DNA of 64,000 bases, from the NCBI GenBank assembly GCA_964106915.2, contig OZ066914.1; one strand, 5' to 3'. The DNA comes from Podarcis gaigeae (lineage: Eukaryota). The notes under the pieces are model-generated. The model was not told where the DNA came from. It made no database searches and saw nothing but the letters and a program-made list of their open reading frames with translations. The first letter of the stretch is position 1. Each line of letters begins with the position of its first letter. Position numbers and translations under genes: made by a program. This document shows positions 1 to 64,000 of this stretch, one piece after another.

Positions 1-216
1 CTAAAATGATGCACAATATGGAGAAAGTAGACAACAATGATTTTGTACTCACTGTTTTTCAGCTAAATTTCCAGTTGCATTTTATCAGTTTAAACTGCCC
101 AGAGAACATACGGTAGTTTCATCATTCTTATCTCTGTTTTATATACATTATAAAATGAAATAGCAATTATAATATTAATATTAAATGTTTTAATATTTAA
201 AGACTCGATTCTTAAT

Positions 217-260
217 ATGGTTACCAGGAAACAAGTCCATGGTTACCAGGAAACAAGTCC
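217..260 (+). repeat. Perfect 22-bp tandem duplication
   Basis: ATGGTTACCAGGAAACAAGTCC at 217..238 and 239..260. Confidence 0.95.
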
Positions 261-308
261 AAGCAACGAGGAGGTTTAGGAAAGGCAGAACAGAAGGCGA
301 CGGCTCAC

Positions 309-874
309 CTGAGCAGGAGGCAGTTCTCCAGCATGCCCCTCTTACGGCTCTCGTACAGCAGCCTCGCGCGCTTCCTCGCCGGGGCTTCGTGGGGCCGGGC
401 CTGCCAAGGCGGCAGAGGGATCTCCAGCAGATCCCGCCCGGAGTCGGAGGGAGAGTCCCCGCGGTAGCAGCACTTGGACGAGCGGAGGACGCAGGCAGGG
501 AGCAGAAAGAGGCGCTGCGAGACAAACAGGCAGGGAAACGGCGTCAGGCAACCAAGGGCAGCAGCAGCAGCAGCGTCCGACCCACCACTCCGTTACTACG
601 CGAACGCGCCGGAGCCCCTGCTGGTGCGACGGTTAGGGAGTCGGACTAGGACTCGGGGAGGCCGTGACGCTCAGGGGGCCAGTGACCTTGGGGGCCAGTC
701 GCTGCCTCTTAATCTCAGCCTAGTCCACCTCGCAGGGTTGGTGTTGTGGGGCCAGGAAGCCTATGCGCTTCACCCTGAGCTCCTTGGAGGCGAAGCGGGG
801 GACACGAATTCAACAAATGCCTAGGTACATAACGTGCATCTCCCTTTACTCACGCGAACGCTCAGAGCCGCCAT
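309..874 (-). CDS. SDHAF2: Succinate dehydrogenase assembly factor 2, coding exons 1-2 (gene continues beyond the window start)
   Basis: Exon 854..874 (ATG at 874, MAALSVR, donor GTGAGT) splices in phase 0 to exon 309..514 (acceptor tctcgcAG). That exon reads [69 protein letters not shown], with donor GTGAG. It contains the Sdh5 motif [13 protein letters not shown], and the gene is head-to-head with CPSF7 as in human. Confidence 0.95.
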
Positions 875-1305
875 CCTGGTTTCCTCCGCAGCCGCTCTAC
901 CCTTCGTGGCCCACCATAGACACAGAGGCCGCTACGGAAGCCTCTCAGTTTCTCCACAACGCATGCGCCCTAAAGCCACTTCTCGGCCTCCCACGCCCGC
1001 TTCGGAAAAGCCGCCTACAGAGAGGGGCCTTTTCTGTTTTTGTTTACTCCTGCGAGAGGCGGCACAGCAACAGGCCGGAAGGGGCGGGCCTTGCGGAAGG
1101 GGCGGGTCTCGGCAGGGAGGAAGGGGCGGGGCAACGGGAGGAGGCGCTGGCTGTAGCGGTGAGAGGAGGAGGGGAGGAGGCGGCCGAGGACGAGGGGGGG
1201 TGGGGGTTCGCGCGCGCGTTTTGGGCCTGCCTGGGATTGCTAGGCCTTGAGCAGTATAACGGGCCCCGAGCGGCGCCGGGGAGGCGTCGGAGCTTCGTGG
1301 CCGGG
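875..1305. promoter_or_regulatory. Bidirectional CpG-island promoter shared by SDHAF2 and CPSF7
   Basis: GC/CpG-rich from about 300 to 1900. NRF1-like ACGCATGCGC at 959..968, tandem ETS+GC-box units (CGGAAGGGGCGGG twice, about 1076..1106) and another GC box near 1123. Probable non-coding CPSF7 exon 1 ends at 1305 (donor GTGAG); exon 2 acceptor cgcAG ends at 1665. Confidence 0.8.
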
Positions 1306-1722
1306 GTGAGCGCGGGGGAAGTGGGCAGCGGCGGCGGCGTGTCTCCGTCGCAGCGCGGGAAAAAGGAGGCGATGGCGGGCGCGAGCGTCCAGGCGCGCGC
1401 AGCTATGGCGGCCCGCGGAGGAGGGGAAGCGGGGAGGGAGGCGGGGGCGGCCCGGCTCTCGGGTTCTCCGCTGCCGGCGGAAGGTCCCGTCGTCCGAGTG
1501 GCACTGAGGCGGCGAGGGGGGCGGGGCCGCCTGCGCGGGATCCTCGGCGGAGCGGGGCTGCGCGGGAACGGGCCTGGGCTCTGCCGGCGGCGGCGGCCGC
1601 GTGAGGCGGCGATCTCACTAACCTGCGTCTCCTTCCCCCTTCTCTTTGCTCTGTGACCCCCGCAGTGCGGCTCTTTCTTCTCCCCCCACCCCCGGTTCTC
1701 TCGGCGGCTCCCCTGGAGAAAT

Positions 1723-4700
1723 ATGTCGGAAGGAGTGGACCTCATCGACATCTACGCCGACGAAGAGTTTAACCAGGTGAGCGCGGCTGCGGACCCCGCT
1801 GGGTGGGCGTAAGGGCTGCGCCACCGTCTCGGCGGGATGTGGAAGGGCGGCAGGTGAGCGCTAGAAGAAGAGGCGAACTCTCCACGAGCCCCGAAACTTC
1901 GGCCCGTGCTGAGGTCTCAAAAGAGAGGTTTGTCCTCAGGTGCGTTGTTAGGCTGCTGGAGCATCCTTTCCTTTCACGGTAGAAATACGAAAATCTCTGT
2001 AGAAGCAAATTCCGTTGTGTGAAAAGTTTGTTGAGTGAGAAGTGAATAGTGTTAAATCAGCGTTATAACTGGAGATTTCCTAATAAACTCCTCACATTTG
2101 CCAATTGGTGTGAATTGTTTTACTCTACAGGAAAGAAAACATCATGAACCAAATGAATGCATGTTGGAAGAAATGTTGAATCACTATTTGTGCGTGTGTG
2201 TTTTGGAATGTATGAAGTCTTCCTTTTAAAAAAAGAAATAGGAAGTTACAGCATGATAGAAATAGAAAGTAATAGCATGTTAGTCTACGTAGTCTCTCAA
2301 GTGAGAGGTGCCTTCCTGGAATCAAGTTAACATAACAGTTGAGGATGCTGAATCTTTTAGAAATATGTAACCTGGGTCAGTGAGCAGACCAAGATGGTTG
2401 GTACAGTAGCTCCTGCATATGTGATTTCAAGTTACATAGTATTCTGTCCCATTCGCCGCACCACATTGACACAAAAAAATTAAACATGGAAACTGACAGG
2501 CAATTACGCAGTTAATCACAGGCAGTACTAGCACCTTCATAGGAAAAGATCTTCAGTTTTGTGCACACATTGCCCACAGTATATATTCTTTATAGCCTAA
2601 AAAGTGAACAATTAAGTGATGTTAGGGGTGTAGGTAACAACAACTTTAGTCCACCTTACAGTTCTACATTTCATGCCTGCTTATACCTAATATTTTTTGT
2701 TACAATTATAAATTGGGTCATCTTAGTTATTGAAATGACTGTGTTTAATGGGAGAAAGAAGTGGGAAGACAGGATAACCTTTTCTGTCTGATGTATTAAC
2801 TTTGTGTGAGAGTGCATTGCACTAGAAATCAAATCTGGTTTGTGGTGTATATTATTCCCTATTGATTTCAATCCTCAAGTCTTGATTACTGTAGCACACT
2901 TTATGTGGGGCTACCCTTTATCTAGTCCGGAAGCTTCAATTTGTGCAGAATGCAGTGGCCAGACTGCTCAAAGGAGCAACATACTACTCTTCTGCTGAGG
3001 GAGCTGTTGTGGTTGCCTGTTTGTTTTCCTGCCTAGGTTCAAGGTACTTACCCTAAACAGTACAGGCCTTTGCCATACAATTTTTCTCTTTAATGATGTT
3101 TTATTGATGCTTTTTGCTGCTTTTATTTTTATATGCTGTTAACCACTTTGGTATATTTTGATGAAAGTGTGGATTATAAATACATAAATAAATAAATAGA
3201 AATAAACACCCACATGTGTTTTAAGTGTGTGTTTACGTATTACTTTAAATAGAATATTAAGAAGGCCGTGCAATTCCATAAGCAGTAGGACTGGAACCAA
3301 ACTTACACTGAACAGAATTATACTGTAACCACAGAAACATGGCAACCAGCAGCCAGTTTGTTCATAATAACTCCTTTAGTGGCATTGTTCAGTGGCAGAG
3401 CACAACAAACCACGCAGGAGGTCCCAAGAGCAGTCCCTGCCATCTCCAGATAGTGACTGACTGCTGTCTGAAGCCCTGGAGAACCTTTGCCAGTCAGTCT
3501 AGCAAATACTAAGCTATATGGACAGTGGTCTGACTTGCCTTAAACCAGCACCCGATATTCCTACAAACCTGGGCTGAGGAACGTATAGCTCCATATGCTT
3601 TAGGCCTCCCACTGCTACCTTCTATCCTGGGCCACATGGTTAGTGCTCAGGGATGGTGGGCATTGTAGTTAAGCACATCTGGGTGGGTCACAGGCTTCCT
3701 ACATGTGCAATACTCATAGTCCTTACTCCAGGTAAAGATAAAGCATATAGTTTATATTGCCAAGGTCCCAAGTTTGATCTTGCCACCTCCAAGCAGCAGC
3801 ATTTCATCTCCATTTTGTCCCATCCTTAACTCCTGGTCACACCCATTCTTTCCTGTTGATTTATTTACTACTATGCATAAGTTTCATTTCACAAGGGTTC
3901 TAGTTTATGCTCATTGTGTATCCCTGTATGTGGTTATAGCACTAGATTGATTGGTCTACAAGAGAGGATTAATACCTATATGTCAGCTTTTCTGTATCTT
4001 GGTTTGGAATGTGTAGGAACATTTCCTCTTTTGGGTTGACGTTAGGGGTGCCCAGTGCTAATTCCCTCCAATGTCAGGTGTACATTCAGGTGTATTCATG
4101 TACATGCCATCTTGCATTCACAACTAGTGCAAAGGCACTTCACTGTTTTCAGTAATTTTGAATATATGAATGCTGGTGAAGTTGTTGCAACATCACACAG
4201 GGTTTCTGCTGCTGCACTAATTGTTTTTTCTGACTGCATGGCTCTAGGTAATGACCACATTTCATCTCTGGGAGCATTGGATGGATGGATGCTTGTCTCT
4301 GGAAGGCATGGGGTGTATGTTAAATGTTCCACTTGATCTGGGAAAATTTATTGTATTCTGCCTATAGTACCCCATTTTTAAATATTCTGTTCCCTATCAA
4401 GAGTAAAAGAAGTATAATACGAGTATGTAATGAATTAATTTTATCTATAAGAGGTTTTCATATTTCTACAATAGTTTTCTAGAGTAAAGGATTGTTCTTG
4501 TAAACTTGGTAATCTGTTCTGGCGAAGGTGTTCTACCCTGAAAAAGTTTTAATTACAACAAATCACTGGTGTAGATGACACCATTATAGCTTTCAGACAA
4601 ATATGTTTTATATATTTATTTGGAATTCCTAGTTGTGGCAAGAGAAGAAACATAAAATATATTGAGGACCAAATCCTCTTGTTCAGGTATTGGTTACATA

Positions 4701-7700
4701 ATTTAAAAACTTTATATGACTTTTGTGCACATTCATTGTGTGTGCTATGTCTATTTCCTGTAGTATTTCTGCCTACCATACACTTCATTCTGTATACCTT
4801 TAGCCACTCCTCTTTAATGCGTGCTTACCCAGTCTTCACCCATATTGGCTTATTCCCCAGTGGATAGATTTAGGTCACATTCACAGCATACTTTTAAAGT
4901 ACTGTGATACCACTTTAAACTGTCATGGCTTCTCCCAAAGAATTCTGGGAGCTGTCGTTTATTAAGCATGCTGAGAATTGTTAGGAAATCCCCATTCCCC
5001 TCACAGAGCTACCACAGTTCCCACAGTGGTTTAACAATCAGCCCCTCTGCATAGGGAACTCTAGGAATTGAAGTTATGGGAGGGGAATAAGAGTCTCCTA
5101 ACAACTTTCAGCACACCAAGAGTGCTTTAAATGTATGATTTGAATGTGACCTTATCAGTGTACACGGCGAGAAAGAAAGAACAGTATTTATAGGCCTATA
5201 GTTGCTTCTTCATCATGTATTGCCAATGATGTCGTCAGCCACACTTGATCTGTTGCAGGATAAGAAGAATAGTGAAAATGTACTCCCCATTTCTTCACTG
5301 TATACATGGATGGAGCTCCCCTGGAGGCAGTGGGGGGGGGGCGTACTCTGGCTGTGGATAGCAACTTCAACTTGGATGGTGGTGTTTTGTGGTGGGGTAC
5401 AGTATTTGCTACTATGTATGGCTTATTCCCCACACTGCTTACCTTTCATGGGAACCTGCTTACTAGTGTGCATCTCCTTTTGTAAGTACAGGAGTTGAAC
5501 GTCTTAGCTGTTTGTGTACTGAGCAATGAGACAGGCTGCTTCTGGAGAGCCTGAAAACATAGTAAACATTGGACACCTGCCCTTTCTTCCTTTCTTTTTC
5601 TTATTTGAATCTCACCCATAGCCATGGTTGTGACATCTCTGGCTGCTACACAAGTGCAGAGTTGCACCACCACAATGGTTTTGACAGATGTGAGCTAGGT
5701 GCAGGTGTAAATGTTCCATTTGTGTAGCAGTAGGGCTCCTTTCCATGGTGCAAAACTTGTCGGTTATCACGTGTTTTTCCCACTATGGATAGCAGGGAAC
5801 TGTCTTCACATTAGATGCTGAATTCCCAGTTCATGATCTGCCCTACCAGTCTGATCAGGTTGTGTGCATAGAGCTCATATTTTTTAATACATGTATTTCA
5901 GAATAGTTTATGTACTGAGTCTTGTTACGTGTTTGGTGTGTGGCACCTTGTGATTCCATGTGCTTGTTCAAGAGTATGATGATTAGCTATGCTCTTTTTT
6001 TCAGTTGGGGCTGTACCTGAACCTCGGCTTGAGGAACATGGGAAGCTGCCTTATACTAAATCAGACCATTTGTCTCTGTAGCTCAGTATTGTCTACAGTG
6101 ACTGGCAGTGGCTCTCTGAATTTTCAGATAAGGGTATCTCCCAGCCCTATCTGGTATGCCAGGGATTGACCTTCTGCATGCAGTGCTGATGCTCTACCTT
6201 TCAGCTATGGCCCAGTCCCAGATCCTCTCTGGAGTGGGTTCTGATGTAATGGATGCTGCTGCCCATGTTATTTCCCCTTGTTTAAGAGTAACTTGGTTCC
6301 CATAGCTTTTCAATGGGTTGTCTTTATATGCTAGCCATTTCATTTCAGAGTTCTGTCCCTGTGTGTTTTGGCAGGAGGGTTATTCATGCTTGTCTAACGG
6401 TGGAGGGTGTGTGCTGTTTCCTATGAGGTAGTATGATGGTTATCAATGTACACTCATGGTCCTTGGATAGAATGCTAATGAGCAACATATTTTTTCCATT
6501 AGTTTCCTTTTCTTCCTTCTTAGCAGCATTAGCAGCACACCACAACTTCACTAGTGCAGTAGTATTACATGGATGTGGGAATACACCTTTGGACCCAGAG
6601 ATGCAAAAGTTGCCTGCAAGCTTTCTTGTCCATAAGAGAATCCACTGAAGAACTAGAGAAGACATGACTAAATAACAAGAACAATTGGACCAAGAGCCTG
6701 TGAGCTTACTGTATGTAGGGATTCATCTGGAGGCCTTTGTCAACTTAGAGCCTTTTCAGTAGTGGCACACACCTTATTAAATACCTTACCCAATGAGATT
6801 GTTTTTAAGTAGCAGGCAATAACATGACTGTTTAAGAAGACTTTTGACTGCCTTCTCCCCACTCTCAGTTTAATTTGTTTAATGTTGTGCCCTTATGTGA
6901 TTTTCAGGAATTACTTATCTTCTTCAACCTGGCATGTTAACAATTGCTCATTACCACTATTTTTTAGAATTCCTGCTCTTTTATGTTTTTACATTGTATG
7001 AAACTTTGTTTTGGAAACCACCCTGATTCAATTTCCCCCCCTTAAAGGCAGGACATAGGTTTTTACAATAAATTAATTGTAAATTACAATAAATAAATTG
7101 AGCCAATAATTTAGCACTGTGTTCTAGGATAAAGTTTTGGAAATGGAAATCTTAATGTATGGAAGTAGGCTAAAGATTTGATCAAAGTTTCAGCAAACTA
7201 TTTGTTTCCTCTGCAGATTCAGAGTGCAAACAAGAATGTGTTGCAAATGCAGCTTCATGAAAAATACACATTGTAGAGAATTCAAAGCCTCTGTGCCATG
7301 CAAAAGTAAAGAAGCACATACTGTGGCTTGCGTCCAGAGTTCCTGCAGCCAGAACTTCACTCAATCTGTGCTCCCATTGGAGGAAAGGAAAAGCAATCTC
7401 CACTGATGCTTCCTGCCCCCTGAAAAATTCTCTGAGGCGAGGGTGTTGAGGAAGATCCTTTGGAACCGCATGGGAGGTAGCAGGAGGAGGAAATCAGCAA
7501 AAATGGCCATCTTGGCCTCCCTCCAGCAGGAGCCATTCCTTCCACAAATGAAGGGAAACTCTTGATGAAGCCTCGTGCATTTAAATTTTGAAGAAAAGGG
7601 TCGGGCTTTCCATGGAATTGAGCTTTACTCTGATTGTAAAAAGAAATAAGATAGTCATATTTCAAATTTGAAAAGGGTCCAAAGTAATGAAAAGCAAAGT

Positions 7701-10700
7701 ATGAAGCCGGTGAAATTCCAGCTGCATATTTCCTATACAGAGCTTTTTCTTACTCCAAAGGTTTTAAAACTCACTCTACAAAATGTCTTAACAGTTCCTG
7801 ATTCACTTGGAAGTACTAGGGTGTAGGGGTAAAACAAAAATTGACCCCAAATCTTTTCCTATACTGCTAAAAAAGAAATTGTATGCTGTTGTGTCTTTGG
7901 AATACCAATTGCATCTAATGGTCTTGATTCACTTTTTCAAGTTCCAATAAATATTGTTTGGCAAAAAAGAAAAAAATTGAGAGCCATCTAGGATGCAGGG
8001 AGAAACTGTGTAAATCATCAATTCTCTATTTGTGGAATTAGAAATGAATAAACTCTGGAATTCCCTCTTGCCTTGAAAAGGTGGATATCAGCATTGTAGT
8101 ATCAAAAGAATGCAGTTTGAGTCTGAAGAGACACAACATGTAGCACTGTCTCCTTGGGAACCGTGGCCAGTGGAAAGAGAATCTCTAGGTGTTGTGGGGA
8201 AGTTACTGAAAATAAATAGGTCTGTATAATTTATTGAGACTATACTGTATTGTGTGTAGGGAAGAACTCTTGTGTCAGGCCTATTGCATGGTTCAAAAAC
8301 TGCCCAGAAATACAGCAAATAAAATAAAAGCTGTTAACTATTTGAGACATGACCAGATAACCAAGAGTGTGCAGGTCTTGCTCACATGATGCTTGCAAAC
8401 ACATTTAACATGATCTTTGGAAGGTTTCAATAGCATCATCAACAGCCACTACCCTTGTTCCTGATGATAAGTCATCAGGAAACTACTTTGTAGTATATGT
8501 GTGGGTGGTGTTGCTGGATATGCACTGTTTTCTCCTCCCCTGTAGCTTATGTGATTCTGCCCTAGGTTCCTGGAGGCTATTGAGGACATTGATGGTGTGG
8601 GCTTTTCATTGCCTTGCAATGGCAGTCAGTATTTGCTACAAGGCTAGGGTGGTTTTGTGCCCCTACTGTCTTAGTTTAGTTGAAAGTGAGTAGTATCACA
8701 AGCTGTACTGTGGTCTTTACTGAGGAAATCTAAATATATTTTTCTTGATGTCAGAAAGCTAACAGTAAGTAAGTTTCCAATCTTCTGCTTTGGCAGATTT
8801 AAGAGGTATCCTAAAAATAGAATTAAGTGCTGATAGCTTGAAAATGTTGAAGTGACTTGATTTTCCTATCACCCTTTAATACAGTGGTACCTCGCAAGAC
8901 GAAATTAATTCATTCTGTGAGATTATTCGTCTTGCGAAGCACAGATGCACCCTGGTATTAATGGTTTTAAGAAAAAGGAAACAAACTTGCAAGACGTTTT
9001 GTCTTGCAAAGCAAGCCCATAGGGAAAATCGTCTTGTGAAGCAACTCAAAAAACGAAAAACTCTTTCGTCTTGCAAGTTTTTCATCTTCCGAGGCATTCG
9101 TCCTGCGAGGTACCGCTGTATCATTGCTGTTCTTAATTGATAACATTTTGTTAGTAGTAACTTTTCTTTTTCTTATGTGTAATATCCATTCCTTATTGCG
9201 GATTTGTCTCGTACTACTATGTAAAACTATTTCTACTGCTAGTAAGTTTTTCGTAGCATGTACTACTTTCTACTTGAAGACTTCCCAGTATTTGACTTTA
9301 TAAAGATTGCTTGAAGCAGGAGCTGCTGCTATGTTTAAAATGGTCTGAAACACCCAAGTTTCTTTTATTCTAGATAATTGGAATGTAACAAGCATATCAC
9401 TAGTTCTATGAAACCAACAAATGGTTGTGACCTGCATCCCAATATATTGACTTTAATCCAATTTAGCATACTCATGCTAAAGCCCATTGAAAACTATGTA
9501 ACAGGCTAATTGCAATTAAAAGTTTGATTCATTTCAGCGGAGTTAAGCACATCCATCTGAAATTAAGACAGTGACCATGATTCAGTACATGCCAGAATTC
9601 TGATGTTCTTGATAACATATGATAAATAGTTGAATTCAAACCCATAACAAATGCTAGAATTTGATTGTTTATATCCTGCATGAGTTTTTGCAGTCTTGCT
9701 AGTTTAAAACATTGAAGAATCCTTCCGGTGGAAAGCCATACTTTACAATAATCTGTGAATTACAGTAATAGTAACGTGTATTTGTTTTATTTATTCAATC
9801 TATTAGTTGCTTTTTTACCAGAGAAACACAAAGCGACTTTGAGTATATAAACAGACACACACATTAAAACTGGCATAAAGGAAAAGAGGAAAAAATCTGA
9901 AAAATAACCCTGTTTTTAAAAGGCAGTACAAGCTTTATGTTCTAACTGCTGCTGTGTATACAAATTGGGCCAGATTATGTTGCATGGGAAGATGAAAATT
10001 TTATATACCACTCTACATAATACTGGATTTCATATATATAGAGAGAGGGAGAGAGAGAGTGTGTTTAGTCGTTTATATCCCATTGTTACTGCATTCCATC
10101 TTCTAGATAACTTTAGGCTGATAGGAATTATACATGTGTGTGCATAATGTGCATATTCATGTATTAGAATTTTTTTACAGTGCATTTTTTTAGCTAGCAA
10201 AGTATTGCAGTGTGAATCACAGAAGACTGTAACTACATTTTCAGAAGACCAGTGAAATATCATTAGAGTTTCATTATAATTGTTTGCTTCTGATAGTGAT
10301 TCTTTAAATGTTGTGAGGATGAAATAGTACTGCATGATACCTAACTCCTCTGAAGAAAAATGTAGAGGCTGATTTCTAGTGGAGTTCAGTATAAATCTTG
10401 ACACAACCTGATCACCTTTCATGAACAGCCTGCAACATGATACTGCTCAAATAATCCAAAATAGGGAAAGAAACCAAGAGGCCTTTCTGCCAAGTTGAGT
10501 GGCCTCTTATAGAGGTTGGTGGTTATGCTATATGTGATAGTCTCCTTCACTGCATATATGCAACAAGGAAATACCGCTCATTGGAGCAGTGAGGAAAATG
10601 TGGTGGGTCTGCACACAGTGTAGATTGGGGGAGGGGAGATGTAAAAATGTGGATCGATTACCCAGTCCTCCACAAAGAATGGAGAGGCAAAACGTCTTGT

Positions 10701-13700
10701 GCAGTAATAGATGGCAATGAAACATGCATTCTCCTCATCTCAGAGAAAATGATGGGGAGCTTGGGGCTACATGAAATAGCTAGTCCTACTATACTCTTTG
10801 CTCTTCCTTGCAACTAGCAAAAAGAGCATGCTTCTTTTTGAGAAGCAGGTTTTACGTTATTACTTAAATTCTAGAAAATTATTATTTGATATAGGTGTGC
10901 TGCTATTCTGTTACGACAAGAACTAATGTGGAGAATTGGCCCTCCTTTGCCTCTGCGTGTGCTCAGTGATATCTTGTGTCTTCTAGGACTCTGAGTTTAG
11001 TAATGCTGACCAGATGGATCTATATGACGACGTGCTAGCTGCCAGCTCACAACCTTCTGAAAGTTGCCCTAGCAGCTCCGAGCCACCACCCGAAAACCGC
11101 CAAGAGCAGTCTCCTAAGCCAAACAGCAAATCACCTGCTATCCTGTATACCTACAGTGGGCTGCGTAATAAGAGGGCTGCTGTTTATGTAGGCAGCTTCT
11201 CTTGGGTGAGTGCGTTCCATAATCGGAGCAGAAAGTAAAGGGCCTAACAAAAACAAAACATTTGGGTGGAAAGGCTGCATCTGCACTTTAATCTTACTGC
11301 AGATGCACTGTTCTTTAATAGAGTACAGTATAGAGCCCCATGTGGGTGGGTAGGTTTTATGCTGCTTGCCAACCTCAGTCCTCACAACACATTGGATAAA
11401 TAACTAGAAGCATTGTTCGTTATGACACATTGCTCTGTTTAGGACATTTTTATCCTGCTTTTCTCACAAAGACTCAACAGTGGCTTCAAATAAATAAGCT
11501 ACAGCAACATAGTATTCCGTACTATGCTAAAAAGCAACACATCTCAGAGTTGGAGAATATGATGCTCTTGCATTAGCAGGGTAGCTTTTAAGAGAAGAGG
11601 ATTTAACACATTTAAGATACATCAGAAAATATGATAATAGTAGAATTGAGGCCCTTAAAACGCCATGATAGAGACATTTTCACAAAATTTTCTGTAGCTG
11701 GCATACAGGTATGAGAGTTTTCTCCTATGAATGAATCTCTTAGGACCTGAGTAATTCATATTGGGCCTGCTGTGTCATGATTTAGGGTGTGTAGACTGAT
11801 CACTGCCCTAAGTGCATGCAGTTCTCTTTAATACCTGTGGTATGTGTTGGGAAAGGGATTGCTGCTGCTGCTCTTTCAATTACGTAGGTCTGTCTAGAAC
11901 TTTCATCTTCTAGGAAGATACATGTTCACACATGTACGTGCTCACACATCTGCAGCTCCAAAAGTGACTGTAGTGGGAGGGGTTTAATCAAATGTTCCTT
12001 CATTAGACTATACCAGGAACAGTATAGGAGCTTGAGAAGGATGAGTTCTCTTACTAATATAAGATGATGTGGGTTCTCTAAAAGGTTTCAGGTTATAATG
12101 TAATTTTCTGCTTCTTCATACATAGTGGACAACTGACCAGCAGCTGACCCGAATAATCCGTTCTGTGGGTGTTTATGATGTGGTGGAACTCAAGTTTGCT
12201 GAGAACAGAGCCAATGGCCAGTCCAAAGGGTGAGCACTCCAAGACTGCTTCATAAAAGGGCCCATCATGCGGGGCTTTTATTGTGGGAGGAACGATCTAG
12301 GGACCAGTGTGGTTGATAATGGTGTGCACATAAGTCTGGTTTTCTTGCTATTTTTTTAAGGTGGCCTTAGAAGTCCCTGTAACTGTCCGGTTTGGATGCC
12401 ACGGCCTTCAAACTAAATGACTACTTGTTATATGTGATTCACGAAGGCGGTGGGCTCTGTCCATTTCTGCAAGCGATCCCTTGTCAATGTGCTATTGGTT
12501 GCTGCTCTTAATGCAGCTTTAATTTGGAGGGCATGGAGCTGAAAATTCTGCACTGTTAATGACACTGTGCGTGTGGACAGCGGGGTTGGCCTGAGAAATC
12601 AATCAAATTGGGAATGAGAGAACCTTGGGCCTGTGGGCCACATCTGGCCGTCAGAGGATTCCCATCCAGCCTCCACAGCCTCTTGTTCTTGGCTCCTGGG
12701 CTGGCTGTGGAGGGCAGTGTTAGAAACTGGGATAGGAATACTAGGAGCCATGTGAGTGCCAAACCAAAATGTGTAGTGGGCCATTTTTATTGCTCCCCAC
12801 CACCACCAGACCAGGCAGCCCCACCAATAAAAATTAAAATTGCTGCTGGGTGACTCAGGAGGTCTGCAGTGTAGTGTGGCAACAAAATACAAGTCTTTTG
12901 CTACCTCTCTACCCTGCCAAACACCTAGGTCACCTGGCAGCGGGGCAGCAGCAGCAAAAAACAAAGACAGATGGAGATGCTAGGCACCAAAAGTGGCGCC
13001 TGGACATCATCAAGTTGCAAAAGGCCAATTGCAAAATGTGACTGGTGCCCGCTAATTTCAAACCCTGGTGGAGCGAGCTCTCTGTCTCCCAAGCTATCAC
13101 AGAAGTGCAGCAGATTGGAGGCACAGGAACTTCATCTGGATAAGTACTGCAGTGGGAGATAAAGGGATGAAACCCCTTGCCGGAGGGGGGCACTCACATA
13201 GGAACAAATGGGAGGTTTTCCCTCAATGCATCTGTGTGTATGCGAGAGAGATAAATGCAATGAATGGTGTGAGCTCATATGTGTGAGCAGATGAGGATGG
13301 GCGGGGGTGAGAGAGGGAGTGGTGTGGCCCTGTCTAATTTTTCCTCCCGTCCCACCCACCAATGCTATATAGCAGTGACATTTTGTAGACCTTGGGTGGG
13401 GGAAGATTTCTTGTCTTGGATTAGATGGTTTTCCTTACTAGAAGTTGCTGACAGTCTTCAGTTCTTTTTCCTCTGTGACCAGGTATGCAGAAGTGGTGGT
13501 TGCCTCTGAGAACTCCGTCCACAAACTTCTGGAGCTGCTACCAGGGAAGATTCTCAATGGAGATAAAGTGGAAGTGAAGTTGGCTACCCGGCAGAACCTT
13601 GCACAGTTTGAGGCTCAGGCTCGAAAAAGTAAGTTTAGATGGGGGTTGCGTTTGCTAAGTAGGGAACAAGGCAGAAATACAGGGCATTGGTTAGGTCTTA

Positions 13701-16700
13701 GAGAAACCTGAGCAGAGCTTTAAGCCAGAAACAATTTGGATGTGTGTGACTATCCAGGGAGTGTCCGGGTATATTTTCTTTTTCTGTTGCTGCTGAATGG
13801 ATGCCTAAGTAGATTTTATTATCCCCTTCTATGTTGCATGATTTGAGGCACGCTTCAAACTGAATGTGCTTAAGTTATTGAAGCTGCTATAGCTAGGACC
13901 ACCCCCAGCTCCTCTCTGAACCTTCTCCAGAATTTGTGCAGCCCTGAAGAGGTAAGGTGCCCTGAATTGGATGCAGTGCTCCAGCTGGGGCCTTACCTCT
14001 TGGTCATATAATTCATTTACTATTATTTATAAAACACATATCCCACCCTTTCTCCCAAAGGAGGACCATAATAGATGGCCCTGCTTGTCAATTTCTGTGA
14101 AAGGTATTCTGTTGAATGTACTATCTGACTTAGTAAGTGGAGAAGAGGACAGTTTCCTCTGTTGTTTGCAGAATTAATCTGGACAGTTAGGACCCACTGT
14201 TTTGTATGATCCTGTCATAGTCTCAACTGACTATAGAGTTGCAGCCTTGCCAGCTTTAGCACAGCTGCATTTTAATAGCCTCCATGTTCTGCCCTAGAAA
14301 TTGACGGAATTTCAGTGCAGAAAGTCATGTTGTTCCTATGTCCCTTATCTCCACGGGGTGTCATGGTGCCTGTGGTCCATTTCTCTGTGGTAGGAAGGTC
14401 AGTCATTGTTGCTGAATCATAAGATGAAGCGGAGCTGCTTTTAGCCCTCATCAAGCTTTTCCCTGTGAAAAACTGCTTAAAGGGGCTTATCTTATCTTCA
14501 CTAGGAGGTCGCGCTGGTGAATGGCAACGTCTGACAGTAACCATGGCACGTCACCATTTTTGACAAGGCCTTCGTAAATGACTTCCACCACTTTGTGATT
14601 CCTCGCCCAAAGGGCCTGAGAAATACAAATTTGTTGTTTTTAGTAATTTTATTTACACTCTGCCTCTCTCTAGCCCCCAAAGTGGCGAACTGTAAAGCAG
14701 ACAAGCCAGTACGATAAAGAAAAACACATGCACAAGTTAAACGTTTGAAGTTCTCTTTATTGCACTCTCCTATTTATCACAAAGGAAACCTAAAAGTGGC
14801 TTCCGTTATGTGACCATGAAGTGAATTTTTAATGTAATTCAGACACGTGCTGAGTTTGAAATATGAATGTTATTAGATTATCCCAGACTTGCTGTCACCA
14901 AGTCTCATGTGGTGATGGTATAACAGATTTCTGTGTCCCTAATTATTGTGTGTCATTGCAATTGTATGATCATGGTTTTTTTCTTTTGAAATGTTTCTCA
15001 GCTATATTTGCAATTAATTAATTTTGCCACATTGGGACAAGATCGCAATATGTTTCAAAATCCATCTTCTCAACATTCTCTCCATATTTTTTTTTTAATT
15101 CTTTTGATTATTGATTTCTTTCAATTATGTTTTAGATTCTCTATCTTGAATAAAGGTCTTAATTTTTTTTAAAAAAATAATGTATCAAATCTCATATCAT
15201 ACTATAGTTGAGCCTATTGTACATTAAAATTCCAAATTAAGATGACACAGCTTTTTTTAACCTGGAGTTTTTGAAATAATATATTTTTGCTTTACGCAGA
15301 CATTGTAAATCTTTGTAAATACTTCCTGTAATGCCCTTCCATATTATTGCCATCTTGGTTTGTGTCAAATAAAGTTGACTCTAAGTACAGTACTTTGGTC
15401 AGCATGGCTTGATTATTTCTCTGGGGTCAATAACTCTTCATTGGGAAGAATAAAGGAGTCATGTTTCCAGATTTAGGAAGCTTTCTGACTTTGAGGCCAA
15501 GCAACTGGTGGATAGTATTAATTGCCTTCCAGTACTTGGGTATTGTCCCCTTGTTTTTCTAACGTTGAATTTATTAAGAATGTCAATTTCTTAATTGTAG
15601 CCAGAAGTATTCATGACAACTGAATCTAGTTTAATTCATTAGTCAGGATCTGCTGATGTATCTAAAACTATATTGCTCTCAGAAGGACCATAAGTTTTCT
15701 TCCATTCCAGATAGTTGCTTATTTCAGTTGCTTATTTTATGTAGAAGGAGATGCAGTTTGTATTACAGATTAAGGTTCAGAGACTTCTCTGCATCTACAT
15801 TTTGTATTCTATGAGAATGGAAATGTTGATTATTTTCTGGATGTAGTGGAAAACACTCAAGTTTGCAGTAGGTGCTCAGGAAGTAGTTCAGTGACTGAAA
15901 AGTAGCAATATGTATATAAGCCTGTGGATATTTGCCTTTATATAAAGTAACGTATCCTCATATATTGGAAGGTAGTTTATATTGGCATATTAGGTTTTAA
16001 TATTTCACTTTATTGAAGAATTCTACTAAAAGAACCAAATGTTCTGCTGAGTGCATTCACTGAGCAGTAGGTTCCTGGGGTCATTATTTCAGGGGACAGG
16101 GGGAGGAGTGGGAGTTAAGCATATCTCACAAAATTATGGGTCTTGAGGATTCTGTATAATTGTGCAGTGTTAGAATGTTCATGTTTCCACTCATTAGAAT
16201 ACTTATAATAGGAAAGGAGTAGGGATAACACTATAGCCAATTAGTGATTTTACTGAAGACCATTCTTGCATAATCCAGTGCTTGTTAGCTAGAATTTCAG
16301 ACACATTTTACATAATTAGTTAAGAGAATTAGCTCAGTGAAAAGGCCATTCGTGTACAGTTTTGTGGCTGTTGCCTCCAGTTTTCAGAGGGTAGAACAAT
16401 TGCTTTGTCTGCTGAAGTTTCCATATTTAATCCCTGGCATCGCCATGTAGGATTGGAAAGAGTCTTCTCTGAAGTCCCAGAGAGCTACTGCCAGTCAGTG
16501 TAGACTATACTGAACAAGATGTGTCGATCACAGAATCAGAATTGTAAATGTTCTGACTTGGTTTAAGTCAACTTCCAAGTTCCTAGTCATCAAATGATAA
16601 CCCATTTGTGGTGTTACGTTTGCACAGTGGACTCCCATTAACACATTGAATTCTGCTCATGCAGCATTGGATACAACACCATCTATTTTAGTTGTCACTG

Positions 16701-19233
16701 TACCAAAGAGTGGGTTAGTCAAATATTTCCCTTATATTCAGCATGGTTTGATTAATTTTTATGCTATCTGTCACATTTTCGTTTTTTTCTCTTGAAGCTT
16801 CCTGATTTTGCTTTTCCTTAAATGAGAAAGTTCAATACATTTGTCTCTGATAGTATGTGATGCTCTAATCAGTTACATTAAAAATGAATATTTTAATATA
16901 TCTTTATATATAATATAACATACTCACTATGGCTGAGATGTAAACAACATAGACACCAGTTCAGATTTCACCTAGGCTATAAGCTCAGTCACTAGGTAAT
17001 ATTAGGTAAGCCACACTTTTTCAGTGTAAACACCTATCTACAATCTTTGCGATAAAGACCTGTCAAGTAGGATTATTAGCAAGTTTACTGTGCTAATACA
17101 TAAAGCATTTTGAACACACTATAAGCACTATATGAATGATAAGTATTACTTGAATGCTCAGGCAAAATTTATTTCACTGAAAGTGAACAGTGTAAAATAC
17201 ACTCAAGACATTCTAAGACCATAAATGAAATGTTCTCAGTTCAGTTTGGACACACTGCTATTGTAAATTGTAATTAAAGTTAAGCATGGATTTAGCATGT
17301 TATGCTGCCTGTCCATCTGACTCATAATCAGTGCATGTTACAACTATCTCTGTCAACTCAGCACACAACACTTAAGAGAGCTCTTACAGATCTCTTGGCC
17401 AAGACTGGGAATGCCCAGTTCCAGAGCAGGAAGGTATCTCTCTAGATACCTCAACATTTGCCCAAATCAACCCAAAAATCTGTGTGCAAATACCAGTGAA
17501 ACCTACCTTTTCTCACATGTATGAGATAAGAGTTTTGATATTTGGGCAAGGTGTTATTGCAATTCAGAGGGCATGGTGGTTGACATGGGTGTACTTACTG
17601 GAAAGCGGGGAGAGGGTTATTTTGTCAGAAAACTGACCTACCCAACTGCTACAGTGTTGAGCGCTTTTCCTCTTCTGTGATGTCTGACAGGGGTGCCTCC
17701 GAGGGCTCACTCAAGGGATTCCACCGACTCGGTAGATGGCCGAGCCACTCCGACAGAGAATGCTGTGCCGCCGCCACGCATTGAGAAGCCTCCTGTGTTG
17801 CCTTTCTTCAACCGCCCTCCTTCTGCGCTTCCTCTCATGGGGCTGCCACCTCCACCCATACCACCCCCTCCTCTTTCCTCAAGCTTTGGGGTTCCCCCTC
17901 CCCCTCCAGGAATCCACTACCAACACCTCATGCCCCCTCCCCCTCGACTTCCTCCACACCTCACTGTGCCACCTCCTGGGGCCGTGCCACCTGCGCTGCA
18001 CCTTAACCCAGCCTTCTTCCCCCCACCCAATGCAGCAATGGGGCCCCCGCCAGACACCTATAACAAGACCTCTGCAGCATACAACCACAGCAGGTGAGAG
18101 CAAGCCCATTCCCGGGAATCTGAGAAGAAAAAAAATCAAAACTAAGCAGTGCAAAGAACAGTAGCTAAGCCTCTTGTTTAGCAAGGCTGCAGACCTAATT
18201 CTCCAAGGGCTTAGTTATTTTGTTTTTATGCAAAGAGTGATGGTTCGACTAGACATGAAACCACCTTCTCGTTGGTGGTAGAAAATGCCTTGCATAGCTC
18301 TAGGGCACGACAGCTGACAACTTGGTTCTTAAAGGATGCTACTTAATGTCTGCTTTGGGGAGGAGGGCAGTACCTGGTCAACCACACATTGCTGTTTTGA
18401 AAGGCCTTGAATTGCCATGTCTATGAATAAGGAACTGTGTCATAGTTCTGCTTGAAGCTGTTTATCCTATGTGTGTGATGGGTGTGTGTTTGTTTCTACA
18501 GCCGGGAACTGGGCCCTTTGCCACCTCCTGTCAGTGAAGCTGAATTTGAAGATATCATGAACAGGAATCGAGCAATTTCCAGCAGTGCCATTTCCAAAGC
18601 TGTGTCTGGTGCCAGTGCAGGTAACCAGAGCTGGCTTTTGCTACCTCTTTCCATTTCTCGCTCCTGGCCTCATTCTTACCATGCCGCCTTTGCTCTGTTA
18701 TATTGCAGGGGACTACAGCGATGCCATTGAGACCCTGCTCACAGCCATTGCTGTGATTAAACAGTCACGTGTCGCAAATGATGAGCGGTGTAGAGTCCTT
18801 ATCTCTTCACTCAAGGATTGTCTTCATGGCATTGAAGCCAAGTCTTACAGCATGGGCACCAGCAGCAGCTCCTCCAGGTGAGCTTCAGGCACAGTTATTG
18901 CCAAGTCATCCAGCTACTGTCACTGATTTTGCTGATGAGCAAGTCTCAGTTGGGCTCTGGTCCGCTTCCTGGGCTTTGTACAGCCAGGTAGGAATAAGTG
19001 CTTTTGGTAGGGGAAAGGGTCTTGTTACAGCTTGCCAGTAACTAGATACCTCATTGTTTTCCAGAAAACGGCACCGGTCTCGGGATAGATCACCCAGTCG
19101 GTCTCGTGAGAGCAGCAGGAGGCACCGAGACGTCGTCCATAATGAAGATCGGCATGAAGACTATTTCCAGGAAAGAAGCCGGGAGCATGAGCGACATAGA
19201 GACAGGGACAGAGAAAGAGACCGACATCACTGA
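1723..19233 (+). CDS. CPSF7: Cleavage and polyadenylation specificity factor 7 (CFIm59), 460 aa, 8 coding exons
   Basis: Exons 1723..1776 ([18 protein letters not shown]), 10987..11205, 12126..12229, 13483..13628 (RRM: [15 protein letters not shown]...[17 protein letters not shown]), 17691..18093 (Pro-rich), 18502..18620, 18709..18877 and 19065..19233 (RS/RD-rich, TGA). All introns are GT-AG and phase-consistent; total 1383 nt. Confidence 0.97.
2865..3060 (+). mobile_element. Decayed L2-type LINE ORF2 fragment
   Basis: Translates to [15 protein letters not shown]...[14 protein letters not shown], resembling the region after the RT domain of L2/CR1-clade ORF2. Confidence 0.65.
4873..5151. mobile_element. 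PIF/Harbinger-like MITE
   Basis: Terminal inverted repeats GGTCACATTCA...TGAATGTGACC, flanked by TTA on both sides (4870..4872 and 5152..5154). Confidence 0.65.
8882..9118. mobile_element. Tc1/mariner-pogo-type MITE
   Basis: TIR CAGTGGTACCTCGCA...TGCGAGGTACCGCTG with TA on both flanks; internal repeated TCGTCTTGC units. Confidence 0.8.
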
Positions 19234-19712
19234 GAGAAGTGAGAGATGTTTCTAGGGTGCTTTACCTTTCCCATCCCCTCCACCCCTACCCAGTGTATTT
19301 TCCTTTCCGAAAAGAGCACCCTGCTCTTCAAGTTGAGTATCATCCCTCTTGTAGATGCTGGCTAGGTAAGATTGATTTCTCTTATGCTCTGGAAGACTTT
19401 CCATGGCCTAATCTCACACTTCTCTCCAGTGAGTGGACTGGTCATGCATGGATCTTAAGCTACCAGGGCAAATACATATTGCCTTGTGTTCTTCATGCAG
19501 TATGTTCTGCTAGGTAAGATTTTTCAAAAATAAGGGAGTTGTCTGCTCCCTGATTGACTTGCCCTTTGAGTACATGCTTGAGCTGTTTATTTTCTAATTT
19601 AGTAGATTTTTAGTATATTCAGCTGGGTCCTGAATGACTATGTGTCTCAGGCCAACTATGCAACTTTGTTAGGGTACTTTTCCTTATTCCTTGTACTGTG
19701 ACCAGTGGATTG

Positions 19713-20304
19713 CCATATTTTTCGCTCCATAAGATGCACTTCTTTCTTCCTAAAAAGTAAGGGGAAATGTCTGTGCGTCTTATGGAGCGAATGTGTAGTC
19801 CCTGAAGCTGAATTTCCCAGGGGCGAAAAGCAGATCATGCTTTTTCTTTTCTTTTTCTTTTTTTGAAAGAGGGAAGTGGGTGTTGAAACAAAGCCGCTGA
19901 TCGGCAAGCGATCAGGAGGGAGATCAGGGACGCTAGCAATAAAGGAGGCTGCCTGGGATGGGGGAGGTAAAAAGCCCATGGATCCTCAGGATTTTTGCAT
20001 TGGGTCACCCAAAGTTCACCATCAGATCACATAGCATGTCCATGGCTACAGCCTGCACCAAAAAAATCATGCACCCACTGTTTCGTTGGGGCCGCAGTGG
20101 CGCAAAATCGTGGTTACAAAGCATGGATCCACATGGATTCTCAGGATTTTTGCATCGGGCTACCCCAAACTCACCATCAAATCACATGTTTGTGGCCACA
20201 GCATGAACCACAAAAATCATACATCCACTGTTTCATTCAGAATATTTTTTTTCTTGTTTTCCTCCTCTAAAAACTAGGTGCGTCTTATGGAGCGAAAACT
20301 ATGG
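19713..20304. mobile_element. Non-autonomous pogo/Tigger-like DNA transposon in the CPSF7 3' UTR intron
   Basis: TIR CCATATTTTTCGCTCCATAAGATGCA / TGCGTCTTATGGAGCGAAAACTATGG. Internal direct repeat of about 100 bp (CTCAGGATTTTTGCAT...TCACCATCA.ATCACAT at about 19985 and 20140). Confidence 0.7.
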
Positions 20305-21396
20305 TATTTCTGTAGGTTAGAATCAGATGCTTGGTAAATGTGTCAAGGGCCCAGTCTATATATTGCAATAAGTCATGGTTACTGTGAACTAGTAGTATGC
20401 TAATGCAAACTGCTCAGTAGCTGCCAGTTTGCTGCTGCCCTGCCATGAATGACAGCAATAATCTGAACAAGACACAATCCACAAGCCAAAGTTTGTTCTT
20501 GACTTACTGACTATTGTTCAAGAGAAACAAGCTGTGATTCCAACGTGCGTGTTAATGACAAGCCAATCTCCATGGCTTATTGCTCCCATCCATGCCATGG
20601 GAGAAGCAAAATGGGAGTGCTTGGGCAGTTTTGTTTTTAAGTTTGTGCAGAAAGCTACTTTTGCCCTTCCTGACTGTATTGATTGTGTCTGAGGCTGTAC
20701 CTCTGTAAGCATTAAACTCAGATTCAGTCATCATTGGTGTGTTTGATTTATGGAATCCCTAATGAGCCCAGCTATGACTCACAGACGTAACTATCTTTTT
20801 GAAGAGTTTTTACCATCTCTGTGTTCATGTTTGCTGGTCTTGTTTGCCTCTTTGTAAAGCAAACCAATAAACCCACCAACAAATCCAACTGACTTATGTT
20901 ACTTTGAATTCTCAGACCTAGCATAAGGAAAAGAAATTGCAGGAAAAAAAGAGTTCAGATCTTTTATTTCAAGAGGGGCATCACAGACTAGTATTGGTAG
21001 AGTAACTTCTCTAACTTGAAAATTAGCCAATTTTTCCAGTGGCAATCTGCCTTGTGTGCCTTGGAATAAAAAGTGGAGTAGAAACTACAACAATAAGTAA
21101 AACATAGCCTTGCAATCTCACCAACCTCTTTGCTTTATGAATGTGACTAGCACCTAAGGTGACGATGGGTCTGACTTGAGAGTAAGTTTGATTCAGTGGA
21201 TAAAGTGCTGAGTCTAGTCCAGTTCAACCATGAGCTAACACAAGCCTGTAGCTTTGGTTCCCTATTGCATGTGGAAATAACTGTGACTTCCCCATGGAGT
21301 TACAATCCAGGGTTAATGAACAAAATTCTCAACAAGCCTCTTTGACAGTGCTATAGAACTTACTAGCGTTTCCAATTTTGTTTTGTCTCTTTCTAG

Positions 21397-23360
21397 GAGC
21401 GTGGGAAGCATTCAGTGTTTTTATGGACTCTAATCTCCTCTCCTTAATCAAGACTAAAATATGGAGGCTTCTCCACCCCCTCCTTCCCACTGCCCTCTGC
21501 TCTTTCCGGACCCCTTGGAAGGGACTTTGCCTGCAGAACTCCATCTGGCACACCATGGTATTGGGACCTGAGCTCTGCCTGTGTGCTGTCGCTGCTGCTT
21601 GATGGAGAAGCACTGAATGACTTGGAGGGTGGGAGGGGTTGGTTGTCTGAGCCACCGTGACCAGGGGGCCACTTCAATCCATGGATTCTTGGACCCAAAG
21701 AGAATGGTGCTTTCCACAGAGGTCTCTCGCCTCTTTCCTTTCCGTGGCTTTTTTAGGAGCACTGGGGAAGGAGCCCATCCAGCTCGTCTCCTGCAAGAAA
21801 AACTGGTGCTTCAGCACAGTATGAGATGTCTGACCCTATTCTCCCCGGAACTCGTGTCCACGGTCCACACTGCATTGTTTTCTTAGGCATCGAGGCATCC
21901 ATTCCTCCTCAAATCTGATCCTTTTTCCAAAGCAGCTTCAGTCTCGCCCTCCAGCACCGTTGTACACAGCTTAGAAAACAGTATTTCCCTGCTAGGATGG
22001 AAGGCAGGCTGGCTGCTTCTTCGGGTCACCCCTCTTCTCCCTTCCTCCTTTAGTTGCGGGAAAATGTCACCTCCTTTCTACCTGGCTTCTTCTAGAGGGG
22101 CCTGCGTTGGTCAACCGGCTCGCAACGTTGAATCTCCCTTAAAAAATAGATCTGGCTACTGCAGGTCCGCTTTCCACTGATTTGCTAACCATTTTCCTCG
22201 CTTTGTTTCATGCAATAGCTGCTCCAGTTGTAACTTCTGATGTAAACCTTTGTTTCTGGGGCCAGCCCCTCCCAGATTGCCGCCTTCCTTGTTGTAGAGG
22301 AAGTGTTGTGAATGGAGACCATAGAATGGAACGGGGCAAAGTCAAGCTGGGGCTACCTGGAAGTTACCGAATGCAGCACACCCTAAGCATTTTTAAAATT
22401 CTATGTGATGTACTTGTTGAACGTGTTGATTTAAGGTCCAGAGTTTTCCTTGGCCCCTGCTTCCTTTTAAAAGGAGTTCCTTTTTGGAGTGGTTCACTCA
22501 TGAGTTTGCTTCAGATAGCACCATACCTCACTGATCTCTGGCATGCCAGTCTAGGGAGATGATTAGAGACAGTGGGAGGCGTCTCTTCACACCACCATAT
22601 TTAGCTGTGTTATGTAATCGTAAGTAGGGTTTCTGGAGCCACTCTAGTCACCAGGCAGCCCTTTGAGACCAGTTGCAGCAAAAACCTGCTTGTTCGGAGC
22701 ATTATGGGACAAAAGCACCTGCAGAGTTCTTGATTAAGCTCTCTGAGTTGCAACCCTTCGGGTGTTCATTTTCAGCTTTCATTGCTCCATCCTAGCCTGA
22801 GCACCCAGTTACTTAAAATCAAGGTAACACATTACACCCTGGAATATGCAGTCTCCAGCAACTGGATCTCGGTAGTGAGGCCAAGCATCTGTTGTGTTCA
22901 TGAACACTTAATGTGATTGTTCAGCTGCATGGTGAAGCCTCCCTTGTAGAAGGACCCTGTTTTGTCTCACAGAACAATGTTGTGGAGGCGGAGGGGGTGG
23001 TGTCTGGCAAAGGATGTTCTTGTGTGATGTGGCACCTCCTTTTGTACTGTTGATCACAGAGGTGCTCAGCTCTAAATGTGGTTTTTTAAAAAAATAAAAC
23101 GGGGAAAGTTGTGTAAGCAATGGAGTGACAACTTAAACTGTAAAATATATTAAAAATTGATGATTGGAAAAGTTGCTTTTTACATAATGGACATTTTTAG
23201 TTTGTTTTGAAATAATGGAAGTAAGAAAAGAAAGAAATGGAACAGAAACATAGCCTTGGTTCCTCTCAACTCACCCACCCCTGTTCTTCGTGATTTGATT
23301 TGTTTGTCTTTTTCTGATAGGTTGGAAATTGTGTAATAAACTTGATGATATTGTCAATCT
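21397..23360 (+). other. CPSF7: CPSF7 terminal non-coding (3' UTR) exon
   Basis: Donor GTGAG 5 nt after the stop (intron begins 19239). Pyrimidine-rich acceptor ttttgtctctttctAG ends at 21396. About 2 kb of repeat-free sequence follows, with AATAAA at 23093 and 23335 and a U/GU-rich downstream tract. Confidence 0.75.
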
Positions 23361-23473
23361 TTTATACTGCATTGTATGGCTTATTTTCATTTTGTAACTA
23401 TTTCGAATGCTGGGTGAGCTGTTTTCTATAATCTCCACTAAATAAGAGCGGGGGGCAGCGGGAATGGAAAAGA

Positions 23474-23481
23474 AGATAGAT

Positions 23482-23527
<46 letters not shown>
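23474..23527. repeat. (AGAT)n microsatellite
   Basis: Read directly; lies between the CPSF7 3' end and the fascin-like gene. Confidence 0.95.
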
Positions 23528-23528
<1 letters not shown>

Positions 23529-24341
23529 GACAGGTGCCATATTTTGGCTGGGTAGTAGCCCTTGTACAGCCATGGTTTTATGTATTGCTAAACTAGTTCC
23601 AAACCCACTTTATGTACACAGATTAAAATGATTTTTTAAAAGCTTCTATCTCTCAGTCATCTCCATTTAAAAGGGAGTGTCTGGTAGCAAGCCAAGGAAA
23701 GATTTGAGATCCTTGAGAATTTCTGCCAGTGTGAAATCAGTACACTTAATGAAGATTCGATGCTCAGCATCATTTTAAGTAGCTCCTTTAAAAAATATTT
23801 GCTCTGGAAAACATGAACAGAAATCACAGGTTTCATAAAAAGGGATAGGCATTATGCTGAACAGAGATGGGGAAATGAAGCCACGGTGCAAACAGATGAA
23901 ACTCAAACCCTTTGAAAGGGGATTGTGCCTTTCACGTGAAATTGAGTATTACAGGCAAGGATGCAAGGAAATATAATAGCGTATAAGGGCTTTCTGTCTA
24001 TGGCAGGAAAAGGTTCAGTTACAAGAATATTGTCCTGATTGCTAGTGGTATTCAGTGAAATGTTTCTGGGGCTCATAGGCTTGCCCAGATGGTTTGTGTT
24101 TCACCTTCCTGAAGGTTTGTCATACAAGGGTATTTGCCTGTGAGTGGCGGGTGAGGTGGTAGTACTTTCAGAATGCAGCTTGAGTGGTGAACAGTCTGTG
24201 GGAGGGGCTTAATGCTGAGTGGGTGGGTTTACCTGGTTGCTAGGTGATGATTGTGATCTAAGGGACCAGGATTAATCTCAAGTGAGCCCAGATAACTGGT
24301 CTGATGAATGGGTACCATTCAAGTCTCTTGTTATTCTCACC

Positions 24342-25810
24342 ATGACATACTCACTAGAATTTGGCCTTGTTAATGCGGCCAACCGGTACCTGACTGCTGA
24401 ACCTTTCCGTTTCCAGGTGGCAGCCACAGGCAAGCAACTGAAGCCTCGCCAGTTGTGGGTACTGCAGTTTGTGAGTCCACAGGGAGCTGGGGCAGCTGGC
24501 CCAGGAGAAGGGGCTGGCCAAAAGCTTCACCTGATCAGTGCACTGAAACGCTACTTGGCGGCTGACGCAAATGGAAAAGTCACCTGTGACCAGGACAAAC
24601 CAGGGCCTCAGACCTTCTTTCTCTTGCATCAGTATCCAGATGGCAAGGTGCTGTCTCTCACCCAGGCACAAGCATCCTATCTCTCAAGTGTAGCTTATGT
24701 CCGATATTATTGGGCTGGAATTCTGGACAAAGAGGGTTGGGTGTGGTTGGGTGGGTGAGACGGAGGGCAGAAGGTAGGAAAACAATGCTTAAAGTTGCCT
24801 CAATAAGGCCTCAAAACTATTCCGCTATTGCCCAAATGTGGGCCTCTTGTTTTGCTTACAAATGTTTTTTTACAATTAAGAGGCAGAAATGAGGGCAGGA
24901 TTGAGCTTGAGTTGCAGACTAGTTTGCTGTGGTGAGAAGCAGGGTCTTTTCTTAGTGTGCAAGTTTTTAGATTCTTACGGGTAAGTCCAGGCAGCAGATT
25001 CCTGTAAAGTGCATCAGGAAGAGTGTAAAATGTCCCTGGACTTCCCCCACCACCCCCCATGGTCTCCTTGGGAAGCCAGTCACATGAGCCAAAGCTCTTT
25101 GCCCCTGTCGGCCAAACAGTATGATAGTCAGCCACTATGGGCTGAAGGGGAGAGAATGTGTTTGAATAGCTTATTTGAGTCCCTGTGCCTGGTGGATCCT
25201 TCAAGGTGCCCTAGCCACTTCCCATCCACAACTGGAAACAACTGTTGCACAATGGAACTTGGGTGATCATGGCAACTCCATAAGCCAAAAGGTGTAACAT
25301 AATTGGTGTGATGATACCTGAATTTTATTCTGCCGTGTTCTTTGCTCTCATTGAGAGTGTTCCTGCTTTTCTTGTCTTGGGCAATGTAGCTGACCAGACA
25401 TCCTTCCCTCCCTGCAGGTGTCCTTTCAAAATGAACAGTCCAAGCGCTACCTGGGTGGAGCAGAGGAGAACGTCACTTGCTTTGCCCAGGCTGCCACCGA
25501 AACTGAAAAATGGACCCTCCACCTGGCTGTGCACCCCAATGTTGCCATGTACAACCCCAACAGGAAGCGTTATGTGCGGTGTGATGATAAAACTGGGGTG
25601 CTGCGCTGTGACCGTGACATGCCCTGGGGAGCTGAATCAGTCATCACTATATACTATGATTTCAGAGGTGGGTGGTGGCATTTTCCTATTTTGCTTTCAA
25701 TTGATACGTGCATTTTTCTCTCTAATACTGTAACACACATCTCCCACCCCCCCTTTGTTGGGGGAGCGTGTTAAAGAAGCAAAATATTCTGCTGTAGGGT
25801 TACACACACA

Positions 25811-25857
<47 letters not shown>

Positions 25858-28800
25858 TCCTGTTGAAGATGAGGACTTATAGCTACCATACTAACAAGAA
25901 AGTTGCTTCTTCTGAACTAAGGATTGTTTAAAGTTTTCTGTTATCCTCCCCAACTATGGAGCAGACACCTGGGGTAAGTCTGAACACCTGGAAAGACTTG
26001 AGAAATTTGAGAGATGGAGAAAGTCTGTACCGGTCAGAGGCTTTCTCCTCCCACAGTGAGAAAGTTGCTACTTTATTCTACAGATGTTTGTCTGCTTGTG
26101 ATTTTACCTGTACATGAGGATTTCTAAGTGCTACAGGTGGGTGGGGTGGCCTGGGAAGGCAGTAAGTGCTTCTAAGTGGAAGGTCTTAATTCAAAAAGTT
26201 TGAGTGACACTGCCTTATTTACACATCTCTATCCAAAAGCCACCCAAGCACCTTCTAAGATAGTCCTCTGTTATTGATGTGTGAAAAAGTTCAGTTTGAG
26301 TCATTTGCATCTCCTCCAATAGGTCTGGAGTCCAATGGTGAGAGAAGGCAATTTTCCCCATACATACCAGGTGAATTCAAATTCTGTTTACCCAAGAAGT
26401 CACTGTGGCTGGCAGGAATTTTGATTTCCTTAACATCATTAATTAGCTTGGGTAATTCTTAGAACTACTAATTGCCCTATGCAAGACTTTCTGGTAAGTT
26501 AGACACCAGTGCAAACTTTCCAAATAAGACAAGAAAGGGAATTGTCTGTACAGAGAAGTTTCCAAGTGCAAATCCTCTTTCCTGACCGTATTGATGTTGG
26601 AGGTTCCCCACTCTCTCACACACACTTTTAAGTGAAATTGCACACTGGGCTAAAGAATCTAATACAACCAGTTTTTAAAACACACATGTAGTGTGGATAA
26701 AGGTGTGTATTAGTGCAGATGAGAACATGACTTCAATCCCAATCTCAGCCTGCATGTGCCCATGGCACATCTCACTATACCTGGGTTGGGGCAATGGCCT
26801 CTAGCTTTATCAAGCACACACGTAAACCCCCAAAGTAACTATGCAAGAAAAATAGGGTGTAATCTACGAGGAAACAAATGCAGTGTCAGCACCGCCAACG
26901 CTGTACAAAGCTGAGACCCAATGAACGTCAACTTGCCTATCAGAACAAAGCACAGGGGGCTGTTTACACACATGTACAAATGATATATGAGATTCTGGGC
27001 AAGGGAATTACAATGGGAAATGTTAAGGGCGAACAGGACTAGGGTACTCTAAAGGGTTGGTGTTTGGAACTGCAGGCAGGGTGGGCCTGTGTGGCAATTC
27101 TGCAGTGAAACAAGCATCAACTCTGATGCTACTTTGTAAGACAATTGATTTGGAGATTGTTTTCCAGGACTAAACATCAAGCTGCTGTCAACCTCTCATT
27201 TCTCTCGCCTTTGTCTCCAGCAAAGAAGTATGGATTGAGGAATGGGGCTGGCAAGCTGTTGGCTTCCAATGGCTCACTGGTGCCAGATGTTACCCCACAA
27301 ACGTTGTACTCCCTGGAGGTGCATGGCGGCTTGGTCGCTCTGCGGGATGAGGAGGGAAAGTACTTGACTGGGCGAGAGGGTAGCATGAGAACCGTAAAGA
27401 TGGACAAACCTGGACGGGAGGAACTCTTCAGCATGGAATCCAGCCCTGCCCAGGTCTCTATGCGCTCTTCTTCTACTAACAAGTTCATTTGCTGCAGGCC
27501 AGGTAAGTCAGGAGAAAACAGCACTATCTATATTGCATTGCACTTTGTGAAGCCTCTGAAGCTGATTGGCTGTTCCTGTCTGATGAGATAGAATGTTTGT
27601 GACCATTCCACCTGCTCAGAAAATGAGGCACAGTGGTAGTCCACATTCTGCAAGCAATGGGGCAGTTGTCAGTTTGGTTGGGTAAAACTGAGATAAGACT
27701 GACTCAGGAGGCAGGGTGAAGGCTGGGAGGAGTTCTTAGAAGGTAGGTAAGCTTAGATGCTGGGACCTCAGAGGCAAGATGGATGAAGAGAGGGTGCAGA
27801 AGTAAGAAGCAGGAAAAGTGCACATACAATTGAAGTAGCAAGGATCCAGTAAGATTACGGTCCCTGAAAAACCCCACAGCATTTCTTATTAAAAGTGGTG
27901 TGACAGAAGTTCTAGGGAAGCTTGCACGTGACGTTTTGTGCTCTTAAACCAGCCTGCTCCAAAGATAAAGATAGGAAGGTTCAAATGATCCTAGGTCAGC
28001 TGACACACAGACAATGCCCCCATTCTCTGCACGATGTTTTCCTCTTTCAATCCACAAAACACTGATTTTAGCCTGCAAGGATTGGGCAATGGCATATGTA
28101 GGAATGCTGACCTAGGGTGTTTCTTCCCTGCCCCCTGCAGGTGCTGATCTCTATGCCAATGCTATGGCTGTTGGCAACACAGAGATCTTCCAGGTGCTGT
28201 TTGATGACACCACAAAGAAGGTCTGCTTCCGTAGCCACAGCGGCGCATATATGTCCTTGGTGAGTGTGCCTGCCACGCGTTACGAGGAACAGCAGTGATC
28301 AGGCAGGACCTAACTATGTTTCCTAACTACGGAGGACGGCAGCTCGTAGGTGGTAGAGCACCTGCTTTGCATGCAGAAAGCCCCAAGCTTTTTTCAGCCA
28401 CAGCCACTCATTCCAGTCTTGTCCCCAACCTCCTTCCGACTATATTCTACAATGGGCAACACTGAGACTAAGGAGGGAGGAAGCTGACAGGCAGTCCCAC
28501 CCCACGACTGGTTGTGAGAATGTGGGGACTGATCAAGGGCAGATTGAGGATGGTGGGGCAGGGCCCCTTTTGCCCAAGTGGATCAGCCTCCACTGGATAC
28601 ATCTGTGCCCAGATTGTGGTGCACCAACTTAATCTGGAATTATTTTAAATGTGAGCAAGGAGGTGGGTGAGCTGCATCCTCGACACGTGGCTGCGAGCAT
28701 TCACAAAAATTGTGGCCTGGTTCAAAAAACAAAACAACTTAAGCTTGAAACTTGATGTAGTAGAGGCTTTGCCACCTCAGGTGTTCACCAGCTCTCCCCA

Positions 28801-31800
28801 GATGAAGAAGATATATCTGCGCCGTGTGTGTATTAATACAGAAAGGCAGGCTGCAAATCAAGAGGATAATAATATAGCAAGCAGGGAACTGATAAAAGGA
28901 GGCTTGTTAAATAGCAGTAGATAGCTCTTGGTCCTGGACTTGTTTGTTAATGTTAGTAAGGACTGTCTTAGTCCTTTTCCAAAACATTTTTGTCAACTTT
29001 AGTGCAGGTGGGGGGAGTTACTCTATTCTACAAAGCAAAGCAGGGCATTATACACAATCCTCCTTGTGAAAAAGTGGGAAAAAAATATTGTACACTGAGG
29101 ATGGAGAACCTGTGGCTCTCGAGTTGTTGTACTCAAATGCCTATCGTCCTTGATCATTGGCTGGCAGTTATTACTCCAACATCTTCAGGGCCTCAGGTTT
29201 CTCATCCCTGCCACAGATGAAATATGTAAGAGTTCAGTAGGAATGCACAACTTCCTGAACAACCTCTTAACCTCTTAAGAGAAAGCTAACAGCTTAAGCC
29301 TGGAGGGCTGGAGACATCTTTTTCAGGTCTGCTATTCACTTACCTGGGAGTAAAACTTACTTATAAGTAGAGTTGAAGGTGATCTTCTGGCTGCATTGTT
29401 GTTCATGGTGTGCACATACACTATCTGCTATGGACCATGGTCAGAAATTTTACAGATTTTTGTTGTGCTTCAAAACTTATACTGTCTACATCTAACATAC
29501 CATTTAGAAATATTAATAGTTTGGCTTCAGTCTGGGCTATGGTTCACATAGTGCAACTTGAAGTGTGAAGTCAACAATAAAGTGGCTTTGAATAAAGCCA
29601 AGGTCCACCACCATCCCTATCTTGCTGATGCTAGAAACCCTCCACTTTTGGAGGTAACTACTGCTGGATGTGGGTGGCGCTGTGGGTTAAACCACAGAGC
29701 CTAGGACTTGCTGATCAGAAGGTCGGCGGTTCGAATCCCCACGATGGGGTGAGCTCCCGTTGCTCGGTCCCTGCTCCTGCCAACCTAGCAGTTCAAAAGC
29801 ATGTCAAAGTGCAAGTAGATAAATAGGTACCGTTCCGGCGGGAAGGTAAACGGCGTTTCCGTGCACTGCTCTGGTTCGCCAGAAGCGGCTTAGTCATGCT
29901 GGCCACATGACCCGGAAGCTGTACGCCGGCTCCCTTGGCCAATAAAGCGAGATGAGCGCCACAAACCCAGAGTCTGTCATGACTGGACCTAATGGTCAGG
30001 GGTCCCTTTACCTTTACTGCTGGACTAACCTCCCTGGTATTGAGATGCTCATGCATTGCTGTACTCTTGTGTTGTATCACCCACCACAATGGGATTCTCA
30101 GTCTTGATGCAGCACACAATACCTTCCACTGAAAATATATCAACATGGATCTCAGAACGTAGCTGATAAAGGGACTGCAGCAGGAGGTTTCTATCAGACA
30201 AAGTAAGCCGAAAGCACAAAAAGCACTTTCCAACGAATGCATCCTGTCTTTTGCAGGGTCCTAATGACTGTATTAACAGCAACACTAAACAGGACAGGAA
30301 TGTCTGGTTCGACATCCAGTACCAAGACCAAAAGGTGTGTCTCCGCATAGCAGACAAGCAAGTGTCCATGCGGCCCAATGGACAGCTCCTGGCAATTCCC
30401 AAAGCTGCAGGTACAAGTTGGTAGAGAGCTTCTCTTACAAGCACCAGGGCATCAGTGTGGACAGGTGAAGACAGCTAGGGTGGGAAGAGAGACTGCACAC
30501 TGCCAGCTGCAAATTAGCTTTAGGTAGTTCTAGGGGAAAGGAATGGAAGCGACAGCCTTGCCCTAAGTCCCTAGATAGCCCTCTAGAGGAATAATGTGGG
30601 GAAAGTGTATGCACAGAAACCAGGCTGTCCCTGGATATAAAATTGGAACATGGGGAGCCAACCTTAAGCTCATCCCATGAAATGGCTTTTTAGACACCTC
30701 AAGGGCTTCTTGTTGGAAACCTGCAACCAAAACTTTCATAATCTTGCTCCTGCAAGATGGAATGAGTTCTGTTTACACTCCCTTCCTTACACTTTGGAGT
30801 AGCTAACATCACTACAAATACAGCCTAGATGAAAGAGAAAAAAACACCCTAAGACTCACTAAAACACTGCCCCTCTGTGCATATAATCCTGGCCCCCAGA
30901 ACTGCATACCAAGTAGGTTGACACTGCTTCTGTAATATGATCTGGGAAGCAGTCAGAGAATGAGTTCCAGTTTGGGGAGAACCACCACCAGAAATAGCTG
31001 TGCAGTTGTTGTCCATAGTGGTTACTTGAATGAACTTTGGGGCAAATGCCACTGACAGTAGAAATCGAGATAAAACCCAAGGGAAGAACAGTATTTGAAG
31101 TCCAAGCCATTAAAAGCTTTCTGTGCCATAAACAGCACCTTGAATCAAGTCGGAAAGACTAGAGGGAGACATTGTGAATTCTGGGCCCCTGTTACAACAC
31201 TCAGCCTGGCTTCTCAGTGTGGGGCGATTTCTCCTGATCTTTAGCACTGAGGTTGACTTTCCCTGGGGAGCTGATTCCCTCTTGAGAGCAAAAGGAAGGG
31301 TGGCAAAATAGTTCTCTTTGAAAGCCAGGTGCGGCCAATGCAAAAGGTTTCCCTTGTACCTTCAGGGAAGAGTGAAGATTTCCTGCTGGTGCTGGTGAAC
31401 CGGCCACTGCTTGTCCTGCACAGTGATGCCGGCTACGTGGGTCTGTGTTCTGACATGAGGAAGTTGGAAGGGAACTGCGTCAGCTATGTTGCCAGCAGCC
31501 TGTCGCTCACCGAGGAAGGCTACTACAACTTCCAAGTTGGTTAGTATGTTTCCAGGTGGGACTAAGTATATTCCAAGGGGTTGGGGTCTCCTAGTATCTG
31601 TGTTGCGAGAGAAACATGACCTACTCGTAAATGGGAGCTGCCATCAAAGGATTTTTATAAAAACAAGCCTAGTTTATACGTAGCCATAAGAGGGAGCCAA
31701 AACTTGCTTTCCCAAACCAAAACAATGCAAGAGAGCGCATCATCACTATTTTCCCCCCTTTGCCATTTGTTTTGCTCCATGACCCCTGGACAATAGTTTC

Positions 31801-32328
31801 CTAGGCCCAATTGAGGATAAACTACTGTTCAGGTTGGATGGCCATCTGTCATGGTTGATTTAGCTGTGATTCCTGTGTTGCAGGGCGTTGGACTAGATGA
31901 CCCCCAGGGTCCCTTCCAACTCTATTATTCTAGGTGTCGGTCATGTTTTCACTTTATACATGGTTTCTTTCTAAACCATACCTAGTATTGCCATGACAAG
32001 CACATCCTAATTACCTGTCATTCTTTTACCTTGTAAAAGTCGGAGAGATCCAAGAGCTGGTCTTGCCACGCCTCTACCTTCCCTGACCCTCACCCTTCCT
32101 TCCACTAATTCTGCCACTTGACTTGCAGGCAGCAAGTACTGGGCTCTGGATAACGATGGACAGATCTTGGTAAACAGTGACCGTCCCAGCAATTTCACCA
32201 TCCAGTTTGCATCCTCCAGCTGCCTGATCATCAAAGCACCCAACAACAAGTTTTTTGTGGCTGAGCAAGGAGGCCGACTATGGGCAGGGGCTTCAGACGC
32301 ATCTGGAGCAACACTGTTCCATTTCTGA
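24342..32328 (+). CDS. Fascin-family actin-bundling protein (divergent fascin-like, 494 aa, 7 coding exons)
   Basis: Exons 24342..24647, 25418..25667, 27221..27502, 28141..28259, 30257..30410, 31366..31539 and 32129..32328 total 1485 nt, with no internal stop and six GT-AG introns in matching phases (0,1,1,0,1,1). Fascin motifs: FGLVNAANRYLTAEPF, RYLAADANGKVTC, RYLGGAEENVTCFAQ, EKWTLHLAVHPNV, RKRY, DRDMPWG, LRDEEGKYL, GREELF, DLYAN, LVNRPLLVL, ATLFHF-stop. Kozak caccATG with an in-frame upstream stop at 24273; AATAAA at 32355. Confidence 0.93.
25802..25852. repeat. (AC)n microsatellite
   Basis: Read directly; fascin-like intron 2. Confidence 0.95.
29666..30016 (+). mobile_element. Full-length Sauria-type SINE in fascin-like intron 4
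   Basis: tRNA-like head (GGTGGCGCTGTGGGTTAAA...GGTTCGAATCCC) and (ACCTTT) tail GGTCCCTTTACCTTTA. Flanking direct repeat TACTGCTGGA at 29659..29668 and 30015..30024. Confidence 0.88.
31830..31932 (+). mobile_element. CR1 LINE 3' end fragment
   Basis: GTTGGACTAGATGACCCCCAGGGTCCCTTCCAACTCTATTATTCT is a typical CR1 3' terminus. Confidence 0.7.
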
Positions 32329-32354
32329 GAGAATCTGACCTTGCTCTTCCCACC

Positions 32355-32360
32355 AATAAA
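32355..32360 (+). terminator. Poly(A) signal of the fascin-like gene
   Basis: AATAAA 27 nt after the TGA, followed by a U/GU-rich tract (ctttttctgtgtgg). Confidence 0.7.
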
Positions 32361-33363
32361 CTTTTTCTGTGTGGGCTTACTTCATGCTTATCTCAACTAA
32401 TGCCCAATTGGCCCATGTGTTAGACCTCTTGGAAATGACCCTTCCTCCGTAGATCCTCCCTCACACAGGGCATACTTGAACTCTAAATGAAAGCTCTGCT
32501 ACCTACAGCAGACCCAAGCCAGGACCCTTTCATGTGAATTTCCTTACGCAAAAACTTTCTGTGCCTATGAGGTCCCTTCTGAACTGCCTTCATGCAGCTA
32601 GGATGATTTGCAAAGCCTCAGTTATCTTAAAGATGTGTACCTCTCTTCAGCCCAAGAGGGGTCCCCATGCTTCTAGGAGCACTGTTGTTCTCCCAGCGTA
32701 CCAATGTTTGTCTGAAGCTCCACATAGCTACAGTAGTTTAAAAATAAATATTTATTCCAAGGATGCAGTAGAAAACCAAGTATCACAAATTATCATTACA
32801 CACCAATAACAACACTGATTTGGGGGGAAGCGGCACAAGGCCTGCTGCCCTTATCCCTACCCCCATTCAGGAGGAGGGCACAGGAGGTAACACAACAATT
32901 AGGGAGGATGAGCAAGACTGCCCTCCTGAGTCACTGCACACATGCTAGAGTCTTGAGTTGTTAGAATGTACCACGCTGGGGAATTCAGAGGACACACCAG
33001 CTGCAGGCAAAGTCTGATTATTAGGTGGCATTCACTGGCCCATAGTCTTTTGACTTGCGAGAGTCAATTACCCAAGGTACAATGTTGGAATGGATCAATC
33101 GCCGCCCTCCAGGAGGATTGCAAGCTTAGTTAGGGTGGGTGGGTTTGTCATCTCATGAAAACTGTTTCCAGACACTGGAGACCCTGCTAATGGTGCTCTA
33201 CCTGAATGAGCTTGAAATGAGAAGTTGAGCCGCCTTCTTTCAGCTTATTGGGGGAATTGGACCCACACCTCATCTTGTTCCAGCCACAGAAATGGAGGGT
33301 TCATGCAGCCTCTCTCCAATCTGAAGAGCACACGGTTCCATACATTGCAGCCCACAAAGGTTC

Positions 33364-36300
33364 TCAGTAAGAGTCCAAGCTGCAGAAAATAGAGAGCGAA
33401 ACGTGAGGATCTTAGAAACAGCGACAGCAAATACCTCAGCCTTCTTACCCAATTTACAGTGGAACAGACTGAACACCTATTCCAAGGATGGGGAACCTGC
33501 AGCCCTCCAGATGTTGGAATCCAACTCCCACCATGGCCAATAGTCAGTGATGATTGAAGTTGTCTAGCAACATCTGGGGAGCCCATGTTCTATTCCATTG
33601 ATTCCCCTGTTTGAAGAAATAATCCAACCAACATAAATATATGATAAGCCACCTGTGCAATTTAGCATTACATCATTGAGCCTGAATCAATCAGAAAAAG
33701 AACGTCAAACTTGCATGTTCTCCCACAACAGCCAAGGAGGACTTCAGCAGGATTTTATGTTCTCTATTTAATTCTACTTTTAAAGAATCCTAGCTTAGCA
33801 TTATGTCTGAACTAGGAATCCTGGTTTAAAACTCTGGTAAGTGCCATAATAAATCAACTTCACACTATGGGTTATGAATTTGGCTTCTTAAACTGATCAG
33901 AGTTACAGTATACCAATTTCCAGAGAGTATAACAGAAAGGTTTGCATTCAACACAGCGCTAAGAAGAAAAATTTCTCCTTGTGCAATTGAACATTTTCCC
34001 CACCTGCATGCCCCTTAAATCTGCTCTGGGAATGGCATAGGGCACAGAAGTCCCACTGTACTAATATTAATCCTTGCACTAATGTGGATACTTGGTTGAA
34101 TATTGTCCAAGGCTAAGCTAACACATTTATTACAGCTTAAGCTAGTCCATGAAAACTTATGCCATAACTAATTTGATGCTTTTTAATGTGCCACAGGACT
34201 TTTGTTGTTTTAAACCAGGATTCTTGGTTCCAACATGATGCTAAGTGGGGATTTAAAAGTGAAAGTAAATCCTTCCAAGTCCTCCCAGCCATAAAGGAAG
34301 AGGATATGGGGACTCACACACGAGCCTGAAACTTCACTTAGCACTAAACCCAACATTACCAGTCAGTGTCTTAAAAAACAAAATCTAATCAATGCACATA
34401 AAAAAATATTTCCATAAAATACCATAATGGTAGGCAAGTAAAGTACCTGGAGAAGGCAGCCAGAGTGAGAACACCCAGTAACAGCTCCACAGCATAGAAG
34501 AGGAGGAGGATAGCATTAAGGATGGCCTCCAGCCGCAGAGCATAAGTCTGCAGCAGCAGATAATAGGCTGCCATCACTGCTGCTGGAAAGGTTAAAGCCA
34601 GACTGATAGCAAGTGGCACTTTCCGTTGACAGAGGTTCCCTTTTGAGCCTGCCGTACACAGCAAATATGAAAAAGAAAATGTATAGACCTGTTCAGCATA
34701 AAAGCCACAATATTTGGAATCTGAGGGCACAAAATGAATAGTTCTACTTTTCAGGGATCAGTTCTCATTTAACTAAATAAGTTAAAAAATTGTCCAGTAG
34801 CACCTTTGAGACCAACTAAGTTTGTTCTGGGTATAAGCTTTTGTGTGCATGCATACTTCTTCAGATACACTGAAAGAGAAGTCACTAGACCTTTATATAG
34901 AATGGGAGGTGGGTTGGAGTATTTCTCGGAAGGGTAGTAGGCGATGGGTGATTGGCTCAATGGGCATGGTAAACCTGTTGACGACAGTGAACAATTTTTT
35001 AAATTTTTTTAAAAATATTTTTTTTAAAAACAAATTATTTATTTCAACTGCATCAGACCAACACAGCTATCTACCTGAATCAAGAATCATTTAACTGAGA
35101 ATAAGGAATGGGATTTTGCATTTAACATTTGTACTGTAGTTCATAAGCTAGTCTCAGGTCAGGAAGGACAGTCAGACTGGATGAATGGGATCTCATATTT
35201 CCACCCACATAATGTTGTCTTGCCTCCTACCTACTCCCGAATTAGGGAATGTACCACAGAGCCCCTTTTTCAGCCTTTGGGCATCATTTCATTGGAGGCA
35301 CCTATTCCAGTTCAGCAGAATAATTAGGAAGGCCTGGAATGATGGGAGTGAAGGCACTGTCAGCAATTTACACTCTGCTCAACTACTCTACTCTCAAACA
35401 CCTTTGCTGTTGGAGAAGCAGAATTTATCAATGAGTGAACCACCACAACAACAATAATAAATTTTATTCATATCCTGCCCATCTGGCTGGGTTTCCCCAG
35501 GAGTCATCTTTTCAGGTCAAGTGCCATCAAAGATACTCACAAAATGGCAGGGGAGTGCACTACTCGTAAGAACATTTTTATTGAATACTCACCAAAAAAT
35601 ATCCGGGTCACTTCAATCCCAAGATAGAGAAAAAGCATAATCAGGTCCAAAGCCAAATTGGCAGAGGGGTAGGGCAACAGGAGTCCTAAGTGGGTGCAGA
35701 AATGGACACATGCATTAAGAGAACAGCAAAGCAACAAACACTGGGACATGGTTCTGAAAAAGGCTGTGAACTCTCACGCAGCTAGGTGAGAAATAAATAA
35801 TTACACTATCCACTTTGTTCTTTCACTTTCTTCAGGTGAGAGCCACAAGGTCAACGCGTAAAAAAACCCCTTCTGCAGGCAACCCAAACACATCATCCCT
35901 TCAAAGACTCACCTTTATAGACAAATATGAAAATCTCCAGCAGAAAATATGTTGCGTAATACCAGCCATTGAGGAACAGGAGAATCTCCAGAGGGGTGGA
36001 GGAGAGCTGGCGATCTAGGGGGTGAAACCAGAACATGATTATCTATGGGGTACACATTTTGTGTTCCACTCTCACCTTCTCTCAAAGAGGAGCAGTACAA
36101 ACTTTCTTGAGAGACTATATAAGGGTTCATGTACAATTCATCTTGTCCCCCTGCTTTCCAGCAGAATCAGAGCCAATGGCAATTCTGGTTTTCCCAGGAC
36201 TGCCATTTGTTCCAATCTATCCCAAGGTGGGTTTTCGGAAATGAGCAAGGCAAAGGGTGTGAGTCAAGCAGAAACTGCTGCTAAGAAGCCAAGCAGCAAT

Positions 36301-37070
36301 GAGGTCTCAGTTCTGTTCTAAACTCAGAGGTGAAGATTGTCAAAATGGAAGCCCTGAGATGACAACAGCCATTAGGGGACGCCAATATTCGTACTGGGCT
36401 CGACAAGGACAGAAAACACAAGCCCTGTGTGCAGCCACTCTCCATTTCGCCTTTCTTGTATTTGCACTGGACGTTGTAAGCTCAAAATTGCGATGCTGCG
36501 GCCTCACCACCTTAGCGTGGAACCTCAGCACATGGTCTAACATACCTCAGGCAAAGGGAAACCAACCAGCAGCAGAGAATAAAAACCCTAACACACCGAT
36601 CTGAACCCCTTGGAAGGGTCCAAAACCCCGTATTTGGGCAGCTTTATGCTAGGAGAGGGTTGCGAAGGGGCAGCCTCCCGCAGGACGTAGCGCCGAGTCT
36701 ACCACCCTCCTCTGGCAGGATGGTTTTTTCTGGGGGAGCTCAGCGCGAGAGTGAGCCAAGAGGCCCCGCACCAGGCTCTGGGGACCCGGGGGCCACTCTG
36801 CCTCCTTCCCCTTCGCTCCGGCTATTCCTCCCGCCTGGGGAGCGCTTGGCGGGATGCCGTCGGATCCCCGCCGTCGCTGCCGGGCTGCAGCCGGAGCCCG
36901 GTTCCCGTCCCTGCTGCTGGGCTCGGGGTGTCCTGGGCGGCGGGCCGGGCGAGCGGGGTGGGAATCAAGAAGAGCCGAGCCTTCCACGGGGATCAGTCGC
37001 GGTCACGTGACCTCGCAGCCCCCAGGACCCTAGAACGCTGCCGGGACCCCGACTTACTGCGAGGCGCCAT
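33364..37070 (-). CDS. TMEM216: Transmembrane protein 216 (ciliary transition zone), 141 aa
   Basis: Exons 37058..37070 (MAPR), 35913..36014 (QLSSTPLEILLFLNGWYYATYFLLEIFIFVYK), 35593..35685 (LLLPYPSANLALDLIMLFLYLGIEVTRIFF), 34447..34648 (SKGNLCQRKVPL...LTLAAFS) and 33364..33379 (SLDSY*). All introns GT-AG. Poly(A) signal on the minus strand at 32751..32756. Confidence 0.95.
34785..35085. mobile_element. Penelope-like retroelement fragment
   Basis: GTCCAGTAGCACCTTTGAGACCAACTAAGTTTGTTCTGGGTATAAGCTTTTGTGTGCATGCATACTTCTTCAGATAC resembles squamate Penelope terminal sequence (from memory). Confidence 0.5.
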
Positions 37071-37075
37071 CTTCC

Positions 37076-37394
37076 ATCGCCATGGAAACCGCTACGCAGG
37101 AAACCCACTTCCGGCGGAGCTCACGGCACGAAAGCGGGAGAGGGCGGAGTGGCGCGCAGCGTTCGCGGAGGCATAAAGGTCTGGGTTGGTGAGGCGCACG
37201 CTCGCTCCCTCGCTCCCAGCACGTTAGACCGAATGGACGCAGAGCAGAGCCGCTCTATCCCTCGACTCTTTGTGCCGGAAGACCCGTTAGAAAGGCAAAA
37301 AGCTCCATGCGATACCGGATATCAGAGCCGCGTCTCTTTGGGGCGGAGGCCCAGATTCCGAGCGGGGACGGCGTCGCCTCGTTTCCATGGTAAC
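37076..37394. promoter_or_regulatory. TMEM216 CpG promoter with two RFX X-boxes
   Basis: GTTTCCATGGTAAC at 37381..37394 is a near-perfect X-box; GTTTCCATGGCGAT lies on the minus strand at 37076..37089. ETS CTTCCGG near 37108 and YY1-like AAGATGGCG over the ATG. Confidence 0.75.
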
Positions 37395-38695
37395 CCATGA
37401 ATTCTACCCGCGCTTCCTCCGCGCGAGTTGTGGAGGCAGGAATTAAACACAGGGGCTCCGTTCTCCCGCCTTCTGACAAGGAGCGACACCTATTTCTTTG
37501 CTTGTTATGTAACGGCCCCGTTTTTCTTCTGCCCTTTCCTCACACGCACATTTTTATTTTAGATTTTACAAGCTTTTTTTCCCGGGAAGCGGGGACAACA
37601 TACACACACGCACATCATACAAAGCACCTCGGATTGCTCAGTTCACATGGCCCAAATGGCACTTAGCTCGTATATATCCGAAAATCCACTCCCAAATCCA
37701 CCACTTACCAAGTTACCCAGCATCACCTCTTGCCCTCGAAAGCTTTTTTATTATTCTGTCAAAGGCCCACAGCGTTCCACCGTTAATGCTACTGTTAGGA
37801 GTCCTGCCCCACATTTCAGAGTACAAGATTTCCTAGGTATTGCGCTTTAGGAACAAGCTTCTGTTCCCCCTCCCAGTCTATTTTTTCTGTGAATTTCATG
37901 ATCTTACCCTAAACCACACACATGCCAGGCATAACATCCTTTTGTTTCCTGTATTGAAATGTTGCTAAATTATATGGTTTATTTTTAATATCAATAGCAC
38001 AACACAGAGAACTGCTGGTAATAAATCAAGCCTTGGAATGGAAAGAACACCCTTTTACTACCACACATTAGAGGAAAAACAATAAAGCAAGATCACCACG
38101 CTTTGGTTTCTGAAAAAGAGCCAATTTATTTTCTCACCATTTATAAAAATGAAAGTACAAAAGGGGAATCTAACAAGTCAATGAGAGTACATTTGCTCAG
38201 GCTGAATACTGCAAAGCCAAACCATAGTCTTTATGCCTTGTCACACTGTCAGAGGTACTAGTGAAGGCAGGAATCCTTTTCTGTCACAGGGGAGCTTAGG
38301 GCAAGAAAATATTCTCAAGGAGGAAAATGCAGCATTGCTACTCAGTGGGAGTTGTCAGCCAAATCTGTTTGGCACTTCAGATCGTTCCTCAGTAAGGCTG
38401 CAGCCAAATCCAGAGTGCAGTTTGCTGAACTGAAAGGAGGATTGTGGAGTGCTTGGAGACTGAGAAGCATACTGTAGCAAGCAGGGTATCCACAAAAGAG
38501 CAGTTCCATTGATGGGTAGCCTAATGTGCATGAATGTAGGAAAGGGATGAAGTCATTTGACCACAGGAGATTTAGAACTTGACTGTAGGAGACAAATTGT
38601 AGTGGGAGGAGGGGAACTTGCTGCAAGATATTGGTAAAATCTCTGTGGACATTCTAGCAAGCTGGCCTCTGCTCCAAATAATCCAGAAGCAGCTG

Positions 38696-41600
38696 TCAAC
38701 TGTGTGCTTGTGCAAACTCTTTCCGTAGCCAAAGAGAGTCCTGGTAGAAACGGGGATCTCCCAAGTGCACAGCCGTCCTCTTATAGAAGTAGTAGTACAG
38801 CACAGCCACTGCAACCAATCAGAAATAAGTCACAAGCCAGCAAGGTCAACACCTGTATCAACTTTACTAATTTTCTTACATTCAACTTCACCATTATCCC
38901 CCTAGCTGCACTCCCCCTGCTCCCTGTCCCATCTACTTTCTGTGGGGAAGCACAGATAGAACCAGCCTCATTGATAAATTTTAAAGCTTTGCTCAGAAGT
39001 CACGACACAGGGGAAAAATGAAACAGCCTCGTACCCATTCTCTGGAAAACAAAAAGAGTCTGCAGCCCATCTGTCCACACAAAATAGTTGGAATTTTTCC
39101 AGCGAAGGTTCTGTGGGAAAGAAATGTATGAAACATTAAAGGCAGGAAATAGACTGTTCCTCCCAGAACAACACAAAACAATACCAACCATCCTTTCAGA
39201 CTTTCTTCAGTGCCCCATCTTTCTCCAAAATTCCTTCGGAAACATGGCTCCCATTTTCCTACTCCCAATAATTATTTATATATTTGGGAAGCAGTAACAT
39301 TCCTAACTCCTTCTCTTGAAAGTTCAGAGATTACTACAATCTCAAATAAACATTCTAGAAACTATGCAACAATCCAGGACAATTAAGAAGGCCTGTGATA
39401 TCCCATTGGTGTGTCCCCTTCCTACATCCCACTCAAGAAAGCTTCCACATTTTTTCCAAGTATAGTAAACCAGGACTTATGCAATTGTATCTATAAAATT
39501 ATTTTCACAGATAAAATAAAAACCAAAAGTTGATCCACATTAAAATTAGACACAATAGTTGTTGAGCTTGTTGGAAAAAAAGAGTAATGATGTTAGTTCC
39601 ACTACTAGAGAGTTTCCAAAACTCATGTTCCCAGTCATAATAGGCTAGTCCAAGTCTTTCTTAACAGTTAAGCAACCAGACACCACATGGAATGGATGCC
39701 AGCACTAGGAGCAGCTCACGGAGCAAAGAAAGGTTAATCGGATCAGCAGATTTATACAGAACAACCAGACCTATTCTAGCTCTCAACAACTGATCACAGA
39801 AAATCCTCTTAAATCCTCCTGCCTCACCAAGCAAGGTTTAGGAAAGCAGTAGTATCCAACTTTCAAGCTAGATTGCTTCATCTAACTTCAAAGATGAGAT
39901 ATTAATTCCCTAAATATCAGATGACAAGATACTGGGACTTAACTACCATGTGTACCATTTTGTCCAGTGTATTCTAGGCAGGTTTACCATTTACAAATAA
40001 TGGCATGCAATCTTAAAAGAAAGAGTAAAAAAAGAGATGGGGAATGAAAAGGAAAATAGGCACACTAAATTATTCGAACTGGAAATGAGGTGAGATTGAA
40101 ATAAATCTATTGTTAGCCTCCGTAAAGCCCTCACTCATCTAAAAAGAGCCAAAGAAATCCATAGGGAGGTACTAGACTATTGAGGCTGTAGATATGAGAA
40201 GGTTTTTGCCTTCAGTGCAGTGAATTCATATCATTGCAAGCACTGCTTTGGAATTTAAACATTCTAAGAAGCCAAGGGTGCTCTACCACGAACGTTTGTG
40301 ACTCTTTGGCAATATAGCCCATCATCAGTGGTAAGTCATTGCATGTCAATGACACCTGTTCATTGTAGTTGTTTGCTCCACTGAACAAAACTTGGACTGA
40401 ATTGAAATATGTATCCTTCAGTTAGGCAGCTGGATAGCAAGACACACGAAGAACCAGGAATAAGGACCTCGTTTTAAAATCCAACATCTGTTGATATTTG
40501 AAAAGTAAATCACACAGATCATTGCCTATTGCGACAACAGCAAAAATGCTGAATGCTTACAATGGATCAGGGTGTCAAACAGAAAATACAGTTTGATCAA
40601 CCAAATATACTTCCTGGCCACTGTTCCAAGACAACTTCTGCACAGCTTCCTGACGCTTCCAAATACCCTGGAAACCTACAAATCTTTTGTCCCAAATGCT
40701 TCTGTCCTCCTTCCCTTTAATTACCCAAATTACAGTGACCTCTGTTAAACTTCACAAATCTGTCCAGGAAAAAAGGTGAATGATATAACAGTTATTAAAG
40801 CTCAAGATATGTGATATAGGACAAATGCCCAGGCACACTGCCTAGAAGGACAAGACAAACCTAGGAGATAACTACAGAACCGAGCAAATAGAGCCAGAAC
40901 AAGAATATATTGCTCATTCTATGAGATTTCAATGATCCAATGGGCTCACCCCAATCAAATAATAGCATAGCAAGATTCAATGGAATAATGGGCTGTGAGC
41001 AATGCTGCAGCCAAGAAACTTACTTATACAGCCAATGATCAATAAATTAGAGAGGCCACCTTTATACAATATTACAAAATAGTAGTAAGCATATGACATT
41101 TCAACTAGACTTCACTAGGACTACACTAATGCCAGTACTGAGCAAATTAGTGAGTTACATTCCAATACTCCATTTGTGTCCATAGCTGCAGCTGCAAATC
41201 AGCATGGTAGTCATGTAGTCATGACAAAACTGCAGATAAAGTTTGGAAGTCTGTTATAAGAAACAAAAGATAAATTTTCTTGTTGGTTCTTTTGAAAAAG
41301 ACATCAGCCTTCCTTATTGTTGGGATTGTTTGTTTTTGCTTCTTAAAATAAGAAAGAGTTAAAAGATTAAGAAGAAATTCTGCTACAAGCATATTGAGCA
41401 GTGTAAAGGGATACAAAGTCTATACAGTGGTACCTCGGGTTAAGTACTTAATTCATTCCGGAAGTTTGTTCTTAACCTGAAATTGTTCTTAACCTGAAGC
41501 ACCACTTTAGCTAATGGGGCCTCCTGCTGCTGCCGCGCCGCTGGAGCACGATTTCTGTTCTCATCCTGAAGCAAAGTTCTTAACCTGAGGTACTATTTCT

Positions 41601-44600
41601 GGGTTAGCAGAGTCTGTAACCTGAAGCGTATGTAACGTGAAGCGTATGTAACCTGAGGTACCACTGTACATTACATTGAAAAGATGTGAAGACAGCATGA
41701 AGGTGAAATGTTCTGGTGCATTAAGCAACAATAGAAACCAGGAAATTGGGCGGTGGGGGGGATCTGAAGGAGGAGCTGTTGCCTACACAGCTTCCAAATC
41801 ATAAGAAGTGCCAGTAAACCAAGTCAAGCAAATGGTAATAACCACTCAACTTACACATAATCACATGTACACAACAAGCTTGTCCTCAGTAAAAACCATA
41901 AGAGGGCAACTGTGATGCAGGATGCAATACATTAACTTAGGGTGCTTTGTGTGATTTGCTATCACATGAATACAGTATTAACAAAACGTACAATAGACCA
42001 CTTAAATGACAGCTTAGGCAATTATTGCAAGGCCAATCATTTTTCATGGATCTCAGACACAGATATCTAAAAAGAATAAATTAATGTGAGCAGAAGTCAG
42101 TGTAATAAGATGTCCAAAGAAAACAAGAATAATGGAGCACACTGTAAATGATGCTCATCAAGAACAAAAGAAAAGTGTGCTTGTTCAAAAAGATCTTAGA
42201 AAAAGAAGTGATTGGTATGTATGCAAGAAGTCCAGGGTGTGATGGTGAAGAACAAAGGACAGCTGAGAAAAACAGAACTGCCCAAAGGGGAAAACAAACA
42301 CTGGTCAAAGAAGACTGTAAGGCCTCCTGTATCCAGCTAACCATCTCAATAGGAAATTCTAGCTGTATACTGACAAGATTCTGAAAGGTTGAAAGGTGAA
42401 TTAGCATGCCAAGCCACAATAATATATTGCATTATAACAGCTGCAACAGCTAGGACCCCTTCCAGTTTATCCTGTTTCATCAGACGAGCTTTTAAATGTC
42501 TTAAATAAAGGCAGCCCTCTTTAGGGAAGTTTTTAACGTCTAATGCTGTATTGTTTTTAATATTCAGTTGGAAGCCGCCCAGAGTGGCTGGGGAAACCCA
42601 ACCAGATGGGCGGGGTATAAATAATAAATTATTATTATTATTATTAAATACTATTTGGTTTATCTAATCCAACTCCTTCCCAGGTCTTTATTCCTGGGAA
42701 CTCCTCAGCCAATTCAATGAGGCAGCTACTGTTCTACAAATTCTGCACACATTATTTATCACACAGAAGTTGGTACAAAAACCTGAGCTTCTTTTAAAAA
42801 TATAACAGGTGTTGAAACAAATTTGGAAATCCACAGGTGGTGTTTGCAAGGGATTCCTAGGGTTCAATAGAGAGCACTTCTATCTCTTCCACAGCTACCT
42901 GTCCTAACCTAACCTGTTAGTTTCTTCTATTCATCCCTGCTCTTGCACAACATTTCTTCCATTTACCATACTGCTTTTTTGTTACATCCAGACCTCCATA
43001 TTTAAAAACTACACAGTGCTAAACCTGGGGGGAGCATAAAATAAAGTTTGTTTCAACGTGTGTTTTCTTTGCTTGCACAATTACTCCTATATTCAGAATT
43101 TGGGCTTCCTTGATAACCAGTATAAGCAATCCTCTCCTGCCTTACCATGACCCAGATGTGGAAGGATATGCTCAAACCAAGGTATGTTGCTGACAAGACA
43201 ATGGTCCCTTTAAATTTCTGGAACAGAAGATTAACCAGGCCAGCCTGGAAGACGAAGGTATTGAAGAACATGAGGAAGATGATGATGACATTGAAGAGGA
43301 TGGCAATATCCTGAATGCTGTAAGACAGGCAAACATTTTAATGAGACAGAGATTGATAGATACCTTATACACAGAGGTGTACCTAGGTTCCCTTGCATCC
43401 TTGGCAAGGAGCTATATATCATCACACACACATCCTGGTCCCTTGCACAATTGCATTTCTCCACCAAAGCACCCACAGGAGCCTGCATGCTTTGCCCAGC
43501 CACCCATAATATTGAAAGAGCGGCCCGGCCCAGGGAGCACACGAACAGGCGAGCAAGTTCCTAGCCACTCCAAGCCAGAGTGGAGAGGCACAATTTTTGT
43601 GCACACACTCCAGGCCTGCACCCTTCGCAGGGGCTCACCTAACCAACTCCTAGGTATGCCCCTGCTTGTGGCTCTCCAAATACTACTGGACACCAGCTCC
43701 CCACCACCACCCATGGTCAGAGATAATGGGAGTTGTGGTCCAGCAACTTTTGGAGGGCCACAACAAAAAGCACATTAACATAGCTGCAGAAATTTTCACT
43801 GTCCATGCTGCCAACTGAGACATTAGTCCACCAATTGCAGAGGAAAGGGAACCCCGAAACCCTTGTTAGAAGATTACAATGGAAATAATACCTGCTGCAG
43901 CTACCTCTATTTCCCCCCTGCTTATCACTCATTCTCATAATCTGGGGGTAGAACTTTATGTAATGGCAATTGAGCTAATAGCTGCTAATACCCACAGAGA
44001 AAATATAGAATGAATGGATTATAATAGCACCACCCTTTTAAAAATATCATTCAACAAAATATAGCCTATTAACTGCCGATGTTTCAGGAGTAGGGAAAGA
44101 ATAATAATTTTCTTGGTATCTTTTATTCTACTTCATTGCTCCATTCGTCTCTTCTCTGGCACTCTCTTCTTTCCATTTTCCTGAATGAGAGTGTCCCAAG
44201 AAGAGTAGAAACAAACAGAAAGGGCATTCCTGTGCATGTTTACTCAAAAAAGTTCCACTGTGTTCAATGTGGCAAATTCTCTGTAATCCTAAGCACATTT
44301 ACTATGGATCAAGTCCTCTTGTATACATAAAGGCTTAAGCTGCAATTCTATGCACACTTACACAACAGTAAGCATGACTGAAAACAATGGGACTTCCTTC
44401 AGAGTCCACATAATATATAAGATTGCACTGGTGCTCCTGAGTAGACATACTAACCATCTCTTCTCTATTCCAAATCACTTACCGTACTCAAGCACTAGTC
44501 TACAGTTCTATCCAAGGACCTGACGAGTAACCACATTTTTGATCCCTACAGCTTATTTAAGAGCTCATAGCACTGTTGAGCAACTTTTCAGAGACAAATG

Positions 44601-44788
44601 TATACAAGCCCTTTTAAAAAAACAGACAGTGACAAGTATCCACTGTTGTGCCATACTCACATGAAAAGCACAAGCTGGATGACGGGCGCCATGCGCAGCA
44701 GCTCTGAGAAGGAGTTGACAAAGAGGTCATAGAACAGCAGTAGGAACTGCAAGGAAAGCACCAGGCTATAGTTGCTGGTTTGGAGCAT
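38696..44788 (-). CDS. TMEM138: Transmembrane protein 138 (ciliary), 162 aa
   Basis: Exons 44661..44788 ([31 protein letters not shown]...), 43146..43317 ([37 protein letters not shown]...), 39035..39110 ([25 protein letters not shown]) and 38696..38808 ([37 protein letters not shown]); total 489 nt. Poly(A) signal on the minus strand at 38125..38130. Confidence 0.97.
41425..41666. mobile_element. Tc1/mariner-pogo-type MITE (copy 1 of a family)
   Basis: TIR CAGTGGTACCTC...GAGGTACCACTG with TA target duplication; internal GTTCTTAACCTGA repeats. Confidence 0.85.
42500..42646 (+). mobile_element. LINE 3' end with (ATT)n tail (L2/CR1-clade)
   Basis: GCCGCCCAGAGTGGCTGGGGAAACCCAACCAGATGGGCGGGGTATAAATAATAAATTATTATT. 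A near-identical copy lies at about 56870..56975, and reverse-strand relatives at about 35455..35500 and 56275..56335. Confidence 0.65.
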
Positions 44789-45483
44789 CTTCCTTGCCTC
44801 AGTGTCTGCATCCCAGATGAGAGGGACACCTCATGCTCACACAACAGACGGATACAAACTTTTTCCTCCAGCACAATCACTCATAGCTCCCTTTGGGCAG
44901 AGACCTGAAACCTGCAGAAACACCAGGTGGGGGAAAGAGGGAGAATAAGGTGAACAACACTTGCAATAATAGCGGGGAGGGGAAGGGCATCACCAATCTG
45001 GAGCATACCACACACAATCTAGCACTAGAGAGCAAAGATAAACCAGTCAGAAATACAAACAATGAATAAGAATCCCTTTGTTGAAGTAAGACTGGTTGCA
45101 CCGTTAACTGCTATTGCCTAACACTGTTCTTAACACTTTCCCGTGAACTAAGAACTTTACTCTTGCTGCCCCTCCGCGGCTTTTCTCCTATTTCTACACA
45201 GGGGGAAGCAAGGCACGAGGGTGGGTGGCGAGGGCTGACTGGCCACAGCCACCTCCAAGGGGCTGGAAAAGGCGCTTTTTCTTCCTGGGCAACACGGATG
45301 CAAGCGCCACAGACCTCATCTCCTTGGTCATCAAGATTTCGATCCGGGTACACGCGATCTCGTTCTGTGGGCTCCCAAGCGCCCTCGACCTCACACTCCC
45401 CGTGTTAAGTAACGGGGCACGACAGGTCGCGAAAGACAGGCCCGTCGCTGCTCCAGCTCGCGCTCTTTGCTCCCGGCCCTTAC

Positions 45484-45660
45484 CTGGCGCGGCAGTTGCC
45501 CGTTCCCATGGAGACGGCGCAGCCACTCAGGGGAGCGTAGGAGGCAGCCTGGACGGAAGCTGCCGCGCTTGCGGTCACGGTCACAGAGTTGTAAATGACA
45601 GAGCGGACGGAGAATCGCGTTGCCCAGATAGGAAACTTCCGCCCTGCCTCTGGAAGCCAT
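45484..45660 (-). promoter_or_regulatory. TMEM138: TMEM138 non-coding first exon and CpG promoter with RFX X-box
   Basis: Donor CAG|GTAAGG with the exon ending at 45484. X-box GTTCCCATGGAGAC at 45502..45515, ETS motifs at about 45554 and 45636, CpG-rich. Exon 2 acceptor at 44911. Confidence 0.65.
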
Positions 45661-46692
45661 TTATAAAGTCTTCCACGGGGCGAAAGTGGATGCATCTGGA
45701 AGAAACCCGTGATTCTACAGCGGCTTAGAGGGGACTACTTTTTTGCTGCTTGGTTGTTTTTTTTAAAAAAATATCTATTAAAGCATGGCCCAGCACACTC
45801 GGATCACATTTCACCATCTTCTAAATTGTGTGTGTCGGGGTTTGTGGCTTGGAGAGCTGCTTAAAACAGCCCTGCAAGGACACTATTAATGGTGCAGGTC
45901 AGAAGTAGCACGAACGTTTGCATTTGCAGGTTACAGGAGTCTAGTTCATTTGCCTCTTCATACCACCCTCATCCACTAAACTCCGTAGACTCCACGCTAC
46001 ACTCGCAAATGTTTACAAGGGTGTGCGCGCGCCTCTCACCTGATACAAGAACCCGAGTTAGAAAGATTGTAGACGCCTCTCTTTGCTGCTACTTTTTGTT
46101 CGTTATGTGGGCACCTGCTTCCCAACCATTGCTAAAGTAAAATCTTCAATTTCTCCTTTGATTTCTATGAGCAGCTGAAATTCCGCGTGCAGACGACGAC
46201 CGCTGACGCTCTTTTTCTCTATTTGTATGATACATGGCGCGGAGGGCGTGTTTTTTTGTTTTTGCCTTTATATACCCTTTGCCGCTGATCTGGCTTTTGA
46301 GCTTTTCTGGTGGGTTATTACCAATTCGGTGCGAAATAATGAATTCTCTTCCTTCCTTCGGTCTCCTTCAGCGCACTAAACTGGGACTTCCAGCAGCTGA
46401 GAGGCATTCCACCATTTGATGAAATCAGTCCGTGTTTATTGCCTCAATTTTTAAAAATGCAGACAGTCATTCCAGTGGAATCAGACCACCAGAAATCTAT
46501 TTTTGTTTTGATATCACAGCTACAGGAGCGAAATCCTGCAGCGCAATTTCAGCAGATTAAGGGGCACCTAACGCCGCTGCCAGTCTACAATAATAACTTA
46601 TTGGCGTGGAACAGGGAGTTATAGAAAAGGTTGCCAACCTGACAAAGCTCCTCCTTTGCCTTCAGCTCTTGCTGTGTGACACTCAAAACTTC

Positions 46693-47150
46693 GTCACGTG
46701 ACGCGTTTCCTATTAATACACCTGCATACATACCTACAGTATACCTATACCAGCTCAATTTGCTGGGCACTTAGGCATCCAGGAAGTCCCTCAACTCTTT
46801 GACGCAAGGGAAAACAGTAATGACGGGTGCACCTAGGTACACTGCAAAGGCAGAAGCAAACGAAGAAGCTTGTAAAGCTTCTTAAATGAGAACTTTCCCG
46901 GCTCGATTCCCCGCCGTGTTCATGCCCAGCAATATACTGTACAGTACTGTACAGATCTTGCTGAGAAAACTACATTTCCCAGAAACCCGTCGTGGCGTTG
47001 GCTGGGCAGTGCCATAAACTTCGTCTAGACTAGTCTGGAGTGCCTCCTGTCATGAGCAGAGACGATGGAGCTGAAGGGGACCTGGAGCTTTGGAACTACT
47101 TTTCCCGGCGCTCCCCGCGACTCAGGCGGAAGCGAGGTGTGAGCTGTTGC
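46693..47150 (+). promoter_or_regulatory. Probable CYB561A3 promoter (CLEAR/E-box and ZNF143-type motifs, CpG-rich)
   Basis: GTCACGTGAC at 46693..46702, ACTACATTTCCCAGAA at 46969..46984 and AACTACTTTTCCCGG near 47094. CpG-rich stretch at about 46980..47260, upstream of the first coding exon. Confidence 0.55.
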
Positions 47151-50100
47151 TTGTATTTCTCGGTTCTTTGGGTGCGTGGTCGCAGCTGGGTCGCGAAAGC
47201 AAACCCTCTTGCGGCTGTTCTTAGGCGCTTCCCTGCAAGGGGAGATCCCGCTACCCATTTATACGTTATGCTATCTAGCAAGTGTCACTTCCTTATTGTT
47301 CCTCATATGTGCTTTAATGGCGCGGTCAGGGGTGTGCACTGGGCAGCAGAACCCGCAGTGCTTGAAACTGCTTGCAAGTTGCTCTCTGGAACTGCTGTGG
47401 GTTCAGCTTCGCTCGACAGCCTGGATCCAATAGATGTTTCGTGTGCTAGTTGAACAGAGATGCGACCGGGGATCCTGCAGCCCTGCAGGTGCTTCTGGAC
47501 TCCAGCTCCCATCAGCCTCAGCCACAAGGGGGAGGTGGCCTGGGTGATGAGAGTTGTAGTCTATCAGTATCTGGAGAGCAGCAGGTGCCCTAGTTGTGCA
47601 AGGTAACTGTACTGTATGTTGCTTAGGAAGGCTGTTGCCGCAGCAAACCAATTTATCGCAGAGCACTGGACGTCACGGGACTTCGTGCTTTATTGTTAAC
47701 TTTATGAGGCTGGAGTTGGTTCCTTGTTCAGCACGCATGAGGGAGCAGGCTGAATATGGATCTGACGTTTGCACACTTCTGCGCCTTGCGATAAGCTGTC
47801 GGCAGCCGCGTTTCACTGCCAGCGTCACCCCGAGAGACTGCCAGCTATAAGTAGTGCCAGCTTAGCATTCTCTCCCATCCGAGGTTTGTTTTTGTTTTGC
47901 ATTGGCTGCCGTTATGTTCATGAAACCGAGAGACGGTGAAATTCAAGGCTAAAAGACGGGGTAGTTTGTCACAAGTTAAATCTGTTCACTAGTCGATGCC
48001 AGAAATTATTCTAATTTAATTATCGACCCACAAGTGCTTAAAGGAAAGCAAAAGCAGCAACCACCTGGTGCGATTTTCAAAAGGGGCTCTTTGGCATGGT
48101 AGTGCATCAGTGTTTATTAGTTCTTGTTACAGTGGCCATTTTCTGCTCTTCTCTTTGACCCCGCTTATACTTTGCAGTAAAGCTATAAGACTGTAAGTAA
48201 AAAGGTTGATCATAAAGATAAATGATTCTAGTCAGGTAGCTGGTCAAAACATGTTAGCAAAACCATATTTTGAATGAAACATTTCCAAAGTTGGCTGTAG
48301 TTTCTGTGTATTTCTTTTCTTATCTTACACCTACTTACCCTTGATGTTTACACTTCCTTTCCTAAGGGTGTTTTAATACTTTGTTCTAAATCTATTGATG
48401 GGGTTATTTTGTGTGTGTGTGTGTTGTTATGAATTTGTGGGGTGAGAGACACTCTAAATTCCTGGGTCCAATAAAAGTTAGAATTAATCAAGGACTGCCG
48501 AGCACTGAACCACTGGAATATTAATATTAACAACAACAACAATTCTATACCGCCCTTCATCCAAGGATCACAGGGTGGTTTAAAATATAAAAGCACCAAA
48601 AAGGCGGTCACAGCACAATGTGGGCTGACAGGTTGGATCCAGCGTGGCAGCAGTGGTAGAAACAGGGCCCTCCTGAACTGTAAAACTCCCCCATATAATT
48701 GTGGGAATTATAGTTTGTAAAGGGTGCTGTGAATTGTAGCTCGGTGAGAGGCAAACTACAATTCCCAAGCTTATTTTGAGGAAGCCATGAGCTTTGAATG
48801 TAAATGTATGGTATGGCTGTTACCCCAAACTGAACTGGCAACTTTAAACAATTTTTTTTGTGGGCTATGCCCCCACAGAAACCAAACAGGACACAGCTGC
48901 TCAGCAGCTTTCACTTTTGCATCAGCACATTTTCCTCTTGGTGTACGTGGTGAGTTAATGGCACAAAAGTTTCAGTAGAACTCTCCAATTCATGACAAGA
49001 TGCTAGTAGAAGTTGCCAGCCACCCAAACTGAGAGTCTGGCTGCAGTTAGACAAGAGACTTGTTTTTTTTATATAAAAAAAAGACCCTAGAGATTGTCAT
49101 TCACTTAACTTCCAGCCCACCTTTGCACTGTGAAGAGCAATGTTTCAGTCACTGCCATAGTCTTTTAATGCACACACTCTGCAAGCTTCTCACTTCTGTC
49201 TTGAAAGCAGAAGTTGGGATGATCTTGTGACCGTTGTCTTCCTCCAGGACCCAGTGGTTGCAGGTGCAGCATCTGTGCAGGGCTGCTGGGTTGCTAGAAA
49301 AAGTCTGTGGTTTGTACTTTTCACTGTGGGGACAGTTTGTAAATAAATTTGAAATCTAATGTGAGGCTATCTGTTTTCTTATGCAATTGACTGCAGTGAC
49401 CTTTATTTTTGGCTGAAACTCAGCTATGGCTCTTAGATCAAGTTGGATCCAGTAGTAGCCAATCTAATTTCACTTTATGAGTGCCAGTGTTGCTTACACA
49501 AAAGTTTGCCTTGGTTCACAGAAGAGCCTTGGATATCAGAATTGGACATAACACATGGTATCTGCTGCCTAACTAGATTTAACTAAATTGGAGTTGCATC
49601 CTGCCAGATCATATGATCAATTCAGTGTAGGTTTTGGTTCCTCATCAACAACTGTGGGACTGTTTTATTTCTCTGGAAACTTTCTCTTCAGTAACATTTG
49701 TACTCCTTTGGTTTTTCTGTGTGACTTGGCTTTGGGGAATATGGAATCATCAGTACCATTTACTTTCCGAAGGAAGTAATTGAGCCTCCTTTTTTTAGTG
49801 GACAGGGGCTGCAGACAGTAGATGCCCCTCCTGACACAGTTGGATATAGTCTGTGAGGTGTGGACAAGCTGCTGGTAACTGCCAACCCTGGCTTTTGAGA
49901 GAATAGTGGTTAGAATGTGAATTGCCTTAACCAGCCTGGGGAAATTCCAGATCTACCTTCCACTTAGCTGTGAAGTTTTGATGTTTCATGGTCTGTGGTG
50001 GACATACTATTGAAATCAGTTCCTCTGACCCAGCGTCTGAGACTCCACCCTATTTTGGGTTACAAAACTGTGACCGTGCTAAAACAGTTCTCTGCTGAAG

Positions 50101-50228
50101 GGAGGAAAGCAGAACTAGGTAGTAAGGAAAGGGAAGAGGCAAAAATCTTGCCAGAACCAGCAGGTGGTTGGATAGCTTTTACAGCTAGCTGGTCTCTTGC
50201 CTTCTCAGGTGTGCTCCCTGTGAACAGG

Positions 50229-53200
50229 ATGATTCCCAGAGTCTCATTCTTGCTGCTCTCAATCCTACTGGGAATTCTGGGGATTTTGTGTGTGGTGTTC
50301 ACAGTCTACTGGACCCAACACTGGCTTGGTGGCTTTGCCTGGGATGGTTCTTCTCAGATGTTTAACTGGCATCCAGTTTTCATGGTGACAGGCATGTTGG
50401 TCTTGACTGGTGCAGGTAAGTGAAAAGAGGATCTAATCCTTTTCTGATTTCCCCTCCTCCTGCCCCAGTGGCAGAACTGATATTAACATCCTATACAGTG
50501 GTATCTCAGGTTAAGAACTTAATTTGTTCTGGAGGTCCGTTTTTAGCCTGAAACTGTTCTTAACCTGAAGGACCACTTTAGCTAGTGGGGCCTCCCGCTG
50601 CCACCGCACAATTTCTGTTCTCATCCTGAAGCAAAGTTCTTAACCCAAGGTACTCTTTCTGGGTTAGCTGAGTCTGTACCCTGAAGCACCTGTAACCTGA
50701 GGTACCGCTGTATCCTTTTAAGTGTGTTTGTGAGGGGGGGTGTATTTTATTATGTATCTTGTGTTTTTATCTTGTGTTTTTTCATGCTGTGAACCACCCT
50801 GAGATCATTGGCTGAAGGCCAGTATACAAAACAAGCAAACCTGGGAATCAGTGACTTGGCTATTTTGGGGGGATGTGGGTGCCTGAGCTATCTTGGCTCT
50901 AGTGACTTCTCCCCCTCTCTCTCCTCCAGCGGTTCTAGTGTATCGTGTGCCCCTCTCTTGGTCGGGGCCCAAGCTGCCATGGAAGCTGCTGCATGCAGGA
51001 CTGACCTTGGCAGCATTCATCCTAATTGTCCTGGGACTGGTGGCTGTCTTTGAATATCACAACAAACAGGGCATTGCCAACATGTACTCCCTCCACAGCT
51101 GGCTAGGGCTTGGTGCTGTGCTGCTCTTCTCCTGTCAGGTGGGTAAGAACCTAAGAAGCTGTAGCTTGGTGGCAGAGCACATACTTTGCATCGGGTGTGG
51201 GGAACATTCACCCTCCAGATGTTGCTGAACTACACTTCTCATCATCCCTGAGTATTGGCCATGCTTGCTAGGGCAAATGGGAGTTGCTGCGCTGCAACAT
51301 CTGAGGGCCAAATATCCCCCACCCCTGCTTTATATGCAGAGGGTACTTGGTTCAGTCCCAGTCACTTTTATGTAGGGTTGGAGCAGGGGGAAACCTGTCT
51401 GAAACCACTGCTTTTAGTGTTCAGAAGGGATACACAAACTTCAGGTTTGTTGGATCTACTTTGGGTTTTTTTATTCACAAGAATCCCAAGAGCTACCAAC
51501 CAGGGCTAGGTGCAAAAGACATATTTGGAATTAAATAAGGTGGTTGCCTCCTAGCACAAGCTCCGCCCATGAAACCCAGTACTGGGAAAGTTGCCATTTA
51601 TAGATCTAACCTCCTTGAATTCATCGTAATACTTCTAAAAGCAAAGTATTTTGGCGGGCTGTCACCAGTGCTTTTTTTCTGGGGGGACACAGGTGTACGC
51701 ATATCCCTAAACATTTTGTGAATTTAATTTTGGCCTCATTGGCAGTATTTCAATATGAATAGGAAAATGAGAGTACTCCTAAACATTTTTTTTAAAAAGA
51801 AAAAAAGCACTATCTGTCACCCACATTGCATAGCAGATATACTTTTGTCTTAAATCTGCTGCCTGACACATCTTGTATTTTGTGAGAGTGAATAATTTGT
51901 TGTAGCCACCCTTTTCATAAGTATTAGGTTTCCTCCCTCTTGGGTAATCCCCCCCCACTTAATCCCTTCACCATGTGCACATGTGTTATTAAAAGTTTGT
52001 TTCCAATATTTTATTTATTTTATTTAAAAAGTTATCTGTGCAAGTGCAGTAAATATTTGAAAAAAACTAACCTAAATTGCTCACTGGTTGCTGTCTATCT
52101 CCCCGCCCCCCAAGCTCTCATAGCTAGTTTGAGATTTTAGATCATAAATATAATAAAACAAATACTTCTGCAAATCTGGATGCTGCATTACTTGTGCTCT
52201 GTCCCTGTGCAGATACCATGCTGAGCCCTTCCTCCAATATGGGTTTCTGAAAAGATCCCAATTTCTTATTTCTTCCATCCAGTGGGCCATGGGCTTTGCT
52301 TCTTTCTTGCTGCCTTGGGCTCCCACCTGGTTCCGAGCCTTGTACAAGCCTGTCCATGTTTTCTTTGGCTCTGCCATCATCCCTTTAGTTGTGGCTGCCT
52401 GCATCTCGGGCATCAATGAGAAGCTTTTCTTCAAACTGTGAGTAGCAAAACAGAGAGGGCTTGATAGTGGGAGGAGGAAATAGTCCACGCTAAAAAGACA
52501 ATGGAGAGTATGTTGCTGGTTATTTACACTGGAGAGAGGTGGCAGTCTTCTGGGGTACAGATAATGAGGGATGAAGAGGAAGCTGCTCAGCCTGGTCCGG
52601 ATCGATAGCAGTCATTATAAAGTTTGAAAGCAATGATAGCTTTTAGACCAGGAATAAGGAAGATATAGTTCAGCAACATTTCGAAGGCCACTGGTTCCCC
52701 ATCCCTGTTTTAGAAGTACAGAAGGGAAATGTGTCCACGAGGCAGTGGGGAACCTGAGAAGGCGGTTAAGCCACATGTAGCAGCAGCAGACAGGAATGCA
52801 GAGCTAGTGTCTGGAGGCTTATAAGATGTGCTCCAGCCTTGAACCCAAATGCATTACTTGGGTGTCTGGGACAGTAGAATGGCTGTTGGAGCAAAGCTAC
52901 ATATGGTGAAAGAGATTACGTGGCTTAGTATAGATTGTTGGCACTATCCAGATATTTCCTTCTTTATGGGTCTCTGGGGAGGTGTTTGTGGTGCTATTGG
53001 CTTTTCATCAAGCATTTTTGCTTTTTGTCTGTACTTTTAGAACAAACACAACCACACCCTACGCTCAGCTTCCTGCAGAGGCATGGTTTGCCAACATATT
53101 GGGGATGCTGATCCTGGTCTTTGGGCTACTGGTGCTGTTTGCCCTTGCCATGCCAATATGGAAGCGTCCAGATGTGAATTCGCAAGATACCCAAGAGGTG

Positions 53201-53243
<43 letters not shown>

Positions 53244-54560
53244 CATTGGCCTTTAAGATTTATTTATTTTACTACAACTATTTCCTGCCTATCCTTCAAG
53301 GCATCACACAAGGTTTTCTGTCTCGCCCACTACAATTTATCCTAACAACAACCCTGTGAGGCAGGTTAGGCTAAGAGGGACAGGCCAAAGTCACCCACTG
53401 AGCTACGTGGCTGAGAGGGGATTTGAATCTGGATCTTCTTGGTTCTAGTGCAGCACTCTAGTCACTATACCATACTGGCTCGAACCCACCGATGTATTGT
53501 GGCTTGTAATTCATGTCTGTTGAGTTTAAATGGTAGGGTGTACTATCTTGGACAAAGTAGCGGAGGGATGGGGGAAGAATTTTTCAGAAAATGAAACTCT
53601 TGTTCAACTGTTGTTAGGATGAGAGCAGTGTATTTTCGCTGTGTAGAAACAAGAGTTTCAAGTAAATTTGGAGCATCCCATGTTTACATGTTTTTTTTTT
53701 CTGTCATCCACATGATTTTATCTTCCTTCAAGTAGAAACTTGCACCACCTCCCAATAATTCAGATTTATTTGATACACAGATAATGCAGTAAGGGGGGGA
53801 AATCCAACATAAAACCACATGCTACCCAAATATGAATGTACTAAAGCACATTATGTGGGTGACACCCATATACATACGTGTGTGGTGATGTTTTGCTGGC
53901 TGTAATGTTTTCATTATCACCTCTACTTCTGATGACAAGGCAGTTCTCAATGGGCTTCTGGTGGGGCTGAGTATGACCTCATATATGCTTCCCCCCTTTC
54001 TTTTTAAAAAAAATTAATCTGCTGTTTTCTGCAAATCTGGTATATCAGAAAACTTGTATCTATATTTCTTTTAATGTCTGTGCACACAAGTAAGCAAATA
54101 CCTGTGCAAAAATGTTCATTGCATACCACCCTAATGAATGAAAGAACTGAACAGTGGGGTGTGTTTTTGAGATTTCATTTTCGGTTAATAATAAGATATG
54201 TTTCTTGTGGATTAATTATTAGTCTGGCTGGCTTCCAACCATTCTCTGTCCTCTTCCCCCACAGCCTCCATGGGTTTATATTGCAGAACATTTGTTTTGA
54301 CAACACAGACATAGAATGACAGATGTGTATAGTAGTGGAACTTATCCCTGGCAAAAGGAGCAACAGTATGGGAGCTAAATCCTAGAAACCTGGTCTGAAT
54401 TTTCTCAGCAAGAGGGCTAGACTGAACATCATAAGCAATAGACAATATGTTCTGAGAGAGTTTAATATCTGAGAATGGGATAGAAAGCTTATGGAATCAA
54501 CCTTTATTATTTACTTCTGGTGTTCTTTTTCTACAGCCCTTGCTACAGGAGGATAAATGA
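50229..54560 (+). CDS. CYB561A3: Lysosomal cytochrome b561 family member A3 (ascorbate-dependent ferrireductase), 243 aa
   Basis: Exons 50229..50415 (FNWHPVFMVTG), 50930..51138 (WKLLHAGL...MYSLHSWLG), 52283..52437 (YKPVHVFFG...SGINEKLFF), 53041..53197 (WKRP) and 54537..54560 (PLLQEDK*). Four heme-ligand His motifs are present; total 732 nt; synteny between TMEM138 and TKFC. Confidence 0.95.
50496..50710. mobile_element. Tc1/mariner-pogo-type MITE (copy 2, same family as 41425..41666)
   Basis: Same internal sequence (TTTCTGTTCTCATCCTGAAGCAAAGTTCTTAACC) and TIRs, with TA flanks. Confidence 0.85.
51666..51812. mobile_element. hAT-like MITE
   Basis: TIR CAGTGCTTTTTTT...AAAAAAAGCACTA with 8-bp flanks GCTGTCAC / TCTGTCAC (1 mismatch). 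Confidence 0.7.
53202..53243. repeat. (TTA)n microsatellite next to a CYB561A3 splice donor
   Basis: Read directly; it produces the poly-Leu and poly-Ile ORF artefacts in the ORF track. Confidence 0.95.
53290..53481 (-). mobile_element. Decayed tRNA/CORE-type SINE (related to 63497..63733)
   Basis: Shares CAACAA.CCTGTGAGG, GTCACCCA and CACTA.ACCATACTGGCTC with the 63.5-kb copy. Confidence 0.6.
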
Positions 54561-56233
54561 AGCAGCAAACAGGAAGGATTGTGATCCAGACCTGTGTGGT
54601 GGTCTGTTCTCCACTGAGATCTTCAGCCATTCTTGCTTCTGTTTTCAGTGCAAGAGTTGAAACTTTAATTGTGGCACTGAACTGTCTGGCCTTCTGGGTA
54701 CTTTATTAATTCCCCCCACCCCACCCCCGGCTTGCTCTTGCTGAGTTGTTGAGCTGCTGGAAATCCAGGTATCTTTGAACAATTCATTTCTTAGTTGCTA
54801 TTGTGCCTTTATGACAAGTTCCCAGATTTTTGTACTTCATGGACTTATTAGAAACCTAAATTATCAGATGAAATAAACAATTCCTTCTAATGGTTTTACT
54901 GTTGGATTTGCAAGTGCTTCCACACTAGGTGTTTAGCGTGGAATTGTCATGCTTCAGGCATTCACTTCTGAATAGAGCATCCATACAGTGCTGACATCCA
55001 TGTATTGTCCTCCTGTGTTTCCCTGTGACTCTTGTCAGGTATTTGTTTAAGAACAGAAAAACAGCACAATTCTGAAGTTGTCTGCGGCCTTAGCATTACT
55101 CATCCATCTTCTTAAAGGGATGGAGTTTCAATGAGTGTGTCCGGATGAGGGTCTCCTACTGCTATCAATCATGACTCTCCCATTATAAGCAGAATTGCAA
55201 CTGATTATCCACCTGCCTCTGGTGCTTTGATACAGTGTCTGCATCTCATTATATTTTGTCCACATGGTGGGCATGACATAACTGTATGGACAAGATTATA
55301 TCCTTCTGTTTCTTCATCTGTTGGTTGGCTGTCACACGTCTCCTTTTCTTTACATTTTGAAGCGGGAGCTTCTTAGCACCATTTTAACCCCCTGCTTTGT
55401 GTGCCCTCCTGTGTGAATGTGTTTACACAATTAGCACTATTGCAAAAAACTTAAGAAGTAAAAAAGAGTGCTTGCAGCTTACTTCCAAGTAAACATCATT
55501 AGAGATCAGGCTCTAAATCCCGTGGATTTCACTTGAGAATGACTAATCTCTACTTCAGTCAATTTTACAACCAGATCTAATTGGACAATCCAGTGTAGCC
55601 AGTTCAACAACCCAGCTAGAAAGCATGCTAAATCGATTCCCCGCCCCCTTGCTTATTGGTTAAATGTTTTTAATAGTGTCTGCAGCACAGGGGCTGGAGG
55701 ATTGTGGCTCTGCAGAATTACTGCTGAAACCTACACCTTGGTACTTGGAAGTTAGCACTATCTTAATGCAGCTTACTAATAAAATAGCTAACTGAAGTGT
55801 GTAGGTTGAAGAAACCTCATTCTAGGGAACAAATTATTAAGACTGAAAGCTGGTAGAAAGGAGTTGGGGTGTAGGACATGAAATGATTTTTAAACCAGAA
55901 GTACATGGCAGGCCTTAGAGAAAGGAGAAGTCATCTCCAACATGTCAGCAACCTTCCTCAGGGAAAACAACTCCCAGACTTTTCCTGTGCACAACTGAAA
56001 GGAGATTGTTGTGCACTTCTGCTCTTTCCCTCTTTAACAGTAAGAAAAAAGGTGGAAGAAGCAACGGGGAAGCATGGGATGATTATACTTGGCGTACATC
56101 CAGATGCCCTGTAAAACTGCATGGTGGAGGCATACCAAATACACATTAAAAGCTTCAGAGAAGGCATAATGAACACATATACTGAAAGCCTCTTAGGGAA
56201 GCAGCCAGTGTGTGCCATGATCTATAAGCAAGG

Positions 56234-56271
<38 letters not shown>

Positions 56272-56869
56272 AACAACATTTTATTTATATCCCGCCCTCC
56301 CCAGCCGAAGCTGGGCTCAGAGTGGCTAACAACAATATTGCCATTCAATATACCATTGTTATGTACAATTATGTACCATTGTCTTGCTCTGCTTTCCTTT
56401 GGACCCCATCAGCCAGGCCAAGAGGGGGGTCTTGTCGTCTAGGCAGCCCAGGACCTCCAGTCACACTGCCCAGGCTTGTGCCCTGAGGAGGTCACTTTGG
56501 TGCTGCTGACGCAGTGGTTTGACCTCACCCCCACTCCATTGCCTCTTGAGACAGCTGGATGCCCAGAAGAACAAGAAGATTATACGAATATGGACCCACT
56601 CTATTCTTGTTTTTCTTATTAAGTTAAAACTGTTTCTAATGTTGTATTTCAGAGTGTGCCTTGCCATGAGGTCTCTTGTGCTCGGATCCTGCTTAGGGGT
56701 TTCCCACAACAGGCATCTGCTTGGCTCCTGTGCAAACAGGATGCTGGATTAGGTGGGCCATGGGCCTCATTCAACAGCAGTCTCTTCTTGAGTAACCTGC
56801 CTCTCTCCTTGGGCACCTCCCCTTTGCCTTTGCTTTATACAGCCTGAAATTTTGTATTTTAGTGTTCTG

Positions 56870-56926
56870 TTGGAAACCGCCCAGAGTGGCTGGGAAAACC
56901 CAGCCAGATGGGCGGGGTATAAATAA

Positions 56927-56975
<49 letters not shown>
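56870..56975 (+). mobile_element. LINE 3' end with expanded (ATT)n tail
   Basis: Same 3' terminus as 42570..42646. Confidence 0.65.
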
Positions 56976-56976
<1 letters not shown>

Positions 56977-57572
56977 CTTTCTAGTTGGAGTCATTCTATC
57001 AACCCCATTCATTTTTTCCCCACTCATTGTTAGATTAGCTCTATAGTTTATTTTGTTGGTAGACACACATACACAGCACATATATTTCTACCATAGGACT
57101 CTGGTACACCGTGGTGACTGGTAGGATAGAAAGTTAAAGATAGAACCAGAGACACCCTCCTCTCTGCTGAGTTGTACAAGCAATACTGAGACTAAGGCAG
57201 CCAGGACCAATCCCTGGTCTGGATGCTAAAGTAGGATGGCAGGCATTTGGGGGCTGACTGGGGGCAGACTGGGACTGGTGGGGCAGTGCCCTGATTCATA
57301 CCTCCACTGGTGCTACACAAAGGGTTATGCCTTCCTTTTTTCGTTGTTGCAGCTACCACCTAGTAAGAGTTCCTTAATACATCTGGGTCATCTGTCAAAG
57401 CGAGGGACACTTTGGCCTTGCTCTCACATGGGGCTACTTATTGGTGATTCTACATTGCTGGCAGCCAATGCATAATATGTATTGGGATGCCGTGTCTAGT
57501 CTGCAGAATGCACACCGCTTTTTCAAGATGTCATGCATTTTTGTTTTTATTATATCCTCCTAAATACTTCCT

Positions 57573-57880
57573 GTAAAGTAAAGGTAAAGGGACCCCTGAC
57601 CATTAGGTCCAGTCACGGACAACTCTGGGGTTGCGGCGCTCATCTCGCTTTACTGGCCAAGGGAGCTGGCATACATCTTCCGGGTCATGTGGCCAGCATG
57701 ACTAAGCCACTTCTGGCGAACCAGAACAGCACACGGAAACACCGTTTACCTTCCCATCGGAGCGGCACCTATTTATCTACTTGCACTTCATGCTTTCAAA
57801 CTGCTAGATTGGCAGGAGCAGGGACCGAGCAATGGGAGCTCACCCTGTCGCGGGGATTCGAACTGCCGACCTTCTGATCA
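57573..57880 (-). mobile_element. Sauria-type SINE, 5'-truncated
   Basis: Reverse complement of the 29.7-kb SINE; the ORF track shows near-identical peptides (KVKGPLTIRSSH...) from both copies. Confidence 0.88.
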
Positions 57881-60800
57881 GTGATCTGCTTACTTTTCCA
57901 GTAACAAATGAACATAACCTTCTTTTGGGGAGGGGAGCCATTCCCCCCCCCCATGGCAACATAGAATATATAGAGGTACAAATTAGAAAGTGATATGCAG
58001 GACTATGTTTTAATTATTCTAGAACTATGTTTTACCACATCCCTTTTTCCAGCATTCTTACTAAACAGCTCATCTTCAACTAGCCTGACATAAGCTGACA
58101 AGTCATTATTTAAATTTTTATATAGAGATTTTGATCCTGCCATTCTAGTAACTAGGTATGAGATTAGCTCTCCTAGTTCAAGGCCAAGCATTTATATGAT
58201 ACTTGTGACTTCTCTCTCTGATATATATATCTTGTTTTGCTGAGTCACCTCATCTATCATTTTTGGAACTATAAACTATGTACTATAATGTCAGTAGTGT
58301 TTGAGGGTGCTTATGAAAGACAGATTGCTTTCTCCACGGTTAACCACATAAAGATTCCCCCCCATACCGAAACAAGCAGTGGGAAATGGTCTCTTCCTGG
58401 CTGAGAACTATTTCTTGGCATGAAGCTAAATTTGCACTTGAATAACACTTATTGATATCACCTGATTCAGAGCACTGGTTTCTGGCTTAGTTATTCCTAG
58501 CATGTAGTGCCCGCTGTTTTTTTGTAGACTTCAGTCTGTTAGAACTGGTAAAAGGCCATCACAGTCTAATATACACTGATTGGTTAAATAATTATCCCCA
58601 CCACCCCAGACCCACCCATAAACACACATAATACTCTTTCAGTCATCAACAGCTCCTCCTAAGTCTCATTCTTGCCACCTTTCTAAAACAAGCAATGATT
58701 TCTTCTTCTCTTGGTTTCAAATGTGTTTCAGAACTTTTGTACATGCTGCCCCTATATATGAAGCTTATAGCATACAGTAGAGAATGCTGCTGCTATCTTC
58801 AGGGGGAATTGAAAACTAGGTTTGTGCAATTAAAGTTAATTTGATACAGCATGACCACAAACCTTTCCACCCCCAATCATACTTTTGTGGTAATGAAAGT
58901 AATAGGGGAAAGCACTGGAAAGGGTGGGATAACACAAGCTTGATGCATTGTGCAAAGAAATTGAATGTTCAATACGCAGGTCGTCTGGAGGCAACCTTGG
59001 CTAGGTAAGGGTTGGGGCATGCCTAGACAAAAAGAAAGGGAGGGGGAGCAGAGTACTCAGTCTCTTGTCTAAAACTGTTGTTTGGCATTTTTACCTTAAA
59101 AGTACTAATAGCACTTCTGCAGTGTTGCTATTTTGTGGGCGGGATTGTGCGAGAGCACCAAATTCACTTTTAATGTTTACTATATTTTGTACATTGCCGT
59201 ATATATCAACATGCTTCCACCCCAAGTTGGAATTTTTGTGGCAAGAAAAGGAGGAAATGTCCTACAACGTAACACTTGCTTGAGCAACATAGTATAGCCT
59301 CCTGGCAGACAAATGCTCAGGAACAGTGGATATCATGTAACCTCCCTGCAAACTTTGTACAGAAAGATGTGGGTGAATGCTCCATAAAAAGGTGATCTGG
59401 AAGCGACCTGAGAGCAGTATATTGTCTTTCAGTGCAATCCTAACCATGTCTACAGAACAATAAATCCTATAGATCTGAACAGGGATTACTCCTAGGTAAG
59501 CAGGGTTAGGATTGAAGCCTTAATGTTGTTTAGAAAGTTCCATACAGTGATCTGCTTCTTGACAAATGTTCTTTGCAAATGTAGTGATTAGCTCCTTAGT
59601 ATAATTCTAACACCATTTCTCCTTGCCTAGAGAAGCCATTCAATATCAGGTAAGCTTTCTATGAAGAAATTGGCTGAGTTGCATTATTCCAGTATTTGTC
59701 AACTAGATATTAAGCCACTGTTCCCCCTTTGGAGATACAACAGGAAACAGAAGTATAAATTTATCAGGACTGTTGCACACATGGAAGCAATTTAGCAAGC
59801 TAAGAATGAACGTTTGAAAAGGTCCAATATTTCTAAGGCCTGAATATTTCTGTTTTCCTACTTGGGTATATATGTGTGTACATATCATTCTCCTTAGTTA
59901 CTGCCACTAGTACAAACCTGGTTTATTGAGGACAGTGATTAGCCCAAGTCAAATATGAGCTTATCTATTCCCATGAAACAGTTTTGTCTACAAAATGTAG
60001 TTTCAAAGGAGCATCCTCTTTGTATAGAGGGCTAGGGAACCTCAGGGCCAGGAGCCAAATGGAAGCATCTCCCTTGGCCATGTCTCATCACCAGCCTTGA
60101 TCCATGCTCTCCCTGAGTGCTTTTCCTAGCTGGAGTGTGTCCTTGAACTAAGATAATGCTGTCTCTTGTTTACCTGGATGGAGAGGGTGTATGCGTAGAA
60201 ACCTCTGACAATTGTGTGTCCATAATGTAAACAAAATGTGTCCAAAATCCATTGCTCTGCATACTTTTGCCTCTAGCCCCACCCACCATTAACATACTAA
60301 CATAAGAAAAGCCTGCTGGATCAGACTAAAGACCCATCTAGTTCAGTGCTGTGGACCTGGGAACAGCCATACTTTCCAGCTTGTGATCCCCAGCCCCTGC
60401 TATTCAGAGGCACTAACTCTGATACCGGAGGTATTATGGTCATCATGACTAGTAGCCATGGATTATCTTATCCTCCACAGATTTATCTAAATCACAGCTT
60501 TCTTCTGTTATGAAAAAAGCCCACCCTGGCTTCATCAGCAGGGTGGTGTCTAGAAACCTCAGTCAGCATAGCTGAGTAACAGATGTATAAACTTCTTGTT
60601 TTGTTAAATGTAATCAATGCATGGCTTTAATCAAAGATCTTCAGGAACAGCTCCTAAGTGGGGAGGTACTGCTGCAAAAATTATGAAGCAGCTGAGTGAC
60701 AACACAAGCAACTCCAAAGATAGGACTCTTTATTACAGCCAAATTTCATAAAGTACAAAGTAATGATCTCAAAACTACGAATATAAAGCATAAACCTGTA

Positions 60801-61429
60801 CTTATGCATGGGGTTACAGAAACACCAGATACTATTCACTGCAAGGATGCTCTTGAGCCTGAAGTATTAGAAGCAAGGTACTATAAGAACATCATGTTGC
60901 CATTCTGAAGCTACTTCGATTCAATGGAGAGCCCTGCACAGGAGAGGAATGGTGATACAACATTTTAGCAAGTCTTGAATTATGAGCTGAATCAAAGGAA
61001 GGAGGTATCACTGCACCCAGGACCCCTCCCAACCAGCTTTTGCCAGTCAGGATGGGCAGTCAAGAGCAAGAAGCTGGTCACATCATTGTAAGAGTTCTGT
61101 CCACATCATCAGGCCATATAAATTGAAATTGACCCCACAGAGTACTGCAATGGGCACCTCAACTAGAGTTGCAGTAACAGTGACATCCAAGGCACTACAG
61201 AGCTGCGTGATTTTATCCCCAAAGCATTGTGCAAATGGCTCACAGCATGCTGCCAACTTCTGGTACAACCATACTCTGGAACATTCAAAACAATTCTGCT
61301 GCATGGCTCTTCGAGGATACAATAGAGGCAGCAGAATAATCTCCCAGCCTGCTTCACTACAACTTAGGTCCAGGGTACCTCAGGATCACCTTAACCTTTT
61401 CATTGCTATTAGCTCTGAACGTTTTCAAT

Positions 61430-61800
61430 TGCTCTGAGACGCAGCAGGAGTGTTGTTCCCTGAGTTGGTGAGGCTCATTTGACAACAATGAGAAACCAAA
61501 CCTTTAGTGTCATTGGCCCAGTCCTTTGGAATACTCTGCCAAGGGAGTTTCAGCAGGCACCTTCTGTGCCATCTTCTAAATGCCTGCTGAAAACCTTTTT
61601 ATTTCACCAGGCTTATGCAGACAATTAAGAGTTCATCCTCCACCATGGTTTATTTATGCTTGTTTTTAACTTCTTTTTCTTTTAAATTAGTTTTTATATT
61701 TGCTTTTTAAATGTAGTTTTTATCTTTTAAATGTTGTAAATTGCTTTGATATGTTTTGGGATTTAGTGGTATATACTTTTATAAATATATACAATAAATT
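61430..61800 (+). mobile_element. L2-type LINE 3' fragment in the TKFC 3' UTR
   Basis: CCTTTAGTGTCATTGGCCCAGTCCTTTGGAATACTCTGCC...CTGAAAACCTTTTTATT followed by a T-rich tail, typical of the L2 ORF2 end and 3' UTR. Confidence 0.55.
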
Positions 61801-61813
61801 AATCACCACTAAA

Positions 61814-63966
61814 TTAAATTGTTTTAACCTGCAATCCTTCCATCACTGCACGAAGAATAGCTGCAGCTGCTACAGCCCCAGGGTCTGGTCGATTTAGGCG
61901 GGATGAGCCAATGTAACTGGCCCTGCCTGCAGCTGCTTCCATATGTTTTGTAGACTCAGCAGCCGCCTCTGCCTCCTGCAGAAAAAAGCAATACATTATA
62001 AGAGGAGAAACAGATACCTATGTACTCACCATTTGCAAGGAATTAAGAGTAGATAGATACCACCAAAAGCTTTCATATGCTTCTAAATTTGAAACCATAA
62101 GCCCTCATCTGGACACTAGTCCTCCCCATTTCTGTTGTGATGTGATGCCTTTTAGTCCTAATGCTGCAAACAAACCACTTTAGGATTTTGCCTAATGATT
62201 TTAAGTGTTTGGTAATTTTTCAGATTGCAGATGGACTATTAGTGAAATTGATACTGTGTGCCTGATAATAAGACTTATGCTGATTAGACAATATGAGAAT
62301 ACACAGAACTACAGATATGGGACATATACTACATATCTATAACCTGAGAAAACTTGCTTATAGTTCCCTGCTCTCATCTTCCTAAATGATACAAAAGGGT
62401 GTTATTGTTTTTTTACACTTTGGGTTGTAGGTACATTAACATACTTACTTCTACAGCTTTGGTCAGAACCTTCAGTGGATTAGTCTGTGGGTTCTTCAGA
62501 GCTCTGAGCTGCTCAGCAGCAGCACAGAGTGAATCCAGCTAGCAAAGAGACAAAGAATAATTAAGAGGACAATAGCTCTATCAGGGCTAGTTATGGACAG
62601 CCATTATCTTGACAGGGATAGTCTCCTATCTGAACCTTGAACACCTGGAAATGTTTGCTGAAACTGAATGTTATGGGAAATATTCCATACATTCTGGACA
62701 AGGCAAGTTAATGTTGGTAACTACTGTTTAGATAAATTGTGCTAACTAACACTACACTAATTTGCTAGTGTCAAGTGTCTGGCATGTGCAGATGTGTGAA
62801 GCATTCTAAAGTAACCATAATTAAGACTGTAACTCATGACTGCTAAGCAAAGCCAAAAAATAAGTGGTGTCACTTTTGCCTTGAGCTAGCTCCATGGCAG
62901 AAGAAGAAATTTCAGGTGCTTCTCCTGATTTCTTTCCCTTCTCATTCTGCTCTTATCACAATATGGGATAGCATGACACTGCTCATACCTTCCTGAATTT
63001 TGTGTTTTTTGCATTCATGGTATCCCATCTGCACCATGTCTGAGAGTATCTATTTTCTTCGAGCACAGACCCTCCCTTTCTCCATACTTCACATCAAAGC
63101 AAAAGTAACAACCTTCCATGGCTGTCCCTTAAAATACAATGACTCAGGTGTGTCCTTCTATGCCAAATCACAAGTGAGGCAGCATGGCAGTGGAGCAACC
63201 CTCAGAAGTGTTATAACACCCCAGAAACAAACTGTCTCCAAAAATTCAAAGTCATACCTTTGGAATTTTTGCATCTATGCTGGTATTAACAGTAAATCTG
63301 AATTAACAAGGCAACAACTCAAGCATGGCATTGTGCAGATATCCCCTAAAATTAGTTCCTGGGACACTGCAGATATGCAGCAAATAGCTGGAATGGAAGG
63401 GGCCTTAATGAAGGACAGTGCTAGGGCATATTACTCACCATAGTTCTGTCTCCAGGTGCAGCTCCTCCATACCTGTCAGATGAATACAGTTAGTAGAGTT
63501 TGGATTTGATATCCCGCCTTTCACTCCCTTTAAGGAGTCTCAAAGCGGCTAACATTCTCCTTTCCCTTCCTCCCCCACAACAAACACTCTGTGAGGTGAG
63601 TGGGGCTGAGAGACTTCAAAGAAGTGTGACTGGCCCAGGGTCACCCAGCAGCTGCATGTGGAGGAGCGGAGACACGAACCCGGTTCCCCAGATTACGAGA
63701 CTACCGCTCTTAACCACTACACCATACTGGCTCTAGTAGTGTAGATTCCACATGTGCATCCCTCCCACTGTAGAGACAGTCTCACTCATATAGCAAGGAT
63801 GGAAGTAGCAAGGGTACACATGTATAATTACTCTGCTATAGTCATGTAAGGGTCACACTCACCGCATCATGGCATCAATACCAGCATCCACAGCCGCTGA
63901 CCAAGTTGCCAATTCATCATCAGTCCGTAGGGGCTGAGCAGCTGCTGTTAGAAACAGTCCATAGAG
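61814..63966 (-). CDS. TKFC: Triokinase/FMN cyclase (DAK), last four coding exons (DAK2 domain); gene continues beyond the window end
   Basis: Exons 63863..63966 ([13 protein letters not shown]...), 63439..63472 ([11 protein letters not shown]), 62449..62538 ([11 protein letters not shown]...LTKAVE) and 61814..61975 ([22 protein letters not shown]...[15 protein letters not shown]...*). All introns GT-AG. Confidence 0.96.
63497..63733 (-). mobile_element. tRNA-derived CORE-type SINE (Squam3-like) in a TKFC intron
   Basis: The minus strand begins GAGCCAGTATGGTGTAGTGGTTAAGAGCGG (A box) ... GGGTTCGTGTCTCC (B box); about 240 bp long. Confidence 0.7.
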
Positions 63967-64000
63967 CTGTAAGAAAACAAAGTGGTTTCATCTCTGATAA

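What the first reader, a model, noticed from the sequence alone, without database searches (positions are those of the whole stretch)
24435..24437. Fascin-like protein lacks the PKC switch serine (S39 -> Q32)
Human FSCN1 reads NASASS39LKKKQIW; this gene reads AATGKQ32LKPRQLW (codon CAA). S39 phosphorylation by PKC turns off bundling, and the serine is conserved to Drosophila Singed S52. Here the serine is gone and the basic PKC context is broken by a proline. Inference: a fascin uncoupled from PKC control, suited to a stable actin bundle, or one with a changed function.
Basis: partly seen in the sequence, partly recalled or inferred. Interest (0 to 1): 0.7.

Follow-up and report, generated by a model that had tools for sequence, protein, structure and literature searches.

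The report
A fourth vertebrate fascin gene
This lizard gene is a spliced, conserved fourth fascin, separate from the three textbook vertebrate fascins and shared with sharks, a frog, turtles and alligators; it lacks the serine that switches human fascin off, so it likely bundles actin filaments without that switch.

Summary
Codon 32 (24435-24437) is CAA, Gln; it aligns without gaps to human fascin-1 Ser39, and 23 of 23 squamate records carry Gln there. The comparison, however, is between paralogues. This genome holds FSCN1- and FSCN2-type genes and a true FSCN3 elsewhere, all with the serine. The window gene is a fourth, intact 7-exon fascin (494 aa; all six introns spliced in one run) between CPSF7 and TMEM216, where human and cattle gene lists show no fascin. 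It forms its own clade (100/100) with shark, chimaera, frog, turtle and alligator proteins; no mammal, bird or teleost member turned up. RefSeq labels it only 'fascin-like'. Ser39 loss alone is unremarkable: 12 of 34 mammalian FSCN3 records keep it. The basic patch is not broken (K31, K34, R36), and Thr29-Gly-Lys is a possible substitute site. Most tested actin-contact residues survive, better than in FSCN3, but R398 is lost and the second regulatory serine (S274) is Cys. Likely an actin bundler outside Ser39 control; untested. The unnamed ancient paralogue matters more than the single residue.

The parts
24342..24647 (+). Coding exon 1 (ATG; residues 1-102; most of beta-trefoil 1)
   Evidence: Pfam Fascin 39.3 bits; PDB fascin E 7e-18; GT donor, joint 24645>25416 in run X2
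24435..24437 (+). Codon 32, CAA, Gln at the position of human fascin-1 Ser39
24426..24434 (+). Thr29-Gly30-Lys31: Thr at the S36 position, a minimal [ST]-x-[RK] pattern; possible substitute kinase site
   Evidence: T in 22 of 22 squamate rows; full pattern in 11 of 14 full-length squamate sequences; pattern recalled; untested
24474..24518 (+). Gly/Ala-rich loop (about residues 45-59) longer than in fascin-1, seen in reptiles but not in the frog or shark proteins
   Evidence: alignments; pLDDT under 50 at 48-56 in the model of an orthologue
25418..25667 (+). Coding exon 2 (keeps R151-K152-R153 = human R149-K150-R151, and D169 = D168)
26323..26370 (+). Optional 48-nt in-frame exon (16 residues) in beta-trefoil 2
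   Evidence: AG/GT ends; downstream joint 26366>27217 in run X2; matching inserts in Lacerta, Python, Erythrolamprus and Eublepharis records
27221..27502 (+). Coding exon 3
   Evidence: Pfam Fascin 37.3 bits; joints in X2
27490..27492 (+). Cys276 (TGC) at the position of human Ser274, the second regulatory serine
28141..28259 (+). Coding exon 4; its phase-0 donor matches an FSCN3 intron position, not the FSCN1/2 one
30257..30410 (+). Coding exon 5
31366..31539 (+). Coding exon 6 (Cys398 and Ser399 where human has R398, K399)
32129..32328 (+). Coding exon 7 with TGA stop; protein 494 aa
32355..32360 (+). AATAAA, candidate polyadenylation signal 27 bases after the stop
   Evidence: sequence; use not shown
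18479..18878 (+). Context: late exons of the upstream neighbour, CPSF6/7 family (CPSF7 by gene order)
   Evidence: Pfam RSLD_CPSF6; gene order in PMC11905691, PMC12699549
34392..35773 (-). Context: downstream neighbour, Transmemb_17 family (TMEM216 by gene order), followed by TMEM138 (43056-43337, -) and a cytochrome b561 gene (50887-52438, +)
   Evidence: Pfam; gene order

Best explanation
The gene is an intact, spliced fourth vertebrate fascin, distinct from FSCN1, FSCN2 and FSCN3, whose four-trefoil protein likely cross-links actin filaments and, having Gln in place of Ser39, likely cannot be switched off at that site. Shown: gene structure, splicing, four separate fascin loci in one genome, own clade back to cartilaginous fishes, Gln fixed in squamates, Val in turtles and alligator, Ser in the frog and one shark group. 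Inferred: neutral Gln could keep the contact that S39 makes with actin's acidic N-terminus while K31 adds charge; E27, F29, K41, K43, R149-R151 and K358 equivalents are kept or conservatively changed, so both actin-binding faces likely work; control would then rest on tissue-restricted expression and the optional exon rather than on S39.
For: Four loci: C26 and C2, C21 (86-100% to Podarcis fascin-3 and between a GRIP-domain and a PAX gene, the block reported for FSCN3 in PMC3759438) and this one. Identity of the window protein to the genome's own FSCN1/2/3: 35.4, 34.9, 25.4%. Clade 100/100 in the careful tree of 28 rows and 100 in the quick tree of 65 rows. All six introns joined at GT..AG in run X2; 7 of 8 coding differences that I took from that table are silent; 83-87% identity to gecko and python orthologues against 75% for FSCN3. 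Model of an orthologue: pLDDT 86.8, TM 0.82-0.88 to human fascin. Of the four residues other than S39 that PMC12086090 calls essential or critical at beta-trefoils 1 and 2 (F29, E27, K43, R149; passage) all are kept or conservative: F22, E20, R36, R151. S39A keeps or enhances bundling (PMC3352952, PMC3082522 passages).
Against: R398, called essential in PMC12086090, is Cys here and is Arg or Lys in no member of the clade; lizard FSCN2 has His there, so it is not strictly needed. S274 is Cys in 19 of 22 squamate rows, and S274A reduced binding and bundling of human fascin (PMC3352952). K42, K74, R217, K399 and K471 are also not basic. T29-G-K31 could take over as a kinase site. The deep spliced contig of X2 begins at 24479, downstream of codon 32; codon 32 is covered only by an unspliced contig of depth 4 in X1. 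No biochemistry exists for any member.
Confidence: 0.6

Rival explanations
1. It is the same fourth paralogue, but a poor bundler or a one-sided actin binder with a changed job (for example at bundle tips, or as a scaffold); S39 was lost because there is little bundling left to switch off.
For: R398 lost in the whole clade, S274 to Cys in tetrapods, K42 to Pro, K471 to Val; S274A/S289A fascin works at filopodial tips without bundling (PMC3352952 passages); long internal branches to reptiles and squamates (0.20, 0.29) and a new conserved loop fit a shift of function.
Against: The basic residues of both faces are kept far better than in FSCN3, which has lost K22, K41, R149, R151 and K358 equivalents; Cys is close to Ser in shape; a conserved basic residue appears at human position 403 next to the lost R398.
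Confidence: 0.25
2. Kinase control was moved, not lost: Thr29 in the same loop, or the Ser-Pro of the optional exon, would act as the phospho-switch.
For: T at the S36 position in 22 of 22 squamate, 5 of 5 turtle/alligator and 10 of 11 cartilaginous-fish rows; T-G-K pattern in 11 of 14 full-length squamates; the optional exon carries Arg-Arg-Gln-Phe-Ser/Thr-Pro in lacertid and python records.
Against: Geckos have Leu at position 31 and turtles Ser or Leu, so the pattern is not clade-wide; position 36 is Ser in 23 of 23 FSCN1/2 rows and often Ser/Thr/Asn elsewhere, which fits a structural role; 12 such patterns occur in the protein, as short patterns do by chance; the gecko form of the exon lacks the serine.
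Confidence: 0.13
3. It is a moved FSCN3 orthologue or a decaying copy of FSCN1.
For: Seven coding exons; one intron position shared with FSCN3 only; one Callorhinchus record of the clade is named fascin-3.
Against: A true FSCN3 sits on C21 in its known block; catsharks, coelacanth, Pelodiscus, Alligator and Podarcis each have records in both groups (the coelacanth piece placed by best hit only); the frame is intact, spliced and conserved.
Confidence: 0.02

Closest known systems
Fascin-1 (FSCN1) and fascin-2 (FSCN2)
   Same: Four beta-trefoil fold (TM 0.82-0.88 to human fascin); E27, F29, K41, R149-K150-R151, D168, K247, K353 kept; three intron positions shared (the last one within one alignment column).
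   Different: About 35% identity; S39 to Gln, S274 to Cys, R398 to Cys, K42 to Pro; two extra introns (after residues 102 and 185) and a phase-0 intron at 319 in place of the phase-2 intron at 328; different locus; optional exon and Gly/Ala loop.
Fascin-3 (FSCN3, testis fascin)
   Same: Divergent vertebrate fascin; shares the phase-0 intron at the column of FSCN1 residue 315; S39 also unstable (Gly in 18 of 34 mammalian records); sister group in the quick tree (95) but only 70/86 in the careful tree.
   Different: 25% identity; separate gene on another contig in the GCC1-FSCN3-PAX4 block; FSCN3 has lost most basic actin-contact residues that this protein keeps; FSCN3 survives in mammals.
RefSeq/UniRef 'fascin-like' records of reptiles, Ascaphus, Latimeria and cartilaginous fishes (e.g. 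XP_028593030.2, XP_041052783.1)
   Same: These are the gene and its orthologues: 99.8% identity to the Podarcis record P0318.
   Different: They carry only automatic names (fascin, fascin-like, once fascin-3 or 'fascin 1 L homolog'); none names a separate subfamily.
Drosophila Singed
   Same: S52 is the S39 equivalent (PMC3352952 passage).
   Different: Singed keeps both serines, though S52 phosphorylation matters in bristles and not in macrophages or oogenesis (same passage); no Singed sequence was aligned here.

Membership tests
Fascin family | Fascin (PF06268) domains | tested here: met
   Two exon frames over the curated cut-off, two below it, two without a hit (6 tested); whole orthologue E 2.5e-94 to PDB fascin over residues 4-509
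Fascin family | Four tandem beta-trefoils in one chain of about 490 residues | tested here: met
   494 aa; model of Hemicordylus orthologue matches fascin over about 500 columns, TM 0.82-0.88; a prediction, not a solved structure
Fascin family | Residues of the two actin-binding sites | tested here: inconclusive
   E27, F29, K43(R), R149 kept; R398 lost
Fascin family | F-actin bundling activity | not testable with these tools
   needs co-sedimentation and EM
FSCN1/FSCN2 subfamily | Ser39 PKC site | tested here: not met
   Gln32; Ser in 23 of 23 FSCN1/2-type rows
FSCN1/FSCN2 subfamily | Falls in the FSCN1 or FSCN2 clade; five-exon structure | tested here: not met
   separate clade; seven exons against five; both genes present elsewhere in the genome
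FSCN3 subfamily | Falls in the FSCN3 clade | tested here: not met
   FSCN3 100/100 without it; 29% over one exon against 44-68% for C21
FSCN3 subfamily | GCC1-ARF5-FSCN3-PAX4 neighbourhood | tested here: not met
   window neighbours are CPSF7, TMEM216, TMEM138, cytochrome b561; GRIP and PAX genes flank the C21 copy
FSCN3 subfamily | Testis-specific expression | not testable with these tools
   runs are coded and carry no tissue

The most novel reading that the evidence does not exclude
Jawed vertebrates began with a fourth fascin, still unnamed, that mammals, birds and teleosts lost; in reptiles it shed both regulatory serines (S39, S274), gained a new loop and an optional exon, and serves as a constitutive cross-linker for a stable, tissue-specific actin structure that mammals no longer build.
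Probability: 0.35. Interest if true: 0.7.

Novelty: new variant of a known kind. Interest (0 to 1): 0.5.

Why it matters
Papers state that vertebrates generally have three fascin genes (PMC3082522, passage) and that S39 inhibits all fascins (PMC10046292, passage). A fourth, deeply conserved paralogue without S39 and S274 corrects both statements and gives a natural test of what these serines and R398 are needed for: its substitutions can be read against the fascin-actin cryo-EM map and assayed directly. Fascin-1 is a drug target in metastasis, so a natural variant of its actin faces is useful. If the gene proves tissue-restricted it may also mark an actin structure peculiar to non-mammalian vertebrates. 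The single S-to-Q change by itself is of modest interest, since many fascins lack it.

Tried and rejected
FSCN3 orthology: rejected. T29 as the true S39 column: rejected by ungapped alignment. Pseudogene: rejected. My greedy splice script chose a wrong last intron, corrected from the RNA joint, and a wrong FSCN3 intron 2, better fitted as GC-AG, phase 1. The Pfam search of the genome missed the FSCN3 locus; a protein query found it. The careful 65-row tree did not finish; a 28-row careful tree did, and it lowers FSCN3+clade sisterhood to 70/86 and does not resolve which shark group is the reptile orthologue (frog grouped with sharks at 89/89, against the species tree); no AU test was run. Run search: no RNA holder on record; that is no evidence either way. 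Only 4 of 24 listed runs were laid, so no control against neighbouring genes exists; the depth gap between X2 (200-640) and X1, X5, X6 (under 10) is contig depth and only a weak hint of tissue restriction; the hole upstream of 24479 in X2 may come from the tool's filter. No complex prediction was sent (filament partner, unsuited). Yang 2013, Jansen 2011 and Sedeh 2010 are not held, so the list of critical residues comes second-hand from PMC12086090; residues beyond those passages were chosen from PDB mutant titles, PMC10046292 or recall. PMC9280682 and PMC11870622 passages gave nothing. Earlier-findings look-ups were empty.

Full report
1. Observation. The ATG lies at 24342 and codon 32 (24435-24437) is CAA. 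Exon 1 aligns to human fascin-1 without a gap from residue 4 to 41, so Q32 sits on S39 and T29 on S36. All 23 squamate records among the 26 hits have Gln there (segments; 18 named species, some with several records).

2. The gene. Seven coding exons (24342-24647, 25418-25667, 27221-27502, 28141-28259, 30257-30410, 31366-31539, 32129-32328) give 494 residues without a stop, 99.8% identical to a Podarcis 'fascin-like' record, so the window is from a lacertid lizard (inference). Of 4 runs laid (of 24 listed; RNA is the tool's guess), X2 joins all six introns at GT..AG at contig depth 213-510 and also the downstream joint of an optional 48-base exon (26323-26370) at 71; X5 and X6 show one and two joints at depth about 3, X1 none among those listed. 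X2's deep contig starts at 24479, so it does not itself cover codon 32. Seven of the eight coding differences that I took (its table is cut) are silent. A model of the Hemicordylus orthologue has pLDDT 86.8 and matches human fascin at TM 0.82-0.88.

3. It is not FSCN1, 2 or 3. The genome holds an FSCN1-type gene on C26 and an FSCN2-type gene on C2, both with Ser39, and a third on C21 that is 86-100% identical per exon to Podarcis fascin-3, keeps the serine and lies between a GRIP-domain gene and a PAX gene, the GCC1-ARF5-FSCN3-PAX4 block of PMC3759438 (passage). The window protein is 35.4, 34.9 and 25.4% identical to these. Its neighbours are a CPSF6/7 gene, a Transmemb_17 gene, TMEM138 and a cytochrome b561 gene (6 of 149 frames had these hits, plus 1 more Transmemb_17 frame counted among them). 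Gene lists for cattle BTA29 and human 11q12 run CYB561A3, TMEM138, TMEM216, CPSF7 with no fascin between (PMC11905691, PMC12699549; passages); my names CPSF7, TMEM216 and CYB561A3 rest on that order.

4. Range and age. A search with the alligator protein returned 42 hits: squamates, turtles, alligator, the frog Ascaphus, sharks, rays and chimaera, then one teleost fascin-1 type and one unnamed distant protein. A profile search of 1.84 billion representatives added a second shark group and a partial coelacanth record (the latter placed by best hit only). These form one clade, 100/100 in the careful tree of 28 rows and 100 in the quick tree of 65 rows; FSCN3 forms another, with its own catshark, coelacanth, turtle, alligator and lizard members. 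So the clade predates the split of cartilaginous and bony fishes (inference). No mammal, bird or teleost member appeared or among the top 150; both searches have limits (word filter, 7991 candidates scored; 50% clusters), so loss is likely, not proven. Sisterhood with FSCN3 has 95 in the quick tree, 70/86 in the careful one, and one shared intron position that FSCN1/2 lack: suggestive only.

5. How special is the missing serine? At the S39 column: FSCN1/2-type Ser 23 of 23; lampreys 3 of 3; this clade Gln 22 of 22 squamate rows, Val 5 of 5 turtle/alligator rows (three turtle records without this region left out), Ser in the frog, Ile 5 and Thr 1 of 6 in shark group A, Ser 5 of 5 in group B; mammalian FSCN3 Ser 12, Gly 18, Thr 2, Cys 2 of 34; other FSCN3 Ser 9 of 17; 43 further representatives (five named invertebrates, the rest unnamed, alignment less sure) Ser 18. 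The switch is thus a fixed trait of FSCN1/2 and was lost several times elsewhere, at least twice in this clade if Ser is ancestral (inference). Rarer is the change at S274: Ser/Thr in 42 of 43 representatives, 22 of 22 FSCN1/2 rows with a letter and 34 of 34 mammalian FSCN3, but Cys in 19 of 22 squamate rows, 3 of 5 turtle/alligator rows and the frog.

6. Mechanism. In the cryo-EM structure S39 may hydrogen-bond actin E4 and its phosphate would repel actin's acidic N-terminus; F29, E27, K43, R149 and R398 are called critical (PMC12086090, abstract and passages of one section). The lizard protein has F22, E20, R36, R151, and keeps or conservatively changes K22, K41, R100, R109, K150, R151, D168, K247, K250, R271, K353 and K358; it loses K42, K74, R217, R398, K399 and K471. 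FSCN3 has lost far more. A neutral Gln cannot be phosphorylated and does not mimic phosphate, and S39A stays active (PMC3352952, PMC3082522; passages). I therefore judge it most likely a bundler outside S39 control (0.6). Against: R398 is gone and S274A weakens human fascin, which favours a changed job (0.25); T29-G-K31 or the optional exon could carry a moved switch (0.13). None of this is tested.

7. Known or new. Papers say vertebrates generally have three fascin genes (PMC3082522, passage) and that S39 inhibits all fascins (PMC10046292, passages). Seven searches for an earlier description (listings only: 1 of 1, 6 of 6, 25 of 20,338, 25 of 841, 40 of 45, 20 of 537, 15 of 19) showed none; 'fascin-4', 'fscn4' and 'fourth fascin' had no occurrence in the 15 listed. 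Subscription papers, three key fascin papers, supplements and gene-tree databases were not seen and may already note the clade. The genes are annotated automatically as 'fascin-like'.

8. Verdict. Real observation, partly right reading. The residue change is a property of an old, unnamed fascin paralogue, which is the better finding: a new variant of a known kind, interest 0.5.

Noticed in passing
window 26323-26370 (+): Optional 16-residue exon in beta-trefoil 2, kept in lacertid, python, colubroid and gecko records; carries Arg-Arg-x-x-Ser/Thr-Pro in lacertids and python.
   Followed up: partly
window 24474-24518 (+): Gly/Ala-rich loop, predicted disordered yet nearly invariant across squamates and present in alligator and turtles, absent in frog and sharks.
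   Followed up: partly
window 24479: The deep spliced contig of run X2 begins here, inside exon 1 and downstream of codon 32; filter artefact or a shorter transcript cannot be told apart.
   Followed up: no
proteins P0211/P0105 and P0213/P0316: In two catsharks the second group of this clade and the fascin-3-like gene are recorded on contigs of the same length, so probably the same chromosome; sharks hold two copies of the clade.
   Followed up: no
G000:C21:701919-708804 (L033): Lizard FSCN3; its second intron fits best as GC-AG. No ARF5 match was seen in C21:680001-740000 although ARF5 lies in this block in other vertebrates.
   Followed up: partly
proteins P0195-P0250: Mammalian FSCN3 often has Gly, Thr or Cys at the S39 position (22 of 34 records), against the review statement that S39 inhibits all fascins.
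   Followed up: partly
window 29666-30017 and 31868-31924: Interspersed repeats in introns 4 and 6 that draw very many contigs from other places; SINE-like by guess.
   Followed up: no
window 32355-32900: The X2 contig runs past the first AATAAA to the end of the stretch laid, toward the convergent TMEM216-type gene; overlapping 3' ends are possible.
   Followed up: no
window about 23480-23530 and 25800-25852: (GATA)n and (CA)n microsatellites upstream of the gene and in intron 2.
   Followed up: no
proteins P0028-P0031, P0033, P0025: Several turtle records of this gene are truncated or have odd ends; mis-annotation or decay in some turtles was not told apart.
   Followed up: no

Follow-up and report, generated by a model that had tools for sequence, protein, structure and literature searches.

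A probable fourth jawed-vertebrate fascin paralogue between CPSF7 and TMEM216 in Podarcis gaigeae

The 64,000-nt stretch of Podarcis gaigeae DNA analyzed here (contig OZ066914.1; hereafter the window) very probably carries an intact, expressed fourth fascin paralogue of jawed vertebrates, which predates the split between sharks and bony vertebrates and has its place next to CPSF7, followed in bony vertebrates by TMEM216. Together with the mechanism and site of action proposed below, this is the best explanation of the data as a whole. For this gene, given the working name fascin-X, we document how the exons are arranged, that a relative splices them, that selection has been purifying, a clade and a locus of its own, and a predicted fold. 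Reviews of the fascins, a family of actin-bundling proteins, count only three in vertebrates; the fourth lineage suggested by an earlier sequence-only reading of the same DNA holds up, because it forms its own 100/100 clade at a locus that is conserved, is under purifying selection, and yields spliced transcripts.

Seven coding exons on the plus strand, within 24342-32328, join into a coding sequence of 1485 nt, or 494 codons plus TGA (Table 1), with the start codon in the context CACCATGA. The frame check found no internal stop and GT..AG ends at all six introns, confirming the uninterrupted 494-aa fascin and the canonical splice sites that had been read from the sequence, and the AATAAA at 32355 bears out the poly(A) signal. 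The span of all four beta-trefoils is likewise corroborated: the Podarcis muralis orthologue (XP_028593030.2), one residue different (L for F105), has four Pfam PF06268 stretches in one chain of ~490 aa. In the window, Pfam Fascin matches fall in exons 1, 2, 3, and 7, with a weak match in exon 4. Searches were made with single exons or with orthologues from databases, and the joined frame served for the frame check, the trees, and dN/dS.

Spliced reads over the six junctions had been proposed as a check. Four junctions (3-4, 4-5, 5-6, and 6-7) are exact in one contig from run X2 of a close relative, a contig whose RNA status is the tool's guess and whose comparison spanned 6 kb, with junctions 1-2 and 2-3 outside that stretch; these two agree with intron sites in four orthologues. 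The spliced contig is deep in one of the four runs compared; two others show faint spliced contigs. A putative cassette exon, absent from the earlier model, is new here: it has AG/GT ends, keeps the frame, and shares 83% DNA identity with the intron of the python Liasis, the same insert recurs in Lacerta models and in isoform X1 of Podarcis raffonei, and homologous inserts are present in python, colubrid, and gecko models. Introns 4 and 6 contain interspersed repeats, marked by a very high depth of contigs over 29666-30017 and 31831-31932. An Rfam search of 22000-38000 gave no match, and a repeat finder returned chance matches only.

Table 1. Features of the fascin-X locus (window coordinates)
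Feature	Position	Strand	Remarks
CPSF7, upstream neighbour	10987..19233	+	coding exons checked; RSLD_CPSF6 match; gene start further upstream
Upstream block (proximal promoter and 5' UTR)	24163..24341	+	conserved; GC/GT boxes
RFX X-box-like element (inferred binding site)	24236..24249	+	106 nt 5' of ATG
Coding exon 1	24342..24647	+	residues 1-102, most of beta-trefoil 1; Q32 at fascin-1 S39 position
Coding exon 2	25418..25667	+	residues 103-185; equivalents of H139, R149-K150-R151, D168 retained
Optional cassette exon	26323..26370	+	48 nt; adds 16 aa in beta-trefoil 2, giving a 510-aa form
Coding exon 3	27221..27502	+	frame, Pfam Fascin match, putative RNA contig
Coding exon 4	28141..28259	+	119 nt; 3' end is the phase-0 intron also in FSCN3
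Coding exon 5	30257..30410	+	frame, putative RNA contig, intron map
Coding exon 6	31366..31539	+	C398 at fascin-1 R398 position
Exon 7, coding part	32129..32328	+	ends in TGA stop
Proximal AATAAA	32355..32360	+	Liasis and Alligator likewise have AATAAA 16-30 nt past stop
Palindromic AATAAATATTTATT	32743..32756	.	candidate two-way poly(A) signal for fascin-X (+) and TMEM216 (-)
TMEM216, downstream neighbour	34449..37070	-	coding exons seen; tail to tail with fascin-X; Transmemb_17 match

The palindrome is identical in Alligator, and TMEM216-side contigs start at 32737-32758 in three runs; the second AATAAA, at 32743, may be the main 3' end of fascin-X.

The location between CPSF7 and TMEM216 is confirmed by the RSLD_CPSF6 and Transmemb_17 matches. 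CPSF7 of the window matches the upstream gene at the Liasis and Acipenser fascin-X loci, TMEM216 counterparts match at four orthologous loci, and the order CPSF7-fascin-X-TMEM216 is kept in python and sturgeon; past TMEM216 lie TMEM138 and then a cytochrome b561. Synteny was seen in Liasis, Alligator, Ascaphus, and Acipenser, and in Carcharodon the gene stands behind a CPSF6/7-type gene. Orthologues occur in other squamates (84-89% protein identity), turtles and alligators (53-61%), the basal frogs Ascaphus and Discoglossus, sturgeons, and paddlefish, and among cartilaginous fishes in sharks, rays, and a chimaera (40-48% for frogs, sturgeon, and sharks). The lineage is thus jawed-vertebrate-wide, so that of the "extra fascin lineage retained in squamates" proposed earlier the extra lineage stands and the squamate restriction falls. 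Word-limited searches found no orthologue in birds, mammals, or teleost fish, and judging by this absence the gene has quite probably been lost there.

dN/dS between fascin-X and its Liasis orthologue is 0.089 (bootstrap 0.06-0.12), far from 1 and in line with the purifying selection that had been anticipated, and all six exon differences checked in the putative RNA contig are synonymous. Automatic models occasionally fuse or mislabel fascin-X with CPSF7 (973 aa in Lerista; fragments in Gekko and Elgaria), as they might if it were a pseudogene or a set of CPSF7 read-through exons without a function of their own. To that reading we give practically no credence, given frames intact across >400 million years, a conserved upstream block and start codon belonging to fascin-X itself, the dN/dS of 0.09, and the spliced contig; pseudogene status in particular is refuted.

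In a maximum-likelihood tree under the site-heterogeneous model LG+C20+F+G4, fascin-X falls outside the FSCN1, FSCN2, and FSCN3 clades. It and each of these are supported at 100/100, and its grouping with FSCN3 at 95/98 (89/92 in a smaller sequence set). We omitted P0010, P0014, and P0195, FSCN1-like proteins whose origin is unclear; the first two of them had entered a first quick tree and comparison. Search scores show a gap between the fascin-X group and FSCN1/2, and a separate FSCN1 was seen in Lacerta and Liasis. All six fascin-X intron sites are identical from sturgeon to lizard. Those at 280, 320, 371, and 428/429 are common to FSCN3 with equal phases, as is the 119-nt exon. The intron at 320, of phase 0, is found in fascin-X and FSCN3 only; FSCN1 (gene structure taken from Lacerta) and amphioxus have a phase-2 intron at 330 instead. 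FSCN3 differs in having an intron at 38 and lacking those at 103 and 186.

The four common intron sites, and the label "fascin-3" that the chimaera orthologue carries in nr, are what one would expect of a relocated, divergent FSCN3, the alternative put forward in the sequence-only reading. FSCN3, however, is a separate gene, next to GCC1 in Liasis and next to a PAX gene in Heptranchias. The gene within the GCC1-ARF5-FSCN3-PAX4 block (PMC3759438) of python and shark is thus a different one from fascin-X, which lies outside that block. Both genes occur in Liasis, Eublepharis, Heteronotia, Hemicordylus, Varanus, Pelodiscus, and Scyliorhinus. Because python and shark keep FSCN3 at its usual site and the AU test gives p=1.4e-95 for fascin-X as FSCN3, relocation is rejected as having next to no chance of being right.

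Sequence and gene-structure comparisons suggest that fascin-X is instead the sister of the testis fascin FSCN3, which we regard as likely, and perhaps its whole-genome-duplication partner; both genes are present in sharks. A fourth paralogue from the FSCN1/FSCN2 side, for example a missing genome-duplication partner that later moved, seems rather unlikely. It would make the FSCN3 grouping a product of long-branch attraction, in keeping with the long stems (0.58 and 1.14), an AU p=0.51 for fascin-X with FSCN1/2 and lamprey, and a raw identity higher to FSCN1/2 (33-36%) than to FSCN3 (23-26%). Yet fascin-X has the derived phase-0 intron and lacks the ancestral phase-2 intron, as does FSCN3 in python and shark, the 95/98 support was obtained under a site-heterogeneous model, and the paralogous block that holds FSCN1/2 is a different one (PMC3560075). 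Of the fascins, only FSCN1/2 are treated in the SSTR paralogon paper. Lacertid fascin-X orthologues lie on contigs of 134-139 Mb, presumably chromosome 1, which hints weakly at the PAX4/6/10 quartet. That quartet includes anole chromosomes 1, 4, 5, and 6 (PMC4122933).

Fascin-X matches PDB fascin over its full length (E 2e-94). An AlphaFold model of the Podarcis orthologue, from an alignment that included FSCN1/2 sequences, reached pLDDT 93 and pTM 0.90, superseding one from only 9 sequences (pLDDT 62), and Foldseek aligned it to fascin-1 with TM 0.81-0.91 over ~500 columns; ESM Atlas returned generic fascin clusters only. Fascin-X is accordingly predicted to have the full four-trefoil fold, a two-lobed horseshoe as in fascin-1, with a 10-residue low-confidence loop in trefoil 1 of the reptile proteins that sets them apart from FSCN1. 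It has three intron sites in common with FSCN1, but stands at a different locus, with 34-36% identity and seven or eight exons versus five; identity to FSCN2 is 33-35%.

Solved fascin-1 structures, used for residue numbering and fold comparison only, and the published actin contacts (bioRxiv 10.1101/2024.01.03.574123) allowed residues to be mapped: contacts in trefoils 1 and 2 are retained and those in trefoil 4 changed. E27, F29, K43, H139, R149-R151, D168, K247, and K250 are kept or conservatively changed, whereas FSCN3 has lost R149/K150/R151/D168/K247-type residues. R398 is absent from every fascin-X member, and at the positions of K471, H474, A475, and V477 all or nearly all members differ from fascin-1. 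The S39 position is Q in all squamates, V in turtle and alligator, and I in intron-bearing shark copies, with S39 retained in Ascaphus, Acipenser, and the shark retrocopy; S274 is missing from most bony-vertebrate members, whereas FSCN2 retains both serines.

We infer from these residues that fascin-X would be a monomeric F-actin cross-linker, gripping one filament via trefoil 1 (E27, F29, and K43 equivalents) and a second via trefoils 2-3 (R149, K150, R151, and D168), with a remodelled trefoil-4 contact. Such bundling activity we favour with moderate confidence. A protein that keeps the fold but has given up bundling, either binding a single filament or serving as a scaffold, is a less likely alternative: the trefoil-4 half of actin-binding site 1 is changed, R398 is required for fascin-1 bundling and its mutants do not bundle (bioRxiv 10.1101/2024.01.03.574123), and the R149 equivalent is K, S, or T in several non-squamate members. 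The absence of R398 is not decisive against bundling, since position 398 is H in FSCN2 and G in amphioxus; FSCN2, a known bundler (PMC7698196), likewise lacks R398 and has Q rather than H at 474, and squamate fascin-X, unlike FSCN3, keeps the critical contacts E27, F29, K43, and R149. A bundling fascin-X of reptiles would lack the PKC off-switch at S39, so its activity would probably be set by tissue-restricted transcription and, in squamates, by the cassette exon.

The upstream block together with exon 1 is 82% identical to Liasis. Its X-box-like element, new here as a conserved promoter feature, hints at germ-cell or ciliated-cell expression: the 9-mer pattern, derived from two of the five sequences in which conservation was scored, recurs at -101 in Liasis, -94 in Alligator, and -84 in Ascaphus, with a variant at -117 in Acipenser, against a background of ~0.003-0.009 per 150 nt. 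RFX2 drives spermiogenesis genes via X-boxes close to the start site (PMC4498915). CRE-like sites adjoin the element in Ascaphus and Acipenser, an intronless fascin-X copy in sharks, which also have intron-bearing ones, points to germ-line mRNA, and the likely sister FSCN3 is testis-expressed (PMC7698196). We lean slightly towards differentiating male germ cells as the site of action, with ciliated epithelia as the main alternative. Under that alternative, which we rate as rather unlikely, the same gene and activity would operate not in spermatids but in the apical actin web and microvilli of multiciliated or sensory epithelia; the retrocopy, the CRE-like sites, and FSCN3 expression all speak against it. 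In its favour are the neighbours TMEM216 and TMEM138, both ciliary genes, and the faint spliced contigs of the two runs mentioned above. X-boxes are also a ciliogenesis element (PMC4498915). Fascin goes unmentioned in the elephant-shark cDNA paper and its supplements, which thus give no tissue.

A more complete scenario, possible though we advance it tentatively, is that of an "FSCN4": a genome-duplication sister of FSCN3 with an RFX/CRE-type spermatid promoter from sturgeon to lizard, which would bundle actin without a PKC switch through a different trefoil-4 contact and would have been lost independently in mammals, birds, and teleosts.

Fascin-X is not a new kind of system. RefSeq already predicts "fascin-like" genes in many species, among them its orthologues in Podarcis muralis (above), Lacerta agilis (XP_033013102.1), Anolis (XP_016851051.1), and Acipenser (XP_033912979.2), under automatic names (fascin, fascin-like, once fascin-3) and never as a separate paralogue; what is new is therefore recognition, not detection. 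We found no paper on FSCN4 or a fourth fascin lineage, in a search outside which most subscription papers lie, so an earlier mention is possible. The "cryptic" paralogues Bmp16 (PMC6395752) and Pax10 (PMC4122933), overlooked because model species lost them, are likewise ancient and evolve faster than their well-known sisters; they are unrelated proteins, and their duplication origin and losses rest on full synteny analysis, whereas the flanks covered for fascin-X span 10 kb.

A fourth ancient paralogue alters the fascin count and the family's history, as both FSCN3 and fascin-X predate the shark/bony-vertebrate split. Keeping most fascin-1 actin contacts within an FSCN3-like gene structure, fascin-X is a natural intermediate for understanding FSCN3 divergence, and it offers a natural experiment on whether bundling can proceed without R398 and the trefoil-4 contacts, and on how control works without S39. 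Having apparently been lost repeatedly, from mammals, birds, and teleosts, it is a candidate wherever the actin structures of sperm or ciliated cells differ between lineages.

The gene that the sequence-only reading had proposed, here called fascin-X, is present in the window with all seven exons, and its introns are GT..AG throughout with consistent phases. Joined, the exons give 1485 nt, encoding 494 residues followed by TGA, with no internal stop. The proposed location also holds: 5' of it lies a CPSF7-type gene in the same orientation, and 3' of it a TMEM216-type gene in the opposite orientation, followed by TMEM138 and a cytochrome b561. Searches used single fascin-X exons or database orthologues as queries, exons being joined for local computation only; exon 2 on its own matched the solved fascin-1 structure (E ∼1e-21).

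Exons of fascin-X in the window
Feature	Position	Strand	Remark
Coding exon 1	24342-24647	+	Pfam Fascin match
Coding exon 2	25418-25667	+	Pfam Fascin match
Coding exon 3	27221-27502	+	Pfam Fascin match
Coding exon 4	28141-28259	+	Pfam Fascin match, weak
Coding exon 5	30257-30410	+	
Coding exon 6	31366-31539	+	
Coding exon 7	32129-32328	+	Pfam Fascin match
48-nt cassette exon	26323-26370	+	AG/GT ends, adds 16 residues in frame

Some automatic models merge fascin-X with CPSF7 (Lerista, 973 aa) or mislabel it as such (fragments in Gekko and Elgaria), reflecting either annotation error or read-through across the gap at 19233-24342. The CPSF7 3' UTR, blocks of which python and alligator conserve, appears to be ∼4 kb long and to end near 23100-23450. 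Residue 105 (25424-25426) is F in the window, whereas the four lacertid database orthologues in the comparison, like most other members, have L; the F is either private to this genome or an error in the sequence.

With exon 2 as query, an exhaustive search returned eight proteins at 115–170 bits, the next scoring ≤80 bits. These matches, and profile searches from them, yield a group of orthologues (X group) labelled "fascin-like" or "fascin" in databases, comprising lizards, snakes, turtles, alligators, and the frogs Ascaphus and Discoglossus, as well as sturgeons, paddlefish, sharks, rays, and elephant shark. Podarcis muralis XP_028593030.2 matches the window protein at all but one residue, and the Lacerta agilis orthologue at all but five; the genome is thus that of a lacertid, and the gene was already predicted in close relatives. 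Identity decreases in parallel with species distance, from 84–89% in other squamates to 53–61% in turtles and alligator and 40–48% in frogs, sturgeon, and sharks; outside the group it is 33–36% to FSCN1/2 and 23–26% to FSCN3. The extra lineage suggested earlier is therefore upheld, but not as a squamate-only one, since turtles, alligators, frogs, sturgeons, and sharks have it. Birds, mammals, teleosts, coelacanth, and salamanders were not represented by X group members among the matches of our limited profile searches; as a true orthologue is expected to share more profile words than FSCN1, this is suggestive of loss or absence in these groups.

A maximum-likelihood (ML) tree of 59 proteins (LG+C20+F+G4; trees without mammal or bird sequences) recovered four vertebrate clades, FSCN1, FSCN2, FSCN3, and the X group, each with 100/100 branch support. 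The alternative raised initially, a relocated, divergent FSCN3, was rejected when squamate X and squamate FSCN3 were forced together (AU p=1.4e-95), and FSCN3 occupies its own locus in Liasis and the shark Heptranchias, beside a GRIP-domain gene (GCC1) and a PAX-homeodomain gene, respectively; GCC1-ARF5-FSCN3-PAX4 is a known gene block (PMC3759438). In a profile search with FSCN3, separate fascin-3 proteins turned up in coelacanth, axolotl, frogs, turtles, and many squamates; six species among these matches also carry fascin-X, and the catshark Scyliorhinus likewise has both. The shark FSCN3 beside PAX4 (Heptranchias locus L008:10001-30840) shares its intron sites with python FSCN3 and has one GC donor; a true FSCN3 in sharks implies that FSCN3, too, is as old as jawed vertebrates. 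In Liasis and Acipenser, fascin-X is flanked by CPSF7 and TMEM216; it is followed by TMEM216 in Ascaphus and Alligator, and preceded by a CPSF6/7-type gene in white shark. Its six intron sites and phases are common to sturgeon, frog, alligator, python, and the window. With its own clade and its own conserved locus, fascin-X is well supported as a separate, fourth vertebrate paralogue, an additional member of the known fascin family.

The X group joins FSCN3 with support of 95/98 in the 59-protein tree and 89/92 in a 27-row subset, both stems being long. A topology in which it joins FSCN1/2 and lampreys instead is not rejected (AU p=0.51), but a phase-0 intron at residue 320, evidence independent of the tree, is common to fascin-X and FSCN3 (python and shark). 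In lizard FSCN1 and amphioxus fascin its place is taken by a phase-2 intron at residue 330, so the phase-0 intron is derived. FSCN1/2, in a different chromosomal block, are a known genome-duplication pair (PMC3560075). The region of PAX4 is one of a quartet that arose by duplication, found on anole chromosomes 1, 4, 5, and 6 (PMC4122933). Fascin-X and FSCN3 may be a second genome-duplication pair.

Contigs from four sequencing runs (RNA status presumed, tissue coded) were compared with window 27000-32950. A single 2133-nt contig of run X2 (depth 213), from a close relative, spans four of the six junctions (3-4, 4-5, 5-6, and 6-7), each exactly at its modelled GT..AG site. One spliced junction is seen in each of runs X5 and X6 (depth ∼3), and run X1 yielded low-depth, intron-containing pieces only. 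Such spliced joints cannot derive from the fascin-X locus as DNA. The contrast between X2 and the other runs suggests tissue-restricted expression, although contig depth is a poor measure. In all four runs most read depth comes from high-copy interspersed repeats, located in introns 4 and 6 (29666-30017 and 31831-31932). All six exon differences checked between the X2 contig and the window are synonymous, and comparison with the python Liasis gives a dN/dS of 0.089 (bootstrap 0.06–0.12), in line with the purifying selection anticipated; alligator comparisons gave 0.22 and 0.13, with dS near saturation.

Sharks and rays carry an additional, single-exon fascin-X copy of 1464 nt (L009:10001-11464) at another site, which clusters with their intron-bearing fascin-X in the ML tree and is thus a retrocopy. 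It is intact (487 aa, ∼55% identical to its parent) and retains S39 (fascin-1 numbering), but its trefoil-2 basic patch is eroded.

Long isoforms of Podarcis and Lacerta contain the same cassette-exon insert, and python, colubrid, and gecko have homologous ones. Conservation with python extends ∼180 nt 5' of the ATG. This stretch holds an X-box-like element at -106 (window), which recurs at -101 (Liasis), -94 (Alligator), and -84 (Ascaphus), and as a variant at -117 (Acipenser; background <0.01 per 150 nt); the pattern was derived from the window and Liasis, leaving only Alligator, Ascaphus, and Acipenser as tests. CRE-like sites adjoin it in Ascaphus and Acipenser, both motifs being recognised by their consensus. 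The alligator element lies 94 nt 5' of an in-frame ATG at ∼10253, equivalent to the start in other species, so the 582-aa alligator model (L003:10001-10255) probably starts too early. RFX2 switches on spermiogenesis genes via X-boxes near their start sites; ciliogenesis, too, is under the control of RFX factors (PMC4498915). The X-box-like element, FSCN3 expression in testis (PMC7698196), and the shark retrocopy together point to male germ cells, where fascin-X may well act, ciliated epithelia being the alternative. A palindrome, AATAAATATTTATT, lies between fascin-X and TMEM216 (32743-32756) and is identical in alligator (L003:16595); it may terminate both transcripts, although the contigs carry no strand information, and this candidate two-way poly(A) signal was not seen in the python, frog, and sturgeon loci. 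TMEM216 itself has a full palindromic X-box, GTTTCCATGGTAAC (37381-37394), ∼310 nt 5' of its start codon, in keeping with a ciliary gene.

A structure model of the Podarcis orthologue (alignment of 101 sequences; pLDDT 93, pTM 0.90) superposes on fascin-1 over its full length (TM 0.81–0.91). The sole low-confidence part is a loop in trefoil 1, ∼10 residues of low-complexity sequence that reptile fascin-X has in addition (residues ∼46–56; window 24480-24520). Cryo-EM of fascin-1 on actin found E27, F29, K43, R149, and R398 critical, S39 being the inhibitory PKC site (bioRxiv 10.1101/2024.01.03.574123). Aligned to fascin-1, lizard fascin-X retains E27, F29, H139, R149, K150, R151, D168, and K247, has R for K22, K43, and K250, and replaces S39 with Q (Q32), S274 and R398 with C, and H474, A475, and V477 with Q, G, and R. 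R398 is absent from all X group members, but since FSCN2 carries H at this position, the loss alone does not exclude bundling. Loss of S39 is not universal, as Ascaphus, sturgeon, and the shark retrocopy retain it. Most of the trefoil-2 basic patch is gone from FSCN3 but present in fascin-X, which is thus the more canonical of the two. Judged by these residues, fascin-X probably bundles F-actin; it would act as a monomeric cross-linker whose trefoil-4 contact is remodelled, and the reptile proteins would lack the PKC off-switch.

A current review counts three vertebrate fascins (PMC7698196); we found no description of a fourth in the open literature, and fascin-X orthologues in RefSeq carry automatic names, a case similar to the "cryptic" paralogues Bmp16 (PMC6395752) and Pax10 (PMC4122933). 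The mechanism outlined here is specific and offered as a proposal; fascin-X itself is a real finding, and a wider one than the sequence-only reading stated.
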